A DNA stretch of 64,000 nt, from NCBI GenBank assembly GCA_046563655.1, contig CM102287.1, positions 1,612,001 to 1,676,000 on the forward strand, given 5' to 3'. Made by a program: the position numbers and the translations under genes. The notes under the pieces are model-generated. The model was not told the origin of the DNA and made no database searches. It worked only from the letters and a program-made list of their open reading frames with translations. Source of the DNA: Yuukianura sp. NJ FZ-2021 (taxonomy: Eukaryota). Below are positions 1-64,000 of the stretch, one piece after another (position 1 is the stretch's first letter; the number at the start of each line of letters is the position of its first letter).

Positions 1-1914
1 CAAAATTGTGATTCCAAAGTAGCCCAGAATGACTTCTTTGTCACTTTTTTTGCGAAAAAATTGAATTTTTGCGAAAAAATTGAATTTTTTTCACCAAAAA
101 TTGAGTTCTAGGCACTTTATATGGTGATCGGACTTAAATTTTCTGATTGCAAAATTGTGATCCAACGTAGCCCAGAATGACTTCTTTGTCACTTTTTTTG
201 CAAAAAAAAATTGAATTTTTCTCTAAAAATTGAGTTCTAGGCACTTTATGTGGTGATCGGACTCAAATTTTCGGATTGCAAAATTGTGATCCAACATAGC
301 CCAGAATGACTCCTTTGTCACTTTTTTTGCGAAAAAATTGAATTTTTTCACCAAAAATTGAGTTCTATGCACTTTATATGGTGATCGGACTTAAATTTAC
401 GCATTGCAAAATTGTGATTCAAAGTAGCCCAGAATGACTTCCTTGTCCCTTTTTTTGCAAAAAAATTGAATTTTTTCACCAAAAATTAAGTTCTAGGCAC
501 TTTATGTGGTGATCGGACTCAAATTTTCGGATTGCAAAATTGTGATCCAACATAGCCCAGAATGACTTCTTTGTCACTTTTTTTGCGAAAAAATTGAATT
601 TTTTGAGAAAAAATTGAATTTTTTCACCAAAAATTGAGTTCTAGGCACTTTATGTGGTGATCGGACTTAAATTTTCGTATTGCAATATTGTGATCCACCA
701 TAGCCCAGAATGACTCCTTTGTCACTTTTTTTGCGAAAAAATTGAATTTTTTCACCAAAAATTGAGTTATAGGCCCTTTATATGGTTATCGGACTTAAAT
801 TTTTGGATTGAAAATTGTGATCCAACGTAGCCCAGAATGACTTTGTCCCTTTTTTTGCAAAAAAATTGAATTTTTTCACCAAAAATTGAGTTCTAGGCAC
901 TTTATGTGGTGATCGGACTCAAATTTTCGGATTGCAAAATTGTGATCCAACGTAGCCCAGAATGACTTCTTTGTCACTTTTTTTGCGAAAAAATTGAATT
1001 TTTTGCGAAAAAAAATTGAATTTTTTCACCAAAAATTGAGTTCTAGGCACTTTATATGGTGATCGGACTTAAATTTTCTGATTGCAAAATTGTGATTCAA
1101 AGTAGCCCAGAATGGCTTCTTTGTCACTTTTTTTGCAAAAAAATTGAATTTTTTCACCAAAAATTGAGTTATAGGCACTATATATGGTTATCGGACCTAA
1201 ATTTTCGGATTGAAAAATTGTGATTCAACGTAGCCCAGAATGACTTTGTCCCTTTTTTTGCAAAAAAATTGAATTTTTTCACCAAAAATTGAGTTCTAGG
1301 CACTTTATGTGGTGATCGGACTCGAATTTTCGGATTGCAAAATTGTGATCCAACATAGCCCAGAATGACTTCTTTGTCACTTTTTTTGCGAAAAAATTGA
1401 ATTTTTTGCGAAAAAATTGAATTTTTCACCAAAAATTGAGTTCTAGGCACTTTATATGGTGATCGGACTTAAATTTTCTGATTGCAATATTGTGATCCAC
1501 CATAGCCCAGAATGACTCCTTTGTCACTTTTTTTGCGAAAAAAATTGAATTTTTTCACCAAAAATTGAGTTATAGCCACTTTATATGGTTATCGGACTTA
1601 AATTTTCGGATTGAAAAATTGTGATCCAACGTAGCCCAGAATGACTTTGTCCCTTTTTTTGCAAAAAAATTGAATTTTTTCACCAAAAATTGAGTTCTAG
1701 GCACTTTATGTGGTGATCGGACTCAAATTTTCGGATTGCAAAATTGTGATCCAACGTAGCCCAGAATGACTTCTTTGTCACTTTTTTTGCGAAAAAATTG
1801 AATTTTTTGCGAAAAATTGAATTTTTTCACCAAAAATTCAGTTCTAGGCACTTTATGTGGTGATCGGACTTAAATTTTCGGATTGCAAAATTGTGATCCA
1901 ACATAGCCCAGAAT

Positions 1915-2197
1915 CAAGGTAAATAGAATACTTATAGGTACGGTCGTTGAAAATTGTTTGTTCAAAACTGAGTTGCTATGGGATTTCTTTGACTCCGAGT
2001 TCACTCATTTACAGTGTTGTTCAAAATTTTCAGCATTTTAGTCTCAATACTTTCGCCGCAAACTTAAAAATAGCTTAAAAACTCGGATGAACCTGTATTT
2101 TCACTCGGAGTGACGTCACTGTGAGTGAAATTGTAAACAGGTAATAAAGATAATAAAGAATCGGTTTTGGTCGCTAAGGCATTTTTGCCGCCCCCTG
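1915..2197. mobile_element. 283-bp non-autonomous insertion A, copy 1 (unclassified, probably DNA-transposon derived)
   Basis: Non-satellite sequence CAAGGTAAATAG...GCCGCCCCCTG flanked by direct repeat GCCCAGAAT (1906-1914, 2198-2206), which occurs once per normal monomer. Confidence 0.85.
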
Positions 2198-2626
2198 GCC
2201 CAGAATGACTTCTTTGTCACTTTTTTGCGAAAATATTCAATTTTTTGCGAAAAAATTGAATTTTTTCACCAAAAATTGAGTTCTAGGCACTTTATGTGGT
2301 AATCGGACTTAAATTTTCGGATTGCAATATTGTGATCCAACGTAGCCCAGAATGACTTTGTCCCTTTTTTTGCAAAAAAATTGAATTTTTTCACCAAAAA
2401 TTGAGTTCTAGGCACTTTATGTGGTGATCGGACTCAAATTTTCGGATTGCAAAATTGTGATCCAACGTAGCCCAGAATGACTTCTTTGTCACTTTTTTTG
2501 CGAAAAAAATTGAATTTTTTGCGAAAAATTGAATTTTTTCACCAAAAATTCAGTTCTAGGCACTTTATGTGGTGATCGGACTTAAATTTTCGGATTGCAA
2601 AATTGTGATCCAACATAGCCCAGAAT

Positions 2627-2909
2627 CAAGGTAAATAGAATACTTATAGGTACGGTCGTTGAAAATTGTTTGTTCAAAACTGAGTTGCTATGGGATTTCT
2701 TTGACTCCGAGTTCACTCATTTACAGTGTTGTTCAAAATTTTCAGCATTTTAGTCTCAATACTTTCGCCGCAAACTTAAAAATAGCTTAAAAACTCGGAT
2801 GAACCTGTATTTTCACTCGGAGTGACGTCACTGTGAGTGAAATTGTAAACAGGTAATAAAGATAATAAAGAATCGGTTTTGGTCGCTAAGGCATTTTTGC
2901 CACCCCCCA
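2627..2909. mobile_element. Insertion A, copy 2
   Basis: Near-identical to copy 1, same site and target duplication; right end variant GCCACCCCCCA. Confidence 0.85.
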
Positions 2910-4089
2910 GCCCAGAATGACTTCTTTGTCACTTTTTTTGCGAAAATATTCAATTTTTTGCGAAAAATTGAATTTTTTCACCAAAAATTGAGTTCTAGGC
3001 ACTTTATGTGGTAATCGGACTTAAATTTTCGGATTGCAATATTGTGATCCACCATAGCCCAGAATGACTCCTTTGTCACTTTTTTTGCGAAAAAATTGAA
3101 TTTTTTCACCAAAAATTGAGTTCTAGGCACTTTATATGGTGATCGGACTTAAATTTTCGGATTGCAAAATTGTGATTCAAAGTAGCCCAGAATGACTTCT
3201 TTGTCACTTTTTTTGCAAAAAAAATTGAATTTTTCCCTAAAAATTGAGTTCTAGGCACTAGGTGATCGGACTAAAATTTTCGGATTGCAAAATTGTGATC
3301 CACCGCAGCCCAGAAGGACTTTGTCACTTTTTTTTGCAAAAAAATTGTATTTTTTCACCAAAAATTGAGTTATAGGCACTTTATGTGGTTATCGGACTTA
3401 AATTTTCGGATTGCAAAATTGTGATTCAAAGTAGCCCAGAATGACTTCTTTGTCACTTTTTTTGCAAAAAAATTGAATTTTTCCCTAAAAATTGAGTTCT
3501 AGGCACTAGGTGATCGGACTAAAATTTTCGGATTGCAAAATTGTGATCCACCGCAGCCCAGAAGGACTTTGTCACTTTTTTTGCAAAAAAATTGTAATTT
3601 TTTCACCAAAAATTGAGTTATAGGCACTTTATGTGGTTATCGGACTTAAATTTTCGGATTGAAAAATTGTGATCCAACGTAGCCCAGAATGACTTTGTCC
3701 CTTTTTTTGCAAAAAAATTGAATTTTTTCACCAAAAATTGAGTTCTAGGCACTTTATGTGGTAATCGGACTTAAATTTTCGGATTGCAATATTGTGATCC
3801 AACGTAGCCCAGAATGACTTTGTCCCTTTTTTTTGCAAAAAAAATTGAATTTTTTCACCAAAAATTGAGTTCTAGGCACTTTATGTGGTGATCGGACTCA
3901 AATTTTCGGATTGCAAAATTGTGATCCAACGTAGCCCAGAATGACTTCTTTGTCACTTTTTTTGCGAAAAAAATTGAATTTTTGCGAAAAATTGAATTTT
4001 TTCACCAAAAATTCAGTTCTAGGCACTTTATGTGGTGATCGGACTTAAATTTTCGGATTGCAAAATTGTGATCCAACATAGCCCAGAAT

Positions 4090-4372
4090 CAAGGTAAATA
4101 GAATACTTATAGGTACGGTCGTTGAAAATTGTTTGTTCAAAACTGAGTTGCTATGGGATTTCTTTGACTCCGAGTTCACTCATTTACAGTGTTGTTCAAA
4201 ATTTTCAGCATTTTAGTCTCAATACTTTCGCCGCAAACTTAAAAATAGCTTAAAAACTCGGATGAACCTGTATTTTCACTCGGAGTGACGTCACTGTGAG
4301 TGAAATTGTAAACAGGTAATAAAGATAATAAAGAATCGGTTTTGGTCGCTAAGGCATTTTTGCCGCCCCCTG
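4090..4372. mobile_element. Insertion A, copy 3
   Basis: Same sequence, site and GCCCAGAAT duplication as copy 1. Confidence 0.85.
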
Positions 4373-5426
4373 GCCCAGAATGACTTCTTTGTCACTTTTT
4401 TGCGAAAATATTCAATTTTTTGCGAAAAAATTGAATTTTTTCACCAAAAATTGAGTTCTAGGCACTTTATGTGGTAATCGGACTTAAATTTTCGGATTGC
4501 AATATTGTGATCCACCATAGCCCAGAATGACTCCTTTGTCACTTTTTTTGCGAAAAAATTGAATTTTTTCACCAAAAATTGAGTTCTAGGCACTTTATAT
4601 GGTGATCGGACTTAAATTTTCGGATTGCAAAATTGTGATTCAAAGTAGCCCAGAATGACTTCTTTGTCACTTTTTTTGCAAAAAAAATTGAATTTTTCCC
4701 TAAAAATTGAGTTCTAGGCACTAGGTGATCGGACTAAAATTTTCGGATTGCAAAATTGTGATCCACCGCAGCCCAGAAGGACTTTGTCACTTTTTTTTGC
4801 AAAAAAATTGTATTTTTTCACCAAAAATTGAGTTATAGGCACTTTATGTGGTTATCGGACTTAAATTTTCGGATTGCAAAATTGTGATTCAAAGTAGCCC
4901 AGAATGACTTCTTTGTCACTTTTTTTGCAAAAAAAATTGAATTTTTCCCTAAAAATTGAGTTCTAGGCACTAGGTGATCGGACTAAAATTTTCGGATTGC
5001 AAAATTGTGATCCACCGCAGCCCAGAAGGACTTTGTCACTTTTTTTGCAAAAAAATTGTATTTTTTCACCAAAAATTGAGTTATAGGCACTTTATGTGGT
5101 TATCGGACTTAAATTTTCGGATTGAAAAATTGTGATCCAACGTAGCCCAGAATGACTTTGTCCCTTTTTTTGCAAAAAAAAATTGAATTTTTCTCTAAAA
5201 ATTGAGTTCTAGGCACTTTATGTGGTGATCGGACTCAAATCTTCGGATTGCAAAATTGTGATCCAACATAGCCCAGAATGACTCCTTTGTCACTTTTTTT
5301 GCGAAAAAATTGAATTTTTTCACCAAAAATTGAGTTCTATGCACTTTATATGGTGATCGGACTTAAATTTACGCATTGCAAAATTGTGATTCAAAGTAGC
5401 CCAGAATGACTTCCTTGTCCCTTTTT

Positions 5427-6383
5427 AGTCTTCTGGAGACGCACGTCTACGACGTGCTGAAGAAGACTATTGATACGACTTTGTCCGTCCGTCCGTCCGT
5501 AACGTTTTTTAGTACCCTTTGCACTGAAACATTACCTCCATTATTGACGGGGTGTCCTGTATCGCTCAAGTGTTTTCATTATGTCTACATTCCACTCAAA
5601 GTGTTATCGTAACAACGTAGAAGTGGGCGGCTACTTTACGTACCCGCAGTATCTTGGCTCCGCAAACCTGTTTTGGTTTCGATTGCACTCAAAGTATTTC
5701 TAAACAACGGAGTTTTGATCTGGTCATTTCCTGACATTTAGTTTAAACGCTTTGTTAAATTTAGCGTTGTTAGAAGGTAGAAATTCCGGCTTAAATTCAT
5801 AATACGTAAGCAGTGCTTGGCAGGGTTCAAGTTTCCCTTTGCCAGAAAATTTTAAGTTTTGATTTTAAATAAGTGATATTCGACGCTATAACTTATGCAC
5901 CTAATTTGACACCTGATGCATGTATTTCAACCGATTTTGACTTCAAAGGAGGGATGTTCGACCCATACTCCTCGGCGTTCAATTTTGTGCATCATGCACA
6001 AAGCTCAATTTCGATATTATTTTGATGCCGTTTGGTTTACGCTGTTTTCGTTAATAGTACATTGCCATGGCAATACAGAAAATTATGTGCATCTTGCTCA
6101 ACAAATTAACAACATCAATTCAGTGCAAATATTTTGGGGCTCAAAACTGAAACATGACTTTGGTGCAATTAAATGGTAGAATTGCCAACCCAATTTTGGT
6201 GCAACGTATGCACAAAATAGGACCACACATCCGCACTGAGTATTTTGAGCGACGCTTTGGTGCATCAACTACATGAAAACGGTTTTACATTATTTTGTTC
6301 ACCAGCGTTAGAGTGATTTAAGTCGTATCAATTGTCCACTCCCTCCAGAAGACCTATGCTCAACCCTTGAGCATTGCCCTACC
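5427..6383 (+). mobile_element. DINE-1/HINE-like non-autonomous Helentron, copy 1
   Basis: Subterminal inverted repeats GTCTTCTGGAG (5428-5438) / CTCCAGAAGAC (6343-6353), (GTCC)4 microsatellite at 5483-5498, 3' stem-loop ATGCTCAA-CCC-TTGAGCAT (6356-6374), both ends embedded in T runs. Confidence 0.85.
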
Positions 6384-9300
6384 TTTTTTTGCAAAAAAAT
6401 TGAATTTTTTCACCAAAAATTAAGTTCTAGGCACTTTATGTGGTGATCGGACTCAAATTTTCGGATTGCAAAATTGTGATCCAACTTAGCCCAGAATGAC
6501 TTCTTTGTCACTTTTTTGCGAAAAAATTGAATTTTTTTGCGAAAAAATTGAATTTTTCACCAAAAATTGAGTTCTAGGCACTTTATGTGGTGATCGGACT
6601 TAAATTTTCGGATTGCAATATTGTGATCCACCATAGCCCAGAATGACTCCTTTGTCACTTTTTTTGCGAAAAAATTGAATTTTTCTCTAAAAATTGAGTT
6701 ATAGGCACTTTATATGGTTATCGGACTTAAATTTTTGGATTGAAAAATTGTGATCCAACGTAGCCCAGAATGACTTTGTCCCTTTTTTTGCAAAAAAATT
6801 GAATTTTTTCACCAAAAATTGAGTTCTAGGCACTTTATGTGGTGATCGGACTCAAATTTTCGGATTGCAAAATTGTGATCCAACGTAGCCCAGAATGACT
6901 TCTTTGTCACTTTTTTTGCGAAAAAATTGAATTTTTTGCGAAAAAATTGAATTTTTTTCACCAAAAATTGAGTTCTAGGCACTTTATATGGTGATCGGAC
7001 TTAAATTTTCTGATTGCAAAATTGTGATTCAAAGTAGCCCAGAATGACTTCTTTGTCACTTTTTTTGCAAAAAAAATTGAATTTTTCCCTAAAAATTGAG
7101 TTCTAGGCACTAGGTGATCGGACTAAAATTTTCGGATTGCAAAATTGTGATCCACCGCAGCCCAGAAGGACTTTGTCACTTTTTTTGCAAAAAAATTGTA
7201 TTTTTTCACCAAAAATTGAGTTCTAGGCACTTTATGCTGTGATGGGACTCAAATTTTCGGATTGCAAAATTGTGATCCAACATAGCCCAGAATGACTTTG
7301 TCCCTTTTTTTTGCAAAAAAATTGAATTTTTCACCAAAAATTGAGTTCTAGGCACTTTATATGGTTATCGGACTTAAATTTTCGGATTGAAAAATTGTGA
7401 TCCAACGTAGCCCAGAATGACTTTGTCCCTTTTTTGCAAAAAAAATTGAATTTTTCTCTAAAAATTGAGTTCTAGGCACTTTATGTGGTGATCGGACTCA
7501 AATCTTCGGATTGCAAAATTGTGATCCAACGTAGCCCAGAATGACTTTGTCCCTTTTTTGCAAAAAAAATTGAATTTTTTCACCAAAAATTGAGTTCTAG
7601 GCACTTTATGTGGTGATCGGACTCAAATTTTCGGATTGCAAAATTGTGATCCAACATAGCCCAGAATGACTTCTTTGTCACTTTTTTTGCGAAAAAATTG
7701 AATTTTTTGCGAAAAAATTGAATTTTTTGCGAAAAAATTGAATTTTTTTCACCAAAAATTGAGTTATAGGCACTTTATATGGTTATCGGACTTAAATTTT
7801 CGGATTGAAAAATTGTGATCCAACGTAGCCCAGAATGACTTTGTCTCTTTTTTTTGCAAAAAAATTGAATTTTTTCACCAAAAATTGAGTTCTAGGCACT
7901 TGATGTGGTGATCGGACTCAAATTTTCGGATTGCAAAATTGTGATTCAAAGTAGCCCAGAATGACTTCTTTGTCACTTTTTTTGCGAAAAAATTGAATTT
8001 TTGCGAAAAAATTGAATTTTTTCACCAAAAATTGAGTTCTAGGCACTTTATGTGGTGATCGGACTCAAATTTTCGGATTGCAAAATTGTGATCCAACATA
8101 GCCCAGAATGACTTTGTCCCTTTTTTTGGGAAAAAATTGAATTTTTTGCGAAAAAATTGAATTTTTTGCGAAAAAATTGAATTTTTTTCACCAAAAATTG
8201 AGTTCTAGGCACTTGATGTGGTGATCGGACTCAAATTTTCGGATTGCAAAATTGTGATTCAAAGTAGCCCAGAATGACTTCTTTGTCACGTTTTTTGCGA
8301 AAAAATTGAATTTTTGCGAAAAAATTGAATTTTTTCACCAAAAATTGAGTTCTAGGCACTTTATGTGGTGATCGGACTTAAATTTTCGGATTGCAATATT
8401 GTGATCCACCATAGCCCAGAATGACTCCTTTGTCACTTTTTTTTGCGAAAAAATTGAATTTTTTCACCAAAAATTGAGTTATAGGCACTTTATATGGTTA
8501 TCGGACTTAAATTTTTGGATTGAAAAATTGTGATCCAACGTAGCCCAGAATGACTTTGTCCCTTTTTTTGCAAAAAAAATTGAATTTTTTCACCAAAAAT
8601 TGAGTTCTAGGCACTTTATGTGGTGATCGGACTCAAATTTTCGGATTGCAAAATTGTGATCCAACGTAGCCCAGAATGACTTCTTTGTCACTTTTTTTGC
8701 AAAAAAATTGAATTTTTTCTCCAAAAATTGAGTTCTAGGCACTTTATGTGGTGATCGGACTCGAATTTTCGGATTGCAAAATTGTGATCCAACATAGCCC
8801 AGAATGACTTCTTTGTCACTTTTTTTGCGAAAAAATTGAATTTTTTGCGAAAAAATTGAATTTTTTCACCAAAAATTGAGTTCTAGGCACTTTATGTGGT
8901 AATCGGACTTAAATTTTCGGATTGCAATATTGTGATCCACCATAGCCCAGAATGACTCCTTTGTCACTTTTTTTGCGAAAAAATTGAATTTTTTCACCAA
9001 AAATTGAGTTCTAGGCACTTTATATGGTGATCGGACTTAAATTTTCGGATTGCAAAATTGTGATTCAAAGTAGCCCAGAATGACTTCTTTGTCACTTTTT
9101 TTGCAAAAAAAATTGAATTTTTTCACCAAAAATTGAGTTCTAGGCACTTTATGAGGTGATCGGACTCGAATTTTCGGATTGCAAAATTGTGATCCACCGC
9201 AGCCCAGAAGGACTTTGTCACTTTTTTTTGCAAAAAAATTGTATTTTTTCACCAAAAATTGAGTTATAGGCACTTTATGTGGTTATCGGACTTAAATTTT

Positions 9301-9735
9301 CGGATTGAAAAATTGTGATCCAACGTAGCCCAGAATGACTTTGTCCCTTTTTTTTGCAAAAAAATTGAATTTTTTCACCAAAAATTGAGTTCTAGGCACT
9401 TTATATGGTTATCGGACTTAAATTTTCGGATTGAAAAATTGTGATCCAACGTAGCCCAGAATGACTTTGTCCCTTTTTTTGCAAAAAAAAATTGAATTTT
9501 TCTCTAAAAATTGAGTTCTAGGCACTTTATGTGGTGATCGGACTCAAATCTTCGGATTGCAAAATTGTGATCCAACATAGCCCAGAATGACTCCTTTGTC
9601 ACTTTTTTTGCGAAAAAATTGAATTTTTTCACCAAAAATTGAGTTCTATGCACTTTATATGGTGATCGGACTTAAATTTACGCATTGCAAAATTGTGATT
9701 CAAAGTAGCCCAGAATGACTTCCTTGTCCCTTTTT

Positions 9736-10692
9736 AGTCTTCTGGAGACGCACGTCTACGACGTGCTGAAGAAGACTATTGATACGACTTTGTCCGTCCG
9801 TCCGTCCGTAACGTTTTTTAGTACCCTTTGCACTGAAACATTACCTCCATTATTGACGGGGTGTCCTGTATCGCTCAAGTGTTTTCATTATGTCTACATT
9901 CCACTCAAAGTGTTATCGTAACAACGTAGAAGTGGGCGGCTACTTTACGTACCCGCAGTATCTTGGCTCCGCAAACCTGTTTTGGTTTCGATTGCACTCA
10001 AAGTATTTCTAAACAACGGAGTTTTGATCTGGTCATTTCCTGACATTTAGTTTAAACGCTTTGTTAAATTTAGCGTTGTTAGAAGGTAGAAATTCCGGCT
10101 TAAATTCATAATACGTAAGCAGTGCTTGGCAGGGTTCAAGTTTCCCTTTGCCAGAAAATTTTAAGTTTTGATTTTAAACAAGTGATATTCGACGCTATAA
10201 CTTATGCACCTAATTTGACACCTGGTGCATGTATTTCAACCGATTTTGACTTCAAAGAAGGGATGTTCGACCCATACTCCTCGGCGTTCAATTTTGTGCA
10301 TCATGCACAAAGCTCAATTTCGATATTATTTTGATGCCGTTTGGTTTACGCTGTTTTCGTTAATAGTACATTGCCATGGCAATACAGAAAATTATGTGCA
10401 TCTTGCTCAACAAATTAACAACATCAATTCAGTGCAAATATTTTGGGGCTCAAAACTGAAACATGACTTTGGTGCAATTAAATGGTAGAATTGCCAACCC
10501 AATTTTGGTGCAACGTATGCACAAAATAGGACCACACATCCGCACTGAGTATTTTGAGCGACGCTTTGGTGCATCAACTACATGAAAACGGTTTTACATT
10601 ATTTTGTTCACCAGCGTTAGAGTGATTTAAGTCGTATCAATTGTCCACTCCCTCCAGAAGACCTATGCTCAACCCTTGAGCATTGCCCTACC
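9736..10692 (+). mobile_element. DINE-1/HINE-like element, copy 2
   Basis: Near-identical to copy 1 (offset 4309 bp) with the same satellite flanks. Confidence 0.85.
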
Positions 10693-12499
10693 TTTTTTTG
10701 CAAAAAAATTGAATTTTTTCACCAAAAATTAAGTTCTAGGCACTTTATGTGGTGATCGGACTCAAATTTTCGGATTGCAAAATTGTGATCCAACATAGCC
10801 CAGAATGACTTCTTTGTCACTTTTTTTGCGAAAAAATTGAATTTTTTTGCGAAAAAATTGAATTTTTTCACCAAAAATTGAGTTCTAGGCACTTTATGTG
10901 GTGATCGGACTTAAATTTTCGGATTGCAATATTGTGATCCACCATAGCCCAGAATGACTCCTTTGTCACTTTTTTTGCGAAAAAATTGAATTTTTCTCTA
11001 AAAATTGAGTTATAGGCACTTTATATGGTTATCGGACTTAAATTTTTGGATTGAAAAATTGTGATCCAACGTAGCCCAGAATGACTTTGTCCCTTTTTTT
11101 GCAAAAAAATTGAATTTTTTCACCAAAAATTGAGTTCTAGGCACTTTATGTGGTGATCGGACTCAAATTTTCGGATTGCAAAATTGTGATCCAACGTAGC
11201 CCAGAATGACTTCTTTGTCACTTTTTTGCGAAAAAATTGAATTTTTTGCGAAAAAATTGAATTTTTCACCAAAAATTGAGTTCTAGGCACTTTATATGGT
11301 GATCGGACTTAAATTTTCTGATTGCAAAATTGTGATTCAAAGTAGCCCAGAATGACTTCTTTGTCACTTTTTTTGCAAAAAAATTGAATTTTTCCCTAAA
11401 AATTGAGTTCTAGGCACTAGGTGATCGGACTAAAATTTTCGGATTGCAAAATTGTGATCCACCGCAGCCCAGAAGGACTTTGTCACTTTTTTTTGCAAAA
11501 AAATTGTATTTTTTCACCAAAAATTGAGTTCTAGGCACTTTATGCTGTGATGGGACTCAAATTTTCGGATTGCAAAATTGTGATCCAACATAGCCCAGAA
11601 TGACTTTGTCCCTTTTTTTTGCAAAAAAATTGAATTTTTTCACCAAAAATTGAGTTCTAGGCACTTTATATGGTTATCGGACTTAAATTTTCGGATTGAA
11701 AAATTGTGATCCAACGTAGCCCAGAATGACTTTGTCCCTTTTTTGCAAAAAAAATTGAATTTTTCTCTAAAAATTGAGTTCTAGGCACTTTATGTGGTGA
11801 TCGGACTCAAATCTTCGGATTGCAAAATTGTGATCCAACGTAGCCCAGAATGACTTTGTCCCTTTTTTTGCAAAAAAATTGAATTTTTTCACCAAAAATT
11901 GAGTTCTAGGCACTTTATGTGGTGATCGGACTCAAATTTTCGGATTGCAAAATTGTGATCCAACATAGCCCAGAATGACTTCTTTGTCACTTTTTTTGCG
12001 AAAAACTTGAATTTTTTGCGAAAAATTTGAATTTTTTCACCAAAAATTGAGTTATAGGCACTTTATATGGTTATCGGACTTAAATTTTCGGATTGAAAAA
12101 TTGTGATCCAACGTAGCCCAGAATGACTTTGTCTCTTTTTTCACCAAAAATTGAGTTCTAGGCACTTTATATGGTTATCGGACTTAAATTTTCGGATTGA
12201 AAAATTGTGATCCAACGTAGCCCAGAATGACTTTGTCCCTTTTTTTGCAAAAAAATTGAATTTTTCTCTAAAAATTGAGTTCTAGGCACTTTATGTGGTG
12301 ATCGGACTCAAATCTTCGGATTGCAAAATTGTGATCCAACATAGCCCAGAATGACTCCTTTGTCACTTTTTTTGCGAAAAAATTGAATTTTTTCACCAAA
12401 AATTGAGTTCTATGCACTTTATATGGTGATCGGACTTAAATTTACGCATTGCAAAATTGTGATTCAAAGTAGCCCAGAATGACTTCCTTGTCCCTTTTT

Positions 12500-13456
12500 A
12501 GTCTTCTGGAGACGCACGTCTACGACGTGCTGAAGAAGACTATTGATACGACTTTGTCCGTCCGTCCGTCCGTAACGTTTTTTAGTACCCTTTGCACTGA
12601 AACATTACCTCCATTATTGACGGGGTGTCCTGTATCGCTCAAGTGTTTTCATTATGTCTACATTCCACTCAAAGTGTTATCGTAACAACGTAGAAGTGGG
12701 CGGCTACTTTACGTACCCGCAGTATCTTGGCTCCGCAAACCTGTTTTGGTTTCGATTGCACTCAAAGTATTTCTAAACAACGGAGTTTTGATCTGGTCAT
12801 TTCCTGACATTTAGTTTAAACGCTTTGTTAAATTTAGCGTTGTTAGAAGGTAGAAATTCCGGCTTAAATTCATAATACGTAAGCAGTGCTTGGCAGGGTT
12901 CAAGTTTCCCTTTGCCAGAAAATTTTAAGTTTTGATTTTAAATAAGTGATATTCGACGCTATAACTTATGCACCTAATTTGACACCTGATGCATGTATTT
13001 CAACCGATTTTGACTTCAAAGGAGGGATGTTCGACCCATACTCCTTGGCGTTCAATTTTGTGCATCATGCACAAAGCTCAATTTCGATATTATTTTGATG
13101 CCGTTTGGTTTACGCTGTTTTCGTTAATAGTACATTGCCATGGCAATACAGAAAATTATGTGCATCTTGCTCAACAAATTAACAACATCAATTCAGTGCA
13201 AATATTTTGGGGCTCAAAACTGAAACATGACTTTGGTGCAATTAAATGGTAGAATTGCCAACCCAATTTTGGTGCAACGTATGCACAAAATAGGACCACA
13301 CATCCGCACTGAGTATTTTGAGCGACGCTTTGGTGCATCAACTACATGAAAACGGTTTTACATTATTTTGTTCACCAGCGTTAGAGTGATTTAAGTCGTA
13401 TCAATTGTCCACTCCCTCCAGAAGACCTATGCTCAACCCTTGAGCATTGCCCTACC
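12500..13456 (+). mobile_element. DINE-1/HINE-like element, copy 3
   Basis: Near-identical to copy 1 (offset 7073 bp) with the same satellite flanks. Confidence 0.85.
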
Positions 13457-16400
13457 TTTTTTTGCAAAAAAATTGAATTTTTTCACCAAAAATTAAGTTC
13501 TAGGCACTTTATGTGGTGATCGGACTCAAATTTTCGGATTGCAAAATTGTGATCCAACATAGCCCAGAATGACTTCTTTGTCACTTTTTTTGCGAAAAAA
13601 TTGAATTTTTTTGCGAAAAAATTGAATTTTTTCACCAAAAATTGAGTTCTAGGCACTTTATGTGGTGATCGGACTTAAATTTTCGGATTGCAATATTGTG
13701 ATCCACCATAGCCCAGAATGACTCCTTTGTCACTTTTTTTGCGAAAAAATTGAATTTTTCTCTAAAAATTGAGTTATAGGCACTTTATATGGTTATCGGA
13801 CTTAAATTTTTGGATTGAAAAATTGTGATCCAACGTAGCCCAGAATGACTTTGTCCCTTTTTTGCAAAAAAATTGAATTTTTTCACCAAAAATTGAGTTC
13901 TAGGCACTTTATGTGGTGATCGGACTCAAATTTTCGGATTGCAAAATTGTGATCCAACGTAGCCCAGAATGACTTCTTTGTCACTTTTTTGCGAAAAAAT
14001 TGAATTTTTTGCGAAAAAATTGAATTTTTTTTCACCAAAAATTGAGTTCTAGGCACTTTATATGGTGATCGGACTTAAATTTTCTGATTGCAAAATTGTG
14101 ATTCAAAGTAGCCCAGAATGACTTCTTTGTCACTTTTTTTGCAAAAAAATTGAATTTTTCCCTAAAAATTGAGTTCTAGGCACTAGGTGATCGGACTAAA
14201 ATTTTCGGATTGCAAAATTGTGATCCACCGCAGCCCAGAAGGACTTTGTCACTTTTTTTTGCAAAAAAATTGTATTTTTTCACCAAAAATTGAGTTCTAG
14301 GCACTTTATGTTGTGATGGGACTCAAATTTTCGGATTGCAAAATTGTGATCCAACATAGCCCAGAATGACTTTGTCCCTTTTTTTTGCAAAAAAATTGAA
14401 TTTTTTCACCAAAAATTGAGTTCTAGGCACTTTATATGGTTATCGGACTTAAATTTTCGGATTGAAAAATTGTGATCCAACGTAGCCCAGAATGACTTTG
14501 TCCCTTTTTTGCAAAAAAATTGAATTTTTCTCTAAAAATTGAGTTCTAGGCACTTTATGTGGTGATCGGACTCAAATCTTCGGATTGCAAAATTGTGATC
14601 CAACGTAGCCCAGAATGACTTTGTCCCTTTTTTGCAAAAAAATTGAATTTTTTCACCAAAAATTGAGTTCTAGGCACTTTATGTGGTGATCGGACTCAAA
14701 TTTTCGGATTGCAAAATTGTGATCCAACATAGCCCAGAATGACTTCTTTGTCACTTTTTTTGCGAAAAAATTGAATTTTTTGCGAAAAAATTGAATTTTT
14801 ATGAAAAAATTGAATTTTTTCACCAAAAATTGAGTTATAGGCACTTTATATGGTTATCGGACTTAAATTTTCGGATTGAAAAATTGTGATCCAACGTAGC
14901 CCAGAATGACTTTGTCTCTTTTTTTTGCAAAAAAATTGAATTTTTTCACCAAAAATTGAGTTCTAGGCACTTGATGTGGTGATCGGACTCAAATTTTCGG
15001 ATTGCAAAATTGTGATTCAAAGTAGCCCAGAATGACTTCTTTGTCACTTTTTTTGCGAAAAAATTGAATTTTTTGCGAAAAAATTGAATTTTTTTCACCA
15101 AAAATTGAGTTCTAGGCACTTGATGTGGTGATCGGACTCAAATTTTCGGATTGCAAAATTGTGATTCAAAGTAGCCCAGAATGACTTCTTTGTCACGTTT
15201 TTTGCGAAAAAATTGAATTTTTTGCGAAAAAATTGAATTTTTCACCAAAAATTGAGTTCTAGGCACTTTATGTGGTGATCGGACTTAAATTTTCGGATTG
15301 CAATATTGTGATCCACCATAGCCCAGAATGACTCCTTTGTCACTTTTTTTGCGAAAAAATTGAATTTTTTCACCAAAAATTGAGTTATAGGCACTTTATA
15401 TGGTTATCGGACTTAAATTTTTGGATTGAAAAATTGTGATCCAACGTAGCCCAGAATGACTTTGTCCCTTTTTTTGCAAAAAAATTGAATTTTTTCACCA
15501 AAAATTGAGTTCTAGGCACTTTATGTGGTGATCGGACTCAAATTTTCGGATTGCAAAATTGTGATCCAACGTAGCCCAGAATGACTTCTTTGTCACTTTT
15601 TTTGCAAAAAAATTGAATTTTTCTCCAAAAATTGAGTTCTAGGCACTTTATGTGGTGATCGGACTTAAATTTTCGGATTGCAAAATTGTGATCCAACATA
15701 GCCCAGAATGACTTCTTTGTCACTTTTTTTGCGAAAAAATTGAATTTTTTGCGAAAAAATTGAATTTTTTCACCAAAAATTGAGTTCTAGGCACTTTATG
15801 TGGTAATCGGACTTAAATTTTCGGATTGCAATATTGTGATCCACCATAGCCCAGAATGACTCCTTTGTCACTTTTTTTGCGAAAAAATTGAATTTTTTCA
15901 CCAAAAATTGAGTTCTAGGCACTTTATATGGTGATCGGACTTAAATTTTCGGATTGCAAAATTGTGATTCAAAGTAGCCCAGAATGACTTCTTTGTCACT
16001 TTTTTTGCAAAAAAATTGAATTTTTTCACCAAAAATTGAGTTCTAGGCACTTTATGGGGTGATCGGACTCGAATTTTCGGATTGCAAAATTGTGATCCAC
16101 CGCAGCCCAGAAGGACTTTGTCACTTTTTTTTGCAAAAAAATTGTATTTTTTCACCAAAAATTGAGTTATAGGCACTTTATGTGGTTATCGGACTTAAAT
16201 TTTCGGATTGAAAAATTGTGATCCAACGTAGCCCAGAATGACTTTGTCCTTTTTTGCAAAAAAATTGAATTTTTTCACCAAAAATTGAGTTCTAGGCACT
16301 TTATATGGTTATCGGACTTAAATTTTCGGATTGAAAAATTGTGATCCAACGTAGCCCAGAATGACTTTGTCCCTTTTTTTGCAAAAAAATTGGATTTTTT

Positions 16401-19400
16401 CACCAAAAATTGAGTTCTAGGCACTTTATATGGTGATCGGACTTAAATTTTCGGATTGCAAAATTGTGATTCAAAGTAGCCCAGAATGACTTCTTTGTCA
16501 CTTTTTTTGCAAAAAAATTGAATTTTTTCACCAAAAATTGAGTTCTAGGCACTTTATGAGGTGATCGGACTCGAATTTTCGGATTGCAAAATTGTGATCC
16601 ACCGCAGCCCAGAAGGACTTTGTCACTTTTTTTGCAAAAAAATTGTATTTTTTCACCAAAAATTGAGTTATAGGCACTTTATGTGGTTATCGGACTTAAA
16701 TTTTCGGATTGAAAAATTGTGATCCAACGTAGCCCAGAATGACTTTGTCCCTTTTTTTGCAAAAAAATTGAATTTTTTCACCAAAAATTGAGTTCTAGGC
16801 ACTTTATATGGTTATCGGACTTAAATTTTCGGATTGAAAAATTGTGATCCAACGTAGCCCAGAATGACTTTGTCCCTTTTTTTGCAAAAAAATTGGATTT
16901 TTTCACCAAAAATTGAGTTCTAGGCACTTTATGTTGTGATGGGACTCAAATTTTCGGATTGCAAAATTGTGATCCAACATAGCCCAGAATGACTTTGTCC
17001 CTTTTTTTGCAAAAAAATTGAATTTTTTCACCAAAAATTGAGTTCTAGGCACTTTATATGGTTATCGGACTTAAATTTTCGGATTGAAAAATTGTGATCC
17101 ACCATAGCCCAGAATGACTCCTTTGTCACTTTTTTTGCGAAAAATTGAATTTTTTCACCAAAAATTGAGTTCTAGGCACTTTATATGGTGATCGGACTTA
17201 AATTTTCGGATTGCAAAATTGTGATTCAAAGTAGCCCAGAATGACTTCTTTGTCACTTTTTTTGCAAAAAAAATTGAATTTTTCCCTAAAAATTGAGTTC
17301 TAGGCACTAGGTGATCGGACTAAAATTTTCGGATTGCAAAATTGTGATCCACCGCAGCCCAGAAGGACTTTGTCACTTTTTTGCAAAAAAATTGTATTTT
17401 TTCACCAAAAATTGAGTTATAGGCACTTTATGTGGTTATCGGACTTAAATTTTCGGATTGAAAAATTGTGATCCAACGTAGCCCAGAATGACTTTGTCCC
17501 TTTTTTTGCAAAAAAATTGAATTTTTTCACCAAAAATTGAGTTCTAGGCACTTTATATGGTTATCGGACTTAAATTTTCGGATTGAAAAATTGTGATCCA
17601 ACGTAGCCCAGAATGACTTTGTCCCTTTTTTTGCAAAAAAATTGGATTTTTTCACCAAAAATTGAGTTCTAGGCACTTTATGTTGTGATGGGACTCAAAT
17701 TTTCGGATTGCAAAATTGTGATCCAACATAGCCCAGAATGACTTTGTCCCTTTTTTTGCAAAAAAATTGAATTTTTTCACCAAAAATTGAGTTCTAGGCA
17801 CTTTATATGGTTATCGGACTTAAATTTTCGGATTGAAAAATTGTGATCCAACGTAGCCCAGAATGACTTTGTCCCTTTTTTGCAAAAAAAATTGAATTTT
17901 TTCACCAAAAATTGAGTTCTAGGCACTTTATGTTGTGATGGGACTCAAATTTTCGGATTGCAAAATTGTGATCCAACATAGCCCAGAATGACTTTGTCCC
18001 TTTTTTTTGCAAAAAAATTGAATTTTTTCACCAAAAATTGAGTTCTAGGCACTTTATATGGTGATCGGACTCAAATTTTCGGATTGCAAAATTGTGATCC
18101 AACATAGCCCAGAATGACTTTGTCCCTTTTTTTGCGAAAAAATTGAATTTTTTGCGAAAAAATTGAATTTTTTTCACCAAAAATTGAGTTATAGGCACTT
18201 TATATGGTTATCGGACTTAAATTTTCGGATTGAAAAATTGTGATCCAACGTAGCCCAGAATGACTTTGTCTCTTTTTTTGCGAAAAAATTGAATTTTTTC
18301 ACCAAAAATTGAGTTCTAGGCACTTGATGTGGTGATCGGACTCAAATTTTCGGATTGCAAAATTGTGATTCAAAGTAGCCCAGAATGACTTCTTTGTCAC
18401 TTTTTTTGCGAAAAAATTGAATTTTTTGCGAAAAAATTGAATTTTTTCACCAAAAATTGAGTTCTAGGCACTTTATGTGGTGATCGGACTCAAATTTTCG
18501 GATTGCAAAATTGTGATCCAACATAGCCCAGAATGACTTTGTCCCTTTTTTTGCGAAAAAATTGAATTTTTTGCGAAAAAATTGAATTTTTTGCGAAAAA
18601 ATTGAATTTTTTGCGAAAAAATTGAATTTTTTTCACCAAAAATTGAGTTATAGGCACTTTATATGGTTATCGGACTCAAATTTTCGGATTGCAAAATTGT
18701 GATTCAAAGTAGCCCAGAATGACTTCTTTGTCACGTTTTTTGCGAAAAAATTGAATTTTTTGCGAAAAAATTGAATTTTTTCACCAAAAATTGAGTTCTA
18801 GGCACTTTATGTGGTGATCGGACTTAAATTTTCGGATTGCAATATTGTGATCCACCATAGCCCAGAATGACTCCTTTGTCACTTTTTTTGCGAAAAAATT
18901 GAATTTTTTCACCAAAAATTGAGTTATAGGCACTTTATATGGTTATCGGACTCGAATTTTCGGATTGCAAAATTGTGATCCACCGCAGCCTAGAAGGACT
19001 TTGTCACTTTTTTTGCGAAAAAATTGAATTTTTTGCGAAAAAATTGAATTTTTTCACCAAAAATTGAGTTCTAGGCACTTTATGTGGTGATCGGACTCGA
19101 ATTTTCGGATTGCAAAATTGTGATCCACCGCAGCCCAGAAGGACTTTGTCACTTTTTTTTGCAAAAAAATTGTATTTTTTCACCAAAAATTGAGTTATAG
19201 GCACTTTATGTGGTTATCGGACTTAAATTTTCGGATTGAAAAATTGTGATCCAACGTAGCCCAGAATGACTTTGTCCCTTTTTTTGCAAAAAAATTGAAT
19301 TTTTTCACCAAAAATTGAGTTCTAGGCACTTTATATGGTTATCGGACTTAAATTTTCGGATTGAAAAATTGTGATCCAACGTAGCCCAGAATGACTTTGT

Positions 19401-22400
19401 CCCTTTTTTTGCAAAAAAATTGGATTTTTTCACCAAAAATTGAGTTCTAGGCACTTTATGTTGTGATGGGACTCAAATTTTCGGATTGCAAAATTGTGAT
19501 CCAACATAGCCCAGAATGACTCCTTTGTCACTTTTTTTGCGAAAAAATTGAATTTTTTGCGAAAAAATTGAATTTTTTCACCAAAAATTGAGTTCTAGGC
19601 ACTTTATGTGGTAATCGGACTTAAATTTTCGGATTGCAATATTGTGATCCACCATAGCCCAGAATGACTCCTTTGTCACTTTTTTTGCGAAAAAATTGAA
19701 TTTTTTCACCAAAAATTGAGTTCTAGGCACTTTATATGGTGATCGGACTTAAATTTTCGGATTGCAAAATTGTGATTCAAAGTAGCCCAGAATGACTTCT
19801 TTGTCACTTTTTTTGCAAAAAAAATTGAATTTTTTCACCAAAAATTGAGTTCTAGGCACTTTATGAGGTGATCGGACTCGAATTTTCGGATTGCAAAATT
19901 GTGATCCACCGCAGCCCAGAAGGACTTTGTCACTTTTTTTTGCAAAAAAATTGTATTTTTTCACCAAAAATTGAGTTATAGGCACTTTATGTGGTTATCG
20001 GACTTAAATTTTCGGATTGAAAAATTGTGATCCAACGTAGCCCAGAATGACTTTGTCCCTTTTTTTGCAAAAAAATTGAATTTTTTCACCAAAAATTGAG
20101 TTCTAGGCACTTTATATGGTTATCGGACTTAAATTTTCGGATTGAAAAATTGTGATCCAACGTAGCCCAGAATGACTTTGTCCCTTTTTTTGCAAAAAAA
20201 TTGGATTTTTTTCACCAAAAATTGAGTTCTAGGCACTTTATGTTGTGATGGGACTCAAATTTTCGGATTGCAAAATTGTGATCCAACATAGCCCAGAATG
20301 ACTTTGTCACTTTTTTTGCAAAAAATTGAATTTTTTCACCAAAAATTGAGTTCTAGGCACTTTATATGGTTATCGGACTTAAATTTTCGGATTGAAAAAT
20401 TGTGATCCACCATAGCCCAGAATGACTCCTTTGTCACTTTTTTTGCGAAAAAATTGAATTTTTTCACCAAAAATTGAGTTCTAGGCACTTTATATGGTGA
20501 TCGGACTTAAATTTTCGGATTGCAAAATTGTGATTCAAAGTAGCCCAGAATGACTTCTTTGTCACTTTTTTTGCAAAAAAAATTGAATTTTTCCCTAAAA
20601 ATTGAGTTCTAGGCACTAGGTGATCGGACTAAAATTTTCGGATTGCAAAATTGTGATCCACCGCAGCCCAGAAGGACTTTGTCACTTTTTTTTGCAAAAA
20701 AATTGTGTTTTTTCACCAAAAATTGAGTTATAGGCACTTTATGTGGTTATCGGACTTAAATTTTCGGATTGAAAAATTGTGATCCAACGTAGCCCAGAAT
20801 GACTTTGTCCCTTTTTTTGCAAAAAATTGAATTTTTTCACCAAAAATTGAGTTCTAGGCACTTTATATGGTTATCGGACTTAAATTTTCGGATTGAAAAA
20901 TTGTGATCCAACGTAGCCCAGAATGACTTTGTCCCTTTTTTTGCAAAAAAATTGGATTTTTTCACCAAAAATTGAGTTCTAGGCACTTTATGTTGTGATG
21001 GGACTCAAATTTTCGGATTGCAAAATTGTGATCCAACATAGCCCAGAATGACTTTGTCCCTTTTTTTTGCAAAAAAATTGAATTTTTTCACCAAAAATTG
21101 AGTTCTAGGCACTTTATATGGTTATCGGACTTAAATTTTCGGATTGAAAAATTGTGATCCAACGTAGCCCAGAATGACTTTGTCCCTTTTTGCAAAAAAA
21201 ATTGAATTTTTTCACCAAAAATTGAGTTCTAGGCACTTTATCTGGTGATCGGACTCAAATTTTCGGATTGCAAAATTGTGATCCAACATAGCCCAGAATG
21301 ACTTTGTCCCTTTTTTTGCGAAAAAATTGAATTTTTTGCGAAAAAATTGAATTTTTTCACCAAAAATTGAGTTATAGGCACTTTATATGGTTATCGGACT
21401 TAAATTTTCGGATTGAAAAATTGTGATCCAACGTAGCCCAGAATGACTTTGTCTCTTTTTTTTGCAAAAAAATTGTGTTTTTTCACCAAAAATTGAGTTA
21501 TAGGCACTTTATGTGGTTATCGGACTTAAATTTTCGGATTGAAAAATTGTGATCCAACGTAGCCCAGAATGACTTTGTCCCTTTTTTTGCAAAAAAATTG
21601 AATTTTTTCACCAAAAATTGAGTTCTAGGCACTTTATATGGTTATCGGACTTAAATTTTCGGATTGAAAAATTGTGATCCAACGTAGCCCAGAATGACTT
21701 TGTCCCTTTTTTTGCAAAAAAATTGGATTTTTTCACCAAAAATTGAGTTCTAGGCACTTTATGTTGTGATGGGACTCAAATTTTCGGATTGCAAAATTGT
21801 GATCCAACATAGCCCAGAATGACTTTGTCCCTTTTTTTTGCAAAAAAATTGAATTTTTTCACCAAAAATTGAGTTCTAGGCACTTTATATGGTTATCGGA
21901 CTTAAATTTTCGGATTGAAAAATTGTGATCCAACGTAGCCCAGAATGACTTTGTCCCTTTTTTGCAAAAAAAATTGAATTTTTTCACCAAAAATTGAGTT
22001 CTAGGCACTTTATCTGGTGATCGGACTCAAATTTTCGGATTGCAAAATTGTGATCCAACATAGCCCAGAATGACTTTGTCCCTTTTTTTGCGAAAAAATT
22101 GAATTTTTTGCGAAAAAATTGAATTTTTTCACCAAAAATTGAGTTATAGGCACTTTATATGGTTATCGGACTTAAATTTTCGGATTGAAAAATTGTGATC
22201 CAACGTAGCCCAGAATGACTTTGTCTCTTTTTTTTTGCAAAAAAATTGAATTTTTTCACCAAAAATTGAGTTCTAGGCACTTGATGTGGTGATCGGACTC
22301 AAATTTTCGGATTGCAAAATTGTGATTCAAAGTAGCCCAGAATGACTTCTTTGTCACTTTTTTTGCGAAAAAATTGAATTTTTTGCGAAAAAATTGAATT

Positions 22401-25400
22401 TTTCACCAAAAATTGAGTTCTAGGCACTTTATGTGGTGATCGGACTCAAATTTTCGGATTGCAAAATTGTGATCCAACGTAGCCCAGAATGACTTTGTCC
22501 CTTTTTTTGCGAAAAAATTGAATTTTTTGCGAAAAAATTGAATTTTTTGCGAAAAAATTGAATTTTTTGCGAAAAAATTGAATTTTTTCACCAAAAATTG
22601 AGTTATAGGCACTTTATATGGTTATCGGACTTAAATTTTCGGATTGAAAAATTGTGATCCAACGTAGCCCAGAATGACTTTGTCTCTTTTTTTGCGAAAA
22701 AATTGAATTTTTTCACCAAAAATTGAGTTATAGGCACTTTATATGGTTATCGGACTCGAATTTTCGGATTGCAAAATTGTGATCCACCGCAGCCTAGAAG
22801 GACTTTGTCACTTTTTTTGCGAAAAAATTGAATTTTTTGCGAAAAAATTGAATTTTTCACCAAAAATTGAGTTCTAGGCACTTTATGTGGTGATCGGACT
22901 CGAATTTTCGGATTGCAAAATTGTGATCCACCGCAGCCCAGAAGGACTTTGTCACTTTTTTTGCAAAAAAATTGTATTTTTTCACCAAAAATTGAGTTAT
23001 AGGCACTTTATGTGGTTATCGGACTTAAATTTTCGGATTGAAAAATTGTGATCCAACGTAGCCCAGAATGACTTTGTCCCTTTTTTTGCAAAAAAATTGA
23101 ATTTTTTCACCAAAAATTGAGTTCTAGGCACTTTATATGGTTATCGGACTTAAATTTTCGGATTGAAAAATTGTGATCCACCATAGCCCAGAATGACTCC
23201 TTTGTCACTTTTTTTGCGAAAAAATTGAATTTTTTCACCAAAAATTGAGTTATAGGCACTTTATATGGTTATCGGACTCGAATTTTCGGATTGCAAAATT
23301 GTGATCCACCGCAGCCTAGAAGGACTTTGTCACTTTTTTTGCGAAAAAATTGAATTTTTTGCGAAAAAAATTGAATTTTTTTCACCAAAAATTGAGTTCT
23401 AGGCACTTTATGTGGTGATCGGACTCGAATTTTCGGATTGCAAAATTGTGATCCACCGCAGCCCAGAAGGACTTTGTCACTTTTTTTTGCAAAAAAATTG
23501 TATTTTTTCACCAAAAATTGAGTTATAGGCACTTTATGTGGTTATCGGACTTAAATTTTCGGATTGAAAAATTGTGATCCAACGTAGCCCAGAATGACTT
23601 TGTCCCTTTTTTTGCAAAAAAATTGAATTTTTTCACCAAAAATTGAGTTCTAGGCACTTTATATGGTTATCGGACTTAAATTTTCGGATTGAAAAATTGT
23701 GATCCAACGTAGCCCAGAATGACTTTGTCCCTTTTTTTGCAAAAAAATTGGATTTTTTCACCAAAAATTGAGTTCTAGGCACTTTATGTTGTGATGGGAC
23801 TCAAATTTTCGGATTGCAAAATTGTGATCCAACATAGCCCAGAATGACTTTGTCCCTTTTTTTTGCAAAAAAATTGAATTTTTTCACCAAAAATTGAGTT
23901 CTAGGCACTTTATATGGTTATCGGACTTAAATTGTCGGATTGAAAAATTGTGATCCACCATAGCCCAGAATGACTCCTTTGTCACTTTTTTTGCGAAAAA
24001 ATTGAATTTTTTCACCAAAAATTGAGTTCTAGGCACTTTATATGGTGATCGGACTTAAATTTTCGGATTGCAAAATTGTGATTCAAAGTAGCCCAGAATG
24101 ACTTCTTTGTCACTTTTTTTGCAAAAAAAATTGAATTTTTCCCTAAAAATTGAGTTCTAGGCACTAGGTGATCGGACTAAAATTTTCGGATTGCAAAATT
24201 GTGATCCACCGCAGCCCAGAAGGACTTTGTCACTTTTTTTTGCAAAAAAATTGTATTTTTTCACCAAAAATTGAGTTATAGGCACTTTATGTGGTTATCG
24301 GACTTAAATTTTCGGATTGAAAAATTGTGATCCAACGTAGCCCAGAATGACTTTGTCCCTTTTTTTGCAAAAAAATTGAATTTTTTCACCAAAAATTGAG
24401 TTCTAGGCACTTTATATGGTTATCGGACTTAAATTTTCGGATTGAAAAATTGTGATCCAACGTAGCCCAGAATGACTTTGTCCCTTTTTTTGCAAAAAAA
24501 ATTGGATTTTTTCACCAAAAATTGAGTTCTAGGCACTTTATGTTGTGATGGGACTCAAATTTTCGGATTGCAAAATTGTGATCCAACATAGCCCAGAATG
24601 ACTTTGTCCCTTTTTTTTGCAAAAAAATTGAATTTTTTCACCAAAAATTGAGTTCTAGGCACTTTATGTGGTGATCGGACTCAAATTTTCGGATTGCAAA
24701 ATTGTGATCCAACATAGCCCAGAATGACTTTGTCCCTTTTTTTTGCGAAAAAATTGAATTTTTTGCGAAAAAATTGAATTATTTGCGAAAAAATTGAATT
24801 TTTTCACCAAAAATTGAGTTATAGGCACTTTATATGGTTATCGGACTTAAATTTTCGGATTGAAAAATTGTGATCCAACGTAGCCCAGAATGACTTTGTC
24901 TCTTTTTTTTGCAAAAAAATTGAATTTTTTCACCAAAAATTGAGTTCTAGGCACTTGATGTGGTGATCGGACTCAAATTTTCGGATTGCAAAATTGTGAT
25001 TCAAAGTAGCCCAGAATGACTTCTTTGTCACGTTTTTTGCGAAAAAATTGAATTTTTTGCGAAAAAATTGAATTTTTTCACCAAAAATTGAGTTCTAGGC
25101 ACTTTATGTGGTGATCGGACTTAAATTTTCGGATTGCAATATTGTGATCCACCATAGCCCAGAATGACTCCTTTGTCACTTTTTTTGCGAAAAAATTGAA
25201 TTTTTTCACCAAAAATTGAGTTATAGGCACTTTATATGGTTATCGGACTTAAATTTTTGGATTGAAAAATTGTGATCCAACGTAGCCCAGAATGACTTTG
25301 TCCCTTTTTTTGCAAAAAAATTGAATTTTTTCACCAAAAATTGAGTTCTAGGCACTTTATGTGGTGATCGGACTCAAATTTTTGGATTGAAAAATTGTGA

Positions 25401-28400
25401 TCCAACGTAGCCCAGAATGACTTCTTTGTCACTTTTTTTGCGAAAAAATTGAATTTTTTGCGAAAAAAATTGAATTTTTTTCACCAAAAATTGAGTTCTA
25501 GGCACTTTATGTGGTGATCGGACTCGAATTTTCGGATTGCAAAATTGTGATCCACCGCAGCCCAGAAGGACTTTGTCACTTTTTTTTGCAAAAAAATTGT
25601 ATTTTTTCACCAAAAATTGAGTTATAGGCACTTTATGTGGTTATCGGACTTAAATTTTCGGATTGAAAAATTGTGATCCAACGTAGCCCAGAATGACTTT
25701 GTCCTTTTTTTGCAAAAAAATTGAATTTTTTCACCAAAAATTGAGTTCTAGGCACTTTATATGGTTATCGGACTTAAATTTTCGGATTGAAAAATTGTGA
25801 TCCAACGTAGCCCAGAATGACTTTGTCCCTTTTTTGCAAAAAAATTGGATTTTTTCACCAAAAATTGAGTTCTAGGCACTTTATGTTGTGATGGGACTCA
25901 AATTTTCGGATTGCAAAATTGTGATCCAACATAGCCCAGAATGACTTTGTCCCTTTTTTTTGCAAAAAAATTGAATTTTTTCACCAAAAATTGAGTTCTA
26001 GGCACTTTATATGGTTATCGGACTTAAATTGTCGGATTGAAAAATTGTGATCCACCATAGCCCAGAATGACTCCTTTGTCACTTTTTTTGCGAAAAAATT
26101 GAATTTTTTCACCAAAAATTGAGTTCTAGGCACTTTATATGGTGATCGGACTTAAATTTTCGGATTGCAAAATTGTGATTCAAAGTAGCCCAGAATGACT
26201 TCTTTGTCACTTTTTTTGCAAAAAAATTGAATTTTTCCCAAAAAATTGAGTTCTAGGCACTAGGTGATCGGACTAAAATTTTCGGATTGCAAAATTGTGA
26301 TCCACCGCAGCCCAGAAGGACTTTGTCACTTTTTTTTGCAAAAAAATTGTATTTTTTCACCAAAAATTGAGTTATAGGCACTTTATGTGGTTATCGGACT
26401 TAAATTTTCGGATTGAAAAATTGTGATCCAACGTAGCCCAGAATGACTTTGTCCCTTTTTTTTGCAAAAAAATTGAATTTTTTCACCAAAAATTGAGTTC
26501 TAGGCACTTTATATGGTTATCGGACTTAAATTTTCGGATTGAAAAATTGTGATCCAACGTAGCCCAGAATGACTTTGTCCCTTTTTTTGCAAAAAAATTG
26601 GATTTTTTCACCAAAAATTGAGTTCTAGGCACTTTATGTTGTGATGGGACTCAAATTTTCGGATTGCAAAATTGTGATCCAACATAGCCCAGAATGACTT
26701 TGTCCCTTTTTTTTGCAAAAAAATTGAATTTTTTCACCAAAAATTGAGTTCTAGGCACTTTATATGGTTATCGGACTTAAATTTTCGGATTGAAAAATTG
26801 TGATCCAACGTAGCCCAGAATGACTTTGTCCCTTTTTTTGCAAAAAAAATTGAATTTTTTCACCAAAAATTGAGTTCTAGGCACTTTATGTGGTGATCGG
26901 ACTCAAATTTACGGATTGCAAAATTGTGATCCAACATAGCCCAGAATGACTTTGTCCCTTTTTTTGCGAAAAAATTGAATTTTTTGCGAAAAAATTGAAT
27001 TTTTTGCGAAAAAATTGAATTTTTTCACCAAAAATTGAGTTATAGGCACTTTATATGGTTATCGGACTTAAATTTTCGGATTGAAAAATTGTGATCCAAC
27101 GTAGCCCAGAATGACTTTGTCTCTTTTTTTTGCAAAAAAATTGAATTTTTTCACCAAAAATTGAGTTCTAGGCACTTGATGTGGTGATCGGACTCAAATT
27201 TTCGGATTGCAAAATTGTGATTCAAAGTAGCCCAGAATGACTTCTTTGTCACTTTTTTTGCGAAAAAATTGAATTTTTTGCGAAAAAATTGAATTTTTTC
27301 ACCAAAAATTGAGTTCTAGGCACTTTATGTGGTGATCGGACTCAAATTTTCGGATTGCAAAATTGTGATCCAACATAGCCCAGAATGACTTTGTCCCTTT
27401 TTTTGCGAAAAAATTGAATTTTTTGCGAAAAAATTGAATTTTTTGCGAAAAAATTGAATTTTTTTCACCAAAAATTGAGTTATAGGCACTTTATATGGTT
27501 ATCGGACTTAAATTTTCGGATTGAAAAATTGTGATCCAACGTAGCCCAGAATGACTTTGTCTCTTTTTTTTTGCAAAAAAATTGAATTTTTTCACCAAAA
27601 ATTGAGTTCTAGGCACTTGATGTGGTGATCGGACTTAAATTTTCGGATTGCAATATTGTGATCCACCATAGCCCAGAATGACTCCTTTGTCACTTTTTTT
27701 GCGAAAAAATTGAATTTTTTCACCAAAAATTGAGTTATAGGCACTTTATATGGTTATCGGACTTAAATTTTTGGATTGAAAAATTGTGATCCAACGTAGC
27801 CCAGAATGACTTTGTCCCTTTTTTTGCAAAAAAATTGAATTTTTTCACCAAAAATTGAGTTCTAGGCACTTTATGTGGTGATCGGACTCAAATTTTCGGA
27901 TTGCAAAATTGTGATCCAACGTAGCCCAGAATGACTTCTTTGTCACTTTTTTGCGAAAAAAATTCAATTTTTTGCGAAAAAATTGAATTTTTTCACCAAA
28001 AATTGAGTTCTAGGCACTTTATATGGTGATCGGACTTAAATTTTCTGATTGCAAAATTGTGATTCAAAGTAGCCCAGAATGACTTCTTTGTCACTTTTTT
28101 TGCAAAAAACTTGAATTTTTTCACCAAAAATTGAGTTATAGGCACTATATATGGTTATCGGACTTAAATTTTCGGATTGAAAAATTGTGATTCAACGTAG
28201 CCCAGAATGACTTTGTCCCTTTTTTTGCAAAAAAATTGAATTTTTTCACCAAAAATTGAGTTCTAGGCACTTTATGTGGTGATCGGACTCAAATTTTCGG
28301 ATTGCAAAATTGTGATCCAACATAGCCCAGAATGACTTCTTTGTCACTTTTTTTGCAAAAAACTTGAATTTTTTCACCAAAAATTGAGTTATAGGCACTA

Positions 28401-30892
28401 TATATGGTGATCGGACTCAAATTTACGGATTGCAAAATTGTGATCCAACATAGCCCAGAATGACTTTGTCCCTTTTTTTGCGAAAAAATTGAATTTTTTG
28501 CGAAAAAATTGAATTTTGCGAAAAAATTGAATTTTTTTCACCAAAAATTGAGTTATAGGCACTTTATATGGTTATCGGACTTAAATTTTCGGATTGAAAA
28601 ATTGTGATCCAACGTAGCCCAGAATGACTTTGTCTCTTTTTTTTGCAAAAAATTGAATTTTTTCACCAAAAATTGAGTTCTAGGCACTTGATGTGGTGAT
28701 CGGACTCAAATTTTCGGATTGCAAAATTGTGATTCAAAGTAGCCCAGAATGACTTCTTTGTCACTTTTTTTGCGAAAAAATTGAATTTTTTGCGAAAAAA
28801 TTGAATTTTTTCACCAAAAATTGAGTTCTAGGCACTTTATGTGGTGATCGGACTCAAATTTTCGGATTGCAAAATTGTGATCCAACATAGCCCAGAATGA
28901 CTTTGTCCCTTTTTTTTGAAAAAATTGAATTTTTTGCGAAAAAATTGAATTTTGCGAAAAATTGAATTTTTTTCACCAAAAATTGAGTTATAGGCACTTT
29001 ATATGGTTATCGGACTTAAATTTTCGGATTGAAAAATTGTGATCCAACGTAGCCCAGAATGACTTTGTCTCTTTTTTTGCAAAAAAATTGAATTTTTTCA
29101 CCAAAAATTGAGTTCTAGGCACTTGATGTGGTGATCGGACTTAAATTTTCGGATTGCAATATTGTGATCCACCATAGCCCAGAATGACTCCTTTGTCACT
29201 TTTTTTGCGAAAAAATTGAATTTTTTCACCAAAAATTGAGTTATAGGCACTTTATATGGTTATCGGACTTAAATTTTTGGATTGAAAAATTGTGATCCAA
29301 CGTAGCCCAGAATGACTTTGTCCCTTTTTTTGCAAAAAAATTGAATTTTTTCACCAAAAATTGAGTTCTAGGCACTTTATGTGGTGATCGGACTCAAATT
29401 TTCGGATTGCAAAATTGTGATCCAACGTAGCCCAGAATGACTTCTTTGTCACTTTTTTTGCGAAAAAATTGAATTTTTTGCGAAAAAATTGAATTTTTTC
29501 ACCAAAAATTGAGTTCTAGGCACTTTATATGGTGATCGGACTTAAATTTTCTGATTGCAAAATTGTGATTCAAAGTAGCCCAGAATGACTTCTTTGTCAC
29601 TTTTTTTGCAAAAAACTTGAATTTTTTCACCAAAAATTGAGTTATAGGCACTATATATGGTTATCGGACTTAAATTTTCGGATTGAAAAATTGTGATTCA
29701 ACGTAGCCCAGAATGACTTTGTCCCTTTTTTTGCAAAAAAATTGAATTTTTTCACCAAAAATTGAGTTCTAGGCACTTTATGTGGTGATCGGACTCAAAC
29801 TTTCGGATTGCAAAATTGTGATCCAACATAGCCCAGAATGACTTCTTTGTCACTTTTTTTGCAAAAAAATTGAATTTTTTCACCAAAAATTGAGTTCTAG
29901 GCACTTTATGTGGTGATCGGACTCGAATTTTCGGATTGCAAAATTGTGATCCAACATAGCCCAGAATGACTTCTTTGTCACTTTTTTTGCAAAAAAATTG
30001 AATTTTTTCACCAAAAATTAAGTTCTAGGCACTTTATGGGGTGATCGGACTCAAATTTTCGGATTGCAAAATTGTGACCCAACATAGCCCAGAATGACTT
30101 CTTTGTAATTTTTTTTGCGAAAAAATTGAATTTTTTGCGAAAAAATTGAATTTTTCACCAAAAATTGAGTTCTAGGCACTTTATGTGGTGATCGGACTCA
30201 AATTTTCGGATTGCAGAATTGTGATCCAACGTAGCCCAGAATGACTTTGTCCCTTTTTTTGCAAAGAAATTGAATTTTTTCACCAAAAATTGAGTTCTAG
30301 GCACTTTATATGGTGATCGGACTTAAATTTTCTGATTGCAATATTGTGATCCACCATAGCCCAGAATGACTCCTTTGTCACTTTTTTTGCGAAAAAATTG
30401 AATTTTTTCACCAAAAATTGAGTTATAGCCACTTTATATGGTTATCGGACTTAAATTTTCGGATTGAAAAATTGTGATCCAACGTAGCCCAGAATGACTT
30501 TGTCCCTTTTTTTGCAAAAAAATTGAATTTTTTCACCAAAAATTGAGTTCTAGGCACTTTATGTGGTGATCGGACTCAAATTTTCGGATTGCAAAATTGT
30601 GATCCAACGTAGCCCAGAATGACTTTGTCCCTTTTTTTGCAAAAAAATTGAATTTTTTCACCAAAAATTGAGTTCTAGGCACTTTATGTGGTGATCGGAC
30701 TCAAATTTTCGGATTGCAAAATTGTGATCCAACGTAGCCCAGAATGACTTCTTTGTCACTTTTTTTGCGAAAAAATTGAATTTTTTGCGAAAAATTGAAT
30801 TTTTTCACCAAAAATTCAGTTCTAGGCACTTTATGTGGTGATCGGACTTAAATTTTCGGATTGCAAAATTGTGATCCAACATAGCCCAGAAT

Positions 30893-31175
30893 CAAGGTAA
30901 ATAGAATACTTATAGGTACGGTCGTTGAAAATTGTTTGTTCAAAACTGAGTTGCTATGGGATTTCTTTGACTCCGAGTTCACTCATTTACAGTGTTGTTC
31001 AAAATTTTCAGCATTTTAGTCTCAATACTTTCGCCGCAAACTTAAAAATAGCTTAAAAACTCGGATGAACCTGTATTTTCACTCGGAGTGACGTCACTGT
31101 GAGTGAAATTGTAAACAGGTAATAAAGATAATAAAGAATCGGTTTTGGTCGCTAAGGCATTTTTGCCGCCCCCTG
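30893..31175. mobile_element. Insertion A, copy 4
   Basis: Same sequence, site and target duplication as copy 1. Confidence 0.85.
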
Positions 31176-32233
31176 GCCCAGAATGACTTCTTTGTCACTT
31201 TTTTGCGAAAATATTCAATTTTTTGCGAAAAAATTGAATTTTTTCACCAAAAATTGAGTTCTAGGCACTTTATGTGGTAATCGGACTTAAATTTTCGGAT
31301 TGCAATATTGTGATCCACCATAGCCCAGAATGACTCCTTTGTCACTTTTTTTGCGAAAAAATTGAATTTTTTCACCAAAAATTGAGTTCTAGGCACTTTA
31401 TATGGTGATCGGACTTAAATTTTCGGATTGCAAAATTGTGATTCAAAGTAGCCCAGAATGACTTCTTTGTCACTTTTTTTGCAAAAAAATTGAATTTTTC
31501 CCTAAAAATTGAGTTCTAGGCACTAGGTGATCGGACTAAAATTTTCGGATTGCAAAATTGTGATCCACCGCAGCCCAGAAGGACTTTGTCACTTTTTTTG
31601 CAAAAAAATTGTATTTTTTCACCAAAAATTGAGTTATAGGCACTTTATGTGGTTATCGGACTTAAATTTTCGGATTGAAAAATTGTGATCCAACGTAGCC
31701 CAGAATGACTTTGTCCCTTTTTTTGCAAAAAAAATTGAATTTTTTCACCAAAAATTGAGTTCTAGGCACTTTATATGGTTATCGGACTTAAATTTTCGGA
31801 TTGAAAAATTGTGATCCAACGTAGCCCAGAATGACTTTGTCCCTTTTTTTTGCAAAAAAATTGGATTTTTTCACCAAAAATTGAGTTCTAGGCACTTGAT
31901 GTGGTGATCGGACTCAAATTTTCGGATTGCAAAATTGTGATTCAAAGTAGCCCAGAATGACTTCTTTGTCACTTTTTTTGCAAAAAAATTGAATTTTTTG
32001 CAAAAAAATTGAATTTTTCACCAAAAATTGAGTTCTAGGCACTTTATGTGGTGATCGGACTCAAATTTTCGGATTGCAAAATTGTGATCCAACGTAGCCC
32101 AGAATGACTTCTTTGTCACTTTTTTTGCGAAAAAATTGAATTTTTTCACCAAAAATTCAGTTCTAGGCACTTTATGTGGTGATCGGACTTAAATTTTCGG
32201 ATTGCAAAATTGTGATCCAACATAGCCCAGAAT

Positions 32234-32516
32234 CAAGATAAATATAATACTTATAGGTACGGTCGTTGAAAATTGTTTGTTCAAAACTGAGTTGCTATGG
32301 GATTTCTTTGACTCCGAGTTCACTCATTTACAGTGTTGTTCAAAATTTTCAGCATTTTAGTCTCAATACTTTCGCCGCAAACTTAAAAATAGCTTAAAAA
32401 CTCGGATGAACCTGTATTTTCACTCGGAGTGACGTCACTGTGAGTGAAATTGTAAACAGGTAATAAAGATAATAAAGAATCGGTTTTGGTCGCTAAGGCA
32501 TTTTTGCCGCCCCCTG
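32234..32516. mobile_element. Insertion A, copy 5
   Basis: Same element; left end variant CAAGATAAATATAAT. Confidence 0.85.
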
Positions 32517-35500
32517 GCCCAGAATGACTTCTTTGTCACTTTTTTGCGAAAATATTCAATTTTTTGCGAAAAATTGAATTTTTTCACCAAAAATTGAGTT
32601 CTAGGCACTTTATGTGGTAATCGGACTTAAATTTTCGGATTGCAATATTGTGATCCACCATAGCCCAGAATGACTCCTTTGTCACTTTTTTGCGAAAAAA
32701 TTGAATTTTTCACCAAAAATTGAGTTATAGGCACTTTATATGGTTATCGGACTCGAATTTTCGGATTGCAAAATTGTGATCCACCGCAGCCTAGAAGGAC
32801 TTTGTCACTTTTTTTGCGAAAAAATTGAATTTTTGCGAAAAAAATTGAATTTTTTTCACCAAAAATTGAGTTCTAGGCACTTTATGTGGTGATCGGACTC
32901 GAATTTTCGGATTGCAAAATTGTGATCCACCGCAGCCCAGAAGGACTTTGTCACTTTTTTTTGCAAAAAAATTGTATTTTTTCACCAAAAATTGAGTTAT
33001 AGGCACTTTATGTGGTTATCGGACTTAAATTTTCGGATTGAAAAATTGTGATCCAACGTAGCCCAGAATGACTTTGTCCCTTTTTTTGCAAAAAAATTGA
33101 ATTTTTTCACCAAAAATTGAGTTCTAGGCACTTTATGTGGTGATCGGACTTAAATTTTCGGATTGCAATATTGTGATCCACCATAGCCCAGAATGACTCC
33201 TTTGTCACTTTTTTTGCAAAAAAATTGAATTTTTTCACCAAAAATTGAGTTCTAGGCACTTTATGTGGTGATCGGACTCAAATTATCGGATTGCAAAATT
33301 GTGATCCAACATAGCCCAGAATGACTTCTTTGTCATTTTTTTTTGCGAAAAAATTGAATTTTTTGCGAAAAAATTGAATTTTTTGCGAAAAAATTGAATT
33401 TTTTCACCAAAAATTGAGTTCTAGGCACTTTATGTGGTGATCGGACTTAAATTTTCGGATTGCAATATTGTGATCCACCATAGCCCAGAATGACTCCTTT
33501 GTCACTTTTTTTGCGAAAAAATTGAATTTTTTCACCAAAAATTGAGTTATAGGCACTATATATGGTTATCGGACTTAAATTTTCGGATTGAAAAATTGTG
33601 ATCCAACGTAGCCCAGAATGACTTTGTCCCTTTTTTTGCAAAAAAATTGAATTTTTTCACCAAAAATTGAGTTCTAGGCACTTTATGTGGTGATCGGACT
33701 TAAATTTTCGGATTGCAAAATTGTGATCCAACATAGCCCAGAATGACTTCTTTGTCACTTTTTTTTGCAAAAAAATTGAATTTTTTCACCAAAAATTGAG
33801 TTCTAGGCACTTTATGTGGTGATCGGACTCGAATTTTCGGATTGCAAAATTGTGATCCAACATAGCCCAGAATGACTTCTTTGTCACTTTTTTTGCAAAA
33901 AAATTGAATTTTTTCACCAAAAATTAAGTTCTAGGCACTTTATGGGGTGATCGGACTCAAATTTTCGGATTGCAAAATTGTGATCCAACATAGCCCAGAA
34001 TGACTTCTTTGTCACTTTTTTTACGAAAAAATTGAATTTTTTGCGAAAAAATTGAATTTTTCACCAAAAATTGAGTTCTAGGCACTTTATGTGGTGATCG
34101 GACTCAAATTTTCGGATTGCAAAATTGTGATCCAACGTAGCCCAGAATGACTTCTTTGTAATTTTTTTTGCGAAAAAATTGAATTTTTTCACCAAAAATT
34201 GAGTTCTAGGCACTTTATATGGTGATCGGACTTAAATTTTCTGATTGCAATATTGTGATCCACCATAGCCCAGAATGACTCCTTTGTCACTTTTTTTGCG
34301 AAAAAAATTGAATTTTTTCACCAAAAATTGAGTTATAGCCACTTTATATGGTTATCGGACTTAAATTTTCGGATTGAAAAATTGTGATCCAACGTAGCCC
34401 AGAATGACTTTGTCCCTTTTTTTGCAAAAAAAATTGAATTTTTTCACCAAAAATTGAGTTCTAGGCACTTTATGTGGTGATCGGACTCGAATTTTCGGAT
34501 TGCAAAATTGTGATCCAACATAGCCCAGAATGACTTCTTTGTCACTTTTTTTGCAAAAAATTGAATTTTTTCACCAAAAATTAAGTTCTAGGCACTTTAT
34601 GGGGTGATCGGACTCAAATTTTCGGATTGCAAAATTGTGATCCAACATAGCAGAGAATGACTTCTTTGTCACTTTTTTTGCGAAAAAATTGAATTTTTTG
34701 CGAAAAAATTGAATTTTTCACCAAAAATTGAGTTCTAGGCACTTTATGTGGTGATCGGACTCAAATTTTCGGATTGCAAAATTGTGATCCAACGTAGCCC
34801 AGAATGACTTTGTCCCTTTTTTTGCAAAAAAATTGAATTTTTTCACCAAAAATTGAGTTATAGCCACTTTATATGGTTATCGGACTTAAATTTTCGGATT
34901 GAAAAATTGTGATCCAACGTAGCCCAGAATGACTTTGTCCCTTTTTTTGCAAAAAAATTGAATTTTTTCACCAAAAATTGAGTTCTAGGCACTTTATGTG
35001 GTGATCGGACTCAAATTTTCGGATTGCAAAATTGTGATCCAACGTAGCCCAGAATGACTTTGTCCCTTTTTTTGCAAAAAAATTGAATTTTTTCACCAAA
35101 AATTGAGTTCTAGGCACTTTATGTGGTGATCGGACTCAAATTTTCGGATTGCAAAATTGTGATCCAACGTAGCCCAGAATGACTTCTTTGTCACTTTTTT
35201 TGCGAAAAAATTGAATTTTTTGCGAAAAAATTGAATTTTTTCACCAAAAATTGAGTTCTAGGCACTTTATATGGTGATCGGACTTAAATTTTCTGATTGC
35301 AAAATTGTGATTCAAAGTAGCCCAGAATGACTTCTTTGTCACTTTTTTTGCAAAAAAATTGAATTTTTTCACCAAAAATTGAGTTCTAGGCACTATATAT
35401 GGTTATCGGACTTAAATTTTCGGATTGAAAAATTGTGATCCAACGTAGCCCAGAATGACTTCTTTGTCACTTTTTTTGCGAAAAAATTGAATTTTTTGCG

Positions 35501-36129
35501 AAAAAATTGAATTTTTCACCAAAAATTGAGTTCTAGGCACTTTATGTGGTGATCGGACTCAAATTTTCGGATTGCAAAATTGTGATCCAACGTAGCCCAG
35601 AATGACTTCTTTGTAATTTTTTTGCGAAAAAATTGAATTTTTCACCAAAAATTGAGTTCTAGGCACTTTATATGGTGATCGGACTTAAATTTTCTGATTG
35701 CAATATTGTGATCCACCATAGCCCAGAATGACTCCTTTGTCACTTTTTTGCGAAAAAATTGAATTTTTTCACCAAAAATTGAGTTATAGCCACTTTATAT
35801 GGTTATCGGACTTAAATTTTCGGATTGAAAAATTGTGATCCAACGTAGCCCAGAATGACTTTGTCCCTTTTTTTGCAAAAAAATTGAATTTTTTCACCAA
35901 AAATTGAGTTCTAGGCACTTTATGTGGTGATCGGACTCAAATTTTCGGATTGCAAAATTGTGATCCAACGTAGCCCAGAATGACTTCTTTGTCACTTTTT
36001 TTGCGAAAAAATTGAATTTTTTGCGAAAAATTGAATTTTTTCACCAAAAAATTCAGTTCTAGGCACTTTATGTGGTGATCGGACTTAAATTTTCGGATTG
36101 CAAAATTGTGATCCAACATAGCCCAGAAT

Positions 36130-36411
36130 CAAGGTAAATAGAATACTTATAGGTACGGTCGTTGAAAATTGTTTGTTCAAAACTGAGTTGCTATGGGATT
36201 TCTTTGACTGCGAGTTCACTCATTTACAGTGTTGTTCAAAATTTTCAGCATTTTAGTCTCAATACTTTCGCCGCAAACTTAAAAATAGCTTAAAAACTCG
36301 GATGAACCTGTATTTTCACTCGGAGTGACGTCACTGTGAGTGAAATTGTAAACAGGTAATAAAGATAATAAAGAATCGGTTTTCGTCGCTAAGGCATTTT
36401 TGCCGCCCCTG
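36130..36411. mobile_element. Insertion A, copy 6
   Basis: Same element with a few substitutions and a 1-bp deletion. Confidence 0.85.
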
Positions 36412-36670
36412 GCCCAGAATGACTTCTTTGTCACTTTTTTGCGAAAATATTCAATTTTTTGCGAAAAAATTGAATTTTTTCACCAAAAATTGCGTTCTAG
36501 GCACTTTATGTGGTAATCGGACTTAAATTTTCGGATTGCAATATTGTGATCCACCATAGCCCAGAATGACTCCTTTGTCACTTTTTTTGCGAAAAAATTG
36601 AATTTTTTCACCAAAAATTGAGTTATGTGGTGATAACTTTATGTGGTGATCGGACTCAAATTTTTGGATT

Positions 36671-37567
36671 AGTAGAATGGTAATTCATGATCCCCGAACT
36701 TGTCCAAACAAACCGGACAAATAACCATGTTAGAAACAAAAAAAGACTAAACTAAAAACTAAAAAAGAGAAACATTAAATGAACTTCCTACTAGGTTGCT
36801 TGTTGTTTTCTTTCGTGAGGACGTCATTTTCTTGTATCTTCAGAAACTGTTTGTGTATGGCCGCTTTGAACGCTCCTTTAGTTTTGAGTTCCGTCGTTGC
36901 TTTTGGCAAGTAACCCCATAGTTGTTTCGTTTTTGATTTAAAAGAATTAGGAGTGATTGTTGTGTTCCTGGAGTGAATCATTTTTCGTGTTCTTAAGCCG
37001 GCTTCTTCTTCGGTGTCGTGCAAGTATTTCTCAAAATATGGAATGCTACGGTTGTTGAGGATATCAAATGCATGAAGTAGTACCATCATGTTGTGTTGAT
37101 GAGTAGGGAAGAGCCACCCAAGTTCCTTTGTGATCCGTAATTTCACTTTGTCGTATTTCTTGCTCTTGAGAATAAAGTGACCCGCCGTGCGTACTATTTT
37201 TTCCGCTGATTTCAATTGTACTTTAGTTGCGCTACCCCATATTTCAGCCATGTACCAAAGCTTAGACAAAACGTAAGATGTCATCAGAGTTTTTCGGTTG
37301 TCTTGTGTAAGAAGTCTTTGCATAGGGTAGAGTGAGAATATGATTTTTAAACATTTCTTTGTTGTGTTCATGATATGTGAATCCCACTTCAAGCAACCGT
37401 CTATGTTAAGGCCGAGGCTGGTAAGTGTTTCTGTTGTTCCGACTGTTACATTCTGAAATTGAAACTGCACTCCTTGAATTATATTCCTTATCTTCGGTTT
37501 TGCCACGATGAGGATTCCAGTTTTCTCAGGGTGAATTGTGAATCCGTTTTTTTGTGAATCCGTTGTG
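36671..37567 (-). mobile_element. 5'-truncated non-LTR retrotransposon (CR1/L2-group-like), copy 1, with a different 3' end
   Basis: Encodes the C-terminal RT/thumb region (HPEKT...LGLNIDGCLKWDSHI...SKLWYMAEIWG), stop at 36775-36777; the 3' flank differs from copies 2 and 3. Confidence 0.85.
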
Positions 37568-38363
37568 AATTGTGATCCAACATAGCCCAGAATGACTTCT
37601 TTGTCACTTTTTTTTTGCGAAAAAATTGAATTTTTTGCCGAAAAATTGAATTTTTTCACCAAAAATTGAGTTCTAGGCACTTTATGTGGTGATCCGACTT
37701 AAATTTTCGGATTGCAATATTGTGATCCACCATAGCCCAGAATGACTCCTTTGTCACTTTTTTTGCGAAAAAATTGAATTTTTTCACCAAAAATTGAGCT
37801 CTAGGCACTTTATGTGGTGATCGGACTTAAATTTTCGGATTGCAATATTGTGATCCACCATACCCCAGAATGACTCCTTTGTCACTTTTTTTGCGAAAAA
37901 ATTGAATTTTTTCACCAAAAATTGAGCTCTAGGCACTTTATGTGGTGATCGGACTTAAATTTTCGGATTGTAATATTGTGATCCAACATAGCCCAGAATG
38001 ACTTCTTTGTCACTTTTTGGTGAAAAAATTGAATTTTTTCACCAAAAATTGAGTTCTAGGCACTTTATGTGGTGATCGGACTCAAATTTTCGGATTGCAA
38101 AATTGTGATCCAACATAGCCCAGAATGACTCCTTTGTCACTTTTTTTGCGAAAAAATTGAATTTTTTCACCAAAAATTTAGTTCTAGGCACTTTGTGTGG
38201 TGATCGGACTCAAATTTTCGGATTGCAAAATTGTGATCCAACATAGCCCAGAATGACTCCTTTGTCACTTTTTTTTGCAAAAAAATTGAATTTTTTCACC
38301 AAAAATTTAGTTCTAGGCACTTTATGTGGTGATCGGACTCAAATTTTCGGATTGCAAAATTGT
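37568..38363. repeat. Satellite segment (same family)
   Basis: About 6 monomers between LINE copies 1 and 2. Confidence 0.97.
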
Positions 38364-39387
38364 TGTTGTTGTTGTTTAGTTTATTTTCCTATTCCGGATA
38401 GGTTTTTAAAAATAAACGGTTGTATACTGTCATTAGGTTAAGTGTTTAAAATTGTTTTCAATCAGTCAATTCGATTAATTAGTAATAGTTGAGCATTATT
38501 TTGATAATGAAAATGAAAACCATTTGATAATAGTAAACATCAAAGGTAAAAAGGTAAAAAGAAAGTAAAAATGAGAGAGAAAAAAAACAGAAACATTAAA
38601 TGAACTTCCTACTAGGTTGCTTGTTGTTTTCTTTCGTGAGGACGTCATTTTCTTGTATCTTCAGAAACTGTTTGTGTAAGGCCGCTTTGAACGCTCCTTT
38701 AGTTTTGAGTTCCGTCGTTGCTTTTGGCAAGTAACCCCATAGTAGTTTCGTTTTTGATTTAAAAGAATTAGGAGTGATTGTTGTGTTCCTGGAGTGAATC
38801 ATTTTTCGTGTTCTTAAGCCGGCTTCTTCTTCGGTGTCGTGCAAGTATTTCTCAAAATATGGAATGCTACGGTTGTTGAGGATATCAAATGCATGAAGTA
38901 GTACCATCATGTTGTGTTGATGAGTAGGGAAGAGCCAACCAAGTTCCTTTGTGATCCGTAATTTCACTTTGTCGTATTTCTTGCTCTTGAGAATAAAGTG
39001 ACCCGCCGTGCGTACTATTTTTCCGCTGATTTCAATTGTACTTTAGTTGCGCTACCCCATATTTCAGCCATGTACCAAAGCTTAGACAAAACGTAAGATG
39101 TCATCAGAGTTTTTCGGTTGTCTTGTGTAAGAAGTCTTTGCATAGGGTAGTGTGAGAATATGATTTTTAAACATTTCTTTGTTGTGTTCATGATATGTGA
39201 ATCCCACTTCAAGCAACCGTCTATGTTAAGGCCGAGGCTGGTGAGTGTTTCTGTTGTTCCGACTGTTACATTCTGAAATTGAAACTGCACTCCTTGAATT
39301 ATATTCCTTATCTTCGGTTTTGCCACGATGAGGATTCCAGTTTTCTCAGGGTGAATTGTGAATCCGTTTTTTTGTGAATCCGTTGTG
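38364..39387 (-). mobile_element. 5'-truncated non-LTR retrotransposon, copy 2 (complete 3' end)
   Basis: Same RT C-terminus, split by a 1-bp frameshift near 39015; on the minus strand it ends AATAAA-CTAA-(ACA)n; apparent target duplication AATTGT at 38358-38363 / 39388-39393. Confidence 0.9.
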
Positions 39388-39561
39388 AATTGTGATCCAA
39401 CATAGCCCAGAATGACTTCTTTGTCACTTTTTTTTGCGAAAAAATTGAATTTTTTGCGAAAAAATTGAATGTTTGGCGAAAAAATTGAATTTTTCACCAA
39501 AAATTGAGTTCTAGGCACTTTATGTGGTGATCGGACTCAAATTTTCGGATTGCAAAATTGT
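39388..39561. repeat. Satellite segment (one long monomer)
   Basis: Single monomer with extra 20-bp subunits between LINE copies 2 and 3. Confidence 0.95.
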
Positions 39562-39693
39562 TGTTGTTGTTGTTTAGTTTATTTTCCTATTCCGGATAGG
39601 TTTTTAAAAATAAACGGTTGTATACTGTCATTAGGTTAAGTGTTTAAAATTGTTTTCAATCAGTCAATTCGATTAATTAGTAATAGTTGAGCA
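39562..39693 (-). mobile_element. LINE copy 3, 3' tail portion (split by the BEL insertion)
   Basis: Matches 38364-38495 of copy 2 up to GAGCA, where the BEL LTR begins. Confidence 0.9.
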
Positions 39694-40250
39694 TGTTGGG
39701 AATTACTCAGCATATCCCAAATGGGAATAGAAATAATTTCAATATGAAAATGAAAGTGGGTTTAGATTAAAGTAGGATTAAGTTTAAAACTGAAAGTTAA
39801 GTTGCCTCGCTGAGAGGAGAAGAGAAGAGACTGAAATTAAGGTGAATTTAGATCTAAACCAAAGGGTTAAATTAATCCACTTGTGTGGAGAAGAGAATCA
39901 AAGGGAAAGGGTTAGCGTCTACTTTGTATGTGAAAATAGTACTACTGACTTGCGCACTAGAGCAGGGATAGTATGTGTATTTGTAAATCAACGCTTTCCA
40001 TAAGGTAGAATCTCTCCCTCCTTTTTACTACAGAAAAGATGCACCAGAAGAAGAGAGTCTAAAAGTAGCTTTTGCAGAGGCAGCAACTTACACATAGATT
40101 CTCACTGGTCACTTTGCAGTTCTCATTTTAATCACTTTCAATTAGTAGTTTTAAAGAGTAATGTTAGTTTTCAAGTTTTATTATTAAATAAATGAATCAA
40201 TCAGAAAACGTTCAGTGTTCAGAATCTGGCATTCCATCCAACAATCTTCA
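39694..40250 (+). repeat. BEL 5' LTR (557 bp)
   Basis: TGTTGGG...ATCTTCA, repeated at 53388-53947; AATAAA near the 3' end. Confidence 0.96.
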
Positions 40251-40261
40251 TGGTGCCGAAA
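40251..40261 (+). promoter_or_regulatory. BEL primer-binding site, probably tRNA-Phe
   Basis: TGGTGCCGAAA immediately after the LTR; complementary to the recalled 3' end of eukaryotic tRNA-Phe (...UUUCGGCACCA). Confidence 0.75.
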
Positions 40262-40343
40262 GACGGTTATAGTGAGTCATAATCAATCCGACTGCTATTA
40301 CACAAAGGATGACGAACCGATTTGGACATTGAGCTGTAAGTGA

Positions 40344-42040
40344 GTGGACTTGAGTGCCCATAGTACCGTAACCACGGCGTCAGGAACGAGGTCAAAGGTC
40401 AAGGCAGCAAGCATATCCAAGATGGCGGACAAGAGCAATGACACTGGGACACCTAAGGCTGTTGCAGGAGTTGGAGCAGCAGGGACCAGCATTAGCATAC
40501 TTCCGTCTACAGAAACAGAAATCATGAAGAAACTGGTGAGGTCATTGAAAGGCTTTTCTATGGATCTCCAGTATTTCCAAATGGAAATTGAAGAGTATGT
40601 AACTACTCCAGCAACAGTCACGAGTACTGCTTTGGTCGTCGAACGTAAGAAACTGGATAATTTTGAATCTATGTTGAGTTCGATCAGACAGGAAATTTAC
40701 ATGAATTGTGAAGACGATGACAAGCTTCGCGAACAGGCAAAGGAAATTAACATATGCGACAAATTCATAAAGAGGATTCGCACAAGGCTTATCTCTCTCG
40801 AGTTAAATGCTGGACTCTGCACCACAGGGGAACAGAGCCAAAGCACACAGATGAAGGTCAACATGCCCAAGTTGGAGTTGCCCACGTTCAATGGAAAATA
40901 CGAGGAATGGTTAAGTTACAGGGACTTAATGCTAACCTACGTTGTTAATAATGCTTCTCTTTCAGGAAGCCAGAAATTAGGTTATTTACAACCAACCCTA
41001 AAGGGAGAGGCAGAGGAAACGTTGAAGTACTTTGACCTCAGCAATGGATCCTTCGAAGAGGCTTGGGAGACGCTGAAGGAGCGTTACGAGAACCCTCGTC
41101 AGATAATTTTTGCATTTTTGCAGAAAATGTTCAATTTTAAACCAATTGCGCAGGAGACTCCTCAGTCTTTACGCAAATTATTGGATGTATTTAACATGTC
41201 CATTAGACAGTTGCAGGTTTTGAAAGAGCCTGTGTGTCACTGGGATTCTATACTTATCTTTTTGATTCTAGAAAAACTTTCGCCAGAGACAAAAAAGGAA
41301 TGGACAAAGAATTTCAAGGGAACGAGCATGCCAGCATTTTCGGAGGTCAAGGACTTCCTCGAGGATCATTTAAGATCACTCAATGTCACTTCTGGTGATA
41401 AGTCGCGTACTGACAGTCAGAAGGCGATTGACAAGAACAAGGAAAGGAAGGTGCACACTGTGTCAGGCAGTCACCCGAAACCATGTCTTAAGTGTTCTGG
41501 AGAGCATGGATTATTCAAATGTCCAGAATTTGGAGCCTTGCCTCAGGACCAAAGGGAAAAGTACGTAAGGGCTAATAAACTTTGTCTGAATTGTTTAAGG
41601 CCTGCGCACACTGCAGAAAATTGTCGTGCTCCTTTCACTTGCGGAAAGTGTAAGAAGAAGCACAATACACTCCTTCATCGTGAGAAACCACAACCAAGGT
41701 CCGAAGGTCAACCAAGGTCAGAAGTTCAACCAAGGTCAGAAGGTCAACAAGGCACTTCGACATCAGCCAACCATTGCGCCGGTGCGCGTGTGGTTTTAGC
41801 CACAGCCATTGTCAACGTGCAGAATTCGCTTGGAGATCTTCAAAGTTGTCGAGTCCTACTCGATCAAGGTTCGGAATCAAATTTCATTTCAGAACGATGT
41901 GTAAAATTTTTAGGTTTAAACCGTCGTGGAACTGACGTCAGAATCACAGGGATTTCTGGAGCCATGGTGCAGAGGGCACTTGGAGAAACGTCATTCCAAA
42001 TTGAGTCAATGGCAAAAAATTATAAGTTCACTGTTAATGC
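40344..42040 (+). pseudogene. gag: BEL gag-pol part 1: Gag with three zinc knuckles and aspartic protease (first ATG at 40422)
   Basis: KLELPTFNGKYEEW (DUF1759-like), CLKCSGEHGLFKC, CLNCLRPAHTAENC, CGKCKKKHNTLLH, protease LLDQGS; interrupted at 42041 by the foldback element. Confidence 0.93.
41691..41744 (+). repeat. 18-bp coding tandem repeat x3 (QPRSEG/V) in the BEL Gag-protease linker
   Basis: CAACCAAGGTC(C/A)GAAG(G/T)T three times. Confidence 0.85.
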
Positions 42041-42372
42041 CATCGAGTTACCAAGACAATTCGATTTTTTTTCTTTTAACTAGAGTGGACATAAGGCATT
42101 TTTTCAACAAAATTTTTGAAACATTTCTAGAGCGGATAAAAACCGCTTTCATCTCAACTTTAAGCCAGTTTCACACAAACTATGAACTGCAGGTGTCATT
42201 TTTGTCAGACAAAAGGACACCTGCAGTTCGTAGTTTGTGTGAAACTGGCTTAAAGTTGAGATGAAAGCGGTTTTTATCCGCTCTAGAAATGTTTCAAAAA
42301 TTTTGTTGAAAAAATGCCTTATGTCCACTCTAGTTAAAAGAAAAAAAATCGAATTGTCTTGGTAACTCGATG
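42041..42372. mobile_element. 332-bp foldback MITE, probably P-element superfamily
   Basis: The whole element is a near-perfect palindrome CATCGAGTTACC...GGTAACTCGATG centred near 42207; 8-bp TSD GTTAATGC (42033-42040 / 42373-42380). Confidence 0.9.
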
Positions 42373-42432
42373 GTTAATGCTTTGATTTTACCAAAGGTAA
42401 CAGGTACATTGCCATCATTTCAAATTAATCCA

Positions 42433-42872
42433 TGTTGAAAATTGCTAATAAACTCAGTCGTATAAATCACTTTTGGATTTTGAAGTTTTATTTATTTGAA
42501 CAATAAACTTGTAGTTTCTACGAGGCACCACTGACGCTTTTTCCTATCTAGATCACTTGTATTTATATGGCTACACTAACCTTAATTTTAATATTAGTCA
42601 CTGACCTAGTGTCCTTGACAAAAACGATTTCCTACGTATTTTCTTAGAACCTACGTCAACTATGACTTTTCCTTGTCCTTGTCTATTATGTTATTGTAAA
42701 CTAAATGAGGTGACTTAATTACCTACTTTATAATTAGTTTACCAATTCCTGTTTTGCTCCTTAACCTAATTTACATTCACGTCAATAGTGACAGATGTCC
42801 TAATTCTAATTCATTATTCTGACGCATATTCTTGTTTGTATGATTTAATCTATTCTAACCATATTTTTAACA
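42433..42872 (-). repeat. Copia 3' LTR
   Basis: TGTT...AACA; preceded on the minus strand by the purine tract GAGAAGGG (42873-42880). Confidence 0.96.
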
Positions 42873-42905
42873 CCCTTCTCAAACAAGAATATGTTACCTG
42901 TAAAT

Positions 42906-44564
42906 CTAACTGATAATGATGTGATGATTGCTGACGGTTGGAGTTTCCGGTACAGGTTGTTGACGTGGGACAGGTGGATTCAAAACCTCCATTTCAATTC
43001 CTGGAGGACTTGAGCGTGTTGCTACTAGACGTCGCCTAGTTAGAAAGTGTTGGCGTCTGTGGTAATAACGAACTCCCATCTTCATGGCAATTAAGCTCCC
43101 AGGGACGAGAATGAAAAGTACTGCCAATCCCCACCAATTGTTTGAGGAGGATGAATCCGAAAATTCGAATTCTTTAATGTGGTGCGTCTTTTCTTCTATG
43201 TCCTGTATTTCTTTGTTCCAAAACTTGTCAAGTTCTTCCACGGATTGATTTGACGCTTTCACCGGATTGAGATGCCAATTCAACTGGCTTCTTAGAATCG
43301 GATCTTCTGTTTCCGTGTAGATTTTTTGTAAAATGTTGCCAGTGTAATTAACCCCATTCAACGTAAAGGATGTTGACAATGGAAGAGTGAACACACTGTT
43401 GGAACACGGAATCTTTCTTCCATTGTATTCTATGTTGCTGGACGGACAGTAGATATAGTATTCGTTGTCATAGAATTTCACTTGGGTGAAAGGTGGTAAT
43501 GGTGTTTGTGTAGCTTCACAAGTATCTACTTGGAAATATTCCTGCTGAGTTTTCTGCAGCGAATTTTTGCAAGTTTGCGTCGTGCTCAAAATAAAGTCCT
43601 TGTTCAATTTCTCATTGAAAGTATCAAAAATGCAGTCACGTGTGGTAGACATGATGACGGACTTCGGACCCCGATATTGAAGAAAACATGTTTTGTTTCC
43701 TACCGTTTGTCGTATTTTGAAAGTGTCAGCCTCGAACAGGATCAGTGACGGATCAACATTTGGAACGGTAAAATCCAAATGGATTTCATCGTCGTCATCC
43801 ATATAGCATCCAGTAAAGGTGCCGTGGGTCACAGGGCAATTACTTCCACAAGGTAAGGTGATGTTGAAGTAAGAGAAAAAATCATTACTTAGTTGACGGC
43901 TGCGCCACAGTTCTCCAGTCTGGAGTATGACTTGTCTTCCTTCTAACATCCGACCCATTAAGTAAGAAACGACATAAGCCCATTCCACAGCTTCTTGTTG
44001 GTTATTCAGAACTTGATTACGAATTTGATCCAATTTTCCCGCCAATTTAAGAATTTCTTTTTGTAGCACACTCTTGTTGATTTCAAAGTTTCGGAAAACT
44101 TTTTTCTCGAGGTCGTCTAGCACAATTTTCATTTCTTCTTGTCGTGTTTGCACTGACATTGATTTGGTGAGGGCTAGTCCACCTAGTCCAATGCCGGTGG
44201 TGGCAATGGCGGCAACTACCAAAATACCAATGGCAAGAAATAACTCTCTCTTCCCTCTTGCCATTGAGGTATTTGGTTGTGGAGGGCAGATCTTTTTCAA
44301 ATTGTCCAATACAATCTCGTGATAATTGTCCTCGCACTTGTCTATCACTTCATTGATGAATCGACTTCCGGGGTCACGTGGTGAAAGAAGATCACACGGC
44401 GACACAAGTTTAATTCTGGATTGAACTATGTGAAAGCCAGTCACAACGGGAGTAGGATTTCGTCGCCAGATAACGAATTGACCCTGCTTGTGAGCAGGAA
44501 CCACTGAGCCATCTCCGATGGTACCCATGGTGATCAGAAGAAGAAGGCAGCAAATGAAATGCAT
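42906..44564 (-). CDS. env: Envelope-like class I fusion glycoprotein (552 aa from the signal-peptide Met), in frame with the upstream RNase H
   Basis: Signal-like MHFICCLLLLITMGTIG, furin motif RGKR followed by hydrophobic ELFLAIGILVVAAIATTGIGLGGLAL, heptad-like helix, Cys-rich ectodomain with N-x-S/T sequons, TM segment WWGLAVLFILVPGSLIAM, basic cytoplasmic tail. Confidence 0.85.
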   Translation of the reverse strand: MHFICCLLLLITMGTIGDGSVVPAHKQGQFVIWRRNPTPVVTGFHIVQSRIKLVSPCDLLSPRDPGSRFINEVIDKCEDNYHEIVLDNLKKICPPQPNTSMARGKRELFLAIGILVVAAIATTGIGLGGLALTKSMSVQTRQEEMKIVLDDLEKKVFRNFEINKSVLQKEILKLAGKLDQIRNQVLNNQQEAVEWAYVVSYLMGRMLEGRQVILQTGELWRSRQLSNDFFSYFNITLPCGSNCPVTHGTFTGCYMDDDDEIHLDFTVPNVDPSLILFEADTFKIRQTVGNKTCFLQYRGPKSVIMSTTRDCIFDTFNEKLNKDFILSTTQTCKNSLQKTQQEYFQVDTCEATQTPLPPFTQVKFYDNEYYIYCPSSNIEYNGRKIPCSNSVFTLPLSTSFTLNGVNYTGNILQKIYTETEDPILRSQLNWHLNPVKASNQSVEELDKFWNKEIQDIEEKTHHIKEFEFSDSSSSNNWWGLAVLFILVPGSLIAMKMGVRYYHRRQHFLTRRRLVATRSSPPGIEMEVLNPPVPRQQPVPETPTVSNHHIIIS

Positions 44565-47485
44565 TTTTCCAGTTTTAAATGTTGCACTAGAGTTGGTTGT
44601 TGTCGCGGACTCTGGAGTAGAACTGACAGTGGTTTTCAAAATTTTCCTTTTTACTGCATGTGCATAGGATGTGGGATGTTCATCAAGTCCCATTAACTTT
44701 CTTTTTCTCAGAAAAGTTTCTTTGTTTACTGCCTTGGTCAGGATATCCGCCGGTTGAACACTATCAGGAGTGTGCTGTAACGTGACCAACTTTTTGTCCA
44801 TCAAGTTGCGTATGTAGTGATGGCGGATGTCAATGTGTTTTGTCTTGTCATGATATTCTGGATTTTTGGCCAGTTTAATAGCACTCTGGGAATCAGTTTG
44901 AATGACAACTTGCTCTTGAGGATGACCACATTCAGCCAAAATGTGTCTCAAGCCAGATAGATTCTTTTCCGGCATGAGACAGAGCAATGTACTCTGCTTC
45001 AGTGCTAGATAACGCAATGCATGTTTGGCGTCTGCTTAGCCAGATAATGGGTGCTTCATTTATGGTGAATAGACAACCCGTAGTTGACTTTCTTGTGTTG
45101 ATGTCTGAGCCATAATCTGCGTCAACATAACCGTCCAATGTCAAGGTCGAGTCCTTTTTATATTCTATGGACAAGTCTGCTGTCCCTTTTAGATATCTCA
45201 GAATGTTTTTGGCGGCTTCCCAATGATCTTTGTCATAGGCGCCAAAGAAACGTGACAAATAGTGAACATTGTATGCTATGTCTGGTCTAGTACATCTAGC
45301 CAGGAACAATAAAGATCCTACTAATTCCTGATATTCAAAGTCTGAATTGCCTTTTGTCTCTGCTGTTTTAAGTTGTAAACCAGGACTCATTGGAATGTTA
45401 AGTGGTTTACAATTTGGACATATTGAATCCTTTCCAACATAGATTCAATGTACCTTTTTTGACTGATAACAATGCTATTTTTCTTTTGTTTGATCTCCAT
45501 GCCAAGAAACTTGGTCAAGTTTCCAACTGTCAATTTAAAGACATTTTGTAATCTCCCTAGGATTTGTTGATTTTCCTTTTTGTCATTTCCCATAATTATG
45601 CCGTCATCGACATAAATTATGATGAAAGTAATTTTGTTATCCTGTGCTCTCTTGTAAACGCAATAATCCGACGTGAGAGCTGAAAAACCTAATTTTTGAA
45701 GTTCGTTGTTCAAAGTATTATTCCAGCACCGGGGCGCTTGCTTGAGTCCGTACAAGCCCTTCTTAAGGAGACAGACTAAACTCTCTCCTTTAATGCTAGT
45801 ACCTTGAACTTCGAAACCTTCAGGTTGCTCCATGTATATTTCTTCGTCTAAATTGCTATTCAAGAAGGCTGTGGCAATATCGAATTGAATCATATCCCAG
45901 CTTTCTTGAGCAGCTAGAGCCAGCATTATTCGAATTGTTTCATAACGACAAACCGGGGCAAAAGTTTCTTCGTAATCGACCCCTTCTACTTGATTAAAGC
46001 CTTTTACTACTAATCTGGCTTTATATTTTTCAATTGTTCCGTCAGGGTTGGTCTTAATGCGAAATACCCATCGATTTTTGAGTATTTTCCTTTCCAAGGG
46101 TCTTGATACTAAAATCCACGTTTTGTTTTGGAGTTGACTTTTGAACTCATCTTCCATTGCCTGTTTCCATTCGTCAGCTTCTTGTGTTCGAATGGCCTCT
46201 TTGTAAGAGTTGGGAACAGTTTGTTGTACAAACATTTGGAATTTTGAATTTTTGGCCTGCAAGCGAGCGGACCTGCGCAGTGTGTTTTCAGTACTACCAG
46301 CAGTAGTATTAACCGTTGCGTTAAGAGACTCATTGTCATGCGTGAGTTCCGGTGTCATTTCGACTGAATTATTTTCAGTGTCCGATTTGATTTGTAAATT
46401 TTCAATATTTACATAATCACAATCCGTGTTAAATTTTTTGTTTTCTGCGGGAGAAACAATTCTGTATTCTCCTGTCAAATCCTTCCTTAGAACAATTTTA
46501 TTGCTGTCAGGTTCAGATTTTGACGTATCCATTGAATCAATTTTTGTCTCTGGTTTTGGAAGTGTCTCTATTGCGGTGATATCTTCTTGGAAGATATTTC
46601 TGATTTTGATTTTTTCGACCTTTTCGTTAAATGACACGTGCTTTGTTTGTTCAAAGTAAACTCGATTTTCTGGACTGTAGAGCCTATACAAATCGTTGGC
46701 GGAGTTGTACCCCACCAGAATGCATCTTGTTGCTTTCTCTTCCCACTTGTTTGCGTTTGTCATTTTATGAGCGAAAGCTTCGCATCCAAAAGTCTTGACG
46801 TGATGTAATTTTGGCTTTTTACCAAAAATCATCTCATACGGCGTTTTGACTTTATTGCGGGAAGATAGAGTTCTATTCAGAAAATAGACTGCGGTTTTTA
46901 CCGCATCTTCCCAGAAAGTGTCATTTAGATTTGCCTCTATTATCATTGTACGAGATGCATCCTGAATGGTTCTGATGTCTCTTTCGATAAAACCGTTGCT
47001 CGCGCTTGAGTAAGGAGCATTTGTGCCCAACTGTATTCCCTTTTGGGACACAAACTGTTTTAACTCCTCATTAATTATTTCAGTGCCATTGTCACTCCGA
47101 ATGACTTTGACATGATTTCCCGTTTGATTAGCGATAAAGTGAACAGCGTCCTTAATATTTTTCACTGTCTCATCTTTAGTCTTCTGCGCATAAACTTGCC
47201 TGAAGTTGCTTGCCTGATCTTTAATGACTAGGAAATATTTATTTCCCTTTTTGGAGGTGGTATTTGCGTAACCCAGATCAAGGTGAAGACATTCACCCTC
47301 TTTGAAATTGCTTTCCGTCTGGCTGGATTTATATCCCTGTTTCTTTGATTTTCCCAAAAGACAGGAGTCACAAGTAAAATCTTCCTCCTTCATTTGCTCT
47401 AAACCAAGAGCAGCTTCTTTCTCTTTTGTCAATTTTAGAAATTCACCATTAATATGGGCAAGGCGCTTATGCCATGTTACTTCTT
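44565..47485 (-). pseudogene. pol: Copia Pol (integrase, RT, RNase H) split by single-base frameshifts near 45420 and 44950
   Basis: WHKRLAH...CDSC, LHLDL, IRSDNGTE, NGFIER, KYKARLVVKGF, YVDD, GYVDADY, SSTEAEY, KHIDIRHH, ADILTK. Confidence 0.95.
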
Positions 47486-48829
47486 TTATGCAGGTAAAAG
47501 CATGTTTTCTTTTATGGGCTTGAATTTCATGATTTGAAGCCCGTCCTTCCGAACGGCCTCAAGATCCGGCTCATTGTTCCAAAAGAACGTTATGTCCCCA
47601 AATCTATTTTTCATTACTTCAAAACCTTTTTCCAGAAGCACGTTTTCTGAAACTAGGTTTACGCCTTGGGGAATGTAATCCACGTTATGTAGTTCAATTT
47701 CCTCCCATCTTCCTTGTTTGTACGCATTTACTTTGACCGTGCCAAAGCCCTCAGCGTAACTGCACGTATTATTTGCCATATGAATTTCTTTGGGTTTCTC
47801 ATAGACTGTGAAATCTGAGAACCATTCTCGATTTCCACAGTAATGTTGATCTGCGCCAGAATCGTTTATCCATTGTTCTGCTAGATCGTCGCTCTGCCAT
47901 ACCATGTAGGCATTTCTATCTCTGTTTTCCCGTTTTCCCTGATCATTGGGTTTCCAATTTGGGTCTCGTTTATAGGTCCCTGTGTACGGGCGTATTTTTG
48001 TACCCTTAGGGATATTTTTGTATGAGACTGGAGTATTTTTATGAAAACAGTCTCTTGCCCAATGCCCCTTCTTGGAGCAAATTCTGCAAATATCATTTGA
48101 CTTGTCTTTGCGGTTGTTAAATTTTCCTTCTTTACCTTCATTAGAAAAGAAGGATTTTGATGCTGACTCATCAGCCTGTTTTTCTTTAGGTTGCTCTAAA
48201 TCCAAAGCTTTAAGTCGTGACAGGAGATTTCCTGTCGTTCTCCTTGAACTTTCGACCGACTTCCAAGCTTCCTTAAAATGCTTGTATTTGTTATCGTCCA
48301 AACTGGTGATAACTCTTGAGACTTCAGACTCCTCGTCTACGACGGAGCCTAATGACCTCAATTGAACCGCAAGGTTTTGGATTTCAATCATTGCCTGAAG
48401 AGCGCTTTTTTCGCTGCTTGTTTTGACGTTATAGAATTTTTGCCAGAGCAGTCCTTTTGACTCTCCGCTTACGTCTTGATGAATTGTTGCCAGTTTGTTC
48501 CATGCTTCTGCAGCAGTGGAACAACTTGCAATGGAACTTAGCTCTTTGTCCTTAATGCAAAGATAAATGCAACTTATTGCCTCGTTATTATGCTTGTCCC
48601 ACTTGCTCTGGTCAACGCCTGCATTTGCAGGTCTTGGCGTAGTCCCATTGACTACCTTCAAAATGTCGTGTGCTCTAAACAAGCTTTCTAACCTCAGCTT
48701 CCACGTTATGTAATTGTCTTCGTTAAGTTTTGTAATGGAATCAGTATCGAATTTTTTGTTTAAAAAATGGTAACTTGTTACGGTCTCACCGGGCACAGCT
48801 ACAGATGATTGGTTAGAGTTGGAGGCCAT
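47486..48829 (-). CDS. gag: Copia Gag plus protease; frame break near 47500 before integrase
   Basis: KLNEDNYITWK, zinc knuckle CRICSKKGHWARDC, protease WINDSGADQH. Confidence 0.93.
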   Translation of the reverse strand: MASNSNQSSVAVPGETVTSYHFLNKKFDTDSITKLNEDNYITWKLRLESLFRAHDILKVVNGTTPRPANAGVDQSKWDKHNNEAISCIYLCIKDKELSSIASCSTAAEAWNKLATIHQDVSGESKGLLWQKFYNVKTSSEKSALQAMIEIQNLAVQLRSLGSVVDEESEVSRVITSLDDNKYKHFKEAWKSVESSRRTTGNLLSRLKALDLEQPKEKQADESASKSFFSNEGKEGKFNNRKDKSNDICRICSKKGHWARDCFHKNTPVSYKNIPKGTKIRPYTGTYKRDPNWKPNDQGKRENRDRNAYMVWQSDDLAEQWINDSGADQHYCGNREWFSDFTVYEKPKEIHMANNTCSYAEGFGTVKVNAYKQGRWEEIELHNVDYIPQGVNLVSENVLLEKGFEVMKNRFGDITFFWNNEPDLEAVRKDGLQIMKFKPIKENMLLPA

Positions 48830-48906
48830 GGCGTCTTCTAAGCTGGCTGGATTCTTCTAGAATGGACTCTTTTGGTAGATCGTCAAGATCGCGTAGATCG
48901 TGTAGA

Positions 48907-48920
48907 TCGTGCTGATAACG
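48907..48920 (-). promoter_or_regulatory. Copia primer-binding site CGTTATCAGCACGA, probable half-tRNA-Ile primer
   Basis: Directly abuts the 5' LTR and lacks TGG; the plus strand TCGTGCTGATAACG resembles the recalled tRNA-Ile(AAT) anticodon arm with G at the wobble position. Confidence 0.65.
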
Positions 48921-49360
48921 TGTTGAAAATTGCTAATAAACTCAGTCGTATAAATCACTTTTGGATTTTGAAGTTTTATTTATTTGAACAATAAACTTGT
49001 AGTTTCTACGAGGCACCACTGACGCTTTTTCCTATCTAGATCACTTGTATTTATATGGCTACACTAACCTTAATTTTAATATTAGTCACTGACCTAGTGT
49101 CCTTGACAAAAACGATTTCCTACGTATTTTCTTAGAACCTACGTCAACTATGACTTTTCCTTGTCCTTGTCTATTATGTTATTGTAAACTAAATGAGGTG
49201 ACTTAATTACCTACTTTATAATTAGTTTACCAATTCCTGTTTTGCTCCTTAACCTAATTTACATTCACGTCAATAGTGACAGATGTCCTAATTCTAATTC
49301 ATTATTCTGACGCATATTCTTGTTTGTATGATTTAATCTATTCTAACCATATTTTTAACA
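48921..49360 (-). repeat. Copia 5' LTR
   Basis: 440-bp direct repeat of 42433-42872. Confidence 0.96.
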
Positions 49361-52300
49361 ATCCAAGTGATTGGACATTCTTGGACGAATTGAAGTTGGC
49401 CGATCCGGAATTCTACAAACCAAATGACATTGACATTTTGATTGGAGGAGAATTCGTGGCTCGTCTCAAAACTGGTAAAAAGGTTCAAGGAGACCTTAAT
49501 CATCCAGTAGCAGAAGAAACAGAACTCGGTTGGGTAATTTCCGGTCCAGTCAAACCAGGCCGTGTGGTGAGTGTGAACCACGCTTTAGTGGAAACTAATC
49601 AGATTTTGCAGAAATTTTGGGAATTGGAGAATGTCCCACACCACCAGCCACTGACAACAGAAGAGAAAGCCGCCGAGGCACATTTTGTAGCCACTCACTC
49701 CAGAAATGACGACGGAAGGTATGTTGTCAAGTTACCATTTAAACAGAATTGCCAAAATTTAGGTTCATCCCGAGAAATAGCCCTGAGACGGCTGTATGGA
49801 ATTGAACGGAGACTAGAAAAACATCATGAACACAAGGTCGAGTACCGTAAGTTCATGACTAATTACATTGAACTTGGTCACATGGTCCAGGTTCCCAAGT
49901 TGGGGGCAGGTGAGGTGATGGGAGTAACCAATTATCTTCCACATCACTTTGTACTAAAGGATACCAGCTCCACTACCAAATTGAGAGTCGTGTTTGATGC
50001 ATCTGCAGGAACGAGCAATGGAATCTCGTTAAACAAATGTCTAATGGTTGGTCCAACCGAACAAAAGGACATATTCTCACATTTGCTCAGTTTCAGGTCA
50101 AAGGCCATTGCTCTAAAGGCGGACATAGTGAAAATGTACCGTCAGTTTCTTGTTCACCCATTGCACCAAGACAAACAACGGATTCTCTGGAGAGACAGTC
50201 CGAATGATGAGATTCAAGAATACAAATTGACTACAGTCACCTATGGCACAAGTTCAACGCCTTTCCATGCTGTCAGGTGCTTAAATCAACTTGCTGAGGA
50301 TGAGGGACTTAAATACCCACGAGCAGCAGAGGTAATCAAAAATGATTTTTATGTTGATGATTTACTAACAGCGGTGGATACTTCAACGGAGGCCAGTCAG
50401 TTGATTGCTGACTTGACCAGTATTCTGAGCCTTGGATGCTTGGAAATATCAAAATTCGATTCGAACTCAAGAGAGGCACTTAGAGATGTTCCTGAGGACA
50501 GGAGAGGCAAGAATGACAATTTCAGTGACCTTGACGTGGACAGGGTCTTAGGAGTCTGCTGGGATTCAAATGTCGATGAATTCCACTTTCGTGGATTCTC
50601 GTCTCAGCCAATTGGAATCCTAACCAAACGAATCATTTTGTCTAATATTTCTCGTGTTTTTGATCCTCTAGGATTTTTAAGTCCTCTAACTGTGATCATT
50701 AAGATTTATTTTCAGGAATTATGGGAGCATGATCCACAGGGGTCAGAAGCTCAAATGGGATGACGAGATCCCAACTCAATTACAACAGCCGTGGAGAGAG
50801 TACATTGACGGGTTAAGTAAAATTAAATTGATTAAAATCCCCAGATTCTTAGGATTAGGTGGGGCCAGCCAAGTGGAAGTTCATGGATTTTCGGATTCAT
50901 CTGAACATGCCTACTGTGCTGCAGTCTACATCAGATGTACTTTCCCAGACGGATCAATTTCTACGAACTTAGCAGCAGCGAAAACGAAAGTGGCTCCTGC
51001 TAAGCAAGTCAGTCTCCCAAGATTGGAACTCTGTGGAGCACTTCTGCTGTCAAGGTTGATTCCCAAGGTAATGGAATCACTTAATCTAAAATGTTCTATT
51101 TCAGCTTGGTCAGACAGTGAAACTGTTCTGAAATAGATTCGGAATTCATCTCGTCGCTTCGTCACATTCGTTGCGAACCGAGTTGCTGAAATACAGGAAG
51201 TACTACCAATGGAATCCTGGAACTTCGTACCAGGAATAGAAAACCCGGCTGATCTTGGCACTAGAGGAATCTGTGCAGAGGATTTGGCCAATTCATCATT
51301 TTGGTGGAAGGGACCATTGTGGTTAAGTGACCCAATGATACCTAATTTTGAGCCAGGGGGCAAGGTGAGTGAGCCTCCTGACTTAGAATTACGAAAGGTA
51401 AAGGTTAATTTGTCAATTGTGGAATTAAATTTCATGTTGAGGTTTTCAATCCTCATGAGGCTTAATCGTGCAGTGGCATATGCCACAAGATTTATATTCA
51501 ATTGTAGGAACAAGAAGTTGGGTCAAAGTCACACCGGAGACTTGACGGTAGCAGAAACTCACTCTGCATTCATGGTTTGTGTCAGATCCGCCCAATGGGA
51601 TGACTTTTGGGAAGAGATCACATTACTAGAGAAGGGGAAACCAATTGGTAAGAGTAGTTCCATAAGTTCACTAAATCTGTTTCTAGATCAAGAAGGTGTA
51701 CTGAGAGTCGGAGGCAGACTCCAGAATTCGGAAGCTCCAGATGAGCAGAAACACCAAATAATCATCAGTGGACATCATTACTTAACACAATTAATCATCA
51801 TGGACTACCACCGTAAGTTTCATCATGCCAATTACCAATTGCTCTGGTCCAATCTGTCGAGAAGATTTTGGATCATTCGTGCCCGAGTGGCCATTCGGAA
51901 CATGATTCGGAGCTGCCTTCGTTGCAAGAGAATGAAGGCTAAGATCACAGAACAACTCATGGGTAGCCTGCCCAAGGCCAGAGTCACTCCTTCGTCACCA
52001 TTTAATCACTGTGGAGTTGACTATGCTGGACCGACTAAGCTCCAAGAAAAATACGGACGTGGGAAACGACAATTCAACGCCTATTTTTGCATCTTCGTTT
52101 GTTTCACCACCAAAGCAGTTCACCTTGAGCCGGTGACTGATCTTACTACAGAGGCTTTTATAGCCACTTTGAAAAGATTCATTTCCAGGAGGGGCCTGAG
52201 TACTAATATTTATTCTGATTGTGGATCTAATTTTGTTGGTGCTGCTAATGAGTTAAAGGAGTGGCACTCAATTATCTCAAATTCTAAAGTATTTGATTTT

Positions 52301-52954
52301 TTGTCTTTTCAGGGTATTCAGTGGCATCTGAATCCACCCGATGCACCCCACATGGGAGGAATCTGGGAAGCAGGCGTGAAGTCTGCCAAATATCATATTA
52401 AGAGGGTCGTGGGAACAACTACATTGACCCTGGAGGAGTACTATACACTGCTGAGCTCCGTTGAAGCTGTTCTCAATTCTCGTCCCATTTGTGCTAAGAG
52501 CCAGGATCCAGGAGACTACGAGGCACTAACTCCAGGCCACTTTCTTATTGGAAAGCCTCTCATGTCAGTTCCGGAACTGGATCTACGAGAAATCAAGGAG
52601 AACCGACTTTCCCGTTGGCAGAGAGTCCAGCAGATGACTCAACATTTTTGGAAGCGCTGGAGCGCAGAATACATCAATTCACTCCAACAGAGGAACAAGT
52701 GGAAAACCAAAGATGACAATTTGAAAATCGGAGATCTCGTGCTGATAAAAGATGAAGATACTCCGCCTCTGAATTGGAAATTAGCAAGGATTTCAGCTGT
52801 ATTCCCCGGTGAAGATGGGCTTGTTCGTACTGTGGAAGTTACTTGGAAGTCAGCTGAGCTAAATCACAAGGGTGAAATCATAAAACAGAAAGAGCATGTC
52901 TTCAAACGTCCAATCGTAAGAATCTGCAAATTATTAGACAAGGAAGATTTGTAA
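49361..52954 (+). pseudogene. pol: BEL gag-pol part 2: RT, RNase H, integrase; frameshift near 50730 and premature TAG at 51134-51136
   Basis: LADPEF, KLRVVFDAS, ADIVKMYRQ, YVDD, FSDSSEHAY, LPRLEL, GVDYAGP, YSDCGSNF, WEAGVK, FWKRW (DUF5641-like). Confidence 0.95.
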
Positions 52955-53387
52955 GTTTAGGATTTTACTAAATTAGTACTTAGTTGTAAGCTTTAGGATT
53001 CAATTTAGGAATTAAGGTTTCAATTTTAATCAAATTTAACGTGAGTAGTTAGGTTGGTATTAGATTAAGGAAACTGAGAATTTTTAACAGTGGCCGTTCG
53101 AGTAATTTTAATTTAATTTTTATAATGCAAATCAGAAGTGATCGTGATTGTATGTGACCTGTGTTTCCTAGTGAATTGGATGCTGGCCAGGTCTAGCAAA
53201 GACTTGCCTGCCCGCTCCCAGGCGAGGGACTTAGTCCACCCCTCAGGTCACCGAGGTCAGTTGAAGGTTCACTTCCCTACGTCTGTCCTTGTATGTCTGA
53301 AGTAACAATCACTTTTGATTTCATTTTTGCACTTGTGCACTTTGTTTTGATTCTTGGATTTGAACTGAGATTCAAATCGGAGGCCAG

Positions 53388-53947
53388 TGTTGGGAATTAC
53401 TCAGCATATCCCAAATGGGAATAAGAATAATTTCAATATGAAAATGAAAGTGGGTTTAGATTAAAGTAGGATTAAGTTTAAAACTGAAAGTTAAGTTGGC
53501 CTCGCATGAGAGGAGAAGAGAAGAGACTGAAATTAAGGTGAATTTAAATGTAATCAAAGGGTTAATGTTGATCCACTTGAGTGGAGAATAGAATCAAAGG
53601 GAAAGGGTTAGCGTCTACTTTGTATGTGAAAATAGTACTACTGACTTGCGCACTAGAGCAGGGATAGTATGTGTATTTGTAAATTTCCATAAGGTAGAAT
53701 CTCTCCCTCCTTTTTACTACAGAAAAGATACACCACAAGAAGAGAGTCTTGTAGTAGCCTTTGCAGAGGCAGCAACTTACACATAGATTCTCAACTGTCA
53801 CTTGTCACTTTTCAGTTCTCATTTTAATCACTTTCAATTAGTAGTTTTTAAAGAGTAATGTTAGTTTTCAAGTTTTATTATTAAATAAATGAATCAATCA
53901 GAAAACGTTCAGTGTTCAGAATCTGGCATTCCATCCAACAATCTTCA
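53388..53947 (+). repeat. BEL 3' LTR (560 bp)
   Basis: Direct repeat of 39694-40250 with multiple substitutions and indels. Confidence 0.96.
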
Positions 53948-54845
53948 GAGCATTATTTTGATAATGAAAATGAAAACCATTTGATAATAGTAAACATCAA
54001 AGGTAAATAGGTAAAAAGAAAGTAAAAATGAGAGAGAAAAAAAAAGAGAAACATTAAATGAACTTCCTACTAGGTTGCTTGTTGTTTTCTTTCGTGAGGA
54101 CGTCATTTTCTTGTATCTTCAGAAACTGTTTGTGTATGGCCGCTTTGAACGCTCCTTTAGTTTTGAGTTCCGTCGTTGCTTTTGGCAAGTAACCCCATAG
54201 TAGTTTCGTCTTTGATTTAAAAGAATTAGGAGTGATTGTTGTGTTCCTGGAGTGAATCATTTTTCGTGTTCTTAAGCCGGCTTCTTCTTCGGTGTCGTGC
54301 AAGTATTTCTCAAAATATGGAATGCTACGGTTGTTGAGGATATCAAATGCATGAAGTAGTACCATCATGTTGTGTTGATGAGTAGGGAAGAGCCAACCAA
54401 GTTCCTTTGTGATCCGTAATTTCACTTTGTCGTATTTCTTGCTCTTGAGAATAAAGTGACCCGCCGTGCGTACTATTTTTCCGCTGATTTCAGTTGTACT
54501 TTAGTTGCGCTACCCCATATTTCAGCCATGTACCAAAGCTTAGACAAAACGTAAGATGTCATCAGAGTTTTTCGGTTGTCTTGTGTAAGAAGTCTTTGCA
54601 TAGGGTAGTGTGAGAATATGATTTTTAAACATTTCTTTGTTGTGTTCATGATATGTGAATCTCACTTCAAGCAACCGTCTATGTTAAGGCCGAGGCTGGT
54701 GAGTGTTTCTGTTGTTCCGACTGTTACATTCTGAAATTGAAACTGCACTCCTTGAATTATATTCCTTATCTTCGGTTTTGCCACGATGAGGATTCCAGTT
54801 TTCTCAGGGTGAATTGTGAATCCGTTTTTTTGTGAATCCGTTGTG
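53948..54845 (-). mobile_element. LINE copy 3, main portion
   Basis: Continues copy 3 after the BEL TSD; same 5' junction as copies 1 and 2. Confidence 0.9.
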
Positions 54846-55983
54846 AATTGTGATCCAACATAGCCCAGAATGACTTCTTTGTCACTTTTTTTTGCGAAAA
54901 AATTGAATTTTTTGCGAAAAAATTGAATTTTTGGCGAAAAAATTGAATTTTTTCACCAAAAATTGAGTTCTAGGCACTTTATGTGGTGATCCGACTTAAA
55001 TTTTCGGATTGCAATATTGTGATCCACCATAGCCCAGAATGACTCCTTTGTCACTTTTTTTGCGAAAAAATTGAATTTTTTCACCAAAAATTGAGCTCTA
55101 GGCACTTTATGTGGTGATCGGACTTAAATTTTCGGATTGTAATATTGTGATCCAACATAGCCCAGAATGACTTCTTTGTCACTTTTTGGTGAAAAAATTG
55201 AATTTTTTCACCAAAAATTGAGTTCTAGGCACTTTATGTGGTGATCGGACTCAAATTTTCGGATTGCAAAATTGTGATCCAACATAGCCCAGAATGACTC
55301 CTTTGTCACTTTTTTTTGCGAAAAAATTGAATTTTTTCACCAAAAATTTAGTTCTAGGCACTTTATGTGGTGATCGGACTCAAATTTTCGGATTGCAAAA
55401 TTGTGATCCAACATAGCCCAGAATGACTCCTTTGTCACTTTTTTTTGCGAAAAAATTGAGTTCTAGGCACTTTATATGGTGATCGGACTCAAATTTTCGG
55501 ATTGCAAAATTGTGATCCAACATAGCCCAGAATGACTCCTTTGTCACTTTTTTTTGCGAAAAAATTGAATTTTTTCACCAAAAATTGAGTTCTAGGCACT
55601 TTATGTGGTGATCGGACTTAAATTTTCGGATTGTAATATTGTGATCCAACATAGCCCAGAATGACTTATTTGTCCCTTTTTGGTGAAAAAATTGAATTTT
55701 TTCACCAAAAATTGAGTTCTAGGCACTTTATATGGTTATCGGACTTAAATTTTCGGATTGAAAAATTGTGATCCAACGTAGCCCAGAATGACTTTGTCAC
55801 TTTTTGGTGAAAAAATTGAATTTTTTCACCAAAAATTGAGTTCTAGGCACTTTATGTGGTGATCGGACCCAATTTTCGGATTGCAAAATTGTGATCCAAC
55901 ATAGCCCAGAATGACTCCTTTGTCACTATTTTTTGCGAAAAAATTGAATTTTTTCACCAAAAATTTAGTTCTAGGCACTTTAT
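54846..55983. repeat. Satellite segment (same family)
   Basis: About 9 monomers; shares variants (GATCCGACTT, GAGCTCTAGG) with 37568-38363. Confidence 0.97.
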
Positions 55984-56390
55984 TGTAGAGCCACGGTTTT
56001 CCCCCATTAGGTTAGGGTCAGTTACCCCTTGAGGTTAGGGTGTGGCCTTAGGTTAGTGTAGTTAGGTTATGGTTTAGTCTTAGCGTTTAGTTGAGATTGA
56101 ATTAGCGCTTAGCGCGAGTTTTGAGTAGAGTTAGCGTGGTAGAGGAGAGTCAGGAGAGTATTGAGACTAGTTGTGCTAGTCAGTCGGTTTTTGGTGTTCG
56201 TCTCAGCATGAGCTGAAGACTTTGTATCATTTGTACAAATAAATATATTTTATATTTATTTGTCTCTGTGTCTTCGTGTTGTTTCTTTGGTGTCCCTTAT
56301 GGTCCTCAGTTTTGTGGCATGAGTCCGGCAGTGCTCGGATCGTAGTCTGGAGGCCATCTTTGGCAGTTTTACGTAGCACGAGGTGCTACA
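55984..56390 (+). repeat. Gypsy 5' LTR (407 bp)
   Basis: TGTAG...CTACA terminal inverted repeat; repeated from 63696. Confidence 0.93.
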
Positions 56391-56392
56391 CA

Positions 56393-56402
56393 TGGCGACC
56401 GT
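56393..56402 (+). promoter_or_regulatory. Gypsy primer-binding site, probably tRNA-Arg
   Basis: TGGCGACCGT two bases after the LTR; resembles the recalled Arg PBS of 412/mdg1-type elements. Confidence 0.7.
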
Positions 56403-56630
56403 TTTGTGAGTGTTACTGCTGAGGTCAAAGATCACAATGGTGTAACAACACATGGTGAGTGTTTAAAAACTTTTATTCTGTCAAGTGGGATCAAGACATC
56501 ATGTAAATGTTCGTGAGTGGACGTTACCCTTGGTCAAAAGGGAAGTGGCCATAATTCAGAAGTGGATCATCTGTAAATTCTGTACATAGAAGGAGGAAGT
56601 TGCCGAAACAACTTCCACTGGATCCACTCC

Positions 56631-58164
56631 ATGTCAGACAAAAAACCAGTAAGTAAAGAATTGAAAAATCTTGAAATTGATCCTACAGTGACATTTAAGC
56701 TACCAGAGCTTAGTCCAACATCAGATTCGGAAGGACCATTCCTCCGAAGTCAAGAAAGTAAGATTCCGACTCCAAGTACATCCCCAAAAATCATTGTCAG
56801 TGCTCCAGGTTCATCAGTAACCATGGCAACGTACACCAAGGAGGAAGTAGAAGATTTAGTGGCCGAGGCCGTGGCCCATGCCGTGCGCGGCGTGGAGCAG
56901 AGATTAGTTCAGCGGGTGACCGGTGGAGTCGCTGCGGTGACTCCAGCCCCTGCGGAGGCAGATCCAGTTGGTCAGACCCAAGCATTGATAACAGCATTGA
57001 AAAGCATCAAGTTCACATCATTATCATCTAAATTGCCTGTGCCGAGTTTTGATCCAAAGAAGATGTCAGCGGCAGGCTACCTTAATGAAGTAGAGCGTTA
57101 CTTCACTGCTCAAGGACACGAGCAGAGGCAGTTTCTTTATCTTGTGAAGACGGTCTTGCCAGTAGAATCTCAACCATGGCTAGACCACATCCTAGTGACA
57201 GTGACGGACTGGGATTCATTCAAAGACGCATTTATCAGCAGATATGATAATTGGATGGACGTGGCAGACCGAACGAGGCTTCTGCACACAAGAAGACAAC
57301 AGTTCAACGAGTCTGTTGAATTTTATTTGTATGATGTGGTTCGGTGCTCCAGATTAATTTATCCACATGAGTCAGTGGCTGATGCAGTGTTACGTGCTAA
57401 ATTAGGTTTGAATCCGAGGATTCGCACAGCCCTAGGAACTCAACAGTTTGACACAGTGGAATCACTTTTTGATGCATGTAGAATTGCTCATGCTAATCTC
57501 ACAGCAGAAGACAGAATCACAAAAAAACAAATTCGGATTACCTCCAATTGTCAAGGTCGACTCAAAGTCAGAGTCAGTCAAGAAAGATGATAATTCCACT
57601 AATTCAAATGCTGGAAGTTCTGCTGGAACTTCCAATGGAAATAATTGGTTTCGTGGGAAGGAAGCTAAGAATAATGGCTTCCGTGGAAACTGGAAAGGCA
57701 AGGGAAATGGCTACAAGAATCATTCCAGTGATCAGTCCCCGACTAGTGGAAGTAATGGAAGTCCGAACAGTGGACATTCCTCATCTCAACCTAATGACCA
57801 GTCACAAGGTCAAAGTTCAAAATCCAATTATGACAAGAATTCAGTGCAGCCTCAAAATGAATCATCTGCACGTGGGAAGGGCGGTTACCGTGGTAATCGT
57901 GGTTCTTCTAATGACAACGACCGAGGTGGTGGTCAAGGCAGAGGTCAAGGTCAGACCTCTAGGCAAGATTTAAGTGATGTTCAGTGCTTCAAGTGTAATG
58001 GTTTTGGGCATCGTAAGTTTCAGTGTCCATCAGGTGTTGGTTTGGCCTTAGGGTCATTTCAAGAGGAGGTCCCTCAAGGACCTCCAGTTCCAAAAAAGAA
58101 GAAGGAGCCACCTGAAAAAAATGAAGCGTCGACTTCTAATGAGAAGTTAAACGCGCAGTGGTGA
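56631..58164 (+). CDS. gag: Gypsy Gag (capsid, Gly/Asn/Ser-rich linker, CCHC knuckle); broken by one extra A in the A run near 57521
   Basis: PSFDP...YLNEVERYF...WDSFKDAFISRY...RRQQFNESVEFY; CFKCNGFGHRKFQC; the two ORFs join if one A is removed. Confidence 0.9.
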
Positions 58165-61100
58165 ATGAGAAGTCGTCCATCATTCACCCTACCTTAGTTC
58201 AAGTTTCGGACGATTTAATTCCTTTTGTGACTGTGGCGAATGAAGATTCGAAATTTTTGGCTATTTTCGACACGGGATGTTCGCAGTCACTCATTGATGT
58301 ACAGTTATGTGAAAAGTTGCAGTCAGTTGTAGTTCCGTTAAAAAATAAGTCTACAACGATGATGAATAGTCAGAAGCTGCGTCTCATTGGCTTCTGTTTT
58401 GTGTATATAAAAATTGGTGGTCGAACTTTCAAGTCAAAGTTCTATGTGGCGGAGGGTTTGCCAGTTAAGTGTGTGTTAGGTTCTGATTTTTGTTTTCAGA
58501 ATGACATTGTAATTAGATTGAAAAGTAAGGAGTTTTGGTTTGGTGACAATGGAAGTCAGAAGTTCAAGTTGACTTCCACTACAGAAACAACCGGTACTGC
58601 GTTGTTTTCAGTGGCTTTACCAGAAAGTCATAATCAAGATAGTGAAGTGAAAGTGAGAGTTCAGCGTGTCCTAGAGAAATTTCCAACGGTCGTCCGGAGT
58701 GATGGAAAGTTGGGAAGGACGGACCTGACTCATCATGTCATAGAAGATGAAGGGTGTCCACCGGCAAGGAACCCTTACAGAAGGTCACCAGAAATGCAGA
58801 AGATCATCAATGATCAAATTCAAGAAATCTTGAAGGAAGGTCTAATCAGACCTTCAAGGTCACCGTATGCAGCTCCAGTTGTGGTAGTACCAAAGAAAGA
58901 CGGCAGTAAGAGACTCTGTGTGGACTATACGTTGCTCAACCAGCAAACGAAGACAAATGCTGCGCCTATGGAAAGTGCTCATTCCATTTTACACACAATT
59001 CCTGCTGGTTATTGGTACACAGTGATTGATCTTGCGAAAGGATATTGGCAAGTCAAGTTGCATCCGGACAGTGTTGAGAAGTCAGCATTCGTGACTCAAG
59101 ATGGTCATTACGAGTTCCTAGTGATGCCATTCGGATTAAAGAATAGTCCAAAGACGTGTCAGCAGTTGATGCGGAAAGTCATCCAAGGATTCTCCAAGTT
59201 TGCAAAGTGCTACATGGACGATATCATTTTGTTCAGTAAGACTCTGGATGAACATTTAGTGCATTTAGAAAAAGTGCTGAGTAGGTTGAAGATGGCGGGA
59301 CTCACCATTAGTCCTCAAAAGTTACAGTGTTGTAGGAGAGAGGTTGATGTGTTGGGCCATCGTTTGACAGAACATGGTCTACAAAAGTGTCCTAAGAAAG
59401 TGAGTGCCATAGTGGATTTCCCTACTCCAAAGAACGTCAAAGAAGTGCAAAGTTTCCATGGAATGACTCAGTGGTATGCTCCGTTTATTGAACATTTTGC
59501 TGCAAAGGCAGAGCCACTGTACCGACTTCTACGGAAGAACCAACCGTGGGTTTGGGGAGAAGAACAGGAGACGTCGTTCCAGTCATTAAAAGAGTCAATG
59601 TGCAACGATGTGATGTTACATGCAGTTGACTACGACCATCCGATTTTGTTAAAGTGTGATGCGTCGAATTATGGGTTAGGTGCGGCCTTAACTCAAGTGA
59701 TTAATGGTGTGGAGAGACCAGTGATGTTTATCAGTAAAACACTCCGAAAATCATAAAATTCGGTACCACATTTACGAAAAAGAGTTGTTCGCGATTATTT
59801 GGGCCTACCGGAAGCTCAGAGAATACATTGAAGGTCAGAAGTTCACAATCATAACTGACAACAAAGCCTTATCATTCCTCAACAAGATGAAGGAGCGGAA
59901 AGCAAAATTGGCTTTGTGGGATACGGAGATCAAGTCATGGGGTGTCGAGATCAAGCATCGCTCCGGGAAGGATAATGTGGAGGCGGACGCGCTTTCACGT
60001 GCTCCAGTTCCTGTCGATGAAGCGGATCTCGATTTTGAAGATGATTCCCCGGCGTACATGTACTCGCCAACTGCAGTGGCGTTACTGTCGTTTGATACTC
60101 CTACGATCCAGAGGATGAAAGACGAACAACGAAAGGATCCTGATTTAGTGAAAGTGATCAGTGACATTGAAAGTGGTAAAAGTGTTAAAAGTTACGTCCT
60201 AAAGAATGGCGTACTAGGCAGAGAAGTCAAAGGATTTGACTTCTATTCCGATAATGGTTTCTGCGGAGACATTATCGAGGGGCGATGTGCGGAAACGAGG
60301 CCTCAATCTTCCGACATCACTCTAGAGGACGTTGACGAAAAAGAGTTCAGCAGTTCCTCAGCTCGTAAAAGTGAGCTCATTCAGGTGCCAGTGGTACCAA
60401 GGGTCATGATACCCGAAATAATGAAGTTACTACATGATGTGCCAGAAGCAGCGCATCTTGGCATCAAAGCCACAAAAGTGAAAATCAAGAGAAGATTTTT
60501 CTGGAAAAATATGAATAAGGACATCAGTGATTATGTAAAATCGTGTCCAGTTTGCCAAGCAGTCAAGTCTTGCAACTACAAGCCCTTTGGATTATTACAA
60601 GCAGTGTCACCTCCAACTAAAGTGTTTGAGAAGATCTATATTGATTTTCTGGGACCACTGCCAAGATCTTCAAGTCAAAATGAGTATTTGTTCGTCGTGG
60701 AAGACGATTTATCCAAGTGGGTGGAGTTATTCCCGATGCGGAAAGCAAAATCGAAAAAAGTTGTGGAAGTGTTAGTGGATGAAATTTTTTGTCGTTATGG
60801 TACTCCGAAAACAGTTGTGTCGGACAATGGAAGCCAATTTCTCTCCAAAGTGATGATTAAAATGGCTAAGGACTGGAAGATCAACCATGTTCCTGTTAGT
60901 CCGTACCATGCGCAAGCTAACACAGTCGAAAGGGTCAATCGGAACCTTAAGCCTATGCTCCAGGCTTATGTCGACAAGAATCATAGATCATGGGACCAGC
61001 ATCTCCAGAAGTTCGCGTTGGCTCTTAGAACTTCTGTACATTCGACTACTAAAGTGACTCCTGCGTTACTAGATTTAGGTCGTGAGATTCCGCTGCCCCT

Positions 61101-61605
61101 TGATAGGAACTTACAAAGTGATGGTGACAGGGAAGTCCGGAAGTCAGGACTTCTACCTGCTCAATTGGACGAAATCATTCAGTTCGTGAGGAAGAACATG
61201 GAAGAAGCACATGAGCATAATATCAAGCATTATGACTCTAAACATCAAGAAGGAAACTTTCAAGTTGGTGATTTAGTGCTTATTAAAAATCATTCGTTGT
61301 CAGACAAGAAGAAAGGCATTGCAAAAAAATTAGACCCTCGTTACATTGGTCCATACCAAATTAGTGAAGTGTTAACCCCAGTGACCTTCAAACTTGTGAC
61401 ATTGCCTGAAAAAACTAATTTTGGAAAGCGTCATGTGTCGGAGTTGAAGCCTTATACTGTTCGCACGTCGCAGTTTGCGGTTCCGAAAATTCCCACTAAG
61501 TCAGAGGATTGGTCGGACTCGGAGGAGGAAGCGAACTCTGGAGGAAGAACTTTGAGGAAAAAAGTTCGGCTCAACTATCGCACACTCGCTGGATACAGAA
61601 ACTAA
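58143..61605 (+). CDS. pol: Gypsy Pol (PR, RT, RNase H, integrase with GPY motif); one frameshift near 59754
   Basis: IFDTGC, RLCVDY, IDLAKGYWQ, MPFGLKNSP, YMDD, CDASNYGLG, EKELFAI, TDNKAL, H..H..CPVC, IDF, SDNG, VERVN, YIGPY. Confidence 0.95.
58146..58188 (+). promoter_or_regulatory. Putative -1 ribosomal frameshift signal between gag and pol
   Basis: G_TTA_AAC in the gag frame, 7-nt spacer, stem GGTGAATGA/TCATTCACC; pol is in the -1 frame and opens only after TGA at 58140-58142. Confidence 0.75.
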
Positions 61606-61653
61606 CACGTGCTCTGTTCAGTTGTTCTTATTTAGTGATTTGGAAGTCATTTT

Positions 61654-63684
61654 GTGACTTCCATCATGCCATCATCAATTGTTAGTGATGTGGTTCCAGT
61701 CAGTGGAAAGAAAAAGAAAACTCAAGATTACTGGAAGAAGAGACGTGAGTGCGAATTGAAGTATGGTATCGCTGCTAAGAGTCCACAGGAACGTAAGGAC
61801 ATGTTTTTAATTGAGTCGGCTCAACGGAATTCATGGGATGAATTTCCGTACAAATATCATCCTCATACGTCGTTAGTGAAAGTGTTTCGGTTGTGGGATG
61901 CAGTCATGGAGCCGTCTAAGGAACAAATTGCTGACCAGAGATCACATGTTCCAATTCGCATTATCGATACAGAGGCTAAGTTCATGGTTATGCTTGGTTT
62001 GTTGAGAGCCGAACGAGTTATAAGTGTGGACATGGAGTTTAGTCATGACAAAGGCTATCGTGATCGTTATGTTTGTTCCTTGCAGATATCGACCAAGGAA
62101 TCGGATTTCATCATTGATCCATTCGTAGTGCCAATCCAGATGCAAATGTTGCGGGAAATCTTCTCCAATGGTAACTACATCAAGATTCTGCATGGATGTG
62201 TTAATGATATCCTCATGTTCCAGCTTCATTACCATATCTTCTTCGTGGGTGTAATTGACACTCAAATCGTGGATTCTGTCTTTGGAGGGACTCAAGGACG
62301 TGGATTGGACAAAGTGATTAGTGACTACTTGCCTGGTGTGAAAGTGAGCAAGGATTGTCAACTTGCTGATTTTAGGATTCGTCCTATTCAGAACATGCAT
62401 CCAGACATGATTCAGTACGCCAGGAGTGACACACATTTGTTGTTACGTGTGTTTGAAGTCATGAAAAAACGTTATGACTTCAAAAGTGAAAGTGTTAAGT
62501 GGAATGAAGTTGTCAAGTTGTGTAATAATTTGTGCTTAAAAGTCTACAAGTTTAAGCCTAATCCAAGTGCCCGTGAGATTCTGGCTAAAGTGGACATGCC
62601 CACTTTAAGTGTAAGTGTGATGGAGCAAGTTGTCGGCTGGAGAGACATGGTTGCCAGGGAGATGGACGTTCAACCAAAGGAAGTCATTGCTGATGTTACT
62701 TGTGCTCAATTGGTCAAGGAAGGGCCTAAAAATAGGTTGGACATTGAAAAAGTGATTGGCAAAAATGTTTTGTCATCGGGTCATTTGGATATGCTAGTTG
62801 AAGTTTTTGTGTCTACTAAAAGTGTGGGTGGAGTCACAGAAGTTGCTGCTACAACTTCTACAGTGCAAAAAGTGACTTTGGACTTATCGGTGTTTGATTG
62901 GGATACACCAATCACTAAAGAAGATGTAAAAAGAATGGAACAGGAAGTTGTTCAATCAACTTCCAAAAGTGTAAATTTTCCTGCTACAGTGCCTAAAGTA
63001 CATTTGGATTTGTCTGTTTTTGACTGGGATACGCCAGTCACCAGAGAGGATATTGCCAGGATGGAGGCGGAAGTTGGTAAAACAACTTCCCAAAATGTAA
63101 ATATTCGTGCTCCAGTGCCTGTTGACATTGATGGTTTATCGGATGTCTCCGATCTCTCAGAAGTTTCTGATGAACCATTGGAGGAGGAAGAAGAGGAGTC
63201 TCAAGTGGAAGTTGAGTGCAACGTCCAGAAATTTAGTGATAGTGATAATGGTGACATGCTGATTGTCACCGTCTCGGAAGATGATCTGCGTGAGGTGGTA
63301 GGAGTACCACCAGAAGATGTTCCGAATGTGGTTTACGAACCACAAGTACCAGAGGAAGATCCCCAGGAAGTGATGGCTGCGATGGAGGAGGAGCCCCAGG
63401 AAGTAGTAGCTGCAGCCGAACGAAGAGATCGGCGAGATCGCCGAAACTGTCCCCATTGTGGAAGCGAGCGGCATACTGACGTGATGTTTTGCCGATTTCG
63501 TGATCTGCCAGAACCAGAAGCGAGAAGACGTCACCGCCGCCGGCGTCTCAATATGAATCGACGCCGAAATCTTCGTATTCGTGCTGAGGAGGAGCGTTTG
63601 CGACGAGAAGCGGAACGTGCAGCCCGAGAAGCAGAGGATGATGGAGATCGTGTCCCGAGGAATGCCCCGGAACCCGATCTTTAG
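61654..63684 (+). CDS. RRP6: Retrotransposon-borne RRP6/EXOSC10-like DEDD-Y 3'-5' exoribonuclease with HRDC domain and extended C-terminus (first ATG at 61666)
   Basis: ExoI SVDMEF, CSLQISTKESDFIID, ExoII KILHGCVND, QLADFRIRP, ExoIII YARSDTHLLL, HRDC-like GWRDMVAREMD; no stops, no introns. Confidence 0.92.
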   Translation: MTSIMPSSIVSDVVPVSGKKKKTQDYWKKRRECELKYGIAAKSPQERKDMFLIESAQRNSWDEFPYKYHPHTSLVKVFRLWDAVMEPSKEQIADQRSHVPIRIIDTEAKFMVMLGLLRAERVISVDMEFSHDKGYRDRYVCSLQISTKESDFIIDPFVVPIQMQMLREIFSNGNYIKILHGCVNDILMFQLHYHIFFVGVIDTQIVDSVFGGTQGRGLDKVISDYLPGVKVSKDCQLADFRIRPIQNMHPDMIQYARSDTHLLLRVFEVMKKRYDFKSESVKWNEVVKLCNNLCLKVYKFKPNPSAREILAKVDMPTLSVSVMEQVVGWRDMVAREMDVQPKEVIADVTCAQLVKEGPKNRLDIEKVIGKNVLSSGHLDMLVEVFVSTKSVGGVTEVAATTSTVQKVTLDLSVFDWDTPITKEDVKRMEQEVVQSTSKSVNFPATVPKVHLDLSVFDWDTPVTREDIARMEAEVGKTTSQNVNIRAPVPVDIDGLSDVSDLSEVSDEPLEEEEEESQVEVECNVQKFSDSDNGDMLIVTVSEDDLREVVGVPPEDVPNVVYEPQVPEEDPQEVMAAMEEEPQEVVAAAERRDRRDRRNCPHCGSERHTDVMFCRFRDLPEPEARRRHRRRRLNMNRRRNLRIRAEEERLRREAERAAREAEDDGDRVPRNAPEPDL

Positions 63685-63695
63685 AAGGAGGAAGG
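63683..63695 (+). promoter_or_regulatory. Gypsy polypurine tract
   Basis: AGAAGGAGGAAGG directly before the 3' LTR, overlapping the ORF3 stop codon. Confidence 0.85.
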
Positions 63696-64000
63696 TGAAG
63701 TGCCCCGGTTTTCCCCCTTTAGGTTAGGGTCGTTTGCCCCTTGAGGTTAGGGTGTGGCCCTAGGTTAGTGTAGTTAGGTTATGGTTTAGTCTTAGCGTTT
63801 AGTTGAGATTGGTTTAGCGCTTAGCGCGAGTTTTGAGTAGAGTTAGCGTGGTAGAGGAGAGTCAGGAGAGTATTGAGACTAGTTGTGCCAGTCAGTCGGT
63901 TTTTGGTGTTCGTCTCAGCATGAGCTGAAGACTTTGTATCTTTTGTACAAATAAATATATTTTATATTTATTTGTCTCTGAGTCTTCGTGTTGTTTCTTT
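63696..64000 (+). repeat. Gypsy 3' LTR (partial)
   Basis: Aligns to 55984 onward with roughly a dozen differences; starts TGAAG rather than TGTAG. Confidence 0.92.

Follow-up and report, generated by a model that had tools for sequence, protein, structure and literature searches.

An Rrp6-type exonuclease gene carried behind pol by a Ty3/Gypsy retrotransposon lineage

Results

A Ty3/Gypsy element at the end of the window

The window, that is the whole 64,000-nucleotide stretch of DNA from Yuukianura sp. NJ FZ-2021 that we analyzed, holds an LTR retrotransposon, all features of which lie on the forward strand. The two LTRs both begin with TG and are 96% identical where they pair (55984-56283 and 63696-63995); the 3' copy (63696..64000, from this pairing) runs past the end of the window. 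A 127-nt satellite ends at 55983, directly before the 5' LTR (55984..56392). Because the 3' LTR stops at the window end, we placed the 3' end of the 5' LTR at ...ACA, before the TGG at 56393. This TGG opens a candidate primer-binding site (56393..56404), proposed from the sequence itself rather than from a tRNA match.

The gag gene (56631..58164, ORF list) has a candidate CCHC knuckle, whose Pfam zf-CCHC match in the window (E 7e-4, 20.0 bits) falls under the 20.8 cutoff, and in this copy it is split into two overlapping frames (56631-57590 and 57472-58164). In relatives gag is a single ORF of 504-531 aa. The pol gene (58359..61605, Pfam) encodes reverse transcriptase and RNase H (58359-59756), then, in another frame of the window copy, integrase with SH3_Tf2-1 (59757-61605). 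Its Pfam matches are RVT_1 (2e-32), RT_RNaseH_2 (2e-17, breaking off at profile position 67 of 100), Integrase_H2C2 (2e-20), rve (5e-14) and SH3_Tf2-1 (2e-9). Length differences between the window and contigs of sequencing runs occur at two places, both within A-runs: at 57521 in gag and at 59755 in pol. Protease was seen in three of the related elements described below (L002, L004 and L013). The order of reverse transcriptase, RNase H and integrase is that of Ty3/Gypsy (Metaviridae), and the element is therefore a Ty3/Gypsy LTR retrotransposon. It is multi-copy in the run contigs, which cover 30/30 bins of the element in organism A and 29/30 in organism B.

A third open reading frame between pol and the 3' LTR

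Behind pol lies ORF3 (61666..63684), which encodes an Rrp6-like nuclease of 672 aa from its first ATG according to the ORF list, Pfam, the PDB sequence search and Foldseek. Pol ends with a TAA at 61603-61605, 60 nt before this ATG, and two more in-frame stops can be read between them. The original prediction of an uninterrupted ORF starting 48 nt past the pol stop is borne out by the ORF list. The frame is indeed open from the proposed start at 61654, but this position is an in-frame GTG, four codons 5' of the ATG, so that 672 of the 676 codons remain when the ORF is counted from the ATG. The catalytic residues, numbered D126, E128, D185, Y255 and D259 from 61654, are accordingly D122, E124, D181, Y251 and D255 here. 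At the other end, the ORF3 stop (TAG, 63682-63684) overlaps the polypurine tract, a purine run read directly from the sequence (AGAAGGAGGAAGG, 63683..63695) that adjoins the 3' LTR. ORF3 hence fills the space from 60 nt past the pol stop to the polypurine tract, within the LTR pair, and the earlier description of a Gypsy element with a nuclease ORF in the env position, inside the LTRs, holds. A 672-codon open frame with the domain scores given below is far beyond chance.

This arrangement could be dismissed if a host gene merely neighbored a retrotransposon, or if the assembly were chimeric. We found nothing in favor of such an explanation, and it is contradicted by the LTR pair and by the overlap of stop codon and polypurine tract. 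In an environmental relative, L002, the ORF3 homolog (6108-7757) likewise lies between repeats (1-162 and 7996-8157) that are 99% identical. In addition, contigs of four runs span the pol-ORF3-LTR stretch, and none of the 14 joints listed in the run contigs removes ORF3. We regard this explanation as practically out of the question.

The pol and ORF3 frames coincide in the window, where three in-frame stops intervene, and in the related element L001; by coordinates compared by hand, they differ in L002, L004 and L013. Reading through the pol stop thus cannot serve as the general way to express ORF3.

The core of ORF3 is of the Rrp6/EXOSC10 type

The DEDD-Y 3'-5' exonuclease domain (EXO) of ORF3 spans aa 98-269 (61957..62472) and matches DNA_pol_A_exo1 (PF01612) with an E-value of 3.8e-28 (98.9 bits). 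All five predicted catalytic positions are present and line up with the canonical Rrp6 rows of our alignment, and the Rrp6-type motifs that had been pointed out (LQIST..DFIID, QLADFRIRP and YARSDTHLLL) are all found in the translation. An HRDC-like helical domain follows at aa 318 to ~387 (62617..62826), as had been proposed. In the window its Pfam match (aa 318-365, 19.8 bits) remains under the 23.8 cutoff, although the structural model and Foldseek agree on it. The same domain scores above the cutoff in the ORF3 of L001 (37.2 bits) and, in another Pfam scan, in 6 of 12 relatives.

Profile, PDB sequence and fold searches all recovered the RNase D/Rrp6 fold. Among the 16 PDB sequence matches, 13 are Rrp6/EXOSC10 (E 3e-27 to 9e-22), and the phmmer alignment to yeast Rrp6 extends to aa 358. 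The AlphaFold model has pLDDT values of 84-98 over aa 21-380, with the helices of the HRDC region (aa 316-387) at 89-97 (10-residue block means in both cases). With this model as a query, the best 12 chains listed by Foldseek are all Rrp6/EXOSC10 (E 7e-21 to 1e-17), with TMt of 0.63-0.71 for structures of the catalytic core and ~330 columns aligned to the EXO and HRDC cores. ORF3 is thus an Rrp6/EXOSC10-type catalytic core composed of a pre-EXO stretch, a DEDD-Y EXO domain and HRDC. The suspected absence of PMC2NT (PF08066) is confirmed at the level of Pfam, which returned no match in the window ORF3 at E<=0.01, nor in 18 relatives scanned at E<=0.001. Residue 53 of ORF3 pairs with residue 247 of full-length human EXOSC10.

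The C-terminal half carries a zinc knuckle and a basic helix

All alignments of ORF3 to Rrp6 chains end at or before query aa 358. Judged by sequence comparison, the tail that follows is without likeness to that of Rrp6: it consists of an acidic, fast-changing linker, then a knuckle, then an Arg/Lys-rich tail. The absence of the exosome-associating C-terminal region of Rrp6 is only inferred, because this region is poorly conserved in sequence. The knuckle is of the CCHC type (aa 595-609, 63448..63492, CPHCGSERHTDVMFC; regular expression and alignment). A C-terminal CCHC knuckle was found by regular expression in 18 of the 25 element-borne proteins that we collected and in none of 129 canonical Rrp6. 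The last spacer of the window knuckle is one residue longer than in 13 of these 18, which have 14-residue matches. Behind the knuckle, the model predicts an Arg-rich helix (aa 618-661, 63517..63648) with pLDDT of 87-96 over aa 621-660 (10-residue block means). The fraction of K+R is 0.33 in the window tail and 14-42% in the tails of the element proteins. Neither the knuckle nor the basic tail had been mentioned in the original prediction. ORF3 has no env-like membrane segment: Kyte-Doolittle means over 19 residues peak at 1.34, and this peak falls inside the EXO core.

The acidic linker contains a 126-nt tandem duplication (62858..63120; TRF period 126, 2.1 copies, 77% matches) with FDWDTP in each unit, and W[DE] occurs there twice, at aa 412 and at aa 454. 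Motifs of this kind can bind kinesin light chain. The linker might recruit a host transport factor, with the nuclease fold serving mainly as an RNA-binding scaffold. The distribution of the motif fits such a trafficking adaptor, as it occurs in the linker of 13/25 element proteins (12/18 of those with a knuckle) compared to 15/129 canonical tails. The motif is short, however, the linker is acidic anyway, and 6 of the 18 full-length members do without it. Given that the retention of the catalytic residues would also be left unexplained, we rate an adaptor role as very improbable.

ORF3 is inherited by a lineage of elements

A profile search started from a 6-row alignment returned related loci in metagenomes, of which we kept 80. 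Five of them (L001-L004 and L013) have Gypsy pol directly upstream of the nuclease on the same strand, and in L002, L004 and L013 gag, pol and ORF3 are all open. Named members of the group come from two Collembola, Orchesella dallaii and Allacma fusca. In an O. dallaii gene model (P0007) the integrase C-terminus is fused to the exonuclease, and the integrase part is 32% identical to aa 398-528 of the window pol (E 2e-21). The family thereby points to a source of misannotation, as springtail gene models in the databases name these ORFs exonuclease-domain or HRDC-domain proteins, one of them fused to an integrase tail. Two metagenome loci (L005 and L007) encode the nuclease without a knuckle and without pol upstream. 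Word-index protein searches gave two matches on two occasions and none with region 20-420, and we used a full HMMER scan instead. A search of viral contigs yielded 37 pattern matches, none of which was confirmed.

The same pol-ORF3 layout in springtail genomes and in environmental DNA indicates a conserved accessory gene rather than a one-off accident. Among the five elements the integrase is 43-53% identical and ORF3 28-35%. The gene belongs to a Ty3/Gypsy lineage as an integral accessory and is inherited within it. LTR elements can acquire host sequences through template switching, and a processed EXOSC10 mRNA could in principle have been copied into a single element, to decay there as a neutral passenger. 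Two signs of such an event had been named beforehand, namely that other copies of the family lack ORF3 and that ORF3 is nearly identical to EXOSC10. Instead, five further contigs carry pol and ORF3 in the same order, as do the springtail gene models, the best library match in the full HMMER scan is only 36% identical, and no canonical Rrp6 among the matches listed exceeds 35%. ORF3 is moreover open in all eight DNA copies examined, while the gag and pol of the window have frame changes. Among L004, L005 and L007, pN is 0.22-0.25, far under a saturated pS of 0.80-0.90. We report pN and pS rather than dN/dS because every one of the 21 pairs is saturated at synonymous sites (pS 0.79-0.90). The recurring gene order, the low identity and the open frames contradict a one-off retrocopy, which we consider extremely unlikely.

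The catalytic core is retained and the tail diverges

In an unrooted FastTree phylogeny, one branch separates the 25 element-type proteins from 129 ordinary Rrp6 (SH-like 99), and IQ-TREE with LG+C20 returned the same unrooted split on 23 versus 40 rows (SH-aLRT 99). Branches are long in both trees and the two groups were defined before tree building; in neither tree do element-borne proteins group with cellular Rrp6 rows.

The five catalytic residues are all kept in 22 of the 25 element-borne proteins, which are 19-35% identical to the window protein. The three exceptions are L002, an element whose LTR ends are 99% identical and whose three ORFs are open, with a G at the E124 position; P0012, with four of the five catalytic positions changed and the knuckle kept; and P0036, with an E at D181, the only one of the 25 with E at the third position. 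Because of these three proteins, catalysis may not always be important. Copies of the element differ along ORF3. Pieces of the C-terminal half in contigs are 11-15% different from the window. When differences were classed from 40 of 882, a small and selected sample, 5/6 of those listed in the EXO-HRDC part were synonymous, and 5/7 of those in the C-terminal half were non-synonymous. By these comparisons the C-terminal half of ORF3 changes fast.

The exceptions bring in a role independent of catalysis, in which the ORF3 protein would act as a decoy: by sequestering substrates or cofactors of Rrp6, it would protect the RNA of the element against surveillance in the nucleus. Such a protein could well do without both exosome-docking parts, as ORF3 appears to, and catalytic residues are missing from L002 and P0012, whose frames are open and whose knuckle is kept. 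Against it stand the conservation of the active site in the large majority of such diverged proteins and the mostly synonymous differences listed in the catalytic part. A decoy is therefore improbable.

Discussion

A probable free-standing exonuclease acting for the element

Rrp6 binds Rrp47 through PMC2NT and the exosome core through its C-terminal region. Since both PMC2NT and the exosome-docking region seem to be lost, the ORF3 protein should act free-standing. It would be a distributive 3'-5' exoribonuclease that the knuckle and the basic helix bring to RNA or to the ribonucleoprotein of the element, where it would trim the 3' ends of RNA or degrade them, in the element's favor. This general mechanism, of a free-standing and RNA-tethered 3'-5' exonuclease working for the element, is in our opinion probable. 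As for the target, we would tentatively favor RNA that feeds host silencing, such as antisense or aberrant element transcripts and small-RNA precursors. This is a weak guess, prompted by the presence of DEDDy ORFs in retroelements that replicate in different ways (see below).

The nuclease might instead be a replication accessory that trims the element's own intermediates, namely the 3' end of the genomic RNA, the tRNA primer or cDNA ends, which we find possible if somewhat doubtful. RNase D/Rrp6-type enzymes mature the 3' ends of tRNA and other structured RNAs, and a gag-like CCHC knuckle could put the enzyme in the particle. However, to our knowledge most Gypsy elements replicate without an Rrp6-type enzyme. 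Primer trimming is not favored because the candidate primer-binding site starts with TGG, so that an untrimmed CCA end would fit. In bdelloid rotifers, where retroelements also carry DEDDy exonucleases, the authors propose 3'-end processing of element RNAs, in line with a replication role (PMC5408684). DEDDy ORFs were nevertheless acquired by LTR as well as Penelope-like elements, although the two replicate in very different ways, which suggests a shared RNA-level step rather than LTR-specific cDNA synthesis (PMC5408684). Targets other than silencing RNAs and replication intermediates account for whatever likelihood remains.

Taken to its full extent, the silencing reading would mean that a Gypsy lineage, old, widespread and at home in springtails and other small animals of soil or freshwater, made a weapon or tool out of the host's nuclear nuclease for RNA surveillance, stripping the parts that dock to the exosome, re-aiming the enzyme through the knuckle and removing RNAs that would otherwise initiate or direct silencing of the element. 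We hold this complete scenario to be rather unlikely as a whole. If the nuclease were an anti-silencing weapon, the knuckle-less L005 and L007, which lie outside elements, would be host re-domestications of a retroelement gene.

Comparison with known systems

Rrp6/EXOSC10, the 3'-5' exoribonuclease of the nuclear RNA exosome, shares with ORF3 a DEDD-Y EXO domain, the stretch before it and HRDC, and provides its best sequence and fold matches. ORF3 departs from it in having no PMC2NT, an unrelated tail that bears the knuckle, a separate group in the trees and a place in a mobile element. Bacterial RNase D also combines EXO and HRDC without PMC2NT and has a core of similar length, but its match is weaker than that of Rrp6 (E 3e-6 versus 3e-27 in sequence and 1e-13 versus 7e-21 in fold), and its second HRDC was not seen in ORF3. 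DEDDy nucleases of the Nibbler, Mut-7 and EXD type belong to small-RNA pathways, where they work on the 3' ends of small RNAs or take part in silencing transposons. They share the fold (Nibbler EXO, Foldseek E 3e-10), but are more distant than Rrp6, lack an HRDC match and are host genes. The env of errantivirus-like Gypsy elements occupies the same place as ORF3, between pol and the 3' LTR, but encodes a glycoprotein, whereas ORF3 is a predicted enzyme with neither signal peptide nor membrane segment. In arthropods, Copia elements reportedly took up a host methyl-CpG-binding domain (PMC6673714). As in ORF3, an arthropod retrotransposon there keeps a host-type domain from machinery that normally represses it; superfamily and domain are different, however, and the domain lies inside the polyprotein rather than in a separate ORF (PMC6673714).

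The closest precedent is found in bdelloid rotifers, where Juno and Vesta LTR elements and Athena/Terminon Penelope-like elements carry a DEDDy-exonuclease ORF (PMC5408684). In Juno and Vesta, as in the window, the place of env downstream of pol is taken by a third ORF, which encodes a DEDDy 3'-5' exonuclease and has no transmembrane segment (PMC5408684). The authors noted a Cys-His-Cys motif in some members, mentioned mut-7, and saw neither a clear relation of these ORFs to copy number nor a deviation from neutrality (PMC5408684). The bdelloid ORFs were identified by HHpred and called RNase D-like, have the motif DEED and stand apart from Rrp6 in the authors' tree, whereas ORF3 matches Rrp6 plainly (E 1e-27 to 3e-27) and has an intact DEDD (PMC5408684). 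The bdelloid paper does not use the term HRDC (PMC5408684), and in ORF3 the exonuclease is followed by HRDC, the CCHC knuckle and the basic tail. Hosts differ as well, being bdelloid rotifers in one case and, as far as they are named, springtails in the other, and the two groups are compared here by description only (PMC5408684).

Our literature search found no Rrp6-type version with HRDC and knuckle in an LTR element, the precedents being PMC5408684 and the reviews that cite it. Another paper, cited elsewhere for exonuclease domains of LTR elements (PMC5348765), contains neither 'exonuclease' nor 'DnaQ'. The original prediction, which knew of no characterized LTR family with such cargo, overstated the novelty, as a DEDDy ORF3 was already known from bdelloid LTR elements (PMC5408684). 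DEDDy exonucleases have been taken up more than once by very different retroelements. Those of bdelloids have diverged greatly and are difficult to study, and the family described here is a clearer case: it is plainly of the Rrp6 type, has an intact active site, a confident model and a new module of knuckle and basic helix, and its ORF3s are ~30% identical. Such a family makes it testable whether a piece of host RNA surveillance is used against that very machinery or for processing of the element's own RNA.

Position of ORF3 in the window element

ORF3, the third gene of the Gypsy element in the window, spans 61666..63684 on the forward strand and encodes 672 residues counted from the first ATG in the ORF listing. 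The original prediction had set its start at 61654, which is an in-frame GTG four codons before the ATG at 61666. The ORF itself is real, and because of this upstream start the residue numbers first assigned to it equal the ATG numbering used here plus 4. Upstream, pol ends at a TAA codon (61603-61605, forward strand), and we read two additional in-frame stops between this codon and ORF3 in the window sequence. The ORF3 stop (TAG, 63682-63684, forward strand) lies inside a purine run (63683-63695) adjoining the 3' LTR, in agreement with the claim that the gene sits inside the LTRs and terminates in the polypurine tract. The two LTRs (55984-56283 and 63696-63995) are 96% identical, the 3' copy being truncated at the window end. 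In the window copy the reading frame changes within gag, near 57521, and again within pol, near 59755. Each site lies in an A-run where the window and contigs of public runs disagree in length, so the frame breaks are either private to this copy or assembly errors.

The element is inserted at the border of a satellite array with 127-nt units. Since the 5' LTR starts at 55984, at the exact end of the array, the element sits in satellite DNA. The satellite, with a unit of 125-128 nt, occupies the greater part of the first 38 kb (66-38363) and reappears from around 54.8 kb (54800-55983). Six more long open frames (170-723 aa, on both strands) lie within 40344-50763 and are likely to belong to additional mobile elements inserted between blocks of satellite. 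A 581-aa ORF at 51209-52954 (forward strand) matches Integrase_H2C2 and DUF5641 (E 1.8e-34); it is probably part of a further retroelement, at its integrase end, and that element may be BEL/Pao-like.

The protein has an Rrp6-type core

Pfam returned a DNA_pol_A_exo1 match at residues 98-269 of ORF3 (E 3.8e-28) and an HRDC match of 19.8 bits, under the cutoff of 23.8, with no match to PMC2NT, the N-terminal domain of Rrp6. When ORF3 was searched against solved structures, 13 of the 16 matches were Rrp6/EXOSC10, with E-values of 3e-27 for yeast Rrp6, 7e-26 for Trypanosoma, 2e-22 for human and 3e-6 for E. coli RNase D. The aligned span covers residues 53-358. As residue 53 aligns with position 247 of full-length human EXOSC10, roughly the first 195 residues of the cellular enzyme are not represented in ORF3. 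The AlphaFold model, which rests on an 89-row alignment, has a mean pLDDT of 77.8 and 10-residue block means of 84-98 over residues 21-380. All of the best 12 Foldseek chains displayed for this model are Rrp6/EXOSC10; catalytic-core structures align over about 330 columns (TMt 0.63-0.71, E 7e-21 to 1e-17), followed by RNase D (1e-13) and the Nibbler exonuclease domain (3e-10). No membrane segments were found in the protein (hydropathy maximum 1.34).

These Pfam, solved-structure, AlphaFold and Foldseek results establish that the core of ORF3 is an Rrp6-type exonuclease domain followed by HRDC. The original observation is thus real and its structural reading right: profile, structure and fold searches all recover the predicted Rrp6 core, the quoted Rrp6-type motifs are present in the translation, and PMC2NT is absent, as had been suspected. 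ORF3 ends in a 310-residue tail unrelated to Rrp6.

Recurrence in other Gypsy elements

When 1.84 billion representatives were scanned in full by HMMER with ORF3 (E<=1e-3), 4336 matches were returned. The best, protein P0003, is only 36% identical (E 5.5e-70), and hence ORF3 or a close copy is absent from the scanned library. Among the best 150 matches, around two dozen share the ORF3 layout, with the match starting near both N-termini and a length of 247-810 aa; in the remainder it begins at their residue 90-350, as expected for full-length Rrp6.

A metagenome scan gave 577 pattern matches, 406 of them confirmed, and 80 loci were retained; we searched all 80 by tBLASTn with the pol of locus L004. 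In five loci (L001, L002, L003, L004 and L013) the exonuclease is immediately preceded, on the same strand, by a Gypsy pol. A sixth locus, L005, has a pol match, but from an unrelated Gypsy downstream, and the other 74 have no match to this pol. L002, L004 and L013 each carry three open frames, namely gag (504-531 aa), pol (1214-1259 aa, in the order PR-RT-RNH-IN) and ORF3 (501-550 aa, PF01612 at E 1e-26 to 1e-30). Terminal repeats that are 99% identical flank ORF3 in L002. In L001 an integrase precedes ORF3, whose HRDC match scores 37 bits, and L003 is a decayed copy.

The same arrangement reaches springtails, where the named proteins are P0007, P0046, P0155 and P0150 of Orchesella dallaii and P0062 of Allacma fusca. 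P0007 opens with the C-terminal part of an integrase (32% identity to residues 398-528 of the window pol, E 2e-21), so the pol-ORF3 order is present in an assembled springtail genome. P0155 (1386 aa), which falls in a common 90% cluster with P0046, starts with the exonuclease-HRDC part and is probably a merged gene model, because some 1000 further residues have no Pfam match. The public runs contain multiple copies of the window element in the organism coded A (30 of 30 bins covered; three runs, one sample), with hundreds of contig pieces at 85-100% likeness, and also show the element in organism B (29 of 30 bins).

L005:4372-9338 and L007:8385-12727 have a three-ORF block in common, with no pol upstream. 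Its first ORF is zinc-finger-like (26% identity between the two loci), the second is a nuclease of 373-378 aa with exonuclease and HRDC domains and no zinc knuckle (60-62% identical to L004 ORF3), and the third (377 aa, 50% identical) is hydrophobic at both termini and matches no Pfam family. The block may represent either domestication of an ORF3 or an element of a different kind. A different, second Gypsy lies at L005:9970-16701, with a pol 31-35% identical to that of L004 and its own 337-aa third ORF without Pfam match.

One lineage of element-type proteins

Before tree building, rows were sorted into 25 element-type proteins (the window, 7 locus ORFs and 17 library proteins) and 129 others. 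P0017 and P0025 were kept with the latter although their matches also start near the N-terminus. In an unrooted FastTree tree (154 rows, 533 columns) a branch with support 99 separates the 25 from the rest. The unrooted IQ-TREE tree (LG+C20, 63 rows, 452 columns; two short element rows and 89 others left out) has the same split with SH-aLRT 99. These trees, with many long branches, show one group of element-type proteins, without direction of transfer. The best-scoring ordinary Rrp6 proteins with names come from Rozella and Pelomyxa, and no close donor is visible among ordinary Rrp6 proteins. Among five elements, integrases are 43-53% and ORF3 cores 28-35% identical; ORF3 divergence, as judged from these identities, parallels that of the elements at a faster pace.

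The active site, predicted to be retained, is intact in the window (D122, E124, D181, Y251, D255), and all five residues are kept in 22 of the 25 element-type proteins. In the other three, L002 has G in place of E124, P0036 has E in place of D181, and P0012 differs at four of the five positions. P0012, a metagenome protein of 544 aa, has K, Q, R and F at these four positions and keeps HRDC (27.1 bits) and the knuckle; it is probably an inactive form.

The ORF3 frame is uninterrupted in all eight DNA copies. Synonymous sites are saturated in 21 of 21 pairs of ORF3 copies; in the closest trio, pN is 0.22-0.25 and pS 0.80-0.90. Of 13 ORF3 differences displayed between copies, six fall in the exonuclease-HRDC part (5 synonymous, 1 non-synonymous) and seven in the tail (2 and 5), a small, selected sample taken from the 40 differences displayed out of 882. 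Overall, ORF3 is the third gene of a conserved Gypsy lineage, a re-tooled Rrp6-type nuclease, and its sequences indicate one lineage under selection.

A tail with a zinc knuckle

Two features had escaped the original prediction, a C-terminal CCHC knuckle and a Lys/Arg-rich tail. The knuckle occurs in 18 of the 25 element-type proteins and in none of the 129 others, the seven without it being short or truncated forms. It sits after an acidic, variable linker, and the tail that follows it has 14-42% Lys+Arg. In the window the knuckle spans residues 595-609, with a last spacer that exceeds that of 13 of the 18 knuckle-bearing proteins by one residue, and the AlphaFold model shows the tail as a long helix (618-661).

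A W-acidic motif (W[DE]) is found in the linker of 13 of 25 element-type proteins, compared with 15 of 129 much longer canonical tails. A 126-nt tandem repeat at 62858-63120 duplicates this motif (FDWDTP, residues 412 and 454). Linker length varies among copies in public runs (joints 62556 to 62676 or 62743): of the 14 joints listed for these contigs, four alter it and none removes ORF3.

Possible function of ORF3

Rrp47 is the binding partner of PMC2NT, and Rrp6 docks on the exosome core through its C-terminal region. Nucleocapsid proteins and the TRAMP subunits Air1/2 bind RNA through their CCHC knuckles. Our proposal builds on an Rrp6-type core whose active site is intact, the lack of PMC2NT, and a new knuckle and basic tail, kept across deep divergence. 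The ORF3 protein would act as a lone, distributive 3'-5' exoribonuclease that its own tail would carry to RNA or to the element's particle. We tentatively lean towards RNAs feeding silencing as its target, because Penelope-like elements also took up DEDDy ORFs, as PMC5408684 describes, and their different replication mode points to a shared RNA-level step. Nearly as likely, ORF3 may trim the element's own intermediates. A strictly catalytic role is at odds with L002 and P0012, which lost catalytic residues and kept the frame and the knuckle.

Expression of ORF3 from a putative subgenomic mRNA is plausible. Read-through of the pol stop was ruled out as a general route because ORF3 is not consistently in the frame of pol, as worked out by hand.

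Comparison with known systems

ORF3 has the catalytic core of the Rrp6/EXOSC10 orthologue group, but it lacks PMC2NT and falls in a separate clade; for these two reasons we place the predicted protein outside the group. The closest precedent, from PMC5408684, is the DEDDy ORF3 of the bdelloid LTR elements Juno and Vesta and of Athena/Terminons. According to that paper, recognition of these ORFs needed HHpred, they are termed RNase D-like, have a DEED motif and separate from Rrp6 in the authors' tree. This description differs from that of the window ORF3, which is Rrp6-type and bears HRDC and a knuckle; the term HRDC has no occurrence in PMC5408684. That paper is cited in a review and in an opinion article. 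Our full-text literature search found no report of an Rrp6-type, HRDC- and knuckle-bearing ORF3, or of elements with such an ORF3 in springtails. The novelty suggested at the outset was overstated in view of the bdelloid precedent for DEDDy ORFs. This Gypsy lineage should interest those who study transposons or RNA decay, because with it the question of why retroelements carry such nucleases can be approached by experiment. LTR elements with a DEDDy ORF3 are already known, and the Rrp6-type version with HRDC and knuckle is a new variant of them.
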